Part shown: piece after piece, positions 1-64,000 of the stretch
How the letters are laid out: each line of letters opens with the position of its first letter
How positions within the stretch are numbered: the stretch's first letter is position 1
Assembly (NCBI GenBank): GCA_026707815.1
Contig: JAPOWB010000009.1
Coordinates: 70,752-134,751, forward strand
DNA length: 64,000 bases
From: Candidatus Saccharimonadota bacterium
GTDB lineage: Bacteria; Patescibacteriota; Saccharimonadia; Saccharimonadales; VXPC01
Reading direction: 5' to 3'
Program-made: the position numbers and the translations under genes
The notes under the pieces: generated by a model
Seen by the model: only the letters and a program-made list of their open reading frames with translations
The model's database searches: none
What the model was told of the DNA's origin: nothing

Positions 1-1
1 A

Positions 2-700
2 GCTTTTTGGAATTGGTTTAACCCTTTGATGGTTTGGGGCTTAGGATTCATTGCCGCCAAACTTTATTGCAATCGAAAATCTTTGAAGAGATATTTTGGT
101 ATTAAATTTATTGCCTCCTTGATAATCCTATCGGCAATTTTATTTATATTGTTAATTGCTAGTTGGAATGCTAATTTAGATAATCTATTTTTAAGCTTGG
201 GTTTGCCTGATCAATTGCCTGATATTAATAATGTCCTGAATAATTTCTGGCAAAGTCTGAAAGCCATAGTTTGGCAAGCTCCTCATTATCCACAATGGTG
301 GTTAGCTCAATTGCCAGTTTTGGGAGTTTTTACAGCTTCAATGTTGCCATTTGGCGCCTACGCCTTACTAACTAAGAAAATTCTTCTGCCCTACAAAGCT
401 TTAATGCTTTGTTTCGGTATTTTGCTAATCTTTTTAAGCTTAAATCAAGGTATTCAAACTCAAGGTTCGGTTTTATTCTTATTATTTATTATTCTACTGG
501 CTGCACTTGGTATTAATCAATTTAATAATCATTGGAGACAATACTTTCCCTTTAATCCTCTAGCTAGATATATTGGAATAACAATTTTAAGCGCATTGAT
601 TTGCTTAAGTTTGTTTTATCAACTGCAACGCTATTATATTGCTTGGAGCCACAATCCTCAGACTCGAGAAATTTATCATTTAAAACCTACAGCAGATTAA
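2..700 (+). CDS. Polytopic membrane protein, 5'-partial
   Basis: The frame is open from base 2, with no stop before the listed Met at 26. The translation is dominated by hydrophobic helices (FIASLIILSAILFILLIASW, LCFGILLIFLSL, VLFLLFIILLAALGI). No family recognised. Confidence 0.5.
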   Translation, partial: AFWNWFNPLMVWGLGFIAAKLYCNRKSLKRYFGIKFIASLIILSAILFILLIASWNANLDNLFLSLGLPDQLPDINNVLNNFWQSLKAIVWQAPHYPQWWLAQLPVLGVFTASMLPFGAYALLTKKILLPYKALMLCFGILLIFLSLNQGIQTQGSVLFLLFIILLAALGINQFNNHWRQYFPFNPLARYIGITILSALICLSLFYQLQRYYIAWSHNPQTREIYHLKPTAD

Positions 701-720
701 AATCTGTTAGAATTAATTCT

Positions 721-1014
721 ATGAGTAAATTAGATCAAGCTAAATTATTATTACAAGTTCGTAAGATACAAAAACAACTTAAAAATGAAGTTTTAGAAAT
801 TGTCGGAGGCGATGGCATGATTGTCATTGAAATCACTGGCGAGCAAAAAATTAAAGCTGTTCATCTTGATCCAGATCGCATCGATTTAGAAGATATTGAA
901 GCTTTAGAAGATGCTGTAGCCGAAACTATTCGTCAAGCTATTGCCCAAAGCCAAAAACTAGCGGCTAAAAAAATGAAGCCATTCATGGGGCAACTTGGTA
1001 ATTTGGGCTTGTAA
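721..1014 (+). CDS. ybaB: YbaB/EbfC-family nucleoid-associated protein
   Basis: ATG at 721 gives a 97-aa product; the listed 601 start overlaps the upstream gene. The GGDGMIVIEITGEQKIKAVHLDP...DLEDIEALEDAV pattern and size are typical of YbaB/EbfC. Confidence 0.75.
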   Translation: MSKLDQAKLLLQVRKIQKQLKNEVLEIVGGDGMIVIEITGEQKIKAVHLDPDRIDLEDIEALEDAVAETIRQAIAQSQKLAAKKMKPFMGQLGNLGL

Positions 1015-1090
1015 AAAGAGTTTTGCTTCGAGAGGAATAAAATATCCAAAAATAGACTTGGAATACTGAATGTAATTTAGTCTTTAAAAC

Positions 1091-2158
1091 TTGCTCAATT
1101 ATAATGTTGAAAGAGAAAAACTTCATACAATTATGTTTTCAAAATTAAATCAACTGGTTGAATCAGCTTCTAAAATCAATTTAATTATTGCCAATAACCC
1201 TGATGCAGATAGTGTAGGTTCAGCTCTGGCTTTAAGAGAGATTTTTGAAACATTAAATAAAACTGTTTATCTTTATTGTCATGTTGATATTCCAGTTTAT
1301 CTGCATTTTTTAAAAAATTGGCATGACATTCAAAAAAGCTTTATCTCCGACTATGATTTAGCAATTATGGTGGATAACAGCACTCAGACCCTGCTACAAA
1401 ATCCTCAAAGACCTGATTTAATACATTCTCTCAAGGTTAAACCTTTTGTCATATTAGATCACCACACTAGCCAAACAGATATTGATTTCGCAGATGAAAT
1501 CATTAATCAACCTCAAATGGTGGCCACAGGTCAATTGATTTATAAAATTGCCCAAGTTTTAAATTGGCCAATCAATCAGCTAATCGCTAATTACTTATCT
1601 TCCAGCATCTTAAGTGATAGTTTAGGATTCACCAGTCAGGTCATGGTCAATAATCCTGAACCTTTACGGGTCGTAGGTGACTTGGTGGAATTGGGGGCTG
1701 ATTTACATCAATTAGCTCAAGATCGGCTGAAATACCAACAAATACCAGCTAATCTAGTCTCTTATAAAGCTGAACTTTTAAAGAGGATTGAATTTTACCA
1801 TGAGAATCAGCTAGCCCTTATAACTATTCCGCATTCCGAAATTAAAGAATATAGCTCATTTTTCAATCCGACCATCATTTTAGATGACATGAAAATAATT
1901 GAAAAAGTTAAATTAACTGTTGGCTTTAAGCAATACTATGATCAATCCAATAATTTAATCCGAATTACCAGCCGAATTCGTTGTCTGAAGGATTGCCAAA
2001 TAGCTCAAGAATTAGCTGAAGCCTTCGGGGGTGGAGGACATCCTTATGCTTCTGGAGTTAAATTTGAGAATTCTAATTTGGATTTTATCGAGATCAAAAA
2101 AGCTTTGATTGAAACAGCCGGTCAATTATTAGATAAAGAAAGTATGGACGGTGCATAA
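1091..2158 (+). CDS. nrnA: DHH/DHHA1 phosphoesterase (NrnA-like oligoribonuclease/pAp phosphatase)
   Basis: DHH motifs NNPDADSVGSALAL and ILDHHTS, plus DHHA1 motif GGGGHPYASG. The listed start is TTG; ATG at 1133 is an alternative. Confidence 0.7.
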   Translation: MLNYNVEREKLHTIMFSKLNQLVESASKINLIIANNPDADSVGSALALREIFETLNKTVYLYCHVDIPVYLHFLKNWHDIQKSFISDYDLAIMVDNSTQTLLQNPQRPDLIHSLKVKPFVILDHHTSQTDIDFADEIINQPQMVATGQLIYKIAQVLNWPINQLIANYLSSSILSDSLGFTSQVMVNNPEPLRVVGDLVELGADLHQLAQDRLKYQQIPANLVSYKAELLKRIEFYHENQLALITIPHSEIKEYSSFFNPTIILDDMKIIEKVKLTVGFKQYYDQSNNLIRITSRIRCLKDCQIAQELAEAFGGGGHPYASGVKFENSNLDFIEIKKALIETAGQLLDKESMDGA

Positions 2159-3558
2159 TGAAGCTAAAAGATACCTTAAGTCAAACTTTCAAATATATTG
2201 ATTCCAAACAGCCAGTTATTCAAATTTATTCCTGTGGTCCAACTGTTTATGATTATCCCCACTTAGGTAATTGGTATGCTTTTTTACGATGGGATTTACT
2301 GATCAGAGCCTTAAAATTACAAGATTATACTGTCAATTGGGTAATGAATATCACTGACGTTGGACATCTAGCTAGTGATGCTGACGAAGGCGAAGATAAG
2401 TTGGTTCAAAAAGCTCGGCAAGAACGTAAAACTGCTCAAGAAATTGCTCAGTATTACACTGAATATTTTTTACACTCTTTGCAAAAACTCAATTTTATCA
2501 TGCCTAATCATTTGCCTAAAGCAACTGAATATATTGATCAACAGATAGATTTAATTAAAAAATTAGAAACTCAAGGTGTGACCTACATGATCAATGATGG
2601 TCTTTATTATGATACTTCAAAATTGCCAGACTATGGCAAGTTAGCTCAATTAAACAGACAGGGCTTCGAGCCAACAGATAGAATTGATTTTAATGAGCAA
2701 AAAAGACATTTAACTGATTTTGCTTTATGGAAACTCAGTCCCAAAAAACAGAAGCGAGATATGGAATGGGATTCACCTTGGGGGCGTGGTTTCCCCGGTT
2801 GGCATGCTGAATGTTCAGCAATGTCGGAAGCACATTTCAATCTCCCTATTGACATTCACACCGGGGGAATTGACCATATACCAATCCATCATACCAATGA
2901 GTTAGCTCAATCTGAAGTAGCCTACCAAAAACCCTTGGCTAAGATTTGGCTTCATTCCAATTTTATTACTGTTGAAGGGCAAAAAATGGCTAAGAGTAAG
3001 GCTAATTTTTACACCTTAGAAGATCTTCTAAAGGCAAATTATGATTTGGAAAGCTTTCGGCTAGCAGTCTTTAGTAGTCGATACTCTAAAGCTGTTGACT
3101 TTAATTGGCAATTACTTGATCAAGCTCAGAAAAGATTTCAGCGTTGGCAAAACATGATTGTTTTGCGTTTTCAAACGACATTGCAAGCAGAGGAAAAAAT
3201 TCATTTAGAAGATTTCAAACAGCTCAAAGAGATTTGCTTAGAAAATATTAATGATAATCTAAATAGCCCAGTTATTTTAGAGGTTATTGATAAATTCTCT
3301 CATCAATTAACCATTCCTTTGTCAGAAAATTTGAAACCAGCTTTGGAGGATTTAGGTTATTTTATGGACAATCTCTTGGGATTATCTCTGATGCAGATCC
3401 CCGATATTTCAATAGGGCAAAAAGAAAAATTAGACCAAAGACATAAAGCTCGGCAAGATAATGATTTCGAAAATAGCGATAGATTACGCCGAGAATTGTT
3501 AGAACAGGGAATTTCTATTTTAGATACTGAATTTGGACAAATTTGGCAATTAAATTAA
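2158..3558 (+). CDS. cysS: Cysteine--tRNA ligase
   Basis: Class I aaRS signatures HLGN (HIGH) and KMAKS (KMSKS). CGPTVYD N-terminus and WHAECS motif. TAATG overlap with the upstream stop. Confidence 0.95.
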   Translation: MKLKDTLSQTFKYIDSKQPVIQIYSCGPTVYDYPHLGNWYAFLRWDLLIRALKLQDYTVNWVMNITDVGHLASDADEGEDKLVQKARQERKTAQEIAQYYTEYFLHSLQKLNFIMPNHLPKATEYIDQQIDLIKKLETQGVTYMINDGLYYDTSKLPDYGKLAQLNRQGFEPTDRIDFNEQKRHLTDFALWKLSPKKQKRDMEWDSPWGRGFPGWHAECSAMSEAHFNLPIDIHTGGIDHIPIHHTNELAQSEVAYQKPLAKIWLHSNFITVEGQKMAKSKANFYTLEDLLKANYDLESFRLAVFSSRYSKAVDFNWQLLDQAQKRFQRWQNMIVLRFQTTLQAEEKIHLEDFKQLKEICLENINDNLNSPVILEVIDKFSHQLTIPLSENLKPALEDLGYFMDNLLGLSLMQIPDISIGQKEKLDQRHKARQDNDFENSDRLRRELLEQGISILDTEFGQIWQLN

Positions 3559-3584
3559 AGATTAAACTAAGATAAAAAATCCTT

Positions 3585-4718
3585 TTATTTAGATTTTTTA
3601 GCTAATCTCTTTTGATCATATCTTTTATAACTCTCAGTCAAATCAGCTCGATTTCTATCAAAATAATCTACTGACCAGACTTTAATGCAAGCAGCAATTG
3701 GGACTGATAATAAAACTCCAGGAATACCAGCAATTGAAGCTCCTATTAAGGTAGCTAGTAAAACTTGTAAAGCGCTTAAATTGCTTTGATGTCCTTGAAT
3801 CAAGGGTTGAATAGTCAAGTTCTCAATTTGCTGATAAACGACAAAATAAATCAACAGGATGATACCACTTTTAACATCGACTAACAGAGTTAGTAAAACT
3901 ACTATACCAGCACCAATGATAATTCCAATTAAAGGCACTAAACTAAAGACTGTAATAATAGCTGCCATAGCAATTTCAGAATATTCAGCCGGTAAAGGCA
4001 ACAACAGTAAAATAACTAGAGACATTAAACCACCCAATAAAGCAATAATAAATTGACCGCTGATATAACCACTGACTACTTCAGACATTTGAACATAAAG
4101 TTCATGCCAACGCTGAAACTTGTTGCTAGGAATAAAAGTCTTAATGCTGCGAAAAACCTTGGGGCTTTCTGTCAAAATCATGAAAGCCATAACAAAGACC
4201 AAAAATAAACTACCAAAGAAAGAAAAGATATCTTGCAAGATGCCTAAAACACCTCTAATATTATTAGTCAAAAAATCGCTAATATTGGTAGCATAGGTGT
4301 TAATAACATCATCAATACCAGTGCTAACCAATAAATTAGACAGCCAGTCATCCTGTTGATGCAGTCTTTCGACGATAGTCACTAAATTCCCAGCAAAATC
4401 ATTGATTTGCTCTAAAATTGTCGGGATAATAATCGCCCCAAATCCGATTAAAATAATTAAAACAAAACCAAAAGTAATACAAGTAGCAACAGTTTTGCTT
4501 TTAATATTAAACCAATGTCTTACTCGAGCAACCACAGGATTTAAAGCTATGGCAAACAATAAGGCCAAAAGTAATAACAAGATAATAGGCATGACTTCTT
4601 TGAGAAATTCGATGCCTAAAATAAGAAGCAAAACAATAGCCGTAACTTTAACGACCGTTAAAAACTTAATATCCAAATTTAGTTTATCTTTATCGGATGA
4701 TGGAGTGAGTCGAAACAT
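3585..4718 (-). CDS. AI-2E family transporter (PerM-like permease)
   Basis: 377 aa with about 8 hydrophobic helices. The C-terminal LIGASIAGIPGVLLSVPIAACIKV segment is typical of the AI-2E/UPF0118 family. Confidence 0.65.
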   Translation of the reverse strand: MFRLTPSSDKDKLNLDIKFLTVVKVTAIVLLLILGIEFLKEVMPIILLLLLALLFAIALNPVVARVRHWFNIKSKTVATCITFGFVLIILIGFGAIIIPTILEQINDFAGNLVTIVERLHQQDDWLSNLLVSTGIDDVINTYATNISDFLTNNIRGVLGILQDIFSFFGSLFLVFVMAFMILTESPKVFRSIKTFIPSNKFQRWHELYVQMSEVVSGYISGQFIIALLGGLMSLVILLLLPLPAEYSEIAMAAIITVFSLVPLIGIIIGAGIVVLLTLLVDVKSGIILLIYFVVYQQIENLTIQPLIQGHQSNLSALQVLLATLIGASIAGIPGVLLSVPIAACIKVWSVDYFDRNRADLTESYKRYDQKRLAKKSK

Positions 4719-4777
4719 GAATTCTGATATTCTTTCTAAAGCTTTATTCTACAAGAAAATGTCTTAAAAGATAAAAC

Positions 4778-5926
4778 TTATTTTTTTGATACAACCTTCT
4801 TAAAACAAGCTTCATATTGATCAGTAATGATTGGATAATCATAATTACCAATTTCAGATCTCGCCCAAGTTTGCCAAGCTAATCTTAAGGTTTCATTATT
4901 GCAAAATTGCTCTAATGCCGAAGCGAATTTGGGAATATCATGAGGATCTACCAAAGAAGCCCGACCTTGATTTTTTAAAACACTTCTATAGCCTTCATTG
5001 TCTCCAGCTACAACTGGCAAATCAGCAACCATTGACTCTAATAAAACAATCCCAAAACTCTCGCCAAAAGGGGCTGGACTAACATATAATCGAGCATTGG
5101 CAAATAATTCATATTTACGATCCTCAGAAACATAGCCTTCAAATGTTACAAAATCCTTTAAACCATAGCGTTCAACATCTGCTTTTAAAACTTCAGCCAT
5201 TGGACCAGTTCCCGCTATAATCAAGGGAACTGGATCGCTAATAGTTTGGCTGAGATATTGGTGATAAGCCTGAATTAGAAGTCTCGGACCTTTACGCTTT
5301 TCCAATCGATTTAAGTATAAAATATAAGGCTTGGGATCAAGTCTTTTGTGGGTTTCTATCTGAGCTTGGTGATGAGCTATATCTATGGCATTAGGAATGA
5401 TAACTGGCTTGTGTTTACTGTCATTGATAAAAGTTACATTATAACCAGCTACAGGTGAAACAGCCGTAACAATATCTAATTTATCTAGTACTGATCTGAA
5501 ATAAGGAGTTCGAATTTTCTCTAAAGATTTGTTGAACCAAGATCGAGGCCAGCGAGCATGAGTTGTACCGACAATCGGGCAACTAGCTTCTTGGAGAATT
5601 TGATAGGGAAGCATAGGCATCCACGGTTCATGAATATTTAAAACATCAAATTGTTGGCTATTGAGAAAATCAGCAATCATTAATCGATTAGCCGTGGCAA
5701 TTGGGAAAGATGTATGAAAAGGGTTTTTGAAATTAATTTGAACGCTGACACCCAGCAAAGTAACATTGTCGGGGGTTTTTTCAATATCTGCCTTCAATCT
5801 TGGTCTGGGGGCGACGATTAAAACTTCATGACCTCGATTCAAAAGATGGAGTTGGAGATACTTTATCAATGTTTGGACTCCACCGTAACTAGTCATGTAA
5901 TAAGGAGAAACTATACCTATCTTCAT
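4778..5926 (-). CDS. Glycosyltransferase family 4 (GT-B fold)
   Basis: N-terminal YGGVQT...GHEVLIV and C-terminal ESFGIVLLESMVADLPVV (EX7E) motifs. Confidence 0.75.
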   Translation of the reverse strand: MKIGIVSPYYMTSYGGVQTLIKYLQLHLLNRGHEVLIVAPRPRLKADIEKTPDNVTLLGVSVQINFKNPFHTSFPIATANRLMIADFLNSQQFDVLNIHEPWMPMLPYQILQEASCPIVGTTHARWPRSWFNKSLEKIRTPYFRSVLDKLDIVTAVSPVAGYNVTFINDSKHKPVIIPNAIDIAHHQAQIETHKRLDPKPYILYLNRLEKRKGPRLLIQAYHQYLSQTISDPVPLIIAGTGPMAEVLKADVERYGLKDFVTFEGYVSEDRKYELFANARLYVSPAPFGESFGIVLLESMVADLPVVAGDNEGYRSVLKNQGRASLVDPHDIPKFASALEQFCNNETLRLAWQTWARSEIGNYDYPIITDQYEACFKKVVSKK

Positions 5927-5938
5927 CTTTAATAAATC

Positions 5939-6901
5939 CTAGTCCCTAAAATTCTTGAAATGTAAAATTAAACTAGCTGGCATCAACAAGCTGGCTTCTT
6001 TTTCAGTGGCAATCACTGTCGGGGCATGACTGGGTAGATTAACAGACGCATAATCAACTTTTTTATAGACCTTCTTCAAATCCACCAAATTAGCTTGGTT
6101 ATCTAAGAATTGATCGCCTTGAGTAGCTATATGGTATAAATGTCCATTAATCTGATAATCCAACAAATTAGCTGTTAACATGAATTTAGCAGTATAAGCC
6201 CAAGTTCTAACATCATTGCAATGCCAGAGATGAGTTTCCATGACCAATAACTGACGCTTTTGGGCTTTGGTGAGATTTTTAAACTTAGATTTAGCTAATT
6301 TAGTTGTAGCATAAAAATATCGCAAAACAAATCTATTCAAAATCACATATCTAAAACCCCCAGCAATAAATCTTTGAGATATGAGAGTTGCCCCTAAAAG
6401 ATAGAGTTTTCGACGAATTGGGCTGAAAATAAGTCTTTGACCCGACAGAAAGCCAACTAGAGAGATTAATAAATTTACTCTTGGGCTTTGTTGGGGATAT
6501 TTTTTCAAAAATTGACTAGCAATGAGAAAGCCTAAACTAAAACCCATTAGGGTAAAGTTTTTATCTGGAGTTAATTGTTTCTTTAAAACATCATTCAGAT
6601 AAATCGCATAATTATCCAATGTTGGCTTTTTATTGATTTTATAAAAAGAATCCATGCCACCTAATCCGGGCAAATCAAGGGCTAAAACCTCTCCAAAATG
6701 CCTTAAATATTGTAAAAGACCTTGATTACGCTCTAAAGAAGCATGGTGTCCATAAATAATAACAATCAAATGATTCCCATGCTTTTTATTCAAGGCATTA
6801 GCTCTCCATAGGCGACCCCTCAAGCCATCAATGACTAAAGGTTTAAGGTGTTGACCAAAATCAGTCTGATTAGATCTGCTTTCAACAGATGAAATATTCA
6901 T
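5939..6901 (-). CDS. Alpha/beta-fold hydrolase
   Basis: Nucleophile elbow GFSLG within LMGFSLGFLIA, and an HG-type oxyanion region IIYGHHASL. Specific function unknown. Confidence 0.5.
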   Translation of the reverse strand: MNISSVESRSNQTDFGQHLKPLVIDGLRGRLWRANALNKKHGNHLIVIIYGHHASLERNQGLLQYLRHFGEVLALDLPGLGGMDSFYKINKKPTLDNYAIYLNDVLKKQLTPDKNFTLMGFSLGFLIASQFLKKYPQQSPRVNLLISLVGFLSGQRLIFSPIRRKLYLLGATLISQRFIAGGFRYVILNRFVLRYFYATTKLAKSKFKNLTKAQKRQLLVMETHLWHCNDVRTWAYTAKFMLTANLLDYQINGHLYHIATQGDQFLDNQANLVDLKKVYKKVDYASVNLPSHAPTVIATEKEASLLMPASLILHFKNFRD

Positions 6902-6970
6902 AAATATTGATGTAACTAACTTTCTATCTTAAAAAAGACCGAATAATTTTATAAATTCTTATCTATCTAG

Positions 6971-6998
6971 AATATCATTGCTTGCAAGAATGATTATC
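6971..6998. promoter_or_regulatory. Near-palindromic Fur/Zur-box-like element in the divergent intergenic region
   Basis: AATATCATTGCTTGCAAGAATGATTATC has ATCATT / AATGAT arms around a palindromic CTTGCAAG core. It lies between the hydrolase gene (-) and the COG0523 GTPase gene (+). Confidence 0.25.
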
Positions 6999-7180
6999 GT
7001 GGATAGACATTTCGCATAGAAATACTGTCTAAATTATAACAAAAACCTCAAAATCCATTAAATTAGCTTTTGAAAATATGGATTATATATTTAATCTAGA
7101 CATGTTGGAAAAAATATTTTAGATTAAATATTTTGAGAAAAATAAAAGAAAGATGATTTTTAAGGTATCATATTTAGAAT

Positions 7181-8185
7181 ATGAGAACTCATTCAATTCC
7201 GATTTTATTACTGAGCGGCTTTTTAGGCTCCGGTAAAACAACTTTACTCAACAACTTGTTGCAGAACAATCAGAATCTAAAAATAGGGGTGATTATCAAT
7301 GATTTTGGAGATATAAATATTGATTCACTTTTAGTCTCATCGCAAACTGATACATCTTTAGAATTAAGTAATGGCTGTATCTGCTGCAGTTTAGAAGAGG
7401 ACAGCTTAGATAACGCCCTAAATCAAATGGCTCATAGAGGTAGCCGACTAGATTATATTGTCATTGAAGCTTCAGGCTTAGCGGAAATCAGGGAATTAGC
7501 CACTATGCTTAAAATGATGAAAAATAATTACTGTCATTTTGATACTTTGGTAACAATTGTTGATGGTTTAAATTTTGAGAAAAATAATAAGACTTCAGAT
7601 AATGTTTTAAATGATTTAGTCATAGCAGACTTGATTATTATCAATAAGATTGATCTTATCTCAAGAAAAAAATTAGAAGATATTAAAAAGGGAATTAGAT
7701 TGATTAGTTCGACTGTCCGTATTTTGGAATCTGACCACGGGCAAGTTGACTTCTCCTTATTATTAGATATGCCCGATAAATCATCTCATCAATTGGCTTT
7801 AAATAATGATGAACAAAATCATCATAATCATAAACACCTTCATGATAAATTCCAGTCAATAAGTTTTCAAGCTGATGCTCCGATAGACCCCCAAAAATTT
7901 GAGGTTTGGGCGGAAAAATTGGATGTTAATATTTTCAGAAGTAAAGGTATCTTGAATTTTGGCATCAAGGGCGTTAACCATAAATTCATATTTCAAGCTG
8001 TTGGTCAACGCTATAGTTTAAAATTAGATGAATGGGGATTTGATGAAAATCCCAAGACTAATTTAGTGGTAATTGGCGTTGATTTGGATCAAAATCAAAT
8101 TAAGAAAGAATTGAATAAGTTAATTGATCAGGAACCTGAAAATCTATCAGCCGAAACTTTGATGGATATTTTTAAGTACAAGTAA
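7181..8185 (+). CDS. CobW/COG0523-family metallochaperone GTPase
   Basis: Walker A GFLGSGKTTLLN, GCICCS (CxCC) metal motif, His-rich linker NHHNHKHLH, and a CobW C-terminal-like domain. Confidence 0.8.
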   Translation: MRTHSIPILLLSGFLGSGKTTLLNNLLQNNQNLKIGVIINDFGDINIDSLLVSSQTDTSLELSNGCICCSLEEDSLDNALNQMAHRGSRLDYIVIEASGLAEIRELATMLKMMKNNYCHFDTLVTIVDGLNFEKNNKTSDNVLNDLVIADLIIINKIDLISRKKLEDIKKGIRLISSTVRILESDHGQVDFSLLLDMPDKSSHQLALNNDEQNHHNHKHLHDKFQSISFQADAPIDPQKFEVWAEKLDVNIFRSKGILNFGIKGVNHKFIFQAVGQRYSLKLDEWGFDENPKTNLVVIGVDLDQNQIKKELNKLIDQEPENLSAETLMDIFKYK

Positions 8186-8272
8186 AAAGATTGATTGAAT
8201 CTGAAATTTATCCCAAATTTTAATGTTATAATTTTTTATTATTAATTATATAAAGATTAATTAATGAATTAA

Positions 8273-8346
8273 TCGGAGATCGTCTAATGGTAGGACGCTG
8301 GGTTTTGGTCCCAGTAATCTAGGTTCGAATCCTAGTCTCCGAGCCA
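8273..8346 (+). tRNA. tRNA-Gln (anticodon TTG)
   Basis: Hand-folded cloverleaf. Acceptor TCGGAGA/TCTCCGA, anticodon stem CTGGG/CCCAG with loop TTTTGGT, T-arm CTAGG-TTCGAAT-CCTAG, encoded CCA. Confidence 0.9.
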
Positions 8347-8612
8347 AGTGAGAAGTTGTTGAAATTTATAGGTAAAAAGAGTGGATTTACATCTGTGAAA
8401 ATTAAATTCTTTGTGATTCCACTAGCTAATTTGTCATAAGTTGGTAATTTATTGTTCCAAATTATTAATCTCTTCTTCCATAATAGTGGTAGGACTATCT
8501 AAAACTTTGATTTTATCTAGATTAAACTTAATTTGATTATTCAAAGTCAAAAGTTGTCATAATTGTATTTCTTAGATACACTTTAAGAAGTTTATGAAGC
8601 TAAAATAAAGAG

Positions 8613-10186
8613 ATGGAAATAGATACTAAAAAAGAGCAAGAGAGACAACAGCTTCATTCAACTATTTGGAAAATAGCTAATAATTTAAGAGGCTCGGTGG
8701 ATGGTTGGGATTTTAAACAGTATGTTTTAGGCATGTTGTTTTATCGTTTTATTTCTGAAAATATTACCAATTATATTAACCGGGGTGAACATAAAACTGG
8801 TCAAAAAGATTTTGATTATGCAAAGCTTGATGATCAAACAGCGGAAGCTGGAAGATTTCAAACAATTAAAGAAAAAGGTTTTTACATTTTACCTAGCGAG
8901 TTGTTTGAAAATATTTGTAGATGGTCAGAAGAAGAAAACAATTTAGAAAACTTAAATGAAAGATTGTTTACAGTCTTTCATAATATTGAAGCTTCAGCTA
9001 AAGGAGCAGTCAGTGAAGATGATATTAAGGGACTCTTTGATGACTTAGATGTTAATAGTAATAGATTGGGGGGGGGATTCTTGAACGTAATCAAAAATTA
9101 CGCAAACTCCTTCAAGCTATTAGCTTACTTAACCTAGGTAAATACGAAGACAATACTATTGATGCTTTTGGTGATGCATATGAGTATTTGATGACCATGT
9201 ATGCCAGTGCAGCTGGCAAGTCAGGTGGTGAATTCTTTACCCCTCAAGAAGTAAGCGAGCTTTTGGCAAAAATTGTTTTAGTTGACAAGACTTCGATTAA
9301 TAAAGTTTATGATCCTGCCTGCGGATCAGGATCATTGCTTTTAAAATTTGCCAAAATACTTGGTAAAGATAATATTAAACAGGGCTTTTATGGTCAGGAA
9401 ATTAATTTAACTATTTATAATCTAGCTCGGATTAATATGTTCTTACATGACATTAATTACGAGAAATTTGATATAGCTCATGGTGATACCTTAATGAGTC
9501 CTAAGCATGAGAACGATGAGCCATTTGATGCCATTGTCTCTAATCCGCCTTATTCGACTAACTGGGAGGGTAAAAATAATCCTTTACTGATTAATGATGA
9601 TAGATTTTCCCCAGCTGGCATATTGGCACCTCCAAGCAAAGCAGATTTAGCTTTTACAATGCATATTTTAAGTTGGTTATCTACTAGTGGTACAGCAGCC
9701 ATTGTTGAATTTCCGGGAGTGCTTTACAGAGGTGGAGCAGAACAAAAAATACGAAAGTATTTAGTAGACAATAATTTTATAGATACTGTTATTCAGCTAC
9801 CATCAGATTTATTTTTTGGCACCAGCATTGCTACTTGCATAGTCGTTTTGAAAAAGAGCAAAAAAGATAACTCCATTCTTTTTATAGATGCTTCTAAGGA
9901 ATTTGTTAGAAATAGTACTAAAAACAAGTTTTCTCAACAGAATATAAGCAAGATTATTAAGACTTATAAAGAAAGAGTAAATATTGACTATTTTGCACAG
10001 CTAATTCCCAATAATCAAATTGCAGAAAATGACTATAATATTGCTATTGGTAACTATATTGAACAACCAGATTTGACAGAGAAGATAGATATTAAAACTC
10101 TAAACACTGAAATTGAAGAAATTGTTGTCAAACAAGAAAAATTAAGGCAACAAATTAATGCAATTGTAAAAGAAATTAAAGGATAG
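8613..10186 (+). pseudogene. hsdM: Type I R-M methyltransferase subunit HsdM, split by a frameshift in a G9 tract (possibly a phase-variable OFF state)
   Basis: ORF 8613..9137 is the HsdM N-terminal domain (LHSTIWKIANNLRGSVDGWDFKQYVLGMLFYRF). ORF 9188..10186 carries GKSGGEFFTPQ, DPACGSGSLL and NPPY. Reading the second frame back to the G-run gives GGILERNQKLRKLLQAI...DAFGDAYEYLM, continuous HsdM sequence. G10 or G7 would restore one 524-aa ORF. Confidence 0.9.
9068..9076 (+). repeat. G9 homopolymer inside hsdM (frameshift site)
   Basis: Nine consecutive G in an AT-rich gene. The reading frame changes exactly here. Confidence 0.95.
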
Positions 10187-10187
10187 T

Positions 10188-10679
10188 ATGCAAGAATTTA
10201 CCAAGATTAAAAATCAAACCAAATTAAAATTACCCAAGGATAGTGCTTATTTATTTCGTTTAGGGGTAGCACTGTATGGATTTAATTGTATTAATAGTTT
10301 CATAATTGAGATTGTTTGCCATCTAGATAAAAAACAAAACAAGATTCAGCTAAATGATAAATCATCAGGAGATGTATTAGATATTTTACGTCAAACTCTA
10401 AAATCAATTAAATCTCAAAAAGTATTTCCGTCTATTTATAAAACAATGCAAAAAATGACCGATTTATTTGAAAAATTGAACACAGAACGTACTGATTTTA
10501 TACACTCATACCCCATCACTAGTCCGAAGGGGAATCAAATTTTACATCGTCGCAAAGATAGCAAGAACAAACATTTTGAGATTACTAATGAATTTCTGGA
10601 TAGCTTTATAAGTCGCTTGCATAAAGTTAGCAATGGCTTATATGAAATAAGGGAGGTGGTGAAATCTGATTTGCAATGA
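10188..10679 (+). CDS. Hypothetical 163-aa protein embedded in the Type I R-M operon, with an Rx4H (HEPN-like) motif
   Basis: ATG lies 1 nt after the hsdM stop and the ORF ends in an ATGA overlap with the hsdS start. The sequence looks largely helical by composition and contains NTERTDFIHSYP (R-x4-H). No family recognised with certainty. Confidence 0.6.
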   Translation: MQEFTKIKNQTKLKLPKDSAYLFRLGVALYGFNCINSFIIEIVCHLDKKQNKIQLNDKSSGDVLDILRQTLKSIKSQKVFPSIYKTMQKMTDLFEKLNTERTDFIHSYPITSPKGNQILHRRKDSKNKHFEITNEFLDSFISRLHKVSNGLYEIREVVKSDLQ

Positions 10680-11821
10680 ATATTGAGAAACTAATTAAAC
10701 AATTAGATCTTGATGGGATTAAATATCAAAAACTTGAAGATATTTGCGATTTAAAACAAGGAGATGGGCTTGTTAAAGCTGATATGTCAGACAATGATTC
10801 TTTTCCAGTAATAGGTGGTGGCAATAAACCTATGGGAAAATATAAATCTAGCAATTTCCCGAGCAAAACTGTCACCGTAGCGAGAGTTGGTTCAGCAGGT
10901 GCAGTGAATTGGAATGATAATCCCTTTTGGGGAACAGATTCATGTTTTGGATTAAATTCTAAACTACAACACGTAAGTACGAAGTATGTCTACTACTATC
11001 TTAAGGATAAGCAAGAAGATTTAGCAAAAAACATCAGACAAGGTCCCATACAAAGGATTAATAAATCATCATTAGCGCAATACAAAATCCCAATTCCGCC
11101 TCTTGAAATTCAACAGGAAATAGTCAATATGCTAGATAAATTTACTAAACTAGAAGCTGAACTAGAAGCTGAACTAGAAGCTAGGAAGAAGCAATATGAA
11201 TATTATCGTAATCAGCTCCTAACATTTGGTGAGAATGCCGAGGGGGGGGGTAAATGGTTCACCATAGGAGAGATTGGTAGAGTTGCCATGTGTAAACGGA
11301 TTTTCAAAAAGGAAACGTCAGCCATTGGTGGTATTCCTTTTTATAAAATTGGTACATTTGGCAAAGAGCCGGATGCATTCATTGACCGTAATTTATACGA
11401 GGAGTATAGGCGAAAATTCTCTTTCCCTAAAAAGGGCGATGTTCTTTTGTCGGCTTCTGGCACGATTGGCCGTACTGTTATTTACGATGGGAACCCAGCA
11501 TACTTTCAAGATTCCAATATAATTTGGATCGATAACGACGAACAGCTAGTTTCAAACAAATACCTATTTTATTACTACCAAATTGTCGAGTGGCGCACGG
11601 AAGGTGGTACAATTGACCGACTCTATGGAAGTCATTTGAAGAGAGTTAAAATCTTTGTTCCATCACAGATCATACAGAAACAAATTGTAAGTACACTTGA
11701 TAGATTCGACAGACTCATAAACGACATCTTTGAAGGTTTACCCGCTGAACTTGATGCTCGTCGCAAGCAGTATGAATATTATCGAGATAAATTATTAACA
11801 TTTGAGAAAGCGAAAGTTTAA
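10676..11821 (+). CDS. hsdS: Type I R-M specificity subunit HsdS (two target-recognition domains, type IC-like)
   Basis: Two TRDs, each followed by a conserved helix: ...LEAELEAELEARKKQYEYYRNQLLTF and ...PAELDARRKQYEYYRDKLLTF. TAATG overlap with hsdR. Confidence 0.9.
   Translation: MNIEKLIKQLDLDGIKYQKLEDICDLKQGDGLVKADMSDNDSFPVIGGGNKPMGKYKSSNFPSKTVTVARVGSAGAVNWNDNPFWGTDSCFGLNSKLQHVSTKYVYYYLKDKQEDLAKNIRQGPIQRINKSSLAQYKIPIPPLEIQQEIVNMLDKFTKLEAELEAELEARKKQYEYYRNQLLTFGENAEGGGKWFTIGEIGRVAMCKRIFKKETSAIGGIPFYKIGTFGKEPDAFIDRNLYEEYRRKFSFPKKGDVLLSASGTIGRTVIYDGNPAYFQDSNIIWIDNDEQLVSNKYLFYYYQIVEWRTEGGTIDRLYGSHLKRVKIFVPSQIIQKQIVSTLDRFDRLINDIFEGLPAELDARRKQYEYYRDKLLTFEKAKV
11147..11182 (+). repeat. 3 x 12-bp tandem repeat (A/GAACTAGAAGCT) encoding (LEAE)n in the HsdS central conserved helix
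   Basis: AAACTAGAAGCT GAACTAGAAGCT GAACTAGAAGCT read directly. It encodes KLEAELEAELEA. Confidence 0.95.
11242..11250 (+). repeat. G9 homopolymer inside hsdS, at the junction between the first and second halves (currently in frame)
   Basis: GAG GGG GGG GGT encodes EGGG. G10 gives an immediate TAA; G8 gives TAG after 5 codons. Confidence 0.95.
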
Positions 11822-14800
11822 TGGAATACAATCTTATTTTAGAAAACAAGAAAAGCACAATTGTTGCTGAGTATACTCCTTCTAAGGTTAGAGCTAGTAG
11901 TTATCAGAGTGAAGCAGATTTAGAACAAGCTTTTATTAATTTGTTAAAAGATCAAGCTTATGAATATTTAAATATTAAGACTGAAGCAGATTTAATTCAT
12001 AATCTAAGAAAACAGTTAGAAAAACTAAATGATTATACTTTTACTGATAGCGAATGGCAGAAATTTTTTGCAAATGATATAGCTAATAAGATTGAAAGAG
12101 TTTTAGATAAAACCAGAAAAATCCAAGAAGATAGTATTAGGCTATTGAAACGAGATAATGGTCATGCCAAAAATATTTCTCTGATAGATAAGCAAAATAT
12201 TCACAATAATACTCTACAAGTTATTAATCAGTATGAAGCTGAAGGAATAAGAGCTAATCGCTATGATGTTACTGTTTTAGTTAATGGATTACCAATGGTT
12301 CACATAGAGCTTAAGCGAAGAGGAATTGCAATTAAGGAGGCTTTTAATCAGATTAAACGTTATCAAAGAGAGAGCTTTTGGGCAAATAATGGCTTATTTG
12401 AGTATGTTCAATTATTTGTTATTTCTAATGGAACTCATACCAAATATTACAGCAACACTACTCGGGAACAACATATTAAGGGTATATATCAAGCTAAAAA
12501 GAATATCAAAAGAACTAGTAATAGCTTTGAATTTACTAACTGGTGGGCAGATGGTAAAAATAAGGGTATTTTTGATTTAGTAGATTTTACAAAAACCTTT
12601 TTTTCTAAACATTCACTTTTAAATGTTTTAACTAAATATTGTGTTTTTACAAGTAATCAGCTTTTATTGGTTATGAGACCCTATCAGATAGTAGCAACTG
12701 AAAGGATTTTAAATAAAATAGAGATCTCAACTAACTATAAAAATCTAAGTAGCATAGAAGCTGGAGGCTATATTTGGCATACAACTGGTAGCGGCAAAAC
12801 ACTGACTAGTTTTAAAACAGCCCAACTTGCCTCTAAAATACCCAAGATAGATAAAGTTTTATTTGTGGTTGATCGTAAAGATTTGGATTACCAAACAATG
12901 AAAGAGTACGATAAATTTCAAAAAGGGGCAGCCAACAGTAATACTTCCACAGCTAAATTGAAGAGGCAATTAGAAAATCTAAGTTCTGATAGAAAAATTA
13001 TTATTACAACTATTCAAAAATTAGATAGATTTATTAAACAAAATCAAAATCATGAAGTTTTTAGTCGACATTTGATTTTAATTTTTGACGAATGTCATCG
13101 CTCTCAATTTGGAGATATGCATAAAGCTATTGTTAAAAATTTTAAGAATTATCATTTATTTGGTTTTACTGGAACTCCTATTTTTGCCAAGAATGCTTCT
13201 TCTTCAGGTAAAGCGAATTTAAAAACAACGGAGCAGGTTTTCGGTAAGCAACTTCACTCTTACACAATTGTTGATGCTATTAATGATGAAAATGTGCTTC
13301 CTTTTAGAGTTGATTATATTAGAACTATCAAAGAAGCTGATTCAATTAATGACTTACAAGTCAGAGACATTGATAGAGAAAGAGCCTTGTCTTCGCCCGA
13401 GAGAGTTAGCCAAGTAGTTCAATATATTATTAATCATTTTGACCAAAAAACTCAAAGAAAAGACATTTATTCTTTTGATAAAACCACTAATATTAGTCAG
13501 ATTACAAAGAGTAAAGCTAAACTAGATGAGGTTAAAAATAGAGCAAAGTTATCTGGTTTTAATTCAATCTTTGCGGTTAGCTCAATTGAAGTTGCTAAGA
13601 AGTACTATCAGGAATTTAAACATCAACAAGATAGTTCAGTAAATCTAATTAAAATAGCTACTATTTTTAGTTATGATGCCAATGAATCAGAAGATGATTT
13701 GGAATTTTTGAAAGATGAAAATCCTGAAAGCATTGATCGACTGGATGTTAGCTCAAGAGATTTCTTGGAAAATGCAATTTCTGATTATAATGCTATGTTT
13801 GGAACAAGTTTTGATACTTCTTCAGATAAATTTCAAAACTATTATAAAGATGTCTCTTTAAGAATGAAAAATAGAGATATAGATTTATTAATCGTAGTTA
13901 ATATGTTTCTAACTGGTTTTGATGCGACAACTCTTAATACTTTATGGGTAGATAAAAATTTACGTATGCATGGATTGCTTCAAGCATATTCAAGAACTAA
14001 TCGTATCCTAAATTCAATTAAAAAATTTGGGAATATTGTTAATTTTCGCAATTTAGAAAAAGCAACTAATGAGGCTTTATCTTTATTTGGAGATAAAAAT
14101 GCTAGTGGGATTGTCTTACTAAAATCTTTTGAAGATTATTATAACGGTTATCAGGCAGATAAAAAAAGAGTTAAGGGTTATTCTGAATTAATAACCGAAT
14201 TAGTTAATCAATTCCCAGTTGGTGAATCAATTGCTAGTGAATCAGAACAAAAAGACTTTGTAAGACTTTATGGATTCATTTTAAGATTGACAAATATCTT
14301 AGCTACTTTTGATGATTTTAAAGGCAAAGAAATATTAACTGACAGACAAATACAAGACTATAGGAGTTTGTATTTAGATTTACATGATAAATTTAGAAAA
14401 ATAGATAAAGTTGATAAAGAAAATATTAATGATGATCTTGTTTTTGAGATTGAACTTATAAAACAAGTCGAAATCAATATCGACTATATTTTACAACTTA
14501 TTAAAATACATCATAGGCTTAATAGGGAAGATAAAGAATTGCCAACTGAAATAGCGAAAATTATTGATTCTAGCCTTAATCTTAGAAACAAAAAAGTTTT
14601 AATTAAGCAATTTATTGCTAAACTTACTCCCACATCGAATGTTGAAGATGATTGGAGCAATTTTATTAATGATAGCCAGATTAAAGAACTTGAAACAATT
14701 ATTAATGAAGAAGATCTTAATCGTCAAAAAACTTACGATTTTATCCAGAATTCTTTCAAAAATGGTGAGATTCAAGAAACTGGGGCGGCAATTGCTGAAA

Positions 14801-14910
14801 TCTTGCCTCCAATGTCTCGATTTGAGCAGATGAGAGAAGAAGCTAAACAGAGAGTTTTGGATAAATTATTATCATTTTTTGATAAGTTTTTCAATATCTC
14901 CAAGATATAG
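11821..14910 (+). CDS. hsdR: Type I restriction enzyme R subunit HsdR (about 1030 aa, EcoR124-like size)
   Basis: N-terminal nuclease region (DVTVLVNGLPMVHIELKRRG), SF2 helicase motifs TTGSGKTLT and FDECHRSQ, and TGTPIF. Confidence 0.9.
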   Translation: MEYNLILENKKSTIVAEYTPSKVRASSYQSEADLEQAFINLLKDQAYEYLNIKTEADLIHNLRKQLEKLNDYTFTDSEWQKFFANDIANKIERVLDKTRKIQEDSIRLLKRDNGHAKNISLIDKQNIHNNTLQVINQYEAEGIRANRYDVTVLVNGLPMVHIELKRRGIAIKEAFNQIKRYQRESFWANNGLFEYVQLFVISNGTHTKYYSNTTREQHIKGIYQAKKNIKRTSNSFEFTNWWADGKNKGIFDLVDFTKTFFSKHSLLNVLTKYCVFTSNQLLLVMRPYQIVATERILNKIEISTNYKNLSSIEAGGYIWHTTGSGKTLTSFKTAQLASKIPKIDKVLFVVDRKDLDYQTMKEYDKFQKGAANSNTSTAKLKRQLENLSSDRKIIITTIQKLDRFIKQNQNHEVFSRHLILIFDECHRSQFGDMHKAIVKNFKNYHLFGFTGTPIFAKNASSSGKANLKTTEQVFGKQLHSYTIVDAINDENVLPFRVDYIRTIKEADSINDLQVRDIDRERALSSPERVSQVVQYIINHFDQKTQRKDIYSFDKTTNISQITKSKAKLDEVKNRAKLSGFNSIFAVSSIEVAKKYYQEFKHQQDSSVNLIKIATIFSYDANESEDDLEFLKDENPESIDRLDVSSRDFLENAISDYNAMFGTSFDTSSDKFQNYYKDVSLRMKNRDIDLLIVVNMFLTGFDATTLNTLWVDKNLRMHGLLQAYSRTNRILNSIKKFGNIVNFRNLEKATNEALSLFGDKNASGIVLLKSFEDYYNGYQADKKRVKGYSELITELVNQFPVGESIASESEQKDFVRLYGFILRLTNILATFDDFKGKEILTDRQIQDYRSLYLDLHDKFRKIDKVDKENINDDLVFEIELIKQVEINIDYILQLIKIHHRLNREDKELPTEIAKIIDSSLNLRNKKVLIKQFIAKLTPTSNVEDDWSNFINDSQIKELETIINEEDLNRQKTYDFIQNSFKNGEIQETGAAIAEILPPMSRFEQMREEAKQRVLDKLLSFFDKFFNISKI

Positions 14911-15149
14911 TAATTCTTAAAGGAATAACAAGACAATTGATACAATATCTATAACTGATTTATGTCAAGAAGGTAAGCGACTATCTATAATCTCCTTCCG
15001 CCAATTACTCGCTTGGGAATTAAAGTCTTTTGTACACCAAAATAATAATTGCAATTATTGGGTATTGGAGTCAATACGTGTCAAGGATATTTAATTAGCA
15101 TCTTGACATTAAAGCCATAATTTATGAGAATGCAAGATGTAATGTTTCA

Positions 15150-15180
15150 CCTCCTCTTTTAGGGGAGGCTCTTTTTTTTA
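15150..15180 (+). terminator. Rho-independent terminator-like hairpin plus U-tract
   Basis: CCTCCTC-TTTTA-GGGGAGG followed by CTCTTTTTTTT. It is preceded by TTGACA (15103)-17 nt-GAGAAT (15126). Confidence 0.6.
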
Positions 15181-15408
15181 TTTCTATCTCTATTTTTAAG
15201 ATTTTAAGGAGTAAAATTGCTAGTGTTGTTACCGTCAGTGTCGTAGTGTTCTATTCTAGTTTTTTACCATCGTCATTGTATTCATATAAGACAATCTTTA
15301 TGGTGGCAGTGGTAATTTATATAGGCGAGATATTTACACCAGTTTGATGGCAATAAGGTTAAGCAAGAAAACTATGATGCTGATGGTAAGTTAGAAAATT
15401 ATATTGCA

Positions 15409-15726
15409 TTATGGTGCTTGTTTTAAATGCCCACGATTAATAGTAAACTGAGGTGAATCTGCATAGAGAATAATTAATTCAACTAGTGCATCATAAGTTA
15501 AAACAATCTCTTCTTTTTCGTCATCGACTTGACCATTACAAATCGTTCTAAACATTTTGATATTTTCTTCTTGATCAGCTCTATGATGTTTACCAACATA
15601 TTCAGCTATCCAATGTCGTTGACCATCAGCCTCAAGGTAGTACCAACTACATATATTGTTCTCTGGATTGTCTAAATCAGTCTTAGATGAGATTTCGTCT
15701 ATAATCTGGCGAATTTCATCATACAT
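15409..15726 (-). CDS. Hypothetical acidic 105-aa protein
   Basis: ORF only, rich in D/E. No recognisable motif. Lies between the Type I R-M operon and HTH/transposase-like remnants. Confidence 0.4.
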   Translation of the reverse strand: MYDEIRQIIDEISSKTDLDNPENNICSWYYLEADGQRHWIAEYVGKHHRADQEENIKMFRTICNGQVDDEKEEIVLTYDALVELIILYADSPQFTINRGHLKQAP

Positions 15727-15992
15727 ATTGATTTACTTGTATCATGTAAGGTGAGTTTTGTCTAGGATTCTTTTCCCAAAATAATAGACAGATTAACTAC
15801 AGCTTCTTCATTTGCTCTAAAACATGACTGTAATCTTTCATATTGGTTTTACCGAATTGACCACTGCTTGATTCCTCGCCATGCATCAAATTGTAAGTTT
15901 TTTAAAAAGACGATTTATCTTTGAAATCCAAGCTCTTTCTGAGTCCATTTAATACCCTGTACAGTTCAATTTCAGATTTAATTAAGTCAACA

Positions 15993-16166
15993 TCAAGTCT
16001 CCGCACTGGCAACATCATTTTTAATGTATTTACGAGCTGTATTTTTCGCTATACAGACCAGTTCTGCTACCAAATCTTTTTTACCGAAGATCTTATACAG
16101 CATATTCATCGTTAAAATGGTTTCTTGGTCAATGGTTGGGTGACCTTTGGATTGACTGGTATTCAT
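15993..16166 (-). CDS. Small HTH protein (57 aa), possibly the N-terminal remnant of a transposase or recombinase
   Basis: My own translation (below the ORF-track cutoff): MNTSQSKGHPTIDQETILTMNMLYKIFGKKDLVAELVCIAKNTARKYIKNDVASAET. The GxP..I....I pattern followed by a helix-turn-helix resembles transposase/resolvase N-termini. Downstream frames are broken by stops. Confidence 0.3.
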   Translation of the reverse strand: MNTSQSKGHPTIDQETILTMNMLYKIFGKKDLVAELVCIAKNTARKYIKNDVASAET

Positions 16167-16434
16167 GCTTTAATTATATCATTTTTGACAGATATATAAC
16201 AGATGTAAAAATGAAGCTTTTAGATTGACCTGGCAAGCTAAATCGAGTAAATGCTTACATCTGAAATCTCGTTTTTTATTAGCCATCAACAAAATTAGCA
16301 TGATTATCTATTAAAATGAAACAATGATTGAAGAGAATATTCATCAAAGCAGAAACCTAAGTGCTTCAATAAAGTGCAATTAATGATGAAAATTTCTTTT
16401 CCATAATCTCTAGAATGTATAATGATAGGCAAAT

Positions 16435-16995
16435 ATGACATTAATCTTTATGAGGCATGGTCAGGCTGATCATAATATTAATTTCAGACTTAATGAATCA
16501 GATCACATAGCCTCTAATCTCACCGATAATGGCAAGGGAGAAGTTCTAAAAAACGCTAAAGCTCTTAAGGAAACAATCAAAGCAATAGATGTCATTTATT
16601 GCTCATCTATTCTACGTTGTCGACAAACTGCCAAAATAGTTGAAAAATATTTTGACGCCAAAATTCCTATCAAAACCGACAAACGACTCAATGAATTAAG
16701 AACTGGCTTTGATAATAGGATGCCTCTAGTTTGGTTAATCCGTTTATTCTTTAGCAGAAATCGTTTGAATAAAAAATTTAAAGCTGGTCAAAGCATTACT
16801 GAAGTTTCTAATGGAATTGGAGAATTCTATAAAGAAATAATTAAAAAACACCCCAACGGCAACATTCTGGTCATCTCTCATTTATATATTTTCCAGATAT
16901 TTTGTCATCACCTTTACCATAAGAAACTTCTATTGCCTTGGCGTCCAAATACTATGCGTTTAAAAACTGCTCAGTGGCATTTATTCAGAACTTAA
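16435..16995 (+). CDS. Histidine phosphatase family protein (phosphoglycerate-mutase-like)
   Basis: N-terminal LIFMRHGQADHN (RHG catalytic motif), with SSILRCRQTA downstream. Confidence 0.7.
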   Translation: MTLIFMRHGQADHNINFRLNESDHIASNLTDNGKGEVLKNAKALKETIKAIDVIYCSSILRCRQTAKIVEKYFDAKIPIKTDKRLNELRTGFDNRMPLVWLIRLFFSRNRLNKKFKAGQSITEVSNGIGEFYKEIIKKHPNGNILVISHLYIFQIFCHHLYHKKLLLPWRPNTMRLKTAQWHLFRT

Positions 16996-17726
16996 AAATT
17001 ATCTCTTTCAGACTGAGGTGGTAAATAGCGAGTATTTTCTTTATTGGGAGCAAAAAGATTGACCGGCTGATAATAGTAATCGACAATGATTGATTCTTCA
17101 GTCTGATCACTGATATTTAGAGTGACAATATGATCAATTTTTCGAGTTCGTTGATTGACATAAATAACCACTCTTTGAGCATTGTTAAAATTCTCAGCTT
17201 CCCAGACAGCACATATTGCTGATTTATCTCTCTGGCATTTCTCTGATTGATCCTGTTTAGCTTTATTTCTGAAATGTATCAATTGTTGATCAGTTAACAG
17301 AACGGTTTCAATATTAGTCAGACTCCTTAATTCTTCGGAGAGAATTTCTGGCTCAACTTCATCCCATAGACTAAGTTGATCATTGTAATAAAAAAACTGA
17401 TTGGTTTTATCAATATATTTCAATTGATGAAGTCTAATTTGATCTTCATCAATAATTTCAATTTGCCAGTTTTTATTATCATAATCATAGCCTAAAACAT
17501 ATTCGGACTCAGCTAGATATTTTTGTTTGACAATAACATCTTCATCAGCTGGGGCAGGAAAATAAGAGCCGCTGGAAGTTGACAGAGCATTGGGATTAAT
17601 TTGATTATTGGAGACAGATTTTGGTAAGAAAGATTCTTCAAAAAGTTGGCGATAAAGAAAGATAGTCAACATCGTTATGATAACGATAATTGCTAAAGTC
17701 CAAACTCCTAATTCCCAGCGTTTCAC
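16992..17726 (-). CDS. Hypothetical membrane-anchored protein
   Basis: Single N-terminal TM helix (WTLAIIVIITMLTIFLY). No family recognised. Overlaps neighbours by 1-4 nt, consistent with an operon. Confidence 0.5.
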   Translation of the reverse strand: MKRWELGVWTLAIIVIITMLTIFLYRQLFEESFLPKSVSNNQINPNALSTSSGSYFPAPADEDVIVKQKYLAESEYVLGYDYDNKNWQIEIIDEDQIRLHQLKYIDKTNQFFYYNDQLSLWDEVEPEILSEELRSLTNIETVLLTDQQLIHFRNKAKQDQSEKCQRDKSAICAVWEAENFNNAQRVVIYVNQRTRKIDHIVTLNISDQTEESIIVDYYYQPVNLFAPNKENTRYLPPQSERDNF

Positions 17727-18148
17727 TAGTTATTGCGATAATTTGTTAGAAAATCCTCAATAGCTGTCAAACCTTTGTGAGCTTGGTGAGATTGATACCA
17801 AGACATATCAATATCATTGGGCAGGGGTTTATAAATAAAGGGGAAGTTATTATCCAACAAATAGTTTTGCATTTTAGGAGGCAGGGGAGCGATTAAAGTT
17901 TGTTGGCGGGCATGATCCTCAATCTGAATGTGATTGAATTCAGAATTGTCGAAAAAATTCATCAATGTATTGTCGTAAGTCAGTAAAATCTCTGACTCCT
18001 GATTCAATTTCATGATTAAACTATCATACAGGAAATGGCAATCGAGTTGATCAGATTTTACTTCAGCTACAGCTGGAGAAACTGAAATTTTATCTTCAGA
18101 AACTAAAACTTTAATCTCTGATTGTGGGAGTTGATTGTGATTTCTCAT
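17726..18148 (-). CDS. Hypothetical protein
   Basis: ORF in an operon with its flanking genes. No motif recognised. Confidence 0.45.
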   Translation of the reverse strand: MRNHNQLPQSEIKVLVSEDKISVSPAVAEVKSDQLDCHFLYDSLIMKLNQESEILLTYDNTLMNFFDNSEFNHIQIEDHARQQTLIAPLPPKMQNYLLDNNFPFIYKPLPNDIDMSWYQSHQAHKGLTAIEDFLTNYRNN

Positions 18149-18182
18149 TGGAGGTCGTTATTTTAACACCTTATTTCATTTA

Positions 18183-18833
18183 TTAAAAGCCCAAAGCCTG
18201 CCAAAGGCGATGCCAAATTGATTGATTCTGACTACCTTCACCGCTACAATTAGCTGGGTCTTGCGTCTGATTAGCCTGAGAGGCACCTCGGGGTAAATCT
18301 TGATAGCGTTGCTGTAAAACAGATTGATCATCATTGCTGAAATCAACTAATAAGACATCTTCACTGTCAATAACTCTATTAGTAATATGAGTAACTAGTT
18401 GACCATTGAGGATAAATCTTAGTTGACCTTGTTGATTATCTTGATAAATATCAGATTCAGTCTGCAAAATTCTATTACTTAGATACCAGCCTAAATTGGT
18501 GAAAAAATGACCATAAGTTACTGCTTGATCATGGACGTGAATGATATGATTGTTGGGCTGATGCAAGTGAACTCGTGAACTAGGCTGGTTGAAATGCGCC
18601 TTATTACAAGCTGAGAGTTCTTCATAATAAGAAAAATGATCAAAAGCTTGGGCTTGACCATTTATATAAACTCCAAAATCAGCATGATAATGAACAGCCT
18701 GATCAACTTTGATAATCATAAAACGAAAGCTGACGAAATAGATGAAAATTAATATAACAATCAAGCTAATCCAACTAGCTTGGGCTTGATAGAATTTAGT
18801 AAACTTAACAACTAAAGAGTTCATTCGAATCAT
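18183..18833 (-). CDS. Hypothetical membrane-anchored His-rich protein
   Basis: N-terminal TM helix, then HYHADFGVYINGQ...VHLHQPNNHIIHVHDQAVTYGHFFTNLGW. This looks like a metal-binding pattern. Function unknown. Confidence 0.5.
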   Translation of the reverse strand: MIRMNSLVVKFTKFYQAQASWISLIVILIFIYFVSFRFMIIKVDQAVHYHADFGVYINGQAQAFDHFSYYEELSACNKAHFNQPSSRVHLHQPNNHIIHVHDQAVTYGHFFTNLGWYLSNRILQTESDIYQDNQQGQLRFILNGQLVTHITNRVIDSEDVLLVDFSNDDQSVLQQRYQDLPRGASQANQTQDPANCSGEGSQNQSIWHRLWQALGF

Positions 18834-18884
18834 ACTTAATCATACCATGATTAGATGCTAATTATGTTATATTAACTCTTAATC

Positions 18885-19196
18885 ATGTCTTATTTAGCTC
18901 ATGTCAGTAATGACCATAATACTCACCAAGCTTGGTTAGAATTTTCTAATTTAGAAGTTACTTTATTAACTTTAGCTATCCTGTTGATAATTTCAATGAT
19001 TATGATTTTCTGGAGAAATAATTCTCGTCCCAACTCAATAAAAACCCCAGCAACCGCCATCAGTGTAATCCTCATTGGCTTATCGTGGGTTATTTTTGCT
19101 TTTGACTATCTTTTGGTCAGCCTAATTTATTTAACTGTAGGCTTTTTCAGCTTAATAGTCTTAATTATTAATTGTAAAATATGTAATAAATCTTAA
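18885..19196 (+). CDS. Small integral membrane protein
   Basis: Three predicted hydrophobic helices. No family recognised. Confidence 0.45.
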   Translation: MSYLAHVSNDHNTHQAWLEFSNLEVTLLTLAILLIISMIMIFWRNNSRPNSIKTPATAISVILIGLSWVIFAFDYLLVSLIYLTVGFFSLIVLIINCKICNKS

Positions 19197-19210
19197 ATAT
19201 ATTTCCAGCA

Positions 19211-19471
19211 ATGAATCAGCCATCAAATATTCAAATTTTCACCACTCCTAACTGTAGTTTCTGCCGAGTCGTTAAAAATTATTTCCAAAGTTTAAATATT
19301 GATTTTGAAGAGGTTGATCTTAGTCAAAATCAGCAAGGTTTTGAATGGTTGATTGAAAAGACTGGGCAAGCTGGTGTACCCGTAACAGTCTTTAATAATT
19401 CTCAGTTTGTTATCGGTTGGCAAAAACAACTACTTGATGATCAACTACGGCAATTAGCTTTAATTAAATAA
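19211..19471 (+). CDS. Glutaredoxin/NrdH-like thioredoxin-fold protein
   Basis: 86 aa with CSFC (CxxC) near the N-terminus and a GVPVTVF cis-Pro region. Confidence 0.7.
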   Translation: MNQPSNIQIFTTPNCSFCRVVKNYFQSLNIDFEEVDLSQNQQGFEWLIEKTGQAGVPVTVFNNSQFVIGWQKQLLDDQLRQLALIK

Positions 19472-19475
19472 TCCA

Positions 19476-20450
19476 ATGTCTTTGCTAAGATGGTTTGGTC
19501 GAATTTTTAGTTTGCTGACTTTTTTACTCAGTTTAAGCATTATTTTAATTATCGGTCTAGCTATTACTTGGGGAATATCTAGTTGGTATCGTTATAGTCA
19601 CAATAACCAGCCTCAACAGTGGGGTTTAGTTTGGTCAAGTAAAGAAGCTAAAAATAATAATCTAACAACTAAAGATTTAGACAATCTTTTAAGCCAAATT
19701 CCTTTCAAAAAACTTCAATTAATGACTTATTGGGACATTTATGAGATTGAAAATGATGAATATCAATTTGAGAATTTAAAAGATATCTTTGAATTAGCTA
19801 GAGGACGTCATGTAAAAATTGATTTGCAACTAGGGTTGCATCAAAGTTTTACTCCCTCATGCCACCAGCCTGACTGGGCAAAATCGCTGAATAAAATTAA
19901 ATTTCAAGATGAATTGAAAAGCTATATAGAAAAAATAATTTTGGAGTTTGATGCAGTTATTAATTTAGAGCAATATCTTCTAGAACCTGAAATTTTCCAA
20001 GCTAATGATAATCAGTGCTTGCATCAGTTAACTGAAAATGATTTAGAGGAATTTTATAATTTCACAAAATCTCTAACTGACAAGCCAATAATTATCAGTC
20101 GCAATAATAATAGCCCTCTATGGAGAAAAGAAAGGATTTCAGCTGATGGTTATGGCATTAGCTTGATCCCTCAGCAACATCTCAATCAAGGCAATTTCTT
20201 CGCCAAAAATATTCCATCTAGTTGGTATACCTTTACAGCGGGTAATTTAAAGCTCTTTCATGCTGAATCTGAAATTTTAATCAGAAAGATTAATTTAACA
20301 ACCCCGGCTGAACAAGATGATTTAGAGCAAATTTTTGACTACTTAAGAAGAATTGGCATCAAAAAGATTTATCTTGATGGGGCAAGTACTTGGTTGAACA
20401 ATCCAGCCATGCTTGAAGTAATCAAAAAGCAAATTGAAGCTGATTTTTAA
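19476..20450 (+). CDS. Hypothetical membrane-anchored protein (possibly a TIM-barrel glycosidase-like fold)
   Basis: N-terminal TM helix. YWDIYEIENDEYQFENLKDIFELARGRHVKIDLQLG weakly resembles glycoside-hydrolase N-terminal strands. Confidence 0.35.
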   Translation: MSLLRWFGRIFSLLTFLLSLSIILIIGLAITWGISSWYRYSHNNQPQQWGLVWSSKEAKNNNLTTKDLDNLLSQIPFKKLQLMTYWDIYEIENDEYQFENLKDIFELARGRHVKIDLQLGLHQSFTPSCHQPDWAKSLNKIKFQDELKSYIEKIILEFDAVINLEQYLLEPEIFQANDNQCLHQLTENDLEEFYNFTKSLTDKPIIISRNNNSPLWRKERISADGYGISLIPQQHLNQGNFFAKNIPSSWYTFTAGNLKLFHAESEILIRKINLTTPAEQDDLEQIFDYLRRIGIKKIYLDGASTWLNNPAMLEVIKKQIEADF

Positions 20451-20480
20451 AAAGCTTCTGTGTCATATAAAATAAAAGTT

Positions 20481-20927
20481 ATGGAACAATCATCTCAGAT
20501 TGTTAATCGTCGAGTCAACTACGATTACCAGCTTGGATCCAAGGTTATCGCTGGCATAGCCTTAACAGGAGTTGAAGTTGGCAACATTAGACATAATCGT
20601 ATTAGCCTAAAACAAGCTTTTGTCAGCTTGGAAAATGATCAGGTTTGGTTAAAAAATTTAATGACCTTTACTAGTCTTAAGGAATCAACTGCGGGAATGA
20701 ATAAACACAGATTATTATTGACTAAACCTCAAATTAAGAGCCTCCAAAAGGCTCTCAGTGGTCAATATAACACCATTATCATCACTCGATTATTGTTAGG
20801 GCGATACATTAAGATTGAAATTGCTCCAGCTAAGGGGCGGAAAAAATATGATAAACGAGAAGCCCTGAAAAAGAGAGATAATCTCCAAAAGGACAGACGT
20901 CGCTTAAAGGGGGAGATGGTCGATTGA
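20481..20927 (+). CDS. smpB: SsrA-binding protein SmpB
   Basis: VNRRVNYDYQLGSKVIAGIALTGVEV matches the SmpB N-terminal pattern, with a basic C-terminal tail. The listed start at 20460 is GTG; ATG at 20481 is preferred. Confidence 0.8.
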   Translation: MEQSSQIVNRRVNYDYQLGSKVIAGIALTGVEVGNIRHNRISLKQAFVSLENDQVWLKNLMTFTSLKESTAGMNKHRLLLTKPQIKSLQKALSGQYNTIIITRLLLGRYIKIEIAPAKGRKKYDKREALKKRDNLQKDRRRLKGEMVD

Positions 20928-20928
20928 T

Positions 20929-21732
20929 ATGCTTAAATTTGTTTCATGGAATATTAATGGGTTGAGAGCTTGCCTAGAAAAGCGGGGGCTACAAAATTTA
21001 ATCCAAAGTCACCAACCAGATGTTTTATGCTTGCAGGAAATTAAAGCTACTCCCAATCAAGTCGCTACTGATATTTTTTCCGATTATCAAGCTATCTGGA
21101 ATCCAGCTCAACGCAAGGGTTATAGTGGAACCCTGATTCTATCTAAGCTAAAAATTCTAAGTCAAAGCCTGAATTTCAGCGCCACTTTAAGTAGTAAATA
21201 TAAATTAGCTGATCAATATGGTGATACGAATGACGAAGGGCGAGTCACGACAGTAGAATTTGAGCATTTCTATATCATCACTGTTTACACTCCAAATAGT
21301 AAGGGTGATCTCAGTCGACTATCACTTCGACAGCAGGCTTGGGATCCTGCTTTTAGAGAGCATTGCCAAATTCTGAGTCAAAGTAAACCTGTTTTAGTTT
21401 GCGGAGATTTAAATGTCGCTCATCAAGAAATAGATTTAGCTAGACCAAAAGAAAATATTGGTTGCCATGGCTTCACTGATGAAGAAAGACTGGGCTTCGA
21501 TAAATTGCTGGAGAGTGGCTTTCTTGATAGTTATCGCCAACTATACCCCCAGCAAAAAGAATCTTATAGCTGGTGGACTTATTGGCATAATGCCAGAGCT
21601 AAGAATATTGGTTGGCGGATTGACTATTGGTTGATCAGCCAAAAGCTTAAAAGTAATTTACAGCAAGCGACTATCCACGCTGATATTTTTGGCTCAGATC
21701 ACTGTCCAGTCAGCATAGAAATGACAATCTGA
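20929..21732 (+). CDS. xth: Exodeoxyribonuclease III (AP endonuclease)
   Basis: SWNINGLRA, CLQEIK, and C-terminal GSDHCPV motifs. Confidence 0.9.
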   Translation: MLKFVSWNINGLRACLEKRGLQNLIQSHQPDVLCLQEIKATPNQVATDIFSDYQAIWNPAQRKGYSGTLILSKLKILSQSLNFSATLSSKYKLADQYGDTNDEGRVTTVEFEHFYIITVYTPNSKGDLSRLSLRQQAWDPAFREHCQILSQSKPVLVCGDLNVAHQEIDLARPKENIGCHGFTDEERLGFDKLLESGFLDSYRQLYPQQKESYSWWTYWHNARAKNIGWRIDYWLISQKLKSNLQQATIHADIFGSDHCPVSIEMTI

Positions 21733-22535
21733 TGACTTACCTCAAACAAATTGATCAAGCCTTATTCCCAGATTTAATCTGGGCAGAACCTCAAATCCAG
21801 CTAGATAAACCCAAAGTTTTAATTATGGGTGGATATGCTAATGGCTTGAAAATGCCTTTGCAAGCCTTCCAGATATTAAAGACGGGCAATTTTAATATTA
21901 AAATTGCTCTACCAAGCTCTCTAAAATCTCTGCTAAAAATCAAGGTTAACAAGAATGAATCAGATGTATTATTTTTTCCCAGTACTGAAGTTGGTAGTTT
22001 TAGCTTGAAAGCCCAAGACGATTTATTAAATCTAATCAATACTCAAGATGCTTTATGGATTGCTGGAGACACTAGCCACAATCAACAAACGCAACAGTTA
22101 ATTCAAAATTTAATGACCCAATCAAAAATTCATAAATTCCTCAATAGCTCAGTGCTGCCATTAATCTTAGATAGAAATCTTAATCAAGTCAGCAATCTTA
22201 ATTTAATGCTTTTGCCAAATGATTTAATCCATCTTAATAAAATCTTTAAAACTGCTAATAGCTATAATCAGAAATGGAACTTAGATCAATTTGGTCAATT
22301 TCTATCCGAACTGCCAATTAATTTTCATATAATATCCCTTTGGAATCGCCATCTGTGGGTTAAAAAAGAACAAAAAGTTTGTGCAACCACTATAAATCCC
22401 AAAATCTTGGTTAAAGATTCGGAAAATGACCTGTTAAAAATCACTAAATTTTTTATAGCAGAAACCTTTATTAAATCTCAGACTCCTTGGCAAAATTTAG
22501 TCAACGCCAGTTGGAAGTCTTTAAATAGTCAATAG
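21732..22535 (+). CDS. Hypothetical protein (weak YjeF-C/carbohydrate-kinase-like N-terminus)
   Basis: KPKVLIMGGYANGLKMPLQAFQILKTGNFNIKIALP resembles the start of NAD(P)HX dehydratases, but the C-terminal GSGD motif is absent. Confidence 0.3.
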   Translation: MTYLKQIDQALFPDLIWAEPQIQLDKPKVLIMGGYANGLKMPLQAFQILKTGNFNIKIALPSSLKSLLKIKVNKNESDVLFFPSTEVGSFSLKAQDDLLNLINTQDALWIAGDTSHNQQTQQLIQNLMTQSKIHKFLNSSVLPLILDRNLNQVSNLNLMLLPNDLIHLNKIFKTANSYNQKWNLDQFGQFLSELPINFHIISLWNRHLWVKKEQKVCATTINPKILVKDSENDLLKITKFFIAETFIKSQTPWQNLVNASWKSLNSQ

Positions 22536-23203
22536 ACTTCAACTAAAATAGGGAAGTGATCAGATAATTTTTGCTCCTTTAAAATTTTTGCTTTGACAAC
22601 TTGACTCATGTCAGAACTGCTAAAAATATGATCTAATTGCAATTTGAAAGGGATTCGTTTCCAAGTATTTTTCAAATGCCAGCACCAAGTTTTGCCTTTA
22701 ACCTTGCTATGATAACCAAGATTCTTCAAATCCCATTTAGCAAAAGGAATAACAACTGTATTTAAATCTCCGCCAAAAATAACTTGATTTCTAGGCAAAA
22801 AGCGAGTTAATTGTTTGCGTTCAGCTTTTCGGCGACTAATTTCTTTTAATCTTAAATAGGTTAGATGAGTGGTTGCAATGGTAAAAGTTTTGTTACCTCG
22901 GCGAGTTTCAATCATTAGGAGGTGATTTTGATTCACCTTGCCTTTTCTCATGACTGAAGATAAAAGATAACTTCGAGCTTGTTTAAGGGGTGATTTTGAA
23001 ACAATTAAAACTCCTCTCGAATCAGTATTAGCTTTATAAAAGGTATGCCAATGAGCTTGATGAAAAAGCTCTTTTAAATTATTAGTAGCTTCATTGATGC
23101 AAAAATAATCAATACCCTTATGAATTTGATGAAGCCACATTAAATTCTCAAACAAATCTTGACTGTTAGTAGTAAGACAAGTATTCCAATAAATGATTTT
23201 CAT
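22529..23203 (-). CDS. Endonuclease/exonuclease/phosphatase (EEP) family protein
   Basis: N-terminal KIIYWNT, GGDLN, and C-terminal SDHFPILVEV. Confidence 0.7.
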   Translation of the reverse strand: MKIIYWNTCLTTNSQDLFENLMWLHQIHKGIDYFCINEATNNLKELFHQAHWHTFYKANTDSRGVLIVSKSPLKQARSYLLSSVMRKGKVNQNHLLMIETRRGNKTFTIATTHLTYLRLKEISRRKAERKQLTRFLPRNQVIFGGDLNTVVIPFAKWDLKNLGYHSKVKGKTWCWHLKNTWKRIPFKLQLDHIFSSSDMSQVVKAKILKEQKLSDHFPILVEVY

Positions 23204-23228
23204 TATGCTATATATTTTGAACTATTCA

Positions 23229-24575
23229 TTAATCAAAAACAATATCCAGCAAGCCTCTAGAATTACCAGGCAGGGTAATATTATCTTCCTGAGTTAATGC
23301 TTCCACTTCCACATTATCAGAAGGTATAGGGCTAATCTGCTGAGCAACAACAATTAATCTCTTGGCTGCAGAACCAGGTGGATCACAGGTAATTAAAGTT
23401 AAAGAGTTATTGTGGGCAACTTTTTCTAAAACTTCGGTACGCCCAGGTTTAACAACTTTGGTTTCGTAAATTTTATAAACATATTGTTTACGCTGATAGT
23501 TAACTAAAATTAAATCTCCTAACTCCAAATCTCTGAGATGAGAAAAAATATCTTTGAATTCACCGGGAACATAAAAACTGCCACTAGAATGACCAATGAT
23601 CACAACATTGCTATTATTCTTAGAGCCTCTCTGACCAGGAAATTCGGTCGAAGGATAATGGACAACACCCAATTCTAAAGCATCTTGCATCCTTTCTTCG
23701 AAGCTATCCGGGGATTCAGTGGGATTTTGGCTTTTATAAGATTCAACTTGGCTGACAACTGGGGGAGAAATGCCCAAACGAGGAATAATAACTTTCCAAG
23801 TTGGATCATCTATAAAGCGCTCCTGAGGCAAAACTATAACTGGGGTTGATTGATTAATGCTGGAAGGCTTAATGAAAGGCTGAATTAGTCGATCATTGAA
23901 AAAGTTAAATTGATAAACCACCAAGACAATCAGACCAACTGTTAAACCAAAAGCAATTGATTTTAAAATTTGCTGAAAAAAATCTCCATTATCTTTATAA
24001 GTTGGATAATCCTCAGTCTTTGGCGGTTGAAAACCCAGACTAAATCGCTTAGGTCGACTAGCTACAACTCGACCATCAGTCAAGGTTGTTGATAGTATTG
24101 GAGTTTTAATTTGTGATCGGCTAGCTTGATTACCGCCTAGTCGATGGAAAACATTTTGGAGTTTTTGCTTATATTTTTTAAGAATTTTAACTGTTCCCAA
24201 AGCTATATACTTTAGAACAGGCATTTGACTATAATCAATTTGTTCGGAAGTGGTATGAATATTCGTACTATTGGGTATCACTCCAAGATTATTGATATAG
24301 TGATCAGTTTGAATAATTTTCCAAATTCTTTGTTTTTGGGATTCAGTTAAAGAATCGTAGTAAACTTGCCATTGTCTTTGAATATCTTCTCCGCTGTAGC
24401 CAGCTTTTAAAAGATTGTGAAATCTAGTGATTAAACCTTTGTAACTAGCGTAAAAATTAGCTTCAAGATGAGCATTGAGTTGACGGGACTTATAATTGCT
24501 CGATTGATGGTCTAAGTGATATTGAGAGTCACGACTATGTATATAATCGCTTGATGAGTAATCTCTATTATTCAT
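23229..24575 (-). CDS. Sortase-family transpeptidase with a long cytoplasmic N-terminal extension
   Basis: TM helix (IAFGLTVGLIVLVVY), then a sortase domain with IIGHSSG (His), TLITC (Cys) and RLIVVA (Arg). Confidence 0.75.
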   Translation of the reverse strand: MNNRDYSSSDYIHSRDSQYHLDHQSSNYKSRQLNAHLEANFYASYKGLITRFHNLLKAGYSGEDIQRQWQVYYDSLTESQKQRIWKIIQTDHYINNLGVIPNSTNIHTTSEQIDYSQMPVLKYIALGTVKILKKYKQKLQNVFHRLGGNQASRSQIKTPILSTTLTDGRVVASRPKRFSLGFQPPKTEDYPTYKDNGDFFQQILKSIAFGLTVGLIVLVVYQFNFFNDRLIQPFIKPSSINQSTPVIVLPQERFIDDPTWKVIIPRLGISPPVVSQVESYKSQNPTESPDSFEERMQDALELGVVHYPSTEFPGQRGSKNNSNVVIIGHSSGSFYVPGEFKDIFSHLRDLELGDLILVNYQRKQYVYKIYETKVVKPGRTEVLEKVAHNNSLTLITCDPPGSAAKRLIVVAQQISPIPSDNVEVEALTQEDNITLPGNSRGLLDIVFD

Positions 24576-24778
24576 ATCAGTAAGTGTGCTTGTAATTTTC
24601 TTAAATTATATCATAATATTAGTCTGAAAGACAGTGTACAAGCTTAATCTCTTTAGATTAAATAAGATTTAAGCATCCTCTTTTAAGTATAGCAATATTA
24701 AGAAAAAAATTAACTTTAGACGAATAGATTGAAAATTAGATTTCAATCCAAAAAACTCATTACAATTTGAAGTATTTA

Positions 24779-25462
24779 TTAACGAGAAGTTGCATGATAT
24801 CGAATTAATTCAGCTTCCATTTTCTTGATTTCAGTTAATTTAACTAATTTAGCATGTATTTCTAAGCGACCAGAACGATGAGCATTCAAGAGGCGTTTTT
24901 TAATGGCAGACTTGTAGCCAAGTAAGCCGTTGCTATGCATCTTGGTAAATCTTTTTATCAAGGAATTTTCTTTGGTATGACCAATATACTGCACTTTACC
25001 ATCAACTAGATAGCAATATAATAAGCCATGTTTTGGTTTATTATGCATAGTTCCTTTAGTGAAAGTCTTTAAATTATTTTCATCGCCGAATACTCTAGAC
25101 CAAAGACTATTGATGAATTTCTCATCATGCTGATCACCAATCTCGGGAAAATATTTATTGGCATATTGCCAGACAAACTGCTTTTGAGCCTCGTTAAGTT
25201 TAGAATAGTATTCTTGCCATTTAATCTGTAATATTTTAACTTCACTCTTAGCTTGATGAAGTAATTTTTTACAAAATTCTTGGCTGGATTTCAAATGTCC
25301 GACCTTAAGACTCTTTTGATCTCGATCATTCAAAGTAATATCAGCTAATTGCTGAGCTAATTGATTAGTTGGCAAAGAATTATTAACATTCAAAGTCTCG
25401 GAATCATTCATGATATTCCGAGTAGATTTAGGTCTTAGTAGATTGAATAGACTTGAAGGCAT
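24779..25462 (-). CDS. GIY-YIG-like nuclease domain protein with an N-terminal module shared with the adjacent sortase
   Basis: The C-terminal LLYCYLVDGKVQYIGHT...KRF...MEAELIRY fits GIY-(x)-YIG/R/E spacing. The N-terminal WQEYYSKLNEAQKQFVW parallels WQVYYDSLTESQKQRIW in the 23229..24575 product. Confidence 0.45.
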   Translation of the reverse strand: MPSSLFNLLRPKSTRNIMNDSETLNVNNSLPTNQLAQQLADITLNDRDQKSLKVGHLKSSQEFCKKLLHQAKSEVKILQIKWQEYYSKLNEAQKQFVWQYANKYFPEIGDQHDEKFINSLWSRVFGDENNLKTFTKGTMHNKPKHGLLYCYLVDGKVQYIGHTKENSLIKRFTKMHSNGLLGYKSAIKKRLLNAHRSGRLEIHAKLVKLTEIKKMEAELIRYHATSR

Positions 25463-25586
25463 ATAATGAAGATATTCTTTGTTATTTAAATTGATTTATT
25501 TTAGATTGATATTCAAATTGTAATACGCTTAACTGTTGAATAGAAGTTGTAATGTAGAAAAAACAAAATCATTTTTACCCCAGCTT

Positions 25587-27005
25587 ATGAATCAAAAAAT
25601 ACGCACTAGATTTGCCCCAAGCCCAACAGGTGATTTACATATAGGCAGTTTAAGAACTGCTCTCTTTAATTGGTTATGGGCTAGAAGAAATCAAGGAGAA
25701 TTTATTCTAAGATTAGAAGACACAGATCAAAATCGTTTAGTAATGGATGCTGATAAACGTTTGTTATCTGATTTGAAAGATTTAGGTTTGGACTGGGATT
25801 TTGGACCAAACAAGCCTAATTCTGAATTTGGAAGCTGTATCCAAAGTCAAAGATTGGATATTTATCAAACAGCAATAAAAAGACTACTTGATCAGGATAT
25901 TGCTTATAAAGACTATACTTCTCCTGAAGACTTGCAAGAACTACGGCAACAAGCACAAAAAAATAAAGAGCCCTTTCTTTTTCGTCGCAATATGGCTCAG
26001 GAAGCTCCCGGCAAAAATAATCAGTCTTATGTTATTCGCATTGCTATACCCGATAACTTGGATCTAACTTGGCAAGATGTTGTTAAAGGTCAGCAAAGTT
26101 GGCAAGGAAAGAATATTGGCGACTTTATAGCTCTAAAGAGTGATGGCTGGCCAACATATCATTTTGCTAATGTCATTGATGATTATGAAATGCGAATTAG
26201 TCATGTTATTAGGGCTGATGAATGGCTTAGCAGTACTCCGAAGCATTTATATTTATTTGATTGTCTGAACTGGTCGCGGCCGCAATATGTCCACATTCCG
26301 CCAATTTTGAGTTCCAATAGTGGTCAAAAGCTCAGCAAGAGAGACCAAGATGCTAGAGCTAAAAATCTCATAGACAAAGGCTATTTGCCAGAGGCTATTT
26401 TAAATTATTTATCTCTCTTAGGCTGGAATCCAAAGATTGAGCAAGAAATTTATACAATAGATAATTTGATTAAGATTTTTGATATTAAACAAATTCAAGT
26501 TAGCCCATCTCGTTTCGACTCAATAAGACTCGATTGGTTTAATGGTCAACATTTACGATTGATGAGTTTCACTGATCTTTTAAATCAATCCCAAAAATGG
26601 TGGTCGGAGATAGGGCAAAAAGCAGATCGATCTTATAAAAAACAAGTCCTGGAATTGGTTTATCAAAGACTGAAAAAATGGTCTGAATTAGCAGAGCTGA
26701 CGGATTTCTTCTTTCAAAGACCAAAATCGCCTAGCCAAGAAATTCTTTTAAAAAAAACAAAATTGGATAACCAACAGTTAGAGGATTTAACTAAAGCTAG
26801 TATGAAAGCTTTTAAGACTTCAGATTTTTCGGCTTCGGATTTGGAGTTAAAGCTTTATCAGTTAGCTCTAGATCAAAAAGTCAGCCCATCCAAATATTTT
26901 ACTCTTTTAAGATTAAAGGTGACAGGGCGAACAATCGCCCCAGGTTTATTCGAAACTATGCATGTTCTCGGTAAAAATGAGAGCATTGCTAGGTTACAAG
27001 CATGA
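25587..27005 (+). CDS. gltX: Glutamate--tRNA ligase
   Basis: RFAPSPTGDLHIGSLRTALFNW (HIGH) and KLSKRD (KMSKS). ATG at 25587 is preferred to the listed TTG at 25536. Confidence 0.95.
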   Translation: MNQKIRTRFAPSPTGDLHIGSLRTALFNWLWARRNQGEFILRLEDTDQNRLVMDADKRLLSDLKDLGLDWDFGPNKPNSEFGSCIQSQRLDIYQTAIKRLLDQDIAYKDYTSPEDLQELRQQAQKNKEPFLFRRNMAQEAPGKNNQSYVIRIAIPDNLDLTWQDVVKGQQSWQGKNIGDFIALKSDGWPTYHFANVIDDYEMRISHVIRADEWLSSTPKHLYLFDCLNWSRPQYVHIPPILSSNSGQKLSKRDQDARAKNLIDKGYLPEAILNYLSLLGWNPKIEQEIYTIDNLIKIFDIKQIQVSPSRFDSIRLDWFNGQHLRLMSFTDLLNQSQKWWSEIGQKADRSYKKQVLELVYQRLKKWSELAELTDFFFQRPKSPSQEILLKKTKLDNQQLEDLTKASMKAFKTSDFSASDLELKLYQLALDQKVSPSKYFTLLRLKVTGRTIAPGLFETMHVLGKNESIARLQA

Positions 27006-27038
27006 AAGAAGACACAGAGAGAACATGTACAATGGAAA

Positions 27039-28595
27039 TTGATGGATATTAAATTAACAAAAACTGAGTTTCAAAACTATCGTAAATGTCCTTGTTTTGG
27101 TTGGCACGAAAAACATAAAAAGCTACCCCCCGAAGATCCTGACAGCCGGCTAAAACAAATCCGAATTCAAGGCTATCAAGTTGAGGCTTTAGCTACCAAA
27201 TTATTCGCTGGGGGCTGGAAGATTGAGGGGAATCTCCAAGATTCAATCAAAGAGACTAAACGCCTTATCCATGATTCTGAAAATGAAATTTTATATCAAG
27301 CCACAGCTTGTACGCCAGATAAACTCTTGGCTAAAGCCGATATTGTTGCTCTTGACCGCCAAAATCAAGTCCTCGATATTTACGAAGTGAAGCAAGTTAA
27401 TCATTTAGGCAATCAATCACCAAAGACTGATAAGCGTAAGTACAGGGATTATTTAGCAGATATTAGTTTTCAGAAATTTGTCTTTGAAGCTAGTGGCTAC
27501 AAGATAAGGGATGTATATTTAATTCACCTTAATCCTGATTACCGATTAGATCAAGACGTTATTGAAGTTGATAAATTTTTTGAAATTTGTAAACAGACTA
27601 ATCTGTGCAACTCAGAAGATTTCGAAGCAGAAATTCAGGAGGCTTTAGAATGTTATAAGCAACCCCAATCCCCAAAATGTGAATGCAGATTAAAGCCGAA
27701 GAAATATCGCTGTCCAACTTTTAAGTTTTTCAATCCAGATTTGCCGATTAAAAATTCTATTTTAGATATTGCTCGAATTACTCCAAGGAAAATTGAACAA
27801 CTCCTAGATATGGAAGTCAAAAGCATTGAACAGATTGATCTAACCAGTAACTTGGAGTCAATGAGTAAGTGGTCAGAGCGTCAAAAAACTCAAATTAAAA
27901 CTATTCAAACCCAAAAAACTATCATTATTAAAGAAGAAATAGATCTTTTTCTTAAACGCCATGTTCCACCTTTATATTTTCTAGATTATGAAGCAATCGG
28001 CTATCCAATCCCGACTTTTGAAGGGTCTAAACCCCATCAAGCCATTCCATTTCAATTTTCTCTTCATTTGCTTGATCAGAATGAGCGATTAACACATTAT
28101 GAATATTTAATGGCACATAATAACTTGAATGCCTTGAAAAAATTAGTAGCTAATCTTCAACAATCTATAAAAAATAATAACTGCCCAATTGTTGTTTGGC
28201 ATAAGGGAGCTGAGAAGAGTTTTCAAAAAAACATTACCCAGCTTTTACCAGAAACTAGCAGTTTTTTCAAACTGCTAACCAAACGATTTTGTGATTTGGA
28301 AGAAATTTTTACCAAGCAATACTATGTTGACCCAGGCTTTGCCGGTCGAACTTCCTTAAAAGATATTGTTCCTGTTTTAGTTCCTCATTTAGATTACGGA
28401 CAGTTAGCGATTCATGATGGACAAATGGCTAGTGTTAGTTGGGATGAAGCTTTAATTTCATCATCAGAACAAAGAGAAGAGGATTTTCAAAATCTGAAAA
28501 AATATTGCCATTATGATACTTTGACGATGGTTGAAATTTATCAATTTTTACGTAAATTAATCAACAATAAAAAGGATGACTCAAAAACCACATAA
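27039..28595 (+). CDS. DUF2779-like protein (PD-(D/E)XK N-terminal domain plus RNase-H-like C-terminal domain)
   Basis: N-terminal LTKTEFQNYRKCP, ADIVALD...IYEVKQ (D..E.K), and C-terminal YFLDYEAIGYPIP...IPFQFSLH, as recalled for DUF2779. Confidence 0.55.
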   Translation: MMDIKLTKTEFQNYRKCPCFGWHEKHKKLPPEDPDSRLKQIRIQGYQVEALATKLFAGGWKIEGNLQDSIKETKRLIHDSENEILYQATACTPDKLLAKADIVALDRQNQVLDIYEVKQVNHLGNQSPKTDKRKYRDYLADISFQKFVFEASGYKIRDVYLIHLNPDYRLDQDVIEVDKFFEICKQTNLCNSEDFEAEIQEALECYKQPQSPKCECRLKPKKYRCPTFKFFNPDLPIKNSILDIARITPRKIEQLLDMEVKSIEQIDLTSNLESMSKWSERQKTQIKTIQTQKTIIIKEEIDLFLKRHVPPLYFLDYEAIGYPIPTFEGSKPHQAIPFQFSLHLLDQNERLTHYEYLMAHNNLNALKKLVANLQQSIKNNNCPIVVWHKGAEKSFQKNITQLLPETSSFFKLLTKRFCDLEEIFTKQYYVDPGFAGRTSLKDIVPVLVPHLDYGQLAIHDGQMASVSWDEALISSSEQREEDFQNLKKYCHYDTLTMVEIYQFLRKLINNKKDDSKTT

Positions 28596-29664
28596 TTCCT
28601 TGAACCAGCAAATTACTGATCTAATTTTAGATAATATTGAAGACGGTATTTTTGTTATTGATCATAACCAGCAATTAGTTTTTATTAATCAAGGTGGCTT
28701 GAATATTATTGAAGCTTCGACTAATGAACTCAAATTGAACAGACCGTGGACTGAAACCTTAAAATTTGTTAACCAACACAACTTAGCTGTTCAAGATTTA
28801 GATAATCCCTTAAAACAAATTTGGATTCATCAGCAGTCTATTAGGCAAGATGCTTATCTTTTAACATTCAAAGATCACAATACACCAATACACTTAATTA
28901 TTTCGCCAATATTCGACAATCAGCAACAACTAATAGCTGTAGTGGGGGTCATTAGAGAAATGAGTTTGGAAAAGCAACAAGAACAAGCCAAAACTGATTT
29001 TGTCAGTACTGCCAGTCATGAGATGAGGACACCCTTGGCAACCCTAGAAGGTTATTTATCTCTACTCAGTAAACAAGATTTGAATAATCAAGCTAAAATT
29101 TATGTTAGCAAAGCTCATCAAACAGTTTTACATTTGGGTAAATTATTCAAAGATCTTTTAACAACCAGCCAATCAGAAGACGGGCAATTAAGTCATAAAC
29201 CACAGATCATTGATTTGTTGGATTTGATGACAACTAGTTTTAATAATCACCAAGCCTCAGCCAATGAAAAATCTATTACGCTGAGATTTGAAAAACCGTC
29301 AGCATTCAAGCAGGGCTGGTTTATCTATGCCGATCCCAAAAGAATCGCTGAAGTTGTTGATAATTTACTAGAAAATGCTTTGAAATATACTTCAGCGGAC
29401 GGTTTCATTACTTTGAATTTGGAAGAAGTTGATGATTTTTTTCAGCTCCAAATTAAAGATACTGGTTTAGGTATCAGTCAAAAAGATTTACCGCATATTT
29501 TCCAGAAATTTTATCGGATTGATGATAGCCAACCTGGGACTGGATTGGGTTTATTCATTTGTAAAAAGATTGTTGAACTTTATAAGGGAGCAATTTGGCT
29601 GGAAAGCAATCTCGATCAAGGTACAACTTTTTATGTTAATTTACCCAAGCATGAATCTGGATGA
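28576..29664 (+). CDS. Sensor histidine kinase (PAS-like, HisKA and HATPase_c domains), apparently soluble
   Basis: H-box SHEMRTPL, N-box NLLENALKYT, G-boxes DTGLGI and GTGLGL. Confidence 0.85.
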   Translation: MTQKPHNSLNQQITDLILDNIEDGIFVIDHNQQLVFINQGGLNIIEASTNELKLNRPWTETLKFVNQHNLAVQDLDNPLKQIWIHQQSIRQDAYLLTFKDHNTPIHLIISPIFDNQQQLIAVVGVIREMSLEKQQEQAKTDFVSTASHEMRTPLATLEGYLSLLSKQDLNNQAKIYVSKAHQTVLHLGKLFKDLLTTSQSEDGQLSHKPQIIDLLDLMTTSFNNHQASANEKSITLRFEKPSAFKQGWFIYADPKRIAEVVDNLLENALKYTSADGFITLNLEEVDDFFQLQIKDTGLGISQKDLPHIFQKFYRIDDSQPGTGLGLFICKKIVELYKGAIWLESNLDQGTTFYVNLPKHESG

Positions 29665-29711
29665 GACTAATAAAAAGGGGAGAGTATGGTAAAATTTGAA
29701 AAACAATAATC

Positions 29712-30110
29712 ATGAAAAAACGCCTCTTAGTTGTTGAAGATAATCAGGATTTGGCTGATATTTATCAGCTCAGCTTTCAACAGGCTGGTTTTGAAGTTTT
29801 AAGTGTTCATGATGGGGAGGAAGCTTTGAAGAAATTTGTTGATTTTCAACCTCATTTAGTCTTGTGCGATATTAAGCTACCAAGTTTATCTGGCTTTGAT
29901 ACCATAGAAATGATGCAAGGCTTTCCTGAATTAATGAAAAATACGGTTATTATCATTATTTCTGCCTATAGTGATAGAAAATTGATTAAACGAGCTCAAC
30001 AATTAGGTATTCCGACTGAGCGTTATCTGGTTAAGTCTCAGATTAGCATTAATCAGGTTGCTCAAGTTTTGCAAGGATATATTCCAGTCAATGAAGCTTC
30101 TACTAGCTAA
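29712..30110 (+). CDS. Single-domain response regulator (CheY-like receiver)
   Basis: LVVEDN, phospho-acceptor context VLCDIKLP, and a conserved Lys region. No output domain. Confidence 0.85.
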   Translation: MKKRLLVVEDNQDLADIYQLSFQQAGFEVLSVHDGEEALKKFVDFQPHLVLCDIKLPSLSGFDTIEMMQGFPELMKNTVIIIISAYSDRKLIKRAQQLGIPTERYLVKSQISINQVAQVLQGYIPVNEASTS

Positions 30111-30142
30111 TCGCATAGAGAAAAATTTAAGTTTTTTAAAAA

Positions 30143-31459
30143 ATGTCCGCTAAATCTCTGCCTACTATTGCCTTGGTTGGCTTGACTAATGTCGGTAAAA
30201 GCTCGGTTTTTAATCTACTGCTTAAAACAAGGCGGAATATTGTTGCTAGAGAAGCTGGAACCACTAGAGATTCCATTAGGGAACTTGTCGAAATTGCTCC
30301 TGATAAATATGCCTGGTTGATTGATACAGCTGGACTTAAAGATCCTGAAGATAATTTTGAAGCCACTATTCAAGCTCAAATCAATCTAGCTATTCAAACT
30401 GCTGATGTCATCTGTCTATTAGTTGAAGCCAACAGGATACTCAATCAACAAGATCGCTGGTTAGCTAAAGTTGCCTTAAAGAGTAAAAAAACTACCATTT
30501 TGATTATCAACAAATGGGATTTAAATTGGCAAGCCCGGGCTGATCAATTCTCTAAGCTAGGCATTAAAGATATTTTTTTTCTCAGCACGACTACAAAACA
30601 GGGTACAGATAAATTGCTGACATTTTTTGACCAGTTGTTAGACAAAATAAAGCCTAAAATAGCTCCCCAACCTATTAGACTGGCATTACTGGGAAGACCT
30701 AATGTCGGCAAGAGTGCCTTATTTAACTGTTTAGCTAAAAAACAGCAGGCTCTGGTCTCTGAAAGAGCTGGAACAACTCGTGATTTGAATCGTCAACAAG
30801 TCCGATTTAATCAGCAAACTCTAGAGCTTTTAGATACAGCTGGAATTAGAAGAGCGGGTAAAATTCAAGTTGGGGTGGAAAAATTTTCAGTTGGACGAAC
30901 ATTAATGGCTATCACCGAAAGTGATATATGTCTATTACTGGTTGATGTTAATGATTTAGCAGTGGCTACTGATCAGAAAATTGCTGGCATGGTCAAGGAA
31001 ACTGGCAAGGGTCTAATTATTGTAATCAGTAAATGGGATACTTTAGATAAAAACCGGACTGACACAGAATCAATTAAAAATAAAGTTCGTCAAGAATTTG
31101 ATTTTGTTCCATGGGCGAGCTTAATTTTCACCAGTGCAATTACTGGGCAAAATGTAACTAAGATCTTTGAGCTAAGCTTAAATATTTATGAGCGTCGCCA
31201 ACAAAATATTCCGACCCCTCAGCTAAATCGCTGTTTACAAAAAGCAATCAATTCACATCCCCCAGCTGGACTTAAAAGCACTCAACCTAAATTAAATTAC
31301 GCCGTTCAAATTGACAACAATCCACCGACCTTTCAATTTTTTGGCAGTTCGACCAAATATATTCATTGGAGTTATAAGAGATTCTTGGAAAGAAAAATTC
31401 GAGAAGAATTTGATTATCAGGGTAGTGGACTAATATTGGCTTTCAAGGAGAAGCACTAA
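30143..31459 (+). CDS. der: Ribosome-associated GTPase Der (EngA)
   Basis: Two tandem GTPase domains (GLTNVGKSS and GRPNVGKSA, each with DTAG and NKWD) plus a KH-like C-terminus. Confidence 0.9.
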   Translation: MSAKSLPTIALVGLTNVGKSSVFNLLLKTRRNIVAREAGTTRDSIRELVEIAPDKYAWLIDTAGLKDPEDNFEATIQAQINLAIQTADVICLLVEANRILNQQDRWLAKVALKSKKTTILIINKWDLNWQARADQFSKLGIKDIFFLSTTTKQGTDKLLTFFDQLLDKIKPKIAPQPIRLALLGRPNVGKSALFNCLAKKQQALVSERAGTTRDLNRQQVRFNQQTLELLDTAGIRRAGKIQVGVEKFSVGRTLMAITESDICLLLVDVNDLAVATDQKIAGMVKETGKGLIIVISKWDTLDKNRTDTESIKNKVRQEFDFVPWASLIFTSAITGQNVTKIFELSLNIYERRQQNIPTPQLNRCLQKAINSHPPAGLKSTQPKLNYAVQIDNNPPTFQFFGSSTKYIHWSYKRFLERKIREEFDYQGSGLILAFKEKH

Positions 31460-31460
31460 A

Positions 31461-32093
31461 ATGGCTATTATTCGCAAACAAACCATCGCTATTCCAGAAA
31501 TCGTTCCTTTCTATAGTAGTGGCTTAGAAAAAACTCGACTTTTCGTTGGTTTGGGTAATCCCGGACAACAATATCAGAACAATCGCCATAATATAGGCTT
31601 CATGTGCTTGAATAAATTTTGTGATCTCCACGAATTGACTTGGATTACAAAAAAGGATTTCCAAGTTGATTTAGCTCAAACCAATATTGCTGGCAGTCGA
31701 ATTATTCTCATCAAACCCCAAACGTATATGAATTTATCAGGACAAGCCGTCAGTAAAGTCTTGCAATTTTATAAGCTAAGCTTGGAGGAAACTTATATTA
31801 TTTATGATGAAATTAGGCTGAAATTAGGCTTAATCGAAATTTTAAAAACTAATAAAGATTATGGTCACAATGGTCTAAAGTCTCTTGGTCAATATTTAAG
31901 CAATGATCTGCATTTAATACGGACTGGCATTGGTCCAAAGCAACCCAGTAATATAGATTTAACTCAATTTGTCTTAAGTGATTTCACTAAATCTCAGATA
32001 CCGATAGTCAATAAAATAGCTCAAGAAATCAGCAGTCTGATTGGTGAAACAAGTTATATGGATTTAGTAGATGAAAGAATAACTGTGTTCTGA
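31461..32093 (+). CDS. pth: Peptidyl-tRNA hydrolase
   Basis: LFVGLGNPGQQYQNNRHNIGF and GHNGLKS motifs. Confidence 0.9.
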   Translation: MAIIRKQTIAIPEIVPFYSSGLEKTRLFVGLGNPGQQYQNNRHNIGFMCLNKFCDLHELTWITKKDFQVDLAQTNIAGSRIILIKPQTYMNLSGQAVSKVLQFYKLSLEETYIIYDEIRLKLGLIEILKTNKDYGHNGLKSLGQYLSNDLHLIRTGIGPKQPSNIDLTQFVLSDFTKSQIPIVNKIAQEISSLIGETSYMDLVDERITVF

Positions 32094-32357
32094 TTAATCT
32101 ATATAGTCTGATCCATCGGCGGGTTTGATTTTTTTAAGAATAATTAAGACCGCATCAACTATCGCCCAAATACCTAAGCCTCCAAGAGTGAAGAGTTTTA
32201 AAATCCCCAAACCAACATAGCCCAAATACATACGATCAACCCCTAGACCTCCAACGAAATAGGTCAAAAGAAGTGTTACTGTATAACTCTTGCCTGAATT
32301 TTGTTGAGGCAAATTCACGGGTTGCTGATTCATCGCATTATTTTGATTAATATTCAT
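32094..32357 (-). CDS. TM2 domain-containing membrane protein
   Basis: [30 protein letters not shown] is the typical TM2 two-helix pattern. Confidence 0.75.
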
Positions 32358-32436
32358 AAACTAAGAAACTCCTTCTTCTAAAAATTTGATAATTATTTGT
32401 TAAGCATACTAAAATTAAATCTTATTGACAATAAAT

Positions 32437-32511
32437 GACCTCATCGTCTAACGGTTAGGACGCCAGGTTCTCAGTCTGGAAATCGGGGTTCAATTCCCCG
32501 TGAGGTCACCA
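32437..32511 (+). tRNA. tRNA-Glu (anticodon CTC)
   Basis: Hand-folded. Acceptor GACCTCA/TGAGGTC, anticodon stem CCAGG/TCTGG with loop TTCTCAG, T-arm CGGGG-TTCAATT-CCCCG, encoded CCA. Confidence 0.9.
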
Positions 32512-32543
32512 GAGGTGTCAATTTGAGATTTTGAAACGGCAGG

Positions 32544-32667
32544 CTGAGCTGTACGAAGATGCCAAGTGGCAAAGCCTCATTAGAATATTGGAGCCATCCA
32601 ACCCAAACTCCCCCGATTAGCTTGGGTTGGATGACATCGGCGGCCGGCTTTAGCTCAAAGTGTCGAT
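32544..32667. repeat. Left 124-bp terminal inverted repeat (54-nt outer arm, 33-nt hairpin, 37-nt inner arm)
   Basis: Outer arm 32544-32597, hairpin 32598-32630 (CCAACCCAAAC TCCCCCGATTA GCTTGGGTTGG), inner arm 32631-32667. Confidence 0.95.
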
Positions 32668-32669
32668 TG

Positions 32670-32876
32670 CTAGCCGGTATGACAGGGGTTGACGCAGTAA
32701 TAGCAACCGTTTGCTTGGGAGAAGTATTTCTTAGCTTCTCTTACGGCAGCCCAACAATTAGAGAATGTTCCCAAATATATCCTATTTTCTGGATTCGGGC
32801 AGTGAGAACATGAAGGCACATGAACCTCATGATCACCATTGCTTTGAGCATTTCTATTGACGTAGTAAAGCAACAT
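32670..32876 (-). CDS. Small Cys/His-rich protein (68 aa), conserved hypothetical
   Basis: YYVNRNAQSNGDHEVHVPSCSHCP...NGCYYCVNPCHTG has paired C/H clusters suggesting a zinc-binding fold. I recall similar unannotated small proteins in diverse bacteria. Confidence 0.55.
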   Translation of the reverse strand: MLLYYVNRNAQSNGDHEVHVPSCSHCPNPENRIYLGTFSNCWAAVREAKKYFSQANGCYYCVNPCHTG

Positions 32877-32880
32877 GTTT

Positions 32881-33051
32881 TTACCCTTCCTTCCTAACCC
32901 CCTTAAAGGGTTTCTTATCTGCTTTTACATCCATGAACTTCCCGGTCACACTATCCCTTTTAATCCACCGATTATTTTTTGGGTTTTTAGCCTGAGAACG
33001 ACTACGCACCGCCCCTCTGCGTCCAGGTCCCTTGGGTGGATTCTTAGCCAT
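32881..33051 (-). CDS. Small basic protein (56 aa), conserved hypothetical
   Basis: My own translation (below the ORF-track cutoff): MAKNPPKGPGRRGAVRSRSQAKNPKNNRWIKRDSVTGKFMDVKADKKPFKGVRKEG. It ends 4 nt upstream of the 68-aa gene. The antisense 90-aa ORF in the track is rejected. Confidence 0.5.
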   Translation of the reverse strand: MAKNPPKGPGRRGAVRSRSQAKNPKNNRWIKRDSVTGKFMDVKADKKPFKGVRKEG

Positions 33052-33191
33052 CTATGCAGCCTCCCTGTCTGCTGTATAAAAATATTTCATTACGTACAAT
33101 TCTATCGATCTTTGAAGCTCTGGTCAAGAAAAAATAAAATTCAATAAATTTTCTTTACAAAGCATATAGGCTTTGATATACTGCGCCTACT

Positions 33192-33851
33192 ATGCATTAT
33201 ATTCAGGAGCTTATGCTTCAGATAAACCTTGAAAGAAACATCTCCGACATGAAGTTGAGTGAACTCAGGGATTTGACAGGAGTGAAACACTTGCAACAAG
33301 TTAAGCATCACCGTAACATGCTGATTACTAAAGGCCTGCTTTCCAAACAGGAACAAGCTAAACAGGCGTTTGGCCAAACCGATATCTTGGGAGGGAAGTC
33401 CCAGCTCATTAACATCCCTATTATGGGGGCTGTAAATGCTGGAGTTGCTTCTGTGTACGCAGAAGGCAAAGTGGAAGACTATCTCAGAATCTCTTCCGAA
33501 AAATTGCCTGTGAGGCATAAAAAAACATTGTATGCACTTAGGGTCGTGGGCAATTCAATGGATAAAGCCTGCATAGGGCCTAATAAGCTCAATATTGAAA
33601 ACGGAGATTATGTTATAGCGGACGGCGATCAATACACTCCCCAATCCGGAGATTATGTCATTTCTCTGATTAACGGTCTGGCCAATGTTAAAAAACTTAT
33701 TATTGACAGCAATGAGGGTCAAGTAGTTCTCGTTTCCGAATCGAGCGGTGATTATCCTCCCATCATTTTGGATATAGACGATCAAATGGACTATATGGCA
33801 CAATCCAAGGTTCTACACGTAATCAAGGTGGGTGCTGTAGCTGGAGTGTAG
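33192..33851 (+). CDS. LexA-like repressor (winged-helix DNA-binding domain plus S24 self-cleaving peptidase domain)
   Basis: The N-terminal LSELRDLTGVKHLQQVKHHRNMLITKGLL resembles the LexA DNA-binding domain. GAVNAGVAS is a possible A-G cleavage site. Catalytic GNSM (Ser) and VKKL (Lys) are at S24 spacing. Confidence 0.75.
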   Translation: MHYIQELMLQINLERNISDMKLSELRDLTGVKHLQQVKHHRNMLITKGLLSKQEQAKQAFGQTDILGGKSQLINIPIMGAVNAGVASVYAEGKVEDYLRISSEKLPVRHKKTLYALRVVGNSMDKACIGPNKLNIENGDYVIADGDQYTPQSGDYVISLINGLANVKKLIIDSNEGQVVLVSESSGDYPPIILDIDDQMDYMAQSKVLHVIKVGAVAGV

Positions 33852-33853
33852 AA

Positions 33854-34843
33854 ATGGGAACACAGACACAAATACTGTTAGGAAATGAAGAGGATGCACA
33901 AGCGTCACAGTTGCCATCTTTTGACGCACAAAGAGATTTCTTCCTGAGCTCACTGAGAAGCAATGGATCAATGCGCTACAAACGTTATACAGCTTCTCCA
34001 CTGCGTTATGCCGGTGGTAAAAGCTTGGCGGTGGGATTCGTTGCGGAATTATTGCCTGATCAGCTAAAACGAATAGTATGTCCTTTCATGGGTGGCGGTT
34101 CCGTTGAGGTTGCTTGCTCCAAGACACTGGGATTAGAGATAATTGCCTACGATATATTTGACATACTATGCACCTATTGGCAAATACAAATTGATGACCC
34201 CAAAGAACTAGCCCGTCGCCTGCGCCAACTGAAGCCTACGCGGGAAACTTTCAAGGAGATCAAGACTGTCCTGAAACAGCATTGGGATTCTGAGATTCGA
34301 TTGGATAGATATGACTTGGCGACTCATTATTACTTCAATGCCAATACTTCTTACGGTCCGCACTTCCTGGGTTCTCCCAGCAGCGTTTATTTGCAAGAGG
34401 ATCGCTATAAGAAGCTTGTGGATAAGGTAGAAAATTTCGATGCGGGTTCTTTGAGAGTGCAATGCTTGGGATTCGAACAGTCAATTCCCAGACATAAAAA
34501 TGATTTCCTATATTGCGACCCTCCTTACTATCTGAACGATGGCAAGATGTTCGTTGGCATGTATCCACACAGGAATTTCCCAGTCCACCATAATAATTTC
34601 AACCACGAATTGCTCAGAGATTTGTTGTTGTCTCACAAGGGCGGTTTCATTTTGTCGTACAACGACTGCGAAACAATTCGCAAATGGTACGCGGGTTGTA
34701 ATATGACTACCCCTAAATGGCAATATACTTTTGGTCAGGGCGATACTAGGATAGGTGAGAATAGGGTTAAGTCTAACGGCGGTTCCCATATAAAGAAATC
34801 CCATGAATTACTGATTTGGAGACATCCCAATGAATGCAGGTAG
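33854..34843 (+). CDS. N6-adenine DNA methyltransferase, Dam-like (D12 class)
   Basis: LRYAGGKS (AdoMet-binding region) and FLYCDPPYY (DPPY catalytic motif) in alpha-class order. The start is 2 nt after the lexA-like stop. Confidence 0.85.
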   Translation: MGTQTQILLGNEEDAQASQLPSFDAQRDFFLSSLRSNGSMRYKRYTASPLRYAGGKSLAVGFVAELLPDQLKRIVCPFMGGGSVEVACSKTLGLEIIAYDIFDILCTYWQIQIDDPKELARRLRQLKPTRETFKEIKTVLKQHWDSEIRLDRYDLATHYYFNANTSYGPHFLGSPSSVYLQEDRYKKLVDKVENFDAGSLRVQCLGFEQSIPRHKNDFLYCDPPYYLNDGKMFVGMYPHRNFPVHHNNFNHELLRDLLLSHKGGFILSYNDCETIRKWYAGCNMTTPKWQYTFGQGDTRIGENRVKSNGGSHIKKSHELLIWRHPNECR

Positions 34844-35615
34844 AAGGGATGGAACTTCAGATCAGGCCCGTCAGTACCGTCAACGAGGCCATGATGCCGC
34901 TTTAGAGTTTGCGAAGTGCCTAGACTTGGATGAAGACTATAAGAACGATAGAAAAGCCAAAAAAGATGTGGTCGACCCATCCGGGGATGCTCATTCGGTC
35001 AAGTCCGGCGAGAAGAAATGGCAAATTTTTCTCTATGGCAGAAATAGATTTGAGCGGGATGATGGTTTTCAAGCTCTAAACGGAGTAGGCTCTCTCCTGA
35101 TTCACTGCATTGACGCGTTTCCTCCCAAGTATAAAGACTATGAAGACAACAAGGATGCGGCCAAGGAAAGGCTGCGCACTCCAATGCGCGAGCTCAAAGA
35201 CAGATTCCAGAGGAAAGCCCTGCTGAGAGCCTTCCTGATGAAATCGATTTTCAACGGAGGCGAAGTGGACTATTTGACCATTAAGCGTGATGATGGCAAT
35301 TTCCATGTATATAAAAATATCGATATAGTTGCCACGCTGGCAGATTCTTTCATCGTGGAGAATTCCGCATTAAAAGGTAAGGGAACCAAACCTGAACAGA
35401 AAGTCCTTTTTAAATATAAGGATCGCAATGTCGGGGAGCTAGAAATGCGCAACGACAGCGCACAACACTACGGCGAAGTCAGATTTAATATGTCGATCCA
35501 GCCTTTCGTGCAACTACTGGATGACGATCCATTACAAATCTTTTCGGACATAAAAAAGCACGTGCCCAAAGTAATAAGCCACGGTAAAGCAACCAAGACA
35601 TTCTACAGATGGTAA
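34830..35615 (+). CDS. Putative type II restriction endonuclease, cognate to the Dam-like methylase
   Basis: 14-nt overlap with the methylase gene. A candidate PD-(D/E)XK core lies in DVVDPSGDAHSVKSGEKKW. No specific family recognised. Confidence 0.5.
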   Translation: MNAGRRDGTSDQARQYRQRGHDAALEFAKCLDLDEDYKNDRKAKKDVVDPSGDAHSVKSGEKKWQIFLYGRNRFERDDGFQALNGVGSLLIHCIDAFPPKYKDYEDNKDAAKERLRTPMRELKDRFQRKALLRAFLMKSIFNGGEVDYLTIKRDDGNFHVYKNIDIVATLADSFIVENSALKGKGTKPEQKVLFKYKDRNVGELEMRNDSAQHYGEVRFNMSIQPFVQLLDDDPLQIFSDIKKHVPKVISHGKATKTFYRW

Positions 35616-35656
35616 ATGGCTGGTCACGGGAGATATTTAGAAGCAGCAATACCGGG

Positions 35657-35780
35657 ATCGACACTTTGAGCTAAAGCCGGCCGCTGATGTCATCTAACCC
35701 AAGCTCCCCCGATTAGCTTGGGTTGGATGGCTCCAATATTCTAATGAGGCTTTGCCACTTGGCATCTTCGTACAGCTCAG
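35657..35780. repeat. Right 124-bp terminal inverted repeat (37-nt inner arm, 33-nt hairpin, 54-nt outer arm)
   Basis: Inner arm 35657-35693 is the reverse complement of the left inner arm with 1 mismatch. Hairpin 35694-35726 is CTAACCCAAGC TCCCCCGATTA GCTTGGGTTGG. Outer arm 35727-35780 is an exact reverse complement of the left outer arm. Confidence 0.95.
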
Positions 35781-36029
35781 ACGCCAAGGTTAGAAATCGC
35801 TCAGTATACTCCTCACCATAAGAGATTTGTTGGAACCGATTGCCTCAAAAACGGGATTTAACTGATGAGATTTTCCGTTTTGGGCGGTTCCGCTTAGCAA
35901 ATCTTGGCAATCACAGAGAGTGCAACATATTGCATTTAACCTCGGTTAGGCAACCCTCATAGTTACACATTGTGTTTTGGCGGGTGAAATAATAGAATAA
36001 TACCGATTACCGAGACAGATAAATAGGCA

Positions 36030-38000
36030 ATGAGGATAAATAAGCTAAAGATAAAAAATTACAGGTTGCTGAGAGACTTCGAGCTGAATTTAGAAGATAA
36101 TTTATCTCTTTTAGTCGGAAAAAATAATACAGGGAAAACATCCTTGCTTTCCCTGTTTGAGAAATTTCTGATTAACGCCCATTTTGAATTTGAGGACATC
36201 AATGTTGAACTTCAGAAAAGGATAAGCAAGGATTTTGAAAGAGAAGACATAGAAGAAGGTTATCTCGAAGGTATAGAATTAAAAATTTATATAGAGTACG
36301 ACCGGGAAGATAATCTAGCAAATCTATCAAAATTTATGCTCAATTTAGATCCTGAGGAAAACCTTGTCGTATTGCAGTTCAATTACAAGATTAACTCACA
36401 AGATATATCAAACATAAAGCAAGAGATGGAAGTTACATCTAACAAAGATGTAATCAAGTATTTAAAGAAATACCATAGGGACCACTTTAAGCGTTATGTG
36501 CGAGCACTTGAAGCCAGTAACGAGGATAATTATGTGGCCGTAGAAGAGCGAGAGTGCGTGCGCAAACTACTTCGAATCCAAACCATTAGCGCAAATAGGG
36601 GTATTGCCAGTTCAGGCAGCAGCAGGATGGCAAAGAATCAAAGACTTTCTGGATTATCCTCCAATTACTACAAAAAAATAGAAGATATTTCTAAAAATCC
36701 CGACATTCAAGAATTGAGGAATTCTCTGTCTCAAGCAGATGAAAAATTCACCACAGCCTACAAGGGTATTTTTAGTGACCTTGTAGAGAAGATCCGGAAA
36801 TTTGGCGGTATACAGGAAGGGGAGTCTGCGATACAGATAATATCCTCACTAAGTGGGGTAGATATATTGGAAAACAATACCTCTGTTATATATGATCACG
36901 ATGGCTACAAGCTTCCAGAGAATTATAATGGGTTAGGTTATATGAATTTAATCGCTATGATATTTGAAATAGCTATTAAACTTAAAAATTTTGAAGAATC
37001 TCCTCCTTCCGATATATGCCTGCTTTTCATTGAGGAGCCTGAAGTGCATACACATCCCCAGATGCAGCGTGTATTTATCAAAAACATTAAGGAATTGTTG
37101 AATGTCGAGAATTTTTTCTTGCAAACAATAATGAGCACCCACTCTTCCCATATTGCGTCAGAGAGCAATTTTGATGATATCAAATATCTGCTGAGAGAGT
37201 CTAAATCTGTCGTGAGAGCAAAGGATCTCAAGCAATTGAAAGAAGCATACGAGAATGATCAATACGAGTTTTTGAAAAAATACCTCACATTAACTAGAGC
37301 TGAACTATTTTTCGCGGATAAAGTAATTCTCATAGAGGGTGATACCGAACGAATTATACTGCCAACAATGATAGAGAAGATAGATTTGGAATCTGGTGGT
37401 ATTGATAAAGCACACCTGTCTTCACAAAATATATCAATCGTAGAGGTGGGAGCGCATGCACATGTGTTTGAAAAACTTGTAGCCTTTCTAAACATTAAAG
37501 GTCTAGTAATAACTGATTTGGACGCAGTTAACGCGGAGGGGGCATGTCCCGTGCGTGAAGGTGTGAGAACGTCTAACGCATCTTTAAAGCATTTTTTTAG
37601 CCAAGATAAATTAGAGTATTTCCTAGATCTCTCATTGGAAAAACGAATATGCAAACCGAAAATGAGCAGCAGTGAACCAGAAGACTCAAGTAGCAAACTT
37701 TTGATTGCTTATCAATCTAAAGAGAGTGGGGGTGATTACTGCCCGCGTAGCTTTGAAGATGCTTTCATTGATATTAATGTAGATTTTATAAAAGCCAACT
37801 TAAAAAGATTTAATAGTTTGAAGAATAAAGATTATTTTAATGAAGCAAATAGGGAAGCGCACGAATTGGCTGAGTGCATAAAAAAGAAGACCGATTTCGC
37901 AATAGATATAATTTATTGCAGCAATGCGGAATATGGCAACTGGAATATTCCCCACTATATAAGAGAAGGGCTCCTGTGGCTACGTGGCGCAGATGAATGA
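36030..38000 (+). CDS. gajA: OLD-family ATP-dependent endonuclease (ABC-type ATPase plus Toprim), GajA-like
   Basis: N-terminal INKLKIKNYRLLRDFELNL...LLVGKNNTGKTSLL (Walker A), LLFIEEPEVHTHPQ (Walker B / D-loop region), and Toprim VILIEGDTERIILP with VITDLDA. Confidence 0.8.
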   Translation: MRINKLKIKNYRLLRDFELNLEDNLSLLVGKNNTGKTSLLSLFEKFLINAHFEFEDINVELQKRISKDFEREDIEEGYLEGIELKIYIEYDREDNLANLSKFMLNLDPEENLVVLQFNYKINSQDISNIKQEMEVTSNKDVIKYLKKYHRDHFKRYVRALEASNEDNYVAVEERECVRKLLRIQTISANRGIASSGSSRMAKNQRLSGLSSNYYKKIEDISKNPDIQELRNSLSQADEKFTTAYKGIFSDLVEKIRKFGGIQEGESAIQIISSLSGVDILENNTSVIYDHDGYKLPENYNGLGYMNLIAMIFEIAIKLKNFEESPPSDICLLFIEEPEVHTHPQMQRVFIKNIKELLNVENFFLQTIMSTHSSHIASESNFDDIKYLLRESKSVVRAKDLKQLKEAYENDQYEFLKKYLTLTRAELFFADKVILIEGDTERIILPTMIEKIDLESGGIDKAHLSSQNISIVEVGAHAHVFEKLVAFLNIKGLVITDLDAVNAEGACPVREGVRTSNASLKHFFSQDKLEYFLDLSLEKRICKPKMSSSEPEDSSSKLLIAYQSKESGGDYCPRSFEDAFIDINVDFIKANLKRFNSLKNKDYFNEANREAHELAECIKKKTDFAIDIIYCSNAEYGNWNIPHYIREGLLWLRGADE

Positions 38001-39861
38001 AATATCTCAAATCAAAGAACTTATAGCCCAGAACAAGAGTTTTGTATTAAGCGGCGGACCGGGGAGCGGCAAGACCCATACACTGATTGAGACATTAAAG
38101 CATATATACACAGTGAATCCTATCGCTTCGGTGGCATGTATTACTTTCACTAATGCTGCGGTAGATGAGATAAGAGGCAGATACAAGCCACCTTCTGGCA
38201 GCCTGCTTACTTTGACAATTCATGATTTCCTATGGTCTTCAATATCAAATTTCCAGACTGATCTCAAGAGAGCCTTAGTATCTCTTCTGGCTGAAAATAG
38301 TAGATATTTTCAATATGACGGCAGCATGGTTATAGATGAAGAGTATCTTAAAACTGAAAATATCACTTATAGAGAGCAACATAATTTTGAAAGAGGAGTG
38401 GTTTCACATGACCAAGTTATACCACTGGCTAGAAAAATGTTTGAGAATCACAGCCTGTTGGCAGATATAGTGAATGATAGATATAGATACATATTAGTGG
38501 ACGAATATCAGGACACATTTGATGACGCATTGGTTATCCTGCTGCAATACCTAAAAACATCCAAGAAAAGAGGGGTTATTGGATTGTTCGGCGATGAAAT
38601 GCAGGCAATATATGAGAATAGTGCAAGCGCCAATAGGGAGCAATTAATCAAGGAGTCATGTGAATTGATCTCTAAGGAGGATAATAGAAGGAATCCAGCA
38701 CAAGTTATAGCATTAATCAATAAATTTCGGTCGGACGGGTTGGAGCAAATAGCATCAATTGAGGAATCTTCCCCGAATTACAGAAAAGAAGGTTCTATAA
38801 AGTTCATTTATTCAACGGTTAGCTACAGTATAAAGGATATTAAGAAGCTACAATTTTTCGATACTTGGGACTTTGGTAACTCTACTGCAACTAAGGAGCT
38901 TTATCTTACAAAGAAGCTCATAGCCGAGGAATCAGGCTTTGCGGGGCTAATGGACATATACACGAACGATCAAATAATAAAATATAAGTCACTGGTGTCG
39001 AAGAGAATTAAAGAAGATAATGTTGAAATCGATGAGAATGAAAGATTTGGTAAGATTATAGAGAGAATGGGGCTGCCCCAAGATAAAAAGACAAAAGATT
39101 TTATCTCAAAAAATGAAGATCTGTATGAGTTCGCGAAAAATCTGCCCTACAAATCTATCTCTGGAACATATTTAAAAGCGGATCAGCTTATAGGCCGTAA
39201 AAAGAAACAGCAGATACAATTGTCACAGACAGGAGATGACAGGGATGACCTAATAAATCATTTACTGGATATACAGGAGTGTATTTACTTATATTCAGGT
39301 AAGCAATACAACAAATTTATCCAGAAGACTGACTATAAGGTTGGATGCATTGCTGACAAGGAAACACTACGAGCATCCATAGAAAGCATGCGCCATATGG
39401 AAGAAGGGGTAATTAGCGCAGTCATCGAAGCCGCTAATCGTATGGGTATATGGCAAAAGGGTTCAGCAATCAAAAGCTTCCTGCAAACCAATCCTTATAC
39501 CTATTACAGAGTGGGACCTGTTAAATACAAAGAGTTGATTGCACTATATAATTACATAGAAGATTACACACCCTACTCTACTCAACACAATATAAAGGGC
39601 ACTGAGTACGACAATGTGTTTATTGTCCTAGATAACGGTAATTGGAATAAATATAATTTTCAATCTCTTTTTGAAAATTCTTCGAGTAATCAAGAAGCAC
39701 TTCAACGTACGACTAGGCTATTTTATGTTTGTTGTAGCAGGGCTAAAAACGAACTGGTTGTTTATTTTAACAGGCCGACTCAAGGTGTTATAAATGGTGC
39801 AAAAGAATTATTTGGTGAAGAAAACATTTTATGTATAGACAGCTTTGTTGCTGCATCCTGA
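37993..39861 (+). CDS. gajB: UvrD/PcrA-like SF1 helicase, GajB-like
   Basis: SGGPGSGKTHTL (motif I), LVDEYQDT (motif II), HNIKGTEYDNVFIVL and CCSRAKNELVVYF (motifs V/VI). ATG 37993 overlaps the gajA stop (ATGAATGA); the listed GTG at 37984 is an alternative. Confidence 0.8.
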   Translation: MNEISQIKELIAQNKSFVLSGGPGSGKTHTLIETLKHIYTVNPIASVACITFTNAAVDEIRGRYKPPSGSLLTLTIHDFLWSSISNFQTDLKRALVSLLAENSRYFQYDGSMVIDEEYLKTENITYREQHNFERGVVSHDQVIPLARKMFENHSLLADIVNDRYRYILVDEYQDTFDDALVILLQYLKTSKKRGVIGLFGDEMQAIYENSASANREQLIKESCELISKEDNRRNPAQVIALINKFRSDGLEQIASIEESSPNYRKEGSIKFIYSTVSYSIKDIKKLQFFDTWDFGNSTATKELYLTKKLIAEESGFAGLMDIYTNDQIIKYKSLVSKRIKEDNVEIDENERFGKIIERMGLPQDKKTKDFISKNEDLYEFAKNLPYKSISGTYLKADQLIGRKKKQQIQLSQTGDDRDDLINHLLDIQECIYLYSGKQYNKFIQKTDYKVGCIADKETLRASIESMRHMEEGVISAVIEAANRMGIWQKGSAIKSFLQTNPYTYYRVGPVKYKELIALYNYIEDYTPYSTQHNIKGTEYDNVFIVLDNGNWNKYNFQSLFENSSSNQEALQRTTRLFYVCCSRAKNELVVYFNRPTQGVINGAKELFGEENILCIDSFVAAS

Positions 39862-40072
39862 AACTATGCTAGTTGAAGTCCTAAACAAAGAGAGAGAAAG
39901 GGGGGATTGATCCAGTAGAAACTAAGGCTGATCCCTCTATCGCAGTACATTTACTTATCCAAGAGATTGACAAGCAATTTGTTAGGAGTGAAGATAACCG
40001 AAATAATTCTTCTGCTGAGAACAATCGCAACCCTTGGCAGGGAATTGATTGGTCCGACATAACGATACCCGC

Positions 40073-40363
40073 ATGAAAAAGAATAAAAGACTTTTCTCAC
40101 CTCTTGTCATTACGGGGGTTATTAGCGCCATTATTGTGATTTCTTCTATTTTCATGCTTGTTCATAGAGACGACAACCCCTCCGGGGTAGGCGACAGTCT
40201 CTACCCAGGCCTTGGCAACCCTGGTTACGATGTGCTTCATTATCAAATCGAACTCAACGTGACACCGTTAATTAATCACATTGTGGCAAAAACCCTGATT
40301 ACAGCACAAGCTGAAAAAGACTTGAAGGTATTCAACCTCGATCTATTGGGGTTAGAATCTATC
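40073..40363 (+). pseudogene. N-terminal fragment of an M1-family aminopeptidase (signal/TM plus first beta-domain only)
   Basis: GDSLYPGLGNPGYDVLHYQIELNV...LKVFNLDLLGLES matches the start of M1 aminopeptidases. Similarity and the G+C-richer composition both end near 40363, and the frame then runs into AT-rich DNA. Confidence 0.65.
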
Positions 40364-40385
40364 AATTGCGAATATTGGTATAATT

Positions 40386-40956
40386 ATGGCAATGAATTCA
40401 AACCAACAATTGCGAAGCGGGGTTTTTATAGATGGGTCTAATGTGATGTGGGGTTCATTAACGATCTCAAAAGAAAAGAGGTGGCTGATTGATTTTGCAA
40501 AGCTAAAAACTTATCTCGAAAAAGAATACAAGCCACTTTTTGTTAAATATTATGGCATTGAAGACATTAAGCCTAGAGAGGCTAGATTTAAGGCTAGAGC
40601 AAAATTTATGGCTCATATTTATAGAAAATTAACCCAATTAGGCTACGAATTAATAACCAAACCCTTAAAATACATTAGGCTTCAAGATGGCAGGTTTACA
40701 ACTAAGGGCGATATGGATGTTGAAATCACGATGGGGGATTATGGACAACATGGATACTTTAGACAGAATTATCTTAATCTCTGGAGATAGTGATTATTTG
40801 CCTTTGATTGAGCGTATGCACAATAAGAGCAAACAAATAATTATTATCGCCTTTGATAAATTGTTGGCTTGGGAGTTGCGTACTTTTACTCAGAATAATA
40901 AAAATTGTAAATATACGAAGATAGAATCAATTAGAGGTCAAATAGAGTTGAAATAA
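40386..40956 (+). pseudogene. NYN/LabA-like (DUF88) domain gene interrupted by a frameshift at a G5 run
   Basis: ORF 40386..40790 has GVFIDGSNV...KGDMDVEIT. ORF 40687..40956 has LDRIILISGDSDYLPLIE. Removing one G from 40733-40737 joins them as ...EITMGIMDNMDTLDRIILISGDSDY. Confidence 0.75.
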
Positions 40957-41005
40957 CATTGATTTTTGAATAAAAATACCTTATAATACGAAATGTAAAG
41001 ATTTT

Positions 41006-41035
41006 ACCCCCTCTGTTTGGAGGGGGGTCTTTTTA
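41006..41035 (+). terminator. Rho-independent terminator after the NYN gene
   Basis: ACCCCCTC-TGTTTG-GAGGGGGGT followed by CTTTTTATTT. Confidence 0.7.
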
Positions 41036-41100
41036 TTTAAAACATCTACTCTCAAAAGAAAAACTTACTCAATAATTGAGATATATGTAATTTACGGCAG

Positions 41101-41583
41101 ATGTCAATCATAGCGTTTATTCAATTTGTAAGACAGACAATAAAATCCAAAAAGCATTTATATTTTGGAATATTACTTGTCTTGTTGGCGGGGATTCTTT
41201 TATATTATTCTTTGGGGCTACCATTCAGTTGGAAATGGCAAACATGGATACATTCACCAACTTGGGCTGATTATGGACTATTAAGTTTATTAGTTTTTAT
41301 TGGACCAGGAGCTTTACTGTACAAATTGGGGTTTTATCGGGCACTGCATCAATTATTGGGTAGTTCCGGGCTATATGGATTATTCAAATTTGCAACCTGG
41401 CTGGCTATGGTAGTCATAGTACTAGTGCTTATATGGGCTATTGTTTGGTTCGCAAATTTAATGATTAATCTGTTTTATAACGGTTTAATTATTGTGATAA
41501 TTGCAATTCCATCTATTCTAATAGCTTTTCTTTTGCTGGTGATAATAAATTATTCCAATCAAAAAATTAATAAATCACACTAG
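41101..41583 (+). CDS. Integral membrane protein, hypothetical
   Basis: Four or five hydrophobic helices. No family recognised. Confidence 0.45.
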   Translation: MSIIAFIQFVRQTIKSKKHLYFGILLVLLAGILLYYSLGLPFSWKWQTWIHSPTWADYGLLSLLVFIGPGALLYKLGFYRALHQLLGSSGLYGLFKFATWLAMVVIVLVLIWAIVWFANLMINLFYNGLIIVIIAIPSILIAFLLLVIINYSNQKINKSH

Positions 41584-41666
41584 CATATTTATGCTTAATC
41601 GAGGCAAGATTTAAATAGAGATTGCTAAAACTCTTAAAATAAAAATCTGATTAAGTCTTTCTTTGT

Positions 41667-42489
41667 TTAAGTTAGATTTAATGATCCAATATAATATTCA
41701 TCAGGTTTATTTTTGCACTGATTATTTTCCAGAAAGCCAACTTCATAATTCTGATTCCCCACAAACACATCCACAACTCTAGCACTAAAATAAAACACTA
41801 TATCCCCAGCAGAATTCTGGGTAATTGTATTATAATCCGGATAATTATATAAATCCTCTGAAGATCCTTCTCCTATAACAATAATGTCAGGATCTAATTG
41901 ATTTAGCCATTTTTTAGGTATTTTGCCAGACTTTCTGCCATGATGTGCAGCAAAAAGGACATTAACTTTTTGCAATTGAATTTCATCAATAATTGATTCC
42001 ATAAATTCTGTTTCCAGATCACATCCATAATGCTGTTGCTCCATTTTTTCTGCTATAGCTTATTATTGGTGATATATTATTGGGGCTACCTCCATTTTTT
42101 GCAATTTCTAACGCATTCTTAAAATTTATATTTTTAGGGATTGGCCAAAGGATATTCAGTCCAGCACATCCTCGTTCACTATCACTTATATTCATCCATT
42201 TTCTCTCGCATCCCCTATAAAGGTAAAAGGCTTTATCTTTATTATCTCTCAGAACACAATAGTGTTTAAAATCTTCTGTTTCATCCTCTTTTGAAGCTTC
42301 ATTTTTCACACAGTAAAAATTTAAGATAGTATTTTGTTTGTCAATTTCTTTTAAACCAGTAAAATGATCTTGGTCTGGGTGTGTTGATATAAATCGAGCA
42401 ACACATTTTTTACTATAGTGATGCTTTATTTCGGCTAAAATTTTGTTACGCTTTTTAAAATCTTCGCTGGGAAGACAACAGTCTATCAT
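41667..42489 (-). pseudogene. Metallo-beta-lactamase-fold (ComEC/Rec2-type) hydrolase remnant, N-terminally truncated and frameshifted
   Basis: The STHPDQDHFTGL (HxHxDH-type) motif is in ORF 42019..42489. LFAAHHGRKSG is in ORF 41667..42044. The frames switch inside the 26-nt overlap (...GATALWM* versus ...GCDLETEF). Confidence 0.65.
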
Positions 42490-42710
42490 CGTAAAATTGT
42501 CAGAAGAGATTTGATGAATACCTTGTAATCTCCTAAATCCCCTAATTGCGCTCTAGCCTTGCCGGAATGCGCCTGGGTCTGTTTACCATCCAATGAATAA
42601 TCTTTGATATTAAAGTAGGGCGGCGATGTGATTACGAGATCTATAGATGCACTCGGTATCTCAGACATATCTGATGCATCTTTATAAAAAACTTTGTCTA
42701 TATAATTCAT
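42486..42710 (-). pseudogene. 5' fragment (74 codons) of a beta-class N4/N6 DNA methyltransferase
   Basis: SIDLVITSPPYFNIKDY is catalytic motif IV near the N-terminus. The ORF stops after 74 aa at an ATGA junction with the MBL remnant. Confidence 0.7.
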
Positions 42711-42801
42711 GTAAGATCAAGCAGAGTCATTAAATAAGCGAACTCCTAGCATTCGTCACACCCAAGCAGAGATAGTTTTTTCTCTCCATTGCTCCAGATT
42801 A

Positions 42802-42878
42802 GATGCTAACTATATGTTAGCATCTTTCTTGTTATCAATCATAGCATAGCCCATCAGTTCCTGCTAACTATGTGTTAG
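42802..42878. promoter_or_regulatory. Two CTAAC-N5-GTTAG palindromic operator-like boxes upstream of the HTH gene
   Basis: GATGCTAAC-TATAT-GTTAGCATC (42802-42824, 9-bp perfect arms) and CTAAC-TATGT-GTTAG (42864-42878). Confidence 0.55.
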
Positions 42879-42885
42879 TGGTGCT

Positions 42886-43149
42886 ATGTCCCGCACTCCG
42901 CTATGTTTTAGAGTGATGAAGCGTAACGCTAAAGAATTACACCTCTTGCGCCTGAAGCTTGGGAAGCGCGTGCAGAACATACGCAAGCAAAGAGGCTATA
43001 CACAAGAGGGTCTTGCTGCTATATCTGGACTTGATAGAGTATCAATCGGTTATATAGAACAAGGGCGGCGAACGGCACAACTTGGCACACTGTTGATACT
43101 TGCAAAGAGCTTACAAGTGAAATTGTCAGATTTTTTCAATGGTATCTAG
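42886..43149 (+). CDS. XRE-family HTH regulator, controller (C-protein)-like
   Basis: LGKRVQNIRKQRGYTQEGLAAISGLDRVSIGYIEQGRR is the classical HTH_3 pattern. It is divergent from the methylase fragment. An alternative start is at 42916. Confidence 0.75.
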   Translation: MSRTPLCFRVMKRNAKELHLLRLKLGKRVQNIRKQRGYTQEGLAAISGLDRVSIGYIEQGRRTAQLGTLLILAKSLQVKLSDFFNGI

Positions 43150-43416
43150 TTTTGTAAAAGCTTCCATCGAACCCCATTGTTTAATTGCCTTCAGTGAAAA
43201 CTGAACACCCCTTGCCTGATAGATTATCGTTCAGGCAGAGGTTTCATTCGGGGTGACTGTTACGGTCAGTGTCAGCACCTAAAACTTTCTGTATATACAA
43301 CAAAAGCTTTACATTTAGCATCTGCTTTTCTATAATATGTGTAATACGTTATCGTAGGAGGATGCGTCGCTAATGACCGTCGTAAAGAAGCTAGCCGAAA
43401 GGTGGCTTTTTTATTT

Positions 43417-44217
43417 TCAGGCAATTAAGAAGCAACAAGGCTCTCTCCTGTCTTTAGCTTGTACTCTGAGATAGTACTTAGGTTGCAGCAGTGGAATAAT
43501 CTGTTGCGTGAAGCGACTGTTCACTCCCTCTATTACATTGTTTTTGGTAAGTACATCTAGGTTGGAGGCCAAAACTAACAGGTCAGCCAATTCCAACCCG
43601 GTAATATCCGACGTTTTAGTTTTAATCTTCAGAGATTTGCTGGTTAACACCTTCCTGAAGGATACTCCATCTAGATGCGAACCTCCGGCTTTATAGGCGG
43701 TTAGGTATTCTTGGGAGAGCTGGATGTCTTCTTTTTTGCCCCTGCCTTCCACCATAACATCCCCTCTACCACTATGTGCGAGCAAATAATCTACGTAGCA
43801 TTCTAGTAGGACAGAAAAGCAGTAGTGATAGGGGTGCATGGGGGTTTTGTACCGTTGCTGATGAGAGTGCTTATCTAAAACAACAGTGAATAGTACAAAA
43901 TTCAAGTCCCTGATTATAGACAGAACTGTCTTGTTCCAGCGTGCCTCTGTTGGTTTGTCTAATAGGCGTGAAAAAACACCTTGGCGATTAGCAATTTCCT
44001 GTCGGTGTATGCCTACCCCCTCATCAGGATCTTGCGTAATAATCGATTTAAGATTTCTGAACCTGGGCTGTAAGTCGTTGCGATTGTGATCTTCGCGTAT
44101 CGCTACGCCAATGAGCGCTAGATAACGTTTACCTACAGCTTCACTTGCCGAATAAGAATGCGTGCCAGACTCGTCTACATACATTCTATATTTAGTGTCA
44201 GATGGGGATTGATCCAT
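43417..44217 (-). CDS. DUF3800-family protein
   Basis: YVDESGT lies close to the N-terminus when started at ATG 44217 (MDQSPSDTKYRMYVDESG). The listed GTG start at 44262 lies inside the IS terminal repeat and is rejected. Confidence 0.65.
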   Translation of the reverse strand: MDQSPSDTKYRMYVDESGTHSYSASEAVGKRYLALIGVAIREDHNRNDLQPRFRNLKSIITQDPDEGVGIHRQEIANRQGVFSRLLDKPTEARWNKTVLSIIRDLNFVLFTVVLDKHSHQQRYKTPMHPYHYCFSVLLECYVDYLLAHSGRGDVMVEGRGKKEDIQLSQEYLTAYKAGGSHLDGVSFRKVLTSKSLKIKTKTSDITGLELADLLVLASNLDVLTKNNVIEGVNSRFTQQIIPLLQPKYYLRVQAKDRREPCCFLIA

Positions 44218-44238
44218 GATTACGAGAGTATTTTCATC

Positions 44239-44247
44239 AGTTATTAT
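44239..44247. repeat. Target-site duplication, left copy (AGTTATTAT)
   Basis: Identical 9-mer abutting both IS ends. Confidence 0.9.
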
Positions 44248-45567
44248 CTTAACCACCTGCACTTTTCAACAATCTGACAAATTGTGAAATTAAATTATTA
44301 CTAAAAACTTCTTAAAACATCATATATTCTAAGAGCTTTTAAATCTTCGCAATGGGTTTTCAAAAGCTTAAGACAAACCAATTGCACCCCTTTAACACAA
44401 GGCACATACTTTAAAAATACTTTTTAAAAAGTTTAACTTAGATTTTAAGATCTCAAAAGTAATCACAGTCTAAGATGGAAGGATCTATTGAGAGCTAGTT
44501 TTTGCCAAACTTCAAATAAATAATTAAACCAGCTCAAAAGCTTATGATTATTAATTTTTCTCAAACCAGCTTTCAGTTTGGTTTTATTAATAGAGGTAAA
44601 TAGCAAGATCCAACCCAAAAAGACAAATAACAACATCAGTTTCATTGATTGAACCAGCTTTAGTCGAAGATCCTTGAGTCCCTGAGTCCATTTCAGATCT
44701 TTAAAAGTAGATTCTATCTGCCATCGCTTTCGATATTTATTAAGAATCCGCTGTCGAGAAAAAGACTGAGGTAGATTAGTCAACAGAAACCAAGCTTCAC
44801 TGAAAGTCTCTTTAGAAGACATGATAAGTCTCTAAGTCTTAGCTCTTGGTATTCAATCTCTGTCTCATAATTAGCTAGCTCTTTGATAACATTCTTGCCC
44901 CAAGGAGTCTCTACATTTTTGTCAGTCTTTGTTCGTAAGATAAAGCCAATGTCAGCTTGGTTTAAAAACTTCATCAGTTTGAAATTTCCAAAGAATCGAT
45001 CAGCGCTAATCAATTGGTTGTATTTGAGGGTAATCTGCGACAATTTTTCAATCAATCCCTTCAGTTCTTTAAGAAGAGGCTCAATAGCTGGATTACGACT
45101 ACCTTGATTGATCTGACTCCAAATAGGCAGAGCTCTGCCAAACTGAGTCTGCAAACCAATGACAGCCACAGTAAAGCCCCCGATTTGAGTATGATCTAGA
45201 TTAAAGTAAACCTCACCCCTAGTTTTACTTAAAACAGACCTCAGAAGTTGCTGAGCTACGAGCTCAGCCAGAAGCTCATCATTAATTAGTCTATAAATAC
45301 GAGATAAGCCAGTTTTAGGCTTGACATTTAAAGTTCGACCGCTGGTATTTAAAGACTTAAACCTAACCAGTGATAGAGCTTCTACGCCTGTTTGGAATCT
45401 TCTTCGTTTATTTTGGGGTAAATTCTGTCCAATCTGATTGACTAAGCTTTTCAATTTCTGTACTTTAATCATTAAGTGACCTCTTTGTTTTATTTTTTAT
45501 TAATTATTATTTATTAATAAAATAACTGGTCACTTTTGTTTTTGTCAAAAAAGTGCAGGTGGTTAAG
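44248..45567 (-). mobile_element. IS4-like insertion sequence (1320 bp) with 19-bp perfect terminal inverted repeats and a 9-bp target-site duplication
   Basis: IRs are CTTAACCACCTGCACTTTT at 44248-44266 and its reverse complement at 45549-45567. Direct repeat AGTTATTAT occurs at 44239-44247 and 45568-45576. Confidence 0.9.
44463..45472 (-). pseudogene. DDE transposase (IS4-type YREK signature) split into two frames
   Basis: orfA 45472..44780 has DHTQIGG and ISADRFFG. orfB 44822..44463 has YRKRWQIESTFKDLK. The frames overlap by 43 nt with no obvious slippery heptamer. Confidence 0.8.
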
Positions 45568-45576
45568 AGTTATTAT
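45568..45576. repeat. Target-site duplication, right copy (AGTTATTAT)
   Basis: Identical 9-mer abutting both IS ends. Confidence 0.9.
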
Positions 45577-45638
45577 AGGTCAGATTACAGTAATGTTAAA
45601 ATGCAATAGATTAATACGCATACAAAATGTTATGACAT

Positions 45639-46598
45639 TCAATTTCGGGATAATAACCATTTTGATGGGAAATTAGCTGTCAGCAAATTGCTAGATGGAC
45701 GATAATATTGTTTCGGTCGTTTGCCTAAAATTTCTTGATTTAAGGAAGGAGCAGCTAGTCGAGTATATTTATCAACTTCACAAAAAACATTCTGAATATC
45801 AATTAATTGCATTGGTCGACCTCTCAAATTTTGCCAAGGTAATTTTCTCTTTCTAAATTCTTCATCCTGATTTTTAGTCGCCCAGCTGATAAATTGACTG
45901 GCGTTAGCTTTAGTGACATTAGCAAAACATTTACGTAATCCCCTCAAGGATCCAGGACCAGCAACCACAAAATCATTTTCTGAAAATTGTAAATGGGGTG
46001 AATAATTAAGATCAATAATAAATTGATAGGCCAAAAAATCTCCAATAGAATGATATGAGCGCAAAATCAGAAAAGCTTCTTCCATGGTCTTAGCAGATTG
46101 GATTAATTGTGGAACTTGGTTTTTAATCATTAATCTCAATAAATCTAGGTGACCTATATATTTTAAGCCTCTGCCTCGATAATAGGGTGGCATAACATAA
46201 GCGGGATTATATAACGGTTGGATTTTCATCAATGCTTCTAAGGTTCTATCTATGCGTTTACTCAGTAGGTCATCTAATTTCAATTGACCAAGTTGTGAGA
46301 CTAAATACTGCCAAGTATCAATTCTGTTGAATAATTTAAAGATCATGGTTCGAGCAAAAGTATTCAACCAATCCCAAGCCTGATTATATTGAACATGATT
46401 AATTAAATACTGACTAACTCTATCAGTTGCTCGATAAACATTAGTAAATCTATATGTATTGAGAATAGGATCATCACTAAAAGGTGGTTGTTTACCAGCT
46501 AATTGCAAATAATAAATTTGCTGGCGTTGAGAAGTATATTGCCAAAAATAATCAAATCCTTTAAGGGTTGTCGGTTGAAAATCAGGGCTTAATGGCAT
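45639..46598 (-). CDS. Putative DNA base hypermodification protein (aGPT-pyrophosphorylase / 5-hmdU-kinase-helical-domain superfamily-like)
   Basis: FDYFWQYTSQRQQIYYLQLAGKQPPFSDDPILNTYRFTNVYRATDRVSQYLI matches my recollection of the conserved N-terminus of this family (YW.F..ERQ....R..G...PWT.DPIL....FTN.YRA.DRVSQYLI). ATG 46598 is preceded by AAAGGAG; the listed TTG start is rejected. Confidence 0.55.
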   Translation of the reverse strand: MPLSPDFQPTTLKGFDYFWQYTSQRQQIYYLQLAGKQPPFSDDPILNTYRFTNVYRATDRVSQYLINHVQYNQAWDWLNTFARTMIFKLFNRIDTWQYLVSQLGQLKLDDLLSKRIDRTLEALMKIQPLYNPAYVMPPYYRGRGLKYIGHLDLLRLMIKNQVPQLIQSAKTMEEAFLILRSYHSIGDFLAYQFIIDLNYSPHLQFSENDFVVAGPGSLRGLRKCFANVTKANASQFISWATKNQDEEFRKRKLPWQNLRGRPMQLIDIQNVFCEVDKYTRLAAPSLNQEILGKRPKQYYRPSSNLLTANFPSKWLLSRN

Positions 46599-46726
46599 GA
46601 TGCTTACTCCTTTCACGAGATGCAATATTGAAATTTGTCCTTAAAGTTAAAAAACATAATTGGAAATGTTGACGACTAAAGACAATAATCTGAGCCAATT
46701 TGCTAAATAATATTGCAGAGACTGCT

Positions 46727-47965
46727 TTAAAAATCCTCAGTGGTAGCCAAAAGATCATCTATCGTCTCATGTCGTCTAATCAAACGACAGGTATTATCAA
46801 TTTGAACTATGACTTCACCGCATCGAAGTGAGCCATTATAATTCGTGGCATCAGCTCGACCATGAGCTCCAACATCATGAATAACCAGTAAATCTCCTTT
46901 CTTGGTATTTTTCGGCAATAACCGATTGCTGAATAATTTATCGGTATCAGTGCACATCGATCCGACTACAGTCATGGGAATAGTTTCAGATAATGTCTGT
47001 TCGCCGAGAATACTAAGTTCGTGATAAGCATCGTCAACCGTTGCTAAACGATTAAGATTATTAACTGAAGTATCAACTGGCAAAAAAGTCTGATGAGAAG
47101 TAATGGGGGAATGAGTTATTCGAGTTAAAAGATAGCCATTACTAGCAGTAATGTATCTACCAAATTCAGTATAAATTGGTATATCTAAATCACCAAGGAT
47201 ATTCTTAATAGCCTGACTGATGGCTTGGAGATTAACCGGTTGATCCTTGTGTTGATAATTCATGCCAAGACCACCCCCAAGATTAACAAAATTAATCTTT
47301 AATCCTAATTTATGACTAACTTCGAGAATTAAATTCTTTAGATACTGAGCAGTTTGCTCAAAACCAGAGACATGAACTTGATTACTGACTAGCATGCTAT
47401 GTAAACCAATATTTGTCACTCCAGCTGACTGCATACGTTTTAAAGCAATTAAAACATTAGCTTTACTATCACCAAATTTAGAATATTTAGGATTACCTAG
47501 AATGCTATTGGAGCCAATGATTGATTGACCAGGATTATAGCGAATAGACATTGTTTGAGGAACATCTGGTAAAACTTTTAAAATGTTTTCCAAATCAGCT
47601 AACTTATCTAAATTGATAATCGCTCCTCGAGAATGAGCCTGATAATAGTCTTCATCTGAGACGTTATTAGCTGTAAAAAACAGTTTGGATTTCAGCAAGT
47701 CAGACTCTGTAATTAATTGTAATTCAGATAAGGAGCTGCAATCAAAACCTAGACCTTCATCAGCCATAATCCTTAAAATTGCAGGAGTAGGCGTAGCTTT
47801 AACAGCAAAATAATTGACATAAACCTTAGCCCAATTAAAAGCCTGGTTTAGATTCTTAATTCTAGATCGTATTCCATTCTCATCATAGACAAAGATGGGC
47901 GTTCCATAAGCTTGAGCTATGTGTCGGAATATATCATCTGAAATAGCTCTCTGAATCTGTGCCAT
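46727..47965 (-). CDS. PLP-dependent Orn/DAP/Arg decarboxylase-family enzyme (LysA-like)
   Basis: YFAVKATP (PLP-lysine), GGGLG, EFGRY and SMCTDTD motifs at the positions expected for fold-type III decarboxylases. Confidence 0.8.
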   Translation of the reverse strand: MAQIQRAISDDIFRHIAQAYGTPIFVYDENGIRSRIKNLNQAFNWAKVYVNYFAVKATPTPAILRIMADEGLGFDCSSLSELQLITESDLLKSKLFFTANNVSDEDYYQAHSRGAIINLDKLADLENILKVLPDVPQTMSIRYNPGQSIIGSNSILGNPKYSKFGDSKANVLIALKRMQSAGVTNIGLHSMLVSNQVHVSGFEQTAQYLKNLILEVSHKLGLKINFVNLGGGLGMNYQHKDQPVNLQAISQAIKNILGDLDIPIYTEFGRYITASNGYLLTRITHSPITSHQTFLPVDTSVNNLNRLATVDDAYHELSILGEQTLSETIPMTVVGSMCTDTDKLFSNRLLPKNTKKGDLLVIHDVGAHGRADATNYNGSLRCGEVIVQIDNTCRLIRRHETIDDLLATTEDF

Positions 47966-48109
47966 ATCATTCTACATAGTATAAAAAAGGTAGAAAAAAT
48001 AACACATTATCAGTCATTGACCTCTGTAACTAATTGACTAATTCTGTCAATATTGATATAATGCCAATATATTTATAAAAACAAACAGAAGGTATATCAA
48101 TTTATAACT

Positions 48110-48256
48110 ATGAATAAGAAGGTTATAATCATACTTTTGATTGTTATTGCTGTAATTATCAGTCTAGTCTTGGCTTTTACTGGCGGAGATGATACTGAAA
48201 CTACCGATAACACTACTCAGCCTGAGGTTACCCAACCTGCTGAGACTGATTCATAA
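48110..48256 (+). CDS. Small membrane-anchored protein (48 aa)
   Basis: My own translation: MNKKVIIILLIVIAVIISLVLAFTGGDDTETTDNTTQPEVTQPAETDS. It is followed by a strong terminator. Confidence 0.45.
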   Translation: MNKKVIIILLIVIAVIISLVLAFTGGDDTETTDNTTQPEVTQPAETDS

Positions 48257-48282
48257 AGTGTGATTAATAAAATATAAATTCC

Positions 48283-48328
48283 AAAAAACTAGATTGAGAA
48301 TTATTTCTTAATCTAGTTTTTGTCTTTT
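48283..48328 (+). terminator. Rho-independent terminator
   Basis: CTAGATTGAGAA-TTAT-TTCTTAATCTAG (12-bp stem with one G-U pair), flanked by an A-run and TTTTTGTCTTTT. Confidence 0.75.
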
Positions 48329-49014
48329 AATAATGCATCGAATTAAAACAGAAAGCTCCTGATACTCAATTTGGCTTTGACTGGGATCTAATCAATCGAC
48401 GATATTTACACTTATTAGAATTTTATATATTTAAAACAACTTAACGACCGCTGATAAGGGGGTGGGCACCGCTCAGCGGTCATTAAATTGCTTTAAAAAT
48501 TCGTTTTGTATCAAAACTTATTGATTTTTTATAAAAATATAAATATGAAAAACTAGAAACCCCCTTAACCCACCTTTGAAGTCTGTTGGCAAATAATACA
48601 TATATTGTGTTTTATAAAGAGAACAAAACAAACTTACGAAGGGTTTTCTGATACCACCATATATAACTCCAAACAACACGAGCGGGGTAAGGAGTTAAGA
48701 GGGTTAGCTTGAATTAGGATATTGAGAAATATTCTAATTCAAACTAAAAATAGAATTAAAGTACCTAAATTGTCCGTTGGCAAACAATTTATGTTTAAAA
48801 TAATACCATAAGTTTTATGAAAAAGCAATCTTTATTACATCTTAAATATTTTTGTCAAATTTAAATCTTCTCATATTTTATTGATTTATTACAATTAAGT
48901 GAAACAGATTTCAAGCCATAATTCACATCTGTTAGCTGTTTTGGATTGTCCGAGAGGTCGATTTGGCTACGCAAACTAGCCAAAATCTTACCCAAACTGC
49001 TATATAATGGACTT

Positions 49015-49347
49015 ATGAGTAATAAGTTTGCTGTGGGAAGCTTAATAAGCGTCGGGGTCAGTTCCGTTTTTTTTATGGCTTCTTTTGCGACAGGTATATT
49101 TGCTCTTGGCAGCATATTCGATACAGAGCAGGATGTCTGGGATAAGATTAATGCCTTGATTGGGTTTATAAGTGTTGTAGGCAGTGTTATAAGCGTGATT
49201 ACTGCTTTTGTGCTGGCAATAATGGGATTAAAGAAATCCAAACAACTAAATGGGCAGGGGAAGACTCTATCTATAGTGGCATTGTCTTTGGTATCAATGT
49301 CTGTGTTTATCTTTTTTACGGTATTAATATTTATATTAATAAGTTGA
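49015..49347 (+). CDS. Small integral membrane protein, hypothetical
   Basis: 110 aa from ATG 49015, preceded by TATAAT-like sequence, with three hydrophobic helices. The listed start at 48946 would add a non-hydrophobic leader that overlaps a tRNA-like fragment. Confidence 0.45.
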   Translation: MSNKFAVGSLISVGVSSVFFMASFATGIFALGSIFDTEQDVWDKINALIGFISVVGSVISVITAFVLAIMGLKKSKQLNGQGKTLSIVALSLVSMSVFIFFTVLIFILIS

Positions 49348-49683
49348 TTTGATGCAATCTGTTAAAGCTTTTTCTATTTTCTGATGCCGATTTTCTGACT
49401 CAACCTCGCCCATATATGACGCAAGTGACTGAATTGAGCGATGCCTAGAGAAGTATTTTAGATCATCTAGAGTCGATCCCTTAGTCTTAGCCAAGTCCAT
49501 AATAGCAGAATGACGAAATATGTGTGCTGATTTGCCTAAGATACCTAGATTCTCGAGGAATTTATTAATCAGTATTTGTAGTGCTCTCTTAGAGGTTGGC
49601 TTATCTCTTAGTGGTAAAGGGGGAAATCCTAGGTTTATATGCTTTAGGATACTCTTTAAAGTATGTAGTGGATTAGAATGTAT
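49336..49683 (-). pseudogene. 3' remnant of a tyrosine recombinase/integrase (C-terminal catalytic region only)
   Basis: My own translation: ...LGILGKSAHIFRHSAIMDLAKTKGSTLDDLKYFSRHRSIQSLASYMGE... It contains the HxxR box and the catalytic Tyr region. There is an in-frame stop at the 5' side and no N-terminal domains. Confidence 0.7.
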
Positions 49684-49937
49684 CTAGCAGTGTTATGTAT
49701 AGTTAGTAAATTATAAGAAAGCAGAATATAGGGAAAGTACTAAAAAGCTGTTTGAACAAATTCATACTATGATAGAACTTCAAAGCTGACATCAACTTAA
49801 TGAATTTACCGTAAAATTACACTGTTCAATTCTCAAAATTAAAAAAACTTTGACTTAATCAAAAATTTATATATCATATTGGTTAACATTATTCCTATTA
49901 ATTCTTAATTGAATTGATTTAATAGTGTTAATAAGAG

Positions 49938-49967
49938 TCACCAGCCTCGCTGGTGATTTCTCTTTTT
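49938..49967 (+). terminator. Orphan hairpin plus U-tract upstream of topA
   Basis: TCACCAGC-CTC-GCTGGTGA followed by TTTCTCTTTTT. There is no upstream CDS on this strand. TTGACT lies at 49850. Confidence 0.5.
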
Positions 49968-50054
49968 CACTGACTTTTTCAATCTCTGTAAAGTAATTCT
50001 AGAGCTGACTCTGATATTAAATGGATATGGTATGTGCTATATTAATGATTCAGT

Positions 50055-52391
50055 ATGGGCTATAAATTAGTTATTGTAGAATCTCCAACTAAAATTACCT
50101 CTATTGGTAAATATCTAGATAGTGATCGTAGTTATAAGATTGCCAGCTCTATGGGTCATGTTCGAGATTTATCCAAAAAAGACATGGGGATTGATATTGA
50201 AAATAATTTTCAACCCAACTATCAAATTAGTCCTGATAAGCAGAAAATAGTTAAAGAATTAAAAAAACTAGTTAAAGAAGCCTCTGAAGTTATCATGGCT
50301 TCAGATGAAGATAGAGAAGGTGAAGCAATTGCTTGGCATCTCTGTCATATTCTCAATTTAGATCCAAAAACTACCAAACGCATTGTTTTTCATGAAATAA
50401 CTAAAACTGCTCTAGAGCAAGCTATAGCGAATCCTCGTACTATTAATCAAAATTTAGTCAACGCTCAACAAGCTAGGCGTATTATGGATCGCATCATTGG
50501 TTTTAAGTTAAGTCCTCTGCTATGGCGAAAAATAGCCAGTGATTTAAGTGCTGGTCGAGTTCAATCAGTGGCTATGAGATTAATCTATGAACGTGAACTA
50601 GAAATTAAAAATTTTAAACCTCAAATTTCCTATCAAGCTAAGGCAACTTTTCGAATAAATCAGCAGGAAGCAATAGCTCAATTAAATAATAAAATTAATA
50701 GCTTTGAAGAAGGCAGACAATTTTTGGAAGCTTGTCGATTGGCTTATCCTCAAGAGGATGGATTCAAAATTATTGACAAAACGACTAAACCCAGTTTGCG
50801 CAATCCTAGTCCGCCATTCAAAACCAGCACTTTGCAACAGGAAGCTTCGCAGAAACTCGGTTTCAGCATTAAACAAACCATGCGTTTGGCTCAGAAATTA
50901 TATGAAGCTGGTTTTATTACCTATATGAGAACTGATAGTTTAAATCTCAGTCAAGAAATTCTCCAATCAGCTAAAACTTATATTGTGAACAATTTTGGTG
51001 ATCAATATCATCAATTAAAGATGTATCAAACAAAAAATCAAGATGCCCAGGAAGCTCATGAAGCTATTAGACCGACTGATATTAATCAATCAACAATCTC
51101 TGATACTGATGAACAAATTCGAAAACTCTACCAATTAATTCACCGCAGAACTCTAGCCAGTCAAATGACTCCAGCAAAATTTAATAAAACAACTATCGTA
51201 ATTCAAGTCAAAACCAGTCCATATAAATTTTCTATTGATGGTCAAACTTTAGAATTTGACGGATTCTTAAAAATCAATCCAGAAAATTTGAAAGATGTGT
51301 TAATTCCTGATTGTCAGATTGGACAATTCGCCCGCCTCATTGAAGCAAATATTTTTGAAAAATTTTCCAATCATCCTGCCAGATTTACTGAAGCCAGCTT
51401 AGTGAGAAAATTGGAAGAATCAGGTATCGGACGACCTAGTACTTATGTGCCAACGATTAATACCTTGATTGAACGTAAATATGTCATTAAGGGCGAGATT
51501 GAATCACAATCTAGGATATATAAAGGGTTAATTTTACAAAATCAAGATATTAAAGATTATCAAGCTGAAGACAAGTATGGTGGAGGAGTTAATAAACTGA
51601 TACCAACTAATTTAGCAGAATTAGTTACCCCATTTCTGAAAGAACACTTTGCGGAAATTATGGATTATGATTTCACCTCTAAAACTGAAGCTGATTTTGA
51701 TTTAATAGCCCAAGGTCAACTAGATTGGGTTCAATTGTTGCAAAATTTTTATGATAAATTGCAACCATCTATTGAGAAAGCCGAAGAAATATCTAAACAG
51801 TCAATTATGAAAATGAGACAAATTGGTCAAGATCCTCAAGATAATCAAACAATTTATGCTCGCCAAGGACGTCATGGGACTTATTTACAAAAAGGTTTAG
51901 CTGAAGATTCAGATAAAAAACCTCCAACTGCTCCTTTACCAGCTGGAACAAACCTAGAAGATGTTACTCTTGAACAAGCCTTAAAGATGTTTAAACTTCC
52001 TAGACTAATCGGCTTGGCAGATGATCAATCAGAAATCTTAGCTAAAATTGGTCCATTTGGTCCTTATTTAGAAAATCAACAACTAAGAATTCCCTTAAAA
52101 GAATATGATCCCTTTAGCATTGATCTATCAACTGCCCTGAATTTAATCGCCGAAAAAAAAGAATCTGATAGACAAAAAGTGATTGCTGAGTTTGGAGATT
52201 TAAAAATTTTAAGAGGCCGATTTGGACCTTACATCACTGATGGTAAGAAAAATGCTCCAATTCCAAAAGAATATAGAGATAAACCGGAAACAATTAATCA
52301 ACATCAGACCCAAACTTGGTTGGATGAAAAGGGTAAGCTCCCCGGTTCAAGATCGAGGAAGAAAATAAGTAAAACTCCCCCAAAGAGTTAG
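50055..52391 (+). CDS. topA: DNA topoisomerase I
   Basis: Toprim start LVIVESPTK, DEDREGEAIAWH, an active-site Tyr region (ITYMRTDS), and a basic C-terminal tail. Confidence 0.95.
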   Translation: MGYKLVIVESPTKITSIGKYLDSDRSYKIASSMGHVRDLSKKDMGIDIENNFQPNYQISPDKQKIVKELKKLVKEASEVIMASDEDREGEAIAWHLCHILNLDPKTTKRIVFHEITKTALEQAIANPRTINQNLVNAQQARRIMDRIIGFKLSPLLWRKIASDLSAGRVQSVAMRLIYERELEIKNFKPQISYQAKATFRINQQEAIAQLNNKINSFEEGRQFLEACRLAYPQEDGFKIIDKTTKPSLRNPSPPFKTSTLQQEASQKLGFSIKQTMRLAQKLYEAGFITYMRTDSLNLSQEILQSAKTYIVNNFGDQYHQLKMYQTKNQDAQEAHEAIRPTDINQSTISDTDEQIRKLYQLIHRRTLASQMTPAKFNKTTIVIQVKTSPYKFSIDGQTLEFDGFLKINPENLKDVLIPDCQIGQFARLIEANIFEKFSNHPARFTEASLVRKLEESGIGRPSTYVPTINTLIERKYVIKGEIESQSRIYKGLILQNQDIKDYQAEDKYGGGVNKLIPTNLAELVTPFLKEHFAEIMDYDFTSKTEADFDLIAQGQLDWVQLLQNFYDKLQPSIEKAEEISKQSIMKMRQIGQDPQDNQTIYARQGRHGTYLQKGLAEDSDKKPPTAPLPAGTNLEDVTLEQALKMFKLPRLIGLADDQSEILAKIGPFGPYLENQQLRIPLKEYDPFSIDLSTALNLIAEKKESDRQKVIAEFGDLKILRGRFGPYITDGKKNAPIPKEYRDKPETINQHQTQTWLDEKGKLPGSRSRKKISKTPPKS

Positions 52392-52780
52392 TAAGATTAA
52401 GTCTGATTTTTATTTTAAAGAAATCAAAATAGTTAAAGATTAAGGATTTCGAGATATCTATTAAGCAGCTTATCAACTTGCTACAAATCAGTATTATTGT
52501 AGAAATTATGACAGGGGAGAGGGGTATTGTTGAAAAATATGCATATCCTTAATTGTAGCGATGGATATTTCCAAAATGTAACCCTTAAGACAAGACTTAT
52601 CAAAGAATAATTATTAGATAATTGTCAGAGAAATTTGTCAACATTTAGAATATATAAATGTAATTTATGCCGAAAATGTGTTAATATATAATCAACTGAT
52701 ACATCTATAAGAAGACTATTCACAACTATGCACTTAATTTATTATAAATATAATAATCCAAACAACATGAGGGGTATACT

Positions 52781-53830
52781 ATGGAGAATCAAAAACCAAC
52801 CATAGATTCAGATTTAAACATTCAAGTTGCTGTTAACGATATCCTAAATACTATTGAACGCATTCGAGAAAGGGAAATCATTGCCAAGAGATTCGGTCTT
52901 TTTGCTCGAAAAGAAACTCTGGAGCAAGTTGGGGAGTTACTCAATATCACTAGAGAAAGGGTTAGACAGTTGGAAAAATCTATCATCGCTAATCTAAAAT
53001 ACAATCCCCATAATCGATTACCTCACATCAAACTAATTGAAGAAAAATTCACTAAATATCTCAAAGAACTGGGTAATGTCGCCCGAGTTAAGGATTTAGG
53101 GGCTAAATTCAGTCATGTTAATGATCACATTCATCAAGCCCAGATTACTTTTCTGAGTCATCTTAGTCCCAAATTTGTCATTATCAAGAATGATAATCAC
53201 CATCATCACAGCTTAGCTTTGGCTAATATCCATAAAGATAATCATGATGTTCGACATAATATTGATAGTATAGTTAAGCATATTGCAGAGGTTGGTGAGC
53301 CAATTTCATCTCAACAAATTCATCTCAATTTAAAGAAGTTCAATGTTAAGCATGTTCATGCCTTAGCTTTAATCTCGAAAAAATTAGCCCACCTCAACCA
53401 ACATTGGGGACTTCATCATTGGTCAAGCGTTAATCCCAAAAATATTAGAGATAAAATTTTCATTGTCTTAAAGGAAACTAATAAACCTATGCATTTTTCC
53501 AAAATAGCTCAATCGATTCATGATAGCTCATTTAAGCGCAACAAAGTATCAGTTCAAGCTATTCACAATGAACTGATTAAAGACAGACGCTTTGTCTTGG
53601 TTGGACGGGGGATTTATGCTTTAAGGCAATGGGGCTATAAAAAGGGGACTGTTTCCGATGTCATTTATGAGATTTTGAAAAAATCTGGTAAACCCATGGA
53701 TCGTTATGATATCGTCAAAGAAGTTTTGAAAAAAAGGCAAGTGAAACAAACAACCGTTTTATTGAATCTCCAATGTAAACCTATTTTTAAACGTTTGGAG
53801 AAAACTGGTCAATATATCTTGAATGAATAA
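52781..53830 (+). CDS. Sigma-70 region-4-like HTH protein with a C-terminal HARE-HTH domain
   Basis: EREIIAKRFGLFARKETLEQVGELLNITRERVRQLEKSII (region 4 pattern). C-terminal MHFSKIAQSI...FVLVGRGIYALRQWGY (HARE-HTH pattern). Confidence 0.6.
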   Translation: MENQKPTIDSDLNIQVAVNDILNTIERIREREIIAKRFGLFARKETLEQVGELLNITRERVRQLEKSIIANLKYNPHNRLPHIKLIEEKFTKYLKELGNVARVKDLGAKFSHVNDHIHQAQITFLSHLSPKFVIIKNDNHHHHSLALANIHKDNHDVRHNIDSIVKHIAEVGEPISSQQIHLNLKKFNVKHVHALALISKKLAHLNQHWGLHHWSSVNPKNIRDKIFIVLKETNKPMHFSKIAQSIHDSSFKRNKVSVQAIHNELIKDRRFVLVGRGIYALRQWGYKKGTVSDVIYEILKKSGKPMDRYDIVKEVLKKRQVKQTTVLLNLQCKPIFKRLEKTGQYILNE

Positions 53831-53927
53831 GCTTCTTTTACAAGCTTTTAGTATAAAATAGCTTGTAATAAGCTTTTAAAAAACTAAATAAACAAAGAAA
53901 TTCGAATAATTAGACAAAAAAGAGAGA

Positions 53928-56324
53928 ATGTCCTCAGATAGAAATCAATCAATCAATCATCAGGAATCTGTTACCACACATACTTTATTAATGATTAAAG
54001 TTCCTCGAACTAATGATCAAAAAGAACTGTCAGCTGAACAAATGTTCGCAGCTTTGCATGGTATCTTGAAAGATAAACGAGGCTTATTCAATAAAATCGA
54101 GCAAGAACATATCAGCTTCGAAATTGCTTCGATTAAGAAAAATATCTATTTTTACATTTGGTTACCAGCTCATCTTAGACATTTTGTTGAAGGACAAGTC
54201 TATGCCCAATATCCAACTGCTCAAATCTTAGTCGCAGAGGAAGACTATGTTCATTATGAAGACAGTTTAAAACAACAGGTTTTGCATATGGTTGAACTCG
54301 GATTGACTAGCAATGAAAACATACCTATTAAGACTTTTCCAAATTTTGAAGTTGATCCCTTATCTGGCATTACAGCAGCTTTGGCAAGATTAGAAGATAC
54401 CGAGGAAGAAATTTGGATTCAAATTATTGCCCGACCAATTGCCGATGATTGGCATAAGAAAGGTTATAAATATATTGAGAAGATTAAAAAAAATAATGCT
54501 TTGAATTTCTCAGAACTTTTAAAAGCTCCTTTTCAAACCCCTCAAGAGAATAATGGCATCAAAGATTTAACCGAAAGGGAACGAGCCCGCATCCAAGCAA
54601 TTGAAGATAAAAATGCTAAGCTTGGCTATAAAGTTAAAATACGTCTAGCTTATTTGGGTAAAGATAAAATGATAGCTTCTTTGAGAATGCAAGCTGTAAT
54701 TGGAGCTTTTAAGCAATTCAATACAACTGAACTCAATGGTTTTGTACAAAAATTTGCTACATTCGATCATAGATACTTAATTAAATATAAACATCGAGAT
54801 TTTCCACAAAATGAAGGCTTTATTTTAAATATCGAAGAATTGGCTAGTGTTTTTCACTTACCTCATACTTCAGTGAGTACTCCTAATATTGTTTGGGCTT
54901 CAGCTAAGACCGCCGAACCGCCCTCTAATTTGCCGACTCTACATAATACTCCAGAAAATGAATTGAGCTGTTTTGGAGTTACGAATTTTAGAAATTCAAA
55001 TACCGTCTTTGGATCCTTGAGATCTGATCGAGGTCGACATACTTATGTGCTTGGACAAACTGGAACAGGTAAGACAGGGCTTTTAGAACTCCTAGCTCTA
55101 GCAGATATCAATCATAATCAAGGTTATGCTATCGTTGATCCTCACGGTGATTTTGCTCTTAATAATCTCAATAATATTTCGAAATCACGAATTAAAGATG
55201 TAGTTTATTTTAATCCAGCTGATGCTGATTATCCGATTGGTTTCAACCCTCTAGAAATCTTGGATGAACGACTAAAAGTTAATATTGCCAGTGATCTAGT
55301 TGGAGTTATGAAGAAGATGTTCGATTCATGGGGTCCAAGGCTGGAATATATTTTAAGATATACCATCTTAGCTTTGCTGGATAACCCTGGAAGCACCATG
55401 TTAGATATTACCAGCATGTTAACTAATAAGAATTTCCGAAAAAAAATACTTGGCAATGTTCAAGATGTAGTTGTTTTAAATTTCTGGCGAAAAGAATTCG
55501 ATACTTGGGATAATCGCTTTCAAGCGGAAGCTGTGGCTCCCGTTTTAAATAAGGTTGGAGCATTTACCGCAAACCCTATTATTCGGAATATTATTGGGCA
55601 ACCTAAAGGTAGCTTTAATATTCGCCAAATCATGGATGAAGGTAAGATCTTAATTTTGAATCTTTCCAGAGGTTTAATAGGGGAAGATAATGCCAGTATT
55701 TTGGGGGCGATGATTATTACTAAAATTCAACTAGCAGCTATTAGTCGGGCTGATATCTCCATTGATGAACGCCGACCTTTTTATCTTTATGTTGATGAAT
55801 TTCAGAATTTTGCGACAGACAGTTTTGCTGTCATTTTATCGGAAGCTAGAAAATATAAATTACATCTAACCTTAGCTAATCAATATATTTCACAGATGCC
55901 AGAAGAGGTGAGTAGTGCTGTCTTTGGTAATGTTGGCACAATTGTGTCTTTTAGGGTAAGTCCAGAAGATGCTCCATTTTTAGAAAAATATTTCACTCCT
56001 CAATTTGATTCTGGTGATATCATTCAGCTTGCCAATCGTGATTTTGTAACGACTATGACGGTGGCAGGGGAGAAAATTCCAGCTTTTTCTGGGCGTAGTT
56101 TAGAATTACCAGAAGAAAACCATAATAATTTAGATCAGATTATAGAAAATTCCAGAACAATGTATGGTATTGATAAAGCAATCGTAGAAAAGGAAATCAA
56201 TAAATATCATCAAATATCTACAGATATTCCACTCAATGAAAACAGTCGGTCTTCCAATAAAAATAGAAATAATAAATCAAAAAAGCAGAAGAATAAAATA
56301 TTAGAACAAAAAAAACAAGATTAA
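53928..56324 (+). CDS. VirD4/TraD/HerA-like P-loop ATPase with an uncharacterised N-terminal domain of about 340 aa
   Basis: Walker A GQTGTGKTG, DPHGDF, and Walker B YLYVDEFQNF. C-terminal Lys/Asn-rich tail. Confidence 0.55.
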   Translation: MSSDRNQSINHQESVTTHTLLMIKVPRTNDQKELSAEQMFAALHGILKDKRGLFNKIEQEHISFEIASIKKNIYFYIWLPAHLRHFVEGQVYAQYPTAQILVAEEDYVHYEDSLKQQVLHMVELGLTSNENIPIKTFPNFEVDPLSGITAALARLEDTEEEIWIQIIARPIADDWHKKGYKYIEKIKKNNALNFSELLKAPFQTPQENNGIKDLTERERARIQAIEDKNAKLGYKVKIRLAYLGKDKMIASLRMQAVIGAFKQFNTTELNGFVQKFATFDHRYLIKYKHRDFPQNEGFILNIEELASVFHLPHTSVSTPNIVWASAKTAEPPSNLPTLHNTPENELSCFGVTNFRNSNTVFGSLRSDRGRHTYVLGQTGTGKTGLLELLALADINHNQGYAIVDPHGDFALNNLNNISKSRIKDVVYFNPADADYPIGFNPLEILDERLKVNIASDLVGVMKKMFDSWGPRLEYILRYTILALLDNPGSTMLDITSMLTNKNFRKKILGNVQDVVVLNFWRKEFDTWDNRFQAEAVAPVLNKVGAFTANPIIRNIIGQPKGSFNIRQIMDEGKILILNLSRGLIGEDNASILGAMIITKIQLAAISRADISIDERRPFYLYVDEFQNFATDSFAVILSEARKYKLHLTLANQYISQMPEEVSSAVFGNVGTIVSFRVSPEDAPFLEKYFTPQFDSGDIIQLANRDFVTTMTVAGEKIPAFSGRSLELPEENHNNLDQIIENSRTMYGIDKAIVEKEINKYHQISTDIPLNENSRSSNKNRNNKSKKQKNKILEQKKQD

Positions 56325-56524
56325 ATTTTATTATTATCCGAAAAATCCAATATATTTAAGTGGCATATCGTAATAGATAACCTAATAATTTATACACCTA
56401 TACGTATAGTTGAAAACTTTAATTATTCTAGAATAATTACATGCTCCCGAAATATTATTAACGATAATAATGAATATATTTTTTATTCATTTATATGATT
56501 TGTTAAATTTGATATAATACTATT

Positions 56525-57106
56525 ATGGATAAGAAAAATAATAACCTTAAAATTATACTTCTAATCGTTGCATTTGTGATAATTACGATTTTGGGTATAT
56601 TTATAATTACAAATAATTCCGATGACAATGGAGAAAATGCTGATGATAATAGTTCTGTGAATAATAGTCAACAGAATCTTCCAGCACAGGTAACTGAAAA
56701 TGACGTACCAGAGGCTGAAACAGAAGATTCAACAGAGGAAATAGAAACAGAGACCAATACAGATCAAAATAATCAGGTAAATAATCTTTTATCTGAAGCT
56801 GAGAATATTCAAACATTGCACGATGAAATCCTAGTTGAACTGGACACACAACTAGAAAAAAGCTGTGAAGAACTACAGATATTAGGTAGCACTGCAGATA
56901 ATACAGAACTTCAAGCTAAAATTGATGATTTAAGTGTACGCATAGAGCAATGGGGGTCAAATACAGAAGCTCTCATTAAATCTGGAGTACAATCTGATGC
57001 TTTGATTGAGAAATACGATAATAATCCTGTGAACTTCGAAGCTCTTGGTCCAAAACTATTGACCTTACTCGAAAAGTGTATAGAGTCTGAAATTCCAGCT
57101 TCTTAA
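56525..57106 (+). CDS. Membrane-anchored acidic protein, hypothetical
   Basis: N-terminal TM helix, then a D/E/N/T-rich low-complexity region and a helical C-terminus. Confidence 0.45.
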   Translation: MDKKNNNLKIILLIVAFVIITILGIFIITNNSDDNGENADDNSSVNNSQQNLPAQVTENDVPEAETEDSTEEIETETNTDQNNQVNNLLSEAENIQTLHDEILVELDTQLEKSCEELQILGSTADNTELQAKIDDLSVRIEQWGSNTEALIKSGVQSDALIEKYDNNPVNFEALGPKLLTLLEKCIESEIPAS

Positions 57107-57250
57107 ATAAGAAACTTCCCATAGACATTCTGTCTTAGGGGATAGAAAGACAGAATGTCGCACAATGTATATTTTACGACATTACCTTTAGATATTAGAG
57201 ATGGAATGGAATATGTCTCAAATTAGGCTTTAGCTAGTTATTTAGCTAAA

Positions 57251-57523
57251 TTAATTACCGCCTTCATTTACTTCCGGATTTATAATTGGATTTAAATTCT
57301 GGCACTGACCATCTTCTAGATTAATTTTCTGTCTAGCTAAATCGCATTCCAGTGGATTCAATTCTATTTTGTCAGATTCACTTAAATCAACCCAATTTTC
57401 TGGCAAAACTGGCTTTTCCTCAACAACGAAAAAGAAAGTTAAAACAGCCAATAAAATTAGAAAAAAGCTTATTACAAGTAAAAGAGGTTTACCAAGTTCT
57501 TTGGGAGCATCTATGGAGGGCAT
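57251..57523 (-). CDS. Small membrane-anchored protein, hypothetical
   Basis: One TM helix (LLLVISFFLILLAVLTFFFVV). No family recognised. Confidence 0.4.
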   Translation of the reverse strand: MPSIDAPKELGKPLLLVISFFLILLAVLTFFFVVEEKPVLPENWVDLSESDKIELNPLECDLARQKINLEDGQCQNLNPIINPEVNEGGN

Positions 57524-57608
57524 ATATTGAAAAATGTAATTTAAATTAGGGAAAAATTCTCAATTCCCCTATCACTATTTAGAATATCAAAATTTATAAC
57601 TTTAAGCA

Positions 57609-59687
57609 CTATTTATATATAACTCTATCTATTAAACGAATATCTAAATACTGGGTTGGAATTTCAAGAATTTGATCCTCCACCTCTGTGATCTCGGCTG
57701 TTTCTACTTCTGATTCTTCCAGTCTTTCTGATACTTTAATAGATTGATTAAAACGATCTAAAATAACACTTAAGGCAATACCCTGTTCAATTGGATCAGC
57801 AGTTGTCAGAGCTAAAATATCAAAATCCCAATCTTTCAATCTCAAAATAATCTCTCGAGGATTGGTCGAAATAGTCACCTGAGTCAATTTATATCCTTGA
57901 CTAGCTAAATAAGCATTGATTTGTTTGAGAAAATCTAAATCTAGACTAGATAAAACCAGTTCTTGGTTAGTTTTAATGGTGTATGGACTAATAATTGTTA
58001 GATGCCTAGAAGAAGCTTGATTATACAAATTTTCATAGCCAGCAATTGAATAACCATCGTTAGTGATTATGGTCTCAGAATTGGGGGCGGAAAAATAACC
58101 TAAAATCTGTTTGGGCTGGAGAGTGATAAGCATCTCTGAAGAAACTAAATCTCGCCTGATTTGCAAAGATTTTAAATAAGGCTTATTAAGAAACTTGGTT
58201 TGAATTTGGGCAACATCAACAGTTAAATGACGCCCAAAGAAATTTTCTTCTGTTTGCAGATACTTATTAATATCTTTTTCGATAGCTTGAATTTCATCGA
58301 CACTTACTAGGGGAGAATTTTCAGATAATTTTAATCTGATCTGACTAACATAGAAAATTTTAAATAAGAATCCCATAATTAGAAGAATGAGAATCCAATA
58401 TTTAAAGACGTCCTTTAGAGCTTGATTGGAAACTTGATCAGAATATTTATAGCGCTGCTTCAGAATCTGTTGCAACTGATGCTTGCTGGCATTTGCCTGC
58501 TGAATATCCTCAGTTACTATCACTTCTTCAATGGCTTGGACTGTTTTCTCAACAGCTTGAGCATTAGCTAATTTCGCTATATTCTGACGATATAATTGTC
58601 GCTTTTGAGGATTATTGATTAAATCTTGTAAAGCTTCCTGTAAAGCTTTTTGATTGACTTTTTGTCCAGTGGCATCACTGACCAACCAAGCAGCTTTAGC
58701 TTGCTGGAAAATGCGAGCATTATGTAACTGATGACCTTGAGGCAAAATTGGATTTGGAACAATGATAGTTGGCTTTTTTGCTAAGCTGATTTCACTCAGA
58801 ATAGTGGCCCCAGCTCGAGTGATAATCCCTAAGCTAGCTCTGACGACATCTGGCATATCAGTGATGAAATCTAAAACTCGTATCTGAGACTTAGATTTTA
58901 AGCCTTGAGCATAATCAACAGCTTCCTGATGATATTTACGACCACTAACAATAATGAAGTGAATGTGTTTGGGAATTTTGAATCGTTTTAAGAGCTCCAA
59001 AACCCCTAAATTTAAACTTCTCGCTCCCCCACCCCCTCCAGTAACTAAAATTATTTGAGCTTCGGAAGGTAAATTATATCGCTTTAAAATCTTCAGTTTT
59101 TGACCTGGAGGTAAAGTGTGACCAAAAACTGGATTAACCGGTACACCAACTAAACGATATTTATTAGATTGCTGGTCAGCCCCCTTAAAACCCCTCAAAC
59201 ACAATCGAGCATAGTCTTCAACAAAACTATGAGCAATACCGGTAACGGCATCTGAATCATGGATAATTAGAGGAATCTTTAAGAATTTAGCCAACCAACA
59301 AGGACTTACAGAAACATAACCGCCTTTACTGAAGATTAGTTGAGGTTTTAATCTCCTTAAATAGATAAAAGTCTGAATAAATCCAATAATGAATAGGCAT
59401 AAATTATATAAATTCTGCCAAAATATCTTTTGCCAAAAATAAAATAGCTGTCTTTTTTTTACCGAACCAAAGCGATGCCATTTTCCAGCATGAATAAAAT
59501 ATCTGCCACTGAAGAGCTGGGTATCCCTAGTTAAAGATTGCCCTATTTTATCACCTCTAGCCCCTAAATAACTGATTCGCCAGTTGGGATGATTGGCTTT
59601 TAGTTGTTTAACTACGGCGATTAGGGGTGTGACGTGACCGCCGGTGCCACCACCGGTAATCATGATTCTGATAATTTTCCGTTTCAT
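57609..59687 (-). CDS. murG: MurG glycosyltransferase fused to a TM segment and an FtsQ/DivIB-like C-terminal region
   Basis: N-terminal ITGGGTGGHVTP and TGGGGGARSLN (MurG). A TM helix follows at about residue 425 (YWILILLIMGFLFKIFYV), then about 250 aa at the position and size of an FtsQ POTRA/beta domain. Confidence 0.75.
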   Translation of the reverse strand: MKRKIIRIMITGGGTGGHVTPLIAVVKQLKANHPNWRISYLGARGDKIGQSLTRDTQLFSGRYFIHAGKWHRFGSVKKRQLFYFWQKIFWQNLYNLCLFIIGFIQTFIYLRRLKPQLIFSKGGYVSVSPCWLAKFLKIPLIIHDSDAVTGIAHSFVEDYARLCLRGFKGADQQSNKYRLVGVPVNPVFGHTLPPGQKLKILKRYNLPSEAQIILVTGGGGGARSLNLGVLELLKRFKIPKHIHFIIVSGRKYHQEAVDYAQGLKSKSQIRVLDFITDMPDVVRASLGIITRAGATILSEISLAKKPTIIVPNPILPQGHQLHNARIFQQAKAAWLVSDATGQKVNQKALQEALQDLINNPQKRQLYRQNIAKLANAQAVEKTVQAIEEVIVTEDIQQANASKHQLQQILKQRYKYSDQVSNQALKDVFKYWILILLIMGFLFKIFYVSQIRLKLSENSPLVSVDEIQAIEKDINKYLQTEENFFGRHLTVDVAQIQTKFLNKPYLKSLQIRRDLVSSEMLITLQPKQILGYFSAPNSETIITNDGYSIAGYENLYNQASSRHLTIISPYTIKTNQELVLSSLDLDFLKQINAYLASQGYKLTQVTISTNPREIILRLKDWDFDILALTTADPIEQGIALSVILDRFNQSIKVSERLEESEVETAEITEVEDQILEIPTQYLDIRLIDRVIYK

Positions 59688-60867
59688 CTTTCTTTATAGT
59701 ATATGCTGATATTTGCAAGAAAATACCCAAGATAAACAAAATTGCTATTAGACTACTGCCTCCAGCACTGATTAGTGGCAGAGTTATGCCCGTTAAGGGA
59801 ATGGCTCCAATATTCCCACCTATATTAATAAAGGCTTGAAAACCCAGCCAAATCAATAAACCAGCCGCAATTAATTTAAATCTATCCTCTAATCTTAAAC
59901 CAATGCGATAAATTAAAAACAATAAAAGAGATAAAAATCCAATTAAGACCATTGAACCAATGAAACCGAAAACTTCCGCCCAAGTCACAAAAATAGTATC
60001 ATTCTTGGCTTCAGGTAACCAACCATAAATTAAAACACTATCATTAAAACCTCTACCAATTAAGCCACCCGAACCAACCCCCCTTTGAGCTTGGCAAACC
60101 TGATAACCTAGATCTTGACAATCACTGGCTCGATTCCAGAAAGTTGTCAAACGATCTCCACGATAAGAGGTCTGAACAATAGATAGAAAACCAAGCAGCA
60201 AACCAATAACGATTAAACTCCACCAAACCCTTTTAGGGATATTGGTAATAAATAGCATGCCTAAGAATATACAGCCTATAACTGCTAATGAACCTAGATC
60301 TTTCTGAAGAATGAGAACTATAATGCTGATTAAACTGATTAAAATGAAGCTCCAGCGATGATTGAGGAGAGTTTGATAGAAAAGCCTGTGAAATGGTAGT
60401 TGAGATTCTTTCTGTTTAACCTGAGATTGAGCTTGATAGATATAACCAGCCGTTAGCAAAATAAAACCAACCTTTAAAAATTCTACAGGCTGAACAGATA
60501 ATAATCCCAAATTTAACCACCTCAAATCAGCCGAAGTGCCAATCACTACAGCTGCTAGACTAAGGATTAAAGCTATAATCACAGCTGCTAAGCTAAATTT
60601 CAGCAAAAGCTGAAGCTTAATCTTAAAACCTAACCAAAAAACTCCCAAGCCAACGATTACCCATAGAAGATGTCGCCAAAAGTATGCCTGATTACTGTCC
60701 AATAAAGAAGCTCCCTGCAAGGCTGGCTCTAGCCGAAACTGCATGAATACACCAAATCCGAGCAAGATGATAATTGGAAATAATAATCTGTATTTTGGCT
60801 TGCCGAGACCAAATTCTGGGGATTTAAAATTCTGCCAAGGATTGAATTTCGCTATTTTTGAAATCAT
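59608..60867 (-). CDS. ftsW: SEDS-family peptidoglycan polymerase FtsW/RodA
   Basis: Ten hydrophobic helices, conserved SEDS loop regions, and dcw-cluster context. The 3' end overlaps murG by 80 nt. Confidence 0.8.
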   Translation of the reverse strand: MISKIAKFNPWQNFKSPEFGLGKPKYRLLFPIIILLGFGVFMQFRLEPALQGASLLDSNQAYFWRHLLWVIVGLGVFWLGFKIKLQLLLKFSLAAVIIALILSLAAVVIGTSADLRWLNLGLLSVQPVEFLKVGFILLTAGYIYQAQSQVKQKESQLPFHRLFYQTLLNHRWSFILISLISIIVLILQKDLGSLAVIGCIFLGMLFITNIPKRVWWSLIVIGLLLGFLSIVQTSYRGDRLTTFWNRASDCQDLGYQVCQAQRGVGSGGLIGRGFNDSVLIYGWLPEAKNDTIFVTWAEVFGFIGSMVLIGFLSLLLFLIYRIGLRLEDRFKLIAAGLLIWLGFQAFINIGGNIGAIPLTGITLPLISAGGSSLIAILFILGIFLQISAYTIKKDETENYQNHDYRWWHRRSRHTPNRRS

Positions 60868-62012
60868 TGCAAGAAACTATTAGGGTAACCAAGCAAATAA
60901 ATCACTAAACCAGCCATCACAGCAATATGAGAGATTACCCAGTATCGCATAACTACATTCTGATCAGAATGACCTCGAGCTCTAAAATAATTATGCAATG
61001 GAGCAACTACAAAGAGCTTTCGTTTAAAATATTTTTTCCAAATGACCTGTAAAATAGCTGATAAAGAGGTTAATACTAAAGGTAGGGCTATAATCGGTAG
61101 TAATAAGACTGTATCTGTAAGAAAAGCCACTATGCTTAAAGTAATAGTTAAAGCCATGACTCCAATTTCTGACATATAGAATTTGGCTGGAGGAATGTTA
61201 TGCCACAAAAAAGCGGCAATTGCTCCAACTAAAACTAAGCAAAAAGTTGCCAATTCTAAATTCCCCTGCAGAATAGAAATAATGGCATAAACCGTAAAAA
61301 TGCTAGCAAAAACTCCACCTGATAAACCATCAACTCCATCAATGATGCCTCCAGAATAAGTGGCGATAACAACGAATATAATAATTGGAATAATCCAAAT
61401 ACCAACTTCCCAAGATGAACCAAATGGAATAAAGAGTGAGGTATTTTCTAATTTGAAATAAAACCACCAACCACAGACACAACCAATCAAAATAGCAATC
61501 AATAACCTAATCTTTAAAGAAAGTCCCCCGCCAATATAACGCTTTAATCGATTAGGCAAGAATTTTAAATTATCAGTAATAGCTAAATCATCAAGCATAC
61601 CAATTAGACCGCCACTAACTAAGGAAAAAATTACTAACCAAGTCTGTTGACGACTGATGAAATTTAATTGCTGGACAAATTCATGATCACTCAGTAGACT
61701 CAAAAATCCAAAAAATAAAATTGCCAAACTGACAGCTATAACAATAACCAAGCCCCCCATACGAGGAACTGGACGCTTATCATCTTGATTTAATTTTTTG
61801 GTAATCGAGGCCTCTTGACCTCCCCAAGCTTTCAAAATTGTCTGCTTACGCCAAATCTGTTTTTTGGTTAAAAAATTGATAATGGTGGGAGCAATCAAAA
61901 GTCCCAACAAAAAAGCAAAAATAGTTGGTATTAATATACTAGCCAAATCGCTTCGTGTGACTTCAGTTAAATTGGTTATTTGCGTATTGGTGTCAGCTAA
62001 TAAGTGAATCAT
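60864..62012 (-). CDS. mraY: Phospho-N-acetylmuramoyl-pentapeptide transferase
   Basis: Polytopic. MLDDLA, NIPPAKFYMSEIG and APLHNYF motifs correspond to conserved MraY loops. ATGA overlap with ftsW. Confidence 0.85.
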   Translation of the reverse strand: MIHLLADTNTQITNLTEVTRSDLASILIPTIFAFLLGLLIAPTIINFLTKKQIWRKQTILKAWGGQEASITKKLNQDDKRPVPRMGGLVIVIAVSLAILFFGFLSLLSDHEFVQQLNFISRQQTWLVIFSLVSGGLIGMLDDLAITDNLKFLPNRLKRYIGGGLSLKIRLLIAILIGCVCGWWFYFKLENTSLFIPFGSSWEVGIWIIPIIIFVVIATYSGGIIDGVDGLSGGVFASIFTVYAIISILQGNLELATFCLVLVGAIAAFLWHNIPPAKFYMSEIGVMALTITLSIVAFLTDTVLLLPIIALPLVLTSLSAILQVIWKKYFKRKLFVVAPLHNYFRARGHSDQNVVMRYWVISHIAVMAGLVIYLLGYPNSFLQ

Positions 62013-62069
62013 CTAGATTAGATTTATGACATTTATGGTTCTCATCATATCACTTTCTATAATTTTAAT

Positions 62070-63809
62070 TTAATGTGTTCTACCCAAAGAAACAAGTTGC
62101 TGAACAATATTTTCCCAAATTGGTTGAGCTCCCTGAGATCCGGCATAAACAACTTGAGGTTGATCAACAATAACCAAAATAATCAAAGTTTTGGTCGAAC
62201 TTTTGACATAGCCCAGCATTAAACCCCGAGCAACATCATCTAGATATCCGCCATTTTCAAAATCAATTATTTGAGCAGTTCCCGTTTTGGCGCTAACCTC
62301 TAAGCCTTCATATTGAACTGTCGGTAAAAGCCGTTTACCCATAGTCTCCATTAAAAATCTTAAGTCAGCAATAGTTTGATCAGCTAAAATATTGGAAGCT
62401 AAGAGTTTAGGTTCTCTAATTTGATCACCAACCTGAGCTGCGATATAAGGCTGATAATAATTACCACCATTAAAAATAGCTCCGTAAACGGCAGCTAACT
62501 GAATCGGACTAACGGCCACGCTTTGACCAAAGGTCATAGTAGCATACAAGTGGTTGGGGAGATATGGAATATCTGGAGAATTAATTTGCCCAACTATCTC
62601 ATTAGGTAAATCTATGCCAGTTTTTTTATCCAGTCTGAAAACTTTGGTGTAATAATCATATAAGACTTGTCTATCATCGACATCTATAGTGTCATTGGAA
62701 CCATGTTTGTCTAATCTTTTCAACATTTCAATAGTCCCCGTATTTAAAGACTTGATTAAAATTTCGGTAACTGGTCTAACAGCTGCCCCTCGAGAAACAA
62801 AATTAGGAATCACTCGACCATCAATGACTTGGACATTAGGATCATAAAAACTTTCATCAATCTCAACTACTCCCTCATTTAAAGCAGAGGCCATGACTAA
62901 AACTTTCATAACCGAAGCCGGTTCTAAAATATTCTCGACAGCTGGGTTAACATAATCCCCTATTTGAGCTTGAGTAAAGTTAGCCGGCGAGAATTCCGGT
63001 TGGCTTGCCATCGCTAAAACTGCTCCATCATTAGCATCAAGAACAATTGCTGTGCCACCTAGAGCATCTGTTTCCTCTATACCAGCTAACAATTGAGTTT
63101 CTACAATCCGTTGCAGAGATACATCTAGGGTTAAAACTACATCCTGTCCATCTTGGGGCTGAACTTCGATATTATCGCTAGTGAATAATAGAGGAACATC
63201 ATGAACATCAGTAGTCCTTCTATACCAACCAGGTTGACCGGTTAATTGCTTATCATAATATTGCTCAATACCATATTGACTATTTGAATCATAGTTTAAA
63301 AAACCCAAAACATGGCTAGCTAAATCACCTTCCAAATATTGTCGAATGTCATTTTCTTGCCAATGAATTCCTTCATAATGAAGTCGCCTGATAATTTCGT
63401 TTTTACGCCCATCTGTTACTCGTTTAGCTAAAACAATATAGCGTTTATCCCTAGAAGCTAAATCCAATTTTTGCTGAGCAGTTAGTGGAATTCCTAAATC
63501 CTCGAGAGCTTCAGCTAAAGCCACTGGATAATCAATAAATTTGCCATCGGCAAACATCGTCCAGCGACGTTCGTTAATAACTAAGGGAACTTTTTGACCA
63601 TTATTGAAGGCATAAATCTTACCTCTTTCGGCTTCTATCTCTAGGGATTTAATTTGAGTGGCTCTAGCTTCAGCTAACCACTTCTCATGATCAACGATTT
63701 GGAGAAAAAATAAAAAAACAGCCAGTATTAAAAATCCCCCAGCTAGACCACCTATAATCCATGATAAACCTTTTTCTGAACAAATAATAACCTGTCTTGA
63801 TCTAGTCAT
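62070..63809 (-). CDS. ftsI: Class B penicillin-binding protein (FtsI/PBP2-type transpeptidase)
   Basis: N-terminal TM anchor, with SVMK (SxxK), SLN (SxN) and KTGTA motifs. Confidence 0.85.
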   Translation of the reverse strand: MTRSRQVIICSEKGLSWIIGGLAGGFLILAVFLFFLQIVDHEKWLAEARATQIKSLEIEAERGKIYAFNNGQKVPLVINERRWTMFADGKFIDYPVALAEALEDLGIPLTAQQKLDLASRDKRYIVLAKRVTDGRKNEIIRRLHYEGIHWQENDIRQYLEGDLASHVLGFLNYDSNSQYGIEQYYDKQLTGQPGWYRRTTDVHDVPLLFTSDNIEVQPQDGQDVVLTLDVSLQRIVETQLLAGIEETDALGGTAIVLDANDGAVLAMASQPEFSPANFTQAQIGDYVNPAVENILEPASVMKVLVMASALNEGVVEIDESFYDPNVQVIDGRVIPNFVSRGAAVRPVTEILIKSLNTGTIEMLKRLDKHGSNDTIDVDDRQVLYDYYTKVFRLDKKTGIDLPNEIVGQINSPDIPYLPNHLYATMTFGQSVAVSPIQLAAVYGAIFNGGNYYQPYIAAQVGDQIREPKLLASNILADQTIADLRFLMETMGKRLLPTVQYEGLEVSAKTGTAQIIDFENGGYLDDVARGLMLGYVKSSTKTLIILVIVDQPQVVYAGSQGAQPIWENIVQQLVSLGRTH

Positions 63810-63925
63810 TTTTATTAATTAATACACCTTCCTTAGTGTATCTGAAATTTCGAGAAAAATATAATAAAAAAGCAGATTTAAAAATCTGAGGCAACTTACA
63901 TTACATTGGATTTTAAGGATAAAGT

Positions 63926-64000
63926 ATGACTAAAAAGAAAGAGCCTTTAAAACTAGTCAGCCAAGGTGATGGTAAGCCTTTTATAGATATTGAGATTGAT
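63926..64000 (+). CDS. Hypothetical protein, 3'-partial at the window edge
   Basis: ATG is preceded by AAGGA. Translation is MTKKKEPLKLVSQGDGKPFIDIEID..., too short to assign. Confidence 0.3.
   Translation, partial: MTKKKEPLKLVSQGDGKPFIDIEID

What the first reader, a model, noticed from the sequence alone, without database searches (positions are those of the whole stretch)
8613..10186. hsdM is switched off by a G9 tract: candidate phase-variable Type I methylase in a CPR-like genome
The N-terminal (8613..9137) and catalytic (9188..10186) parts of HsdM are in different frames, and the switch maps exactly to GGGGGGGGG at 9068-9076. Reading the downstream frame back to the tract gives uninterrupted HsdM sequence (GGILERNQKLRKLLQAI...DAFGDAYEYLM...GKSGGEFFTPQ). 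Apart from tract length the gene is therefore intact, and G10 or G7 would restore it. Runs of G or C of 7 or more occur only twice in the whole 64-kb AT-rich window, and both are in this operon. Homopolymer-driven ON/OFF switching of R-M methylases (phasevarions) is established in Neisseria, Haemophilus, Helicobacter and Mycoplasma. To my knowledge it has not been characterised in ultra-small episymbiotic lineages.
Basis: partly seen in the sequence, partly recalled or inferred. Interest (0 to 1): 0.7.

Follow-up and report, generated by a model that had tools for sequence, protein, structure and literature searches.

The report
Poly-G switch in Saccharibacteria restriction-modification methylase
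A run of nine G's breaks the methylase gene of a DNA-defence system in an ultra-small Saccharibacteria genome; comparisons with related strains suggest a slippery on/off switch caught "off" rather than a dead gene, which is a known trick seen here in a little-studied lineage.

Summary
G9 at 9068-9076 splits an otherwise intact Type IC (EcoR124-like) hsdM. G10 restores a 524-aa HsdM that matches TIGR00497 end to end and aligns gap-free with EcoR124II HsdM. The window is a Candidatus Saccharibacteria MAG.

Evidence for a contingency tract rather than decay or error:
- The only two G/C runs of 7 or more in 64 kb lie in hsdM and hsdS.
- At least three other assemblies, from at least two data sets, show G9 in hsdM.
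- A roughly 97%-identical strain has hsdM broken only at the same tract, in a different register. hsdM dN/dS between the two strains is 0.10, and 0.09 downstream of the frameshift.
- The hsdS G9 sits at the NgoAV-type TRD1/TRD2 junction. It is G8 in another run of the same strain, which gives a 196-aa half-HsdS.
- Two 72%-identical relatives keep an in-frame G9 at another hsdM site.

Not shown: an ON (G10) allele, read-level heterogeneity, or any methylome or regulon effect.

Repeat-bearing hsdM (2%) and hsdS (7.8%) genes are already catalogued across bacteria. This is therefore a new member of a known kind, in a new lineage. Interest is moderate.

The parts
8273..8346 (+). tRNA-Gln(TTG), about 140 bp upstream of the left edge of the strain-variable hsd island
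   Evidence: ARAGORN and Rfam. Strain 3 (L090) aligns up to window 8482 and resumes at 14965.
8483..14964 (+). 6.5-kb Type IC restriction-modification island (hsdM, orf163, hsdS, hsdR). It is present in this strain and in strain 2 (GCA_026708245.1) and absent from strain 3 (GCA_026706615.1).
8613..9137 (+). hsdM 5' part as it reads with G9: a 174-aa HsdM_N fragment that ends at a TAG 61 nt after the tract
   Evidence: It is called as a separate 174-aa gene in the ENA assemblies.
9068..9076 (+). G9 homopolymer, the frameshift site. ON would be G10 (TTG GGG GGG GGG ATT, reading L-G-G-G-I).
9077..10186 (+). hsdM 3' part (frame 2) with the catalytic domain: motif X DAFGDAYEYLM, motif I DPACGSGS and motif IV NPPY. 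The first canonical start codons in this frame (TTG 9188, ATG 9191) lie inside or after motif X, so an independently translated C-fragment would lack motif X.
10188..10679 (+). 163-aa ORF between hsdM and hsdS with no family match. It is absent from strain 2.
10676..11821 (+). hsdS, 381 aa, with two target-recognition domains. It is in frame with G9.
   Evidence: Pfam Methylase_S, two stretches.
11148..11182 (+). Perfect 12-bp x 2.9 tandem repeat encoding (LEAE)n in the central conserved region of HsdS. Strain 2 has one more unit.
11242..11250 (+). Second G9 tract, at the junction between the central conserved region and TRD2 of hsdS. G8 or G10 would give a 196- or 192-aa half-HsdS. The G8 allele is seen in Logan ERR5004219.
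11821..14910 (+). hsdR, 1029 aa, intact, with an EcoR124_C domain. dN/dS is 0.17 against strain 2.

Best explanation
The G run in hsdM is a hypermutable contingency tract. Slipped-strand mispairing during replication changes its length. G10 gives full-length HsdM, so the whole Type IC system is ON: the M2S1 methylase and the R2M2S1 restriction enzyme both need HsdM. G9, the state captured here, gives a 174-aa N-terminal stub and no catalytic domain, so both methylation and restriction are OFF, with no risk of self-restriction. The same operon has two further variable elements. A G9 tract between the two target-recognition domains of hsdS toggles between full-length HsdS and a half-HsdS, which in NgoAV changes specificity. 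A 12-bp (LEAE)n repeat, in EcoR124I/II, sets the spacer length of the target. Shown here: the lesion, its exact repair, the intactness and selective constraint of the gene, the mutability of the tracts between strains and runs, and the recurrence of such tracts in relatives. Inferred: reversibility in this strain, mixed ON/OFF populations, and any benefit (defence against DNA uptake, autoimmunity avoidance, or epigenetic regulation).
For: 1. The gene is intact apart from the tract. The G10 product is full-length TIGR00497 at 745 bits, and it aligns gap-free with EcoR124II HsdM at 573 bits.
2. The tract is non-random. It was built from rare GGG codons (11.9% of Gly). The closest relative with the same Gly-Gly-Gly encodes it as GGA GGG GGC, and 80 other homologues have no run there.
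3. A consensus miscall is unlikely. G9 is found in two ENA assemblies (a scaffold and a MEGAHIT k141 contig; two further contigs were not displayed) and in a Logan contig of run ERR5005006, all otherwise 100% identical to the window. NCBI gives hsdM no protein accession, although its neighbours have consecutive ones.
4. Strain 2 (GCA_026708245.1, 95% nt identity across hsdM) carries G9 followed by TT instead of ATT. That is another OFF register (ON would be G8 or G11), and hsdM is otherwise intact. This indel is the only one in 4.6 kb of aligned hsdM plus hsdR coding sequence.
5. hsdM dN/dS between the strains is 0.098 (64 substitutions, P = 5e-18 against neutrality). Downstream of the frameshift it is 0.088. 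For comparison, hsdR is 0.17 and cobW 0.12.
6. The hsdS tract is G8 in Logan ERR5004219, over 1683 bp that are otherwise identical. The called 196-aa protein equals the predicted G8 product.
7. About 21 of 48 family loci carry a repeat at this hsdS junction, and both in-frame and split states occur.
8. Two relatives on 0.69-Mb contigs, only 72% identical to each other, both keep an in-frame G9 at another hsdM site, YRGGAE.
9. The literature gives switching rates of about 2-13 x 10^-3 for nine-base mononucleotide tracts. It also records repeat-driven hsdM ON/OFF and hsdS full/truncated switching as established kinds (PMC7383803).
Against: No G10 (ON) allele of this hsdM exists in about 5.8 billion protein clusters; the best full-length hit is 75% identical. 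Every assembly of this strain that covers the tract has G9, and both strains are OFF. The hsdM tract has therefore never been seen to vary within a strain. One re-assembly of strain 2 (L088) has an extra 5-bp deletion in hsdM, which could mean decay has begun in part of that population. The higher dS in the 3' part of hsdM (0.20 against 0.05 in hsdR) suggests recombination, so part of the purifying-selection signal may have accrued in other lineages. No reads, methylome or expression data were available.
Confidence: 0.6

Rival explanations
1. Recent, effectively one-way loss. The system is being discarded by a reduced genome, and the slippery tract was simply the first place to break. There is no selected switching.
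For: Both strains are OFF and no ON allele is known. The island is absent from strain 3. One assembly of strain 2 has a second lesion.
Against: hsdS and hsdR are intact and constrained, and hsdM dN/dS is 0.09-0.10 including the out-of-frame part. The two strains are OFF in different registers at the same tract and have no other lesion in the NCBI assemblies. The tract is built from rare codons. Similar tracts are conserved in frame in relatives.
Confidence: 0.2
2. Homopolymer sequencing or assembly error. The true sequence is G10 and hsdM is constitutively ON.
For: Homopolymers are the most error-prone context. The assemblies may share one platform or study. The G8/G9 discrepancy in hsdS could be technical.
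Against: At least three other assemblies, made by different assemblers from at least two data sets, agree on G9. Strain 2 needs -1 or +2 rather than +1, so a uniform one-base undercall cannot rescue both strains. The hsdS G9 in the same contigs is in frame, which argues against a systematic one-base loss at G runs.
Confidence: 0.12
3. The G9 allele is itself expressed. Transcriptional slippage by RNA polymerase, or ribosomal frameshifting on the G run, yields some full-length HsdM, giving a constitutive low-level system.
For: There is no direct evidence here. From general knowledge, slippage on long homopolymers rescues frameshifted genes in some endosymbionts.
Against: No stimulatory element was sought or seen. 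Documented slippage mostly involves A/T runs. The different OFF register in strain 2 fits DNA-level slippage more simply.
Confidence: 0.05

Closest known systems
Repeat-containing (potentially phase-variable) Type I hsdM genes, e.g. H. influenzae hsdM with a pentanucleotide repeat and M. haemolytica ACAGC(n) (Atack et al., FASEB J 2019/2020, PMC7383803)
   Same: A frameshifting repeat sits inside hsdM, with predicted ON/OFF switching of the whole Type I system. The tract meets that survey's criterion of a mononucleotide run of 9 or more. hsdM repeats are rare: 2% in REBASE, and 2 of 84 homologues here.
   Different: Here the repeat is a mononucleotide G run about 29% into the gene, in the linker between HsdM_N and the catalytic domain. 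Most surveyed hsdM repeats are near the 5' end. The gene is captured OFF, a state that survey says it misses. The host is a Saccharibacteria MAG, not a cultured pathogen.
NgoAV (Neisseria gonorrhoeae, Type IC) poly-G tract in hsdS
   Same: It belongs to the same Type IC family. The poly-G lies between the two target-recognition domains, and a one-base change truncates HsdS to a TRD1-only half subunit. Both the full-length (381 aa) and the truncated (196 aa) alleles were observed for this strain.
   Different: The specificity change was not measured here. This operon combines the hsdS tract with a tract in hsdM.
EcoR124I / EcoR124II (Type IC prototype)
   Same: HsdM scores 573 bits against 7BST chain D, and HsdR has the EcoR124_C domain. 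HsdS has a 4-aa repeat in its central region whose copy number differs between strains. From my own knowledge, this resembles the TAEL x2 against x3 difference that changes the spacer from N6 to N7.
   Different: EcoR124 has no homopolymer tracts. The repeat unit here is LEAE.
Type III mod phasevarions (Haemophilus, Neisseria, Helicobacter)
   Same: Repeat-driven ON/OFF switching of a DNA methyltransferase.
   Different: They are a different R-M type. A regulon effect defines a phasevarion, and none was tested here.
hsdS 'epigenetic invertons' predicted in Candidatus Saccharibacteria (PMC7672463)
   Same: Phase-variable Type I R-M predicted in the same phylum.
   Different: The mechanism there is invertase-mediated shuffling of hsdS, not homopolymer slippage, and it does not involve hsdM.

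Membership tests
Type I R-M methyltransferase subunit HsdM (TIGR00497) | HsdM_N plus N6_Mtase architecture and a full-length match above the curated cut-off | tested here: met
   The G10-repaired product scores 745 bits against a cut-off of 243, covering profile positions 1-515. Pfam PF12161 and PF02384 also match.
Type I R-M methyltransferase subunit HsdM (TIGR00497) | Catalytic motifs: motif X, motif I (AdoMet binding) and motif IV (NPPY) | tested here: met
   DAFGDAYEYLM, DPACGSGS and NPPY are present and align with EcoR124II HsdM.
Type I R-M methyltransferase subunit HsdM (TIGR00497) | A single uninterrupted ORF in the sequence as given | tested here: not met
   G9 splits it into fragments of 174 aa and 331-332 aa. 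As sequenced, it is an OFF allele or pseudogene.
Type IC (EcoR124) family | An hsdM-hsdS-hsdR operon, HsdR with the EcoR124 C-terminal domain, and close similarity to EcoR124 HsdM | tested here: met
   PF12008 matches at 1.4e-61. HsdM scores 573 bits against 7BST_D. The operon order is shown.
Repeat-mediated phase-variable gene (contingency locus) | A repeat of switch-competent length inside the ORF whose length change shifts the frame (mononucleotide run of 9 or more, criterion of PMC7383803) | tested here: met
   G9 in hsdM and G9 in hsdS.
Repeat-mediated phase-variable gene (contingency locus) | Tract length varies among otherwise near-identical genomes or reads | tested here: inconclusive
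   hsdS: met, with G8 against G9 in sequences otherwise identical over 1683 bp. hsdM: G9 in every assembly of this strain that covers it. The only variation is a one-base length difference at the tract edge against the 97%-identical strain 2. No reads were available.
Repeat-mediated phase-variable gene (contingency locus) | Both ON and OFF alleles observed | tested here: not met
   For hsdM, no G10 allele exists in 5.8 billion clusters or in the JGI contigs. For hsdS, both states were observed.
Repeat-mediated phase-variable gene (contingency locus) | The gene is otherwise maintained by selection, not decaying | tested here: met
   dN/dS is 0.098 overall and 0.088 downstream of the frameshift. 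No other lesion exists in the window or in L087.
Phasevarion (phase-variable regulon) | Methylome switching that changes expression of multiple genes | not testable with these tools
   It needs methylome and transcriptome data from ON and OFF populations.
NgoAV-type hsdS switch | The repeat lies between TRD1 and TRD2, and a frameshift gives a TRD1 plus central-region half subunit | tested here: met
   The tract follows ...EARKKQYEYYRNQLLTFGENAE. The G8 product is 196 aa. The same site carries repeats in about 21 of 48 family loci.
NgoAV-type hsdS switch | Full-length and truncated HsdS give different methylation specificities | not testable with these tools
   It requires a methylome or biochemistry.

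The most novel reading that the evidence does not exclude
Saccharibacteria, and perhaps other ultra-small CPR episymbionts, concentrate their few hypermutable poly-G tracts on restriction-modification methylase and specificity genes: hsdM, hsdS and a DpnII-type M gene across three strains here. Populations would then be mosaics of defence-ON and defence-OFF cells with alternative methylomes. This could gate the uptake of foreign DNA or act as an epigenetic regulator of the episymbiotic lifestyle, making it a CPR phasevarion.
Probability: 0.25. Interest if true: 0.65.

Novelty: new member of a known kind. Interest (0 to 1): 0.42.

Why it matters
If confirmed with reads, this would be a documented case of homopolymer-driven ON/OFF switching of a Type I system in Patescibacteria/CPR. 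I found no paper describing one. These organisms have tiny genomes and few regulators, and their defence and DNA-uptake biology is only now becoming tractable. The case also illustrates that 'frameshifted pseudogene' calls for R-M genes in MAGs can hide switchable genes, so surveys of intact genes miss the OFF states. The three-layer variability in one operon (hsdM ON/OFF, hsdS full or half, and an (LEAE)n spacer repeat) gives a concrete, testable prediction of several methylome states. The mechanism itself is textbook contingency-locus biology and would not surprise a specialist in phase variation.

Tried and rejected
- The GTDB species-representative scan with the repaired HsdM returned 80 loci at 73% identity or less. 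There was no conspecific, so no direct tract comparison came from that collection.
- The search of 5.8 billion protein clusters for an ON allele found nothing above 75% identity.
- JGI metagenome scans with the exact 5' flank plus at least seven G's found 0 hits for the hsdM tract and 0 for the hsdS tract.
- A paper search for the sample, run and assembly accessions found 0 hits, so the habitat of the samples stays undetermined.
- Exact look-up of the closest HsdM relatives gave no organism names. The taxonomy of the 0.67-0.69-Mb contigs (L084, L097, L098) is therefore unknown. Their size only suggests CPR.
- Pfam, NCBIfam and PADLOC on the 163-aa ORF gave no family.
- I considered a non-standard genetic code, as in Gracilibacteria. 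I rejected it because all neighbouring genes are long ORFs under table 11 and the identical proteins are annotated at NCBI as Saccharibacteria.
- I considered G7 as the ON length. It is possible, but it deletes one residue relative to all homologues.
- I considered that an independently translated C-terminal fragment might be active. I rejected it because the first canonical start codons lie within or after motif X.
- The idea that every R-M methylase in these genomes carries a tract is wrong: the Type II MTase at 33854-34843 has none.

Full report
**1. What is in the sequence**

The window has GGGGGGGGG at 9068-9076. Upstream, frame 0 runs from ATG 8613 and ends at TAG 9135-9137, giving 174 aa. 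From the tract onward, frame 2 is open to 10186.

Inserting one G (G10) or removing two (G7) fuses the two parts into a protein of 524 or 523 aa. G8 does not. The G10 product has these properties:
- It hits NCBIfam TIGR00497 (hsdM, equivalog) over the entire profile at 745 bits.
- It hits Pfam HsdM_N and N6_Mtase.
- It aligns without a gap across the tract to EcoR124II HsdM (PDB 7BST chain D, 573 bits).

Eighty homologues read KLG-x-TV-x-KRN at this position, the same length as RLGGGILERN. G10 is therefore the ancestral ON length.

The first canonical start codons in the downstream frame are TTG 9188 and ATG 9191. They lie inside or after motif X (DAFGDAYEYLM), so the C-terminal fragment cannot be made as an active enzyme on its own (the link to activity is an inference).

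The operon runs hsdM, a 163-aa ORF of unknown family, hsdS (381 aa), then hsdR (1029 aa, with the EcoR124_C domain). This is a Type IC system.

**2. Is the tract more than chance?**

Only two G/C runs of 7 or more exist in 64 kb. Both are G9, one in hsdM and one in hsdS at 11242-11250. The next longest G/C run is 6, and the longest A/T run is 8 in a 65% A+T sequence.

Markov simulations expect 0.05-0.22 such runs, and two or more appear in at most 1.7% of simulations. That both fall in the 2.7 kb of hsdM plus hsdS adds a further factor of roughly 0.002.

GGG makes up 11.9% of Gly codons. The nearest relative with Gly-Gly-Gly at this position encodes it as GGA GGG GGC (L083).

**3. Whose genome is it?**

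Exact look-ups show the window's TopA, CysS, HsdR, HsdS and PBP2 are NCBI proteins MCY4089xxx. They are annotated 'Candidatus Saccharibacteria bacterium' with locus tag OXF49_. hsdM has no protein accession although its neighbours have consecutive numbers, so NCBI treats it as a pseudogene or leaves it uncalled. The 'CPR-like' inference is correct.

**4. Is G9 an assembly artefact?**

The same 15 kb and 9.7 kb, base for base and including both G9 tracts, occur in ENA assemblies ERZ23500023 (a scaffold) and ERZ27276919 (a MEGAHIT-style k141 contig). A Logan contig from run ERR5005006 is 100% identical over window 8996-13048 and also has G9/G9.

Several assemblers, working from at least two data sets, therefore agree. 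I could not establish how many biological samples this represents, and no reads were available.

**5. Related strains**

Two further MAGs share proteins at 90% identity or more.

Strain 2 (GCA_026708245.1, L087; ENA re-assembly L088/L085) has the orthologous island.
- Its hsdM is 95% identical in nucleotides across the gene.
- It differs from the window in length at one place only, the 3' edge of the tract: TTG-G9-TTCTT against TTG-G9-ATTCTT.
- That reads L-G-G-G-S-stop (156 aa, P0134).
- Repair needs G8 or G11. G11 gives a 524-aa protein with LGGGVLERN, the motif of the closest relative P0003.

Both strains are thus OFF in different registers at the same tract, and neither NCBI-lineage sequence has any other lesion.

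The Nei-Gojobori comparison of the repaired genes is shown below.

| Gene or region | dN/dS | Detail |
|---|---|---|
| hsdM, whole gene | 0.098 | 64 substitutions, 19 nonsynonymous, P = 5e-18 against neutral proportions |
| hsdM, downstream of the frameshift | 0.088 | 55 substitutions |
| hsdR | 0.17 | |
| cobW | 0.12 | |

A long-dead gene would not look like this.

Two caveats apply:
- dS is higher in the 3' part of hsdM (0.20) than in hsdR (0.05). Recombination with other functional alleles may have contributed to the signal.
- The ENA re-assembly of strain 2 carries an extra 5-bp deletion in hsdM.

Strain 3 (GCA_026706615.1, L090) lacks the island entirely. The island is window 8483-14964, starting about 140 bp downstream of tRNA-Gln.

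**6. The hsdS tract**

The second G9 lies directly after the central conserved region (...LEAELEAELEARKKQYEYYRNQLLTFGENAE-GGG-KWF), between the two target-recognition domains. G9 is in frame. G8 or G10 would give half-HsdS proteins of 196 or 192 aa.

The 90% cluster of the window's HsdS contains a 196-aa protein (P0132) identical to the predicted G8 product. Its contig, from Logan run ERR5004219, matches the window over 1683 bp except for G8 in place of G9. Tract-length variation in this strain is therefore observed directly for hsdS, although a technical origin cannot be excluded.

Strain 2 has an hsdS with different recognition domains (36% identity overall), one more LEAE unit, and the same G9 at the same junction.

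Across the homologous loci where the junction motif could be found, about 21 of 48 carry a repeat at this site. The repeats are G or C runs of 6-13, (GA)n, (ACAG)n and a (CAGG)-like repeat. Some are in frame and some split the gene. They include other Saccharibacteria MAGs: L031 with (GA)n and L068 with G7.

This is the NgoAV arrangement. It is also the general rule reported by Atack et al., that hsdS repeats always lie between the two recognition domains (PMC7383803).

**7. Other hsdM tracts**

Among 84 homologues, only two have a coding G/C run of 7 or more in hsdM. They are L084 (P0001) and L098 (P0028), both on contigs of 0.69 Mb. Both carry an in-frame G9 at TAC AGG GGG GGG GCA (YRGGAE), although the proteins are only 72% identical. 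The window encodes the same residues as AGA GGT GGA. Both loci also have C13 or C8 at the hsdS junction.

Homopolymers in hsdM have therefore arisen at two or more different sites in this clade. At one site the tract has persisted through deep divergence, which argues for selection on the tract.

**8. Mechanism proposed**

The step from DNA slippage to frame change to loss of the catalytic domain is shown by the sequence.

It is established Type I biochemistry, not tested here, that loss of HsdM abolishes both modification and restriction, because HsdM is part of both the M2S1 and the R2M2S1 complexes. An hsdM-OFF state is therefore a safe OFF.

Reversion to G10 at useful frequency is inferred from published rates for nine-base mononucleotide tracts, about 2-13 x 10^-3 (cited in PMC7383803). 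It also fits the different registers seen in the two strains.

With the hsdS tract and the (LEAE)n repeat, the operon could in principle occupy several states: OFF, ON with a bipartite asymmetric target, ON with a half-HsdS dimer target, and spacer-length variants.

Whether the benefit is defence trade-offs, DNA uptake or epigenetic regulation is open.

**9. Rivals**

- One-way loss at a slippery site (0.2). It fits 'both strains OFF', the absence of the island from strain 3 and the extra deletion in L088. It fits poorly with the dN/dS values, the intact hsdS and hsdR, and the conserved in-frame tracts in relatives.
- Consensus error (0.12). It is weakened by concordant assemblies, by strain 2 needing -1 or +2 rather than +1, and by the in-frame G9 of hsdS in the same contigs.
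- Expression through transcriptional or translational slippage (0.05). It has no support here.

**10. Comparison with what is known, and novelty**

Atack et al. surveyed REBASE and found switch-competent repeats in 7.8% of hsdS, 2% of hsdM and 4.3% of hsdR genes, in pathogens and in environmental bacteria. They note that their survey misses hsdM genes that are phase-varied OFF (PMC7383803).

Inversion-type hsdS switching has been predicted for two Saccharibacteria loci (PMC7672463). Full-text searches found no paper describing repeat-driven phase variation in Saccharibacteria or Patescibacteria themselves. The one hit concerns the host bacterium.

The finding is therefore a well-supported new member of a known kind, in a lineage where it has not been described. 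It is not a new mechanism.

**11. Verdict**

- Observation: confirmed.
- Interpretation: supported as a candidate. Reversibility and any regulon role remain unproven.
- Confidence that the frameshift is real: about 0.85.
- Confidence that it is a functioning ON/OFF contingency switch: about 0.6.
- Interest: 0.42.

Noticed in passing
window 11242-11250: A second G9 tract in hsdS at the TRD1/TRD2 junction, in frame here. A Logan contig of run ERR5004219 (L086), identical over 1683 bp, has G8 and encodes the predicted 196-aa half-HsdS.
   Followed up: yes
window 11148-11182: A perfect 12-bp x 2.9 tandem repeat encoding (LEAE)n in the central conserved region of HsdS. Strain 2 (L087) has one more unit. 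This is analogous to the TAEL repeat that sets spacer length in EcoR124I/II.
   Followed up: partly
window 10188-10679: A 163-aa ORF wedged between hsdM and hsdS, overlapping the hsdS start by 4 nt. It has no Pfam, NCBIfam or PADLOC match, is the sole member of its 90% protein cluster, and is absent from the orthologous operon of strain 2.
   Followed up: partly
window 8483-14964 (tRNA-Gln at 8273-8346): The whole hsd operon is a strain-variable island just downstream of tRNA-Gln. Strain 3 (GCA_026706615.1, L090) has about 56 bp in its place.
   Followed up: yes
L087 1823-1831; L088 1828-1836; L090 15019-15027 (inserted relative to window ~7060-7069): Strains 2 and 3 carry a DpnII-type Type II R-M pair that the window lacks. 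Its N6_N4 methylase has a G9 tract 12 codons after the ATG. With G9 the ATG frame stops at once (…DLGGG*). The DPPY frame would need G8 or G11 and has no canonical start after the tract, yet the DpnII endonuclease gene downstream is intact. This may be another switchable R-M gene.
   Followed up: partly
L084 9121-9129 and 10199-10211; L098 8121-8129 and 9167-9174: The closest HsdM relatives, on contigs of 0.69 Mb, keep an in-frame G9 at a different hsdM site (YRGGAE) although they are only 72% identical to each other. They also have C13 or C8 at the hsdS junction.
   Followed up: partly
L007, L018, L031, L057, L053 (hsdS central junction): Other members of this Type IC family carry (ACAG)n, (GA)n or (CAGG)-like repeats at the same hsdS junction. 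One is an oral Saccharibacteria MAG (L031). About 21 of 48 loci have some repeat there.
   Followed up: partly
L088 ~6161-6168 against L087: Two assemblies of strain 2 differ by a 5-bp deletion plus 2 substitutions inside hsdM, and by 5 substitutions near the end of the DpnII-type methylase gene. This is either population micro-heterogeneity or assembly noise.
   Followed up: partly
window 36030-39861: A complete Gabija defence pair: GajA (656 aa, PADLOC 747 bits) and GajB (625 aa, 622 bits).
   Followed up: partly
window 33854-34843 (neighbours 33192-33851 and 34830-35615): A Type II DNA methyltransferase (PADLOC MTase_II, 355 bits) flanked by two ORFs with no family, possibly its endonuclease. 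It contains no long homopolymer, so not every methylase gene here carries a tract.
   Followed up: no
window 53928-56324: A 798-aa protein with weak TraD/VirD4-type coupling-protein matches, next to topA. This suggests a type IV secretion or DNA-transfer component.
   Followed up: no
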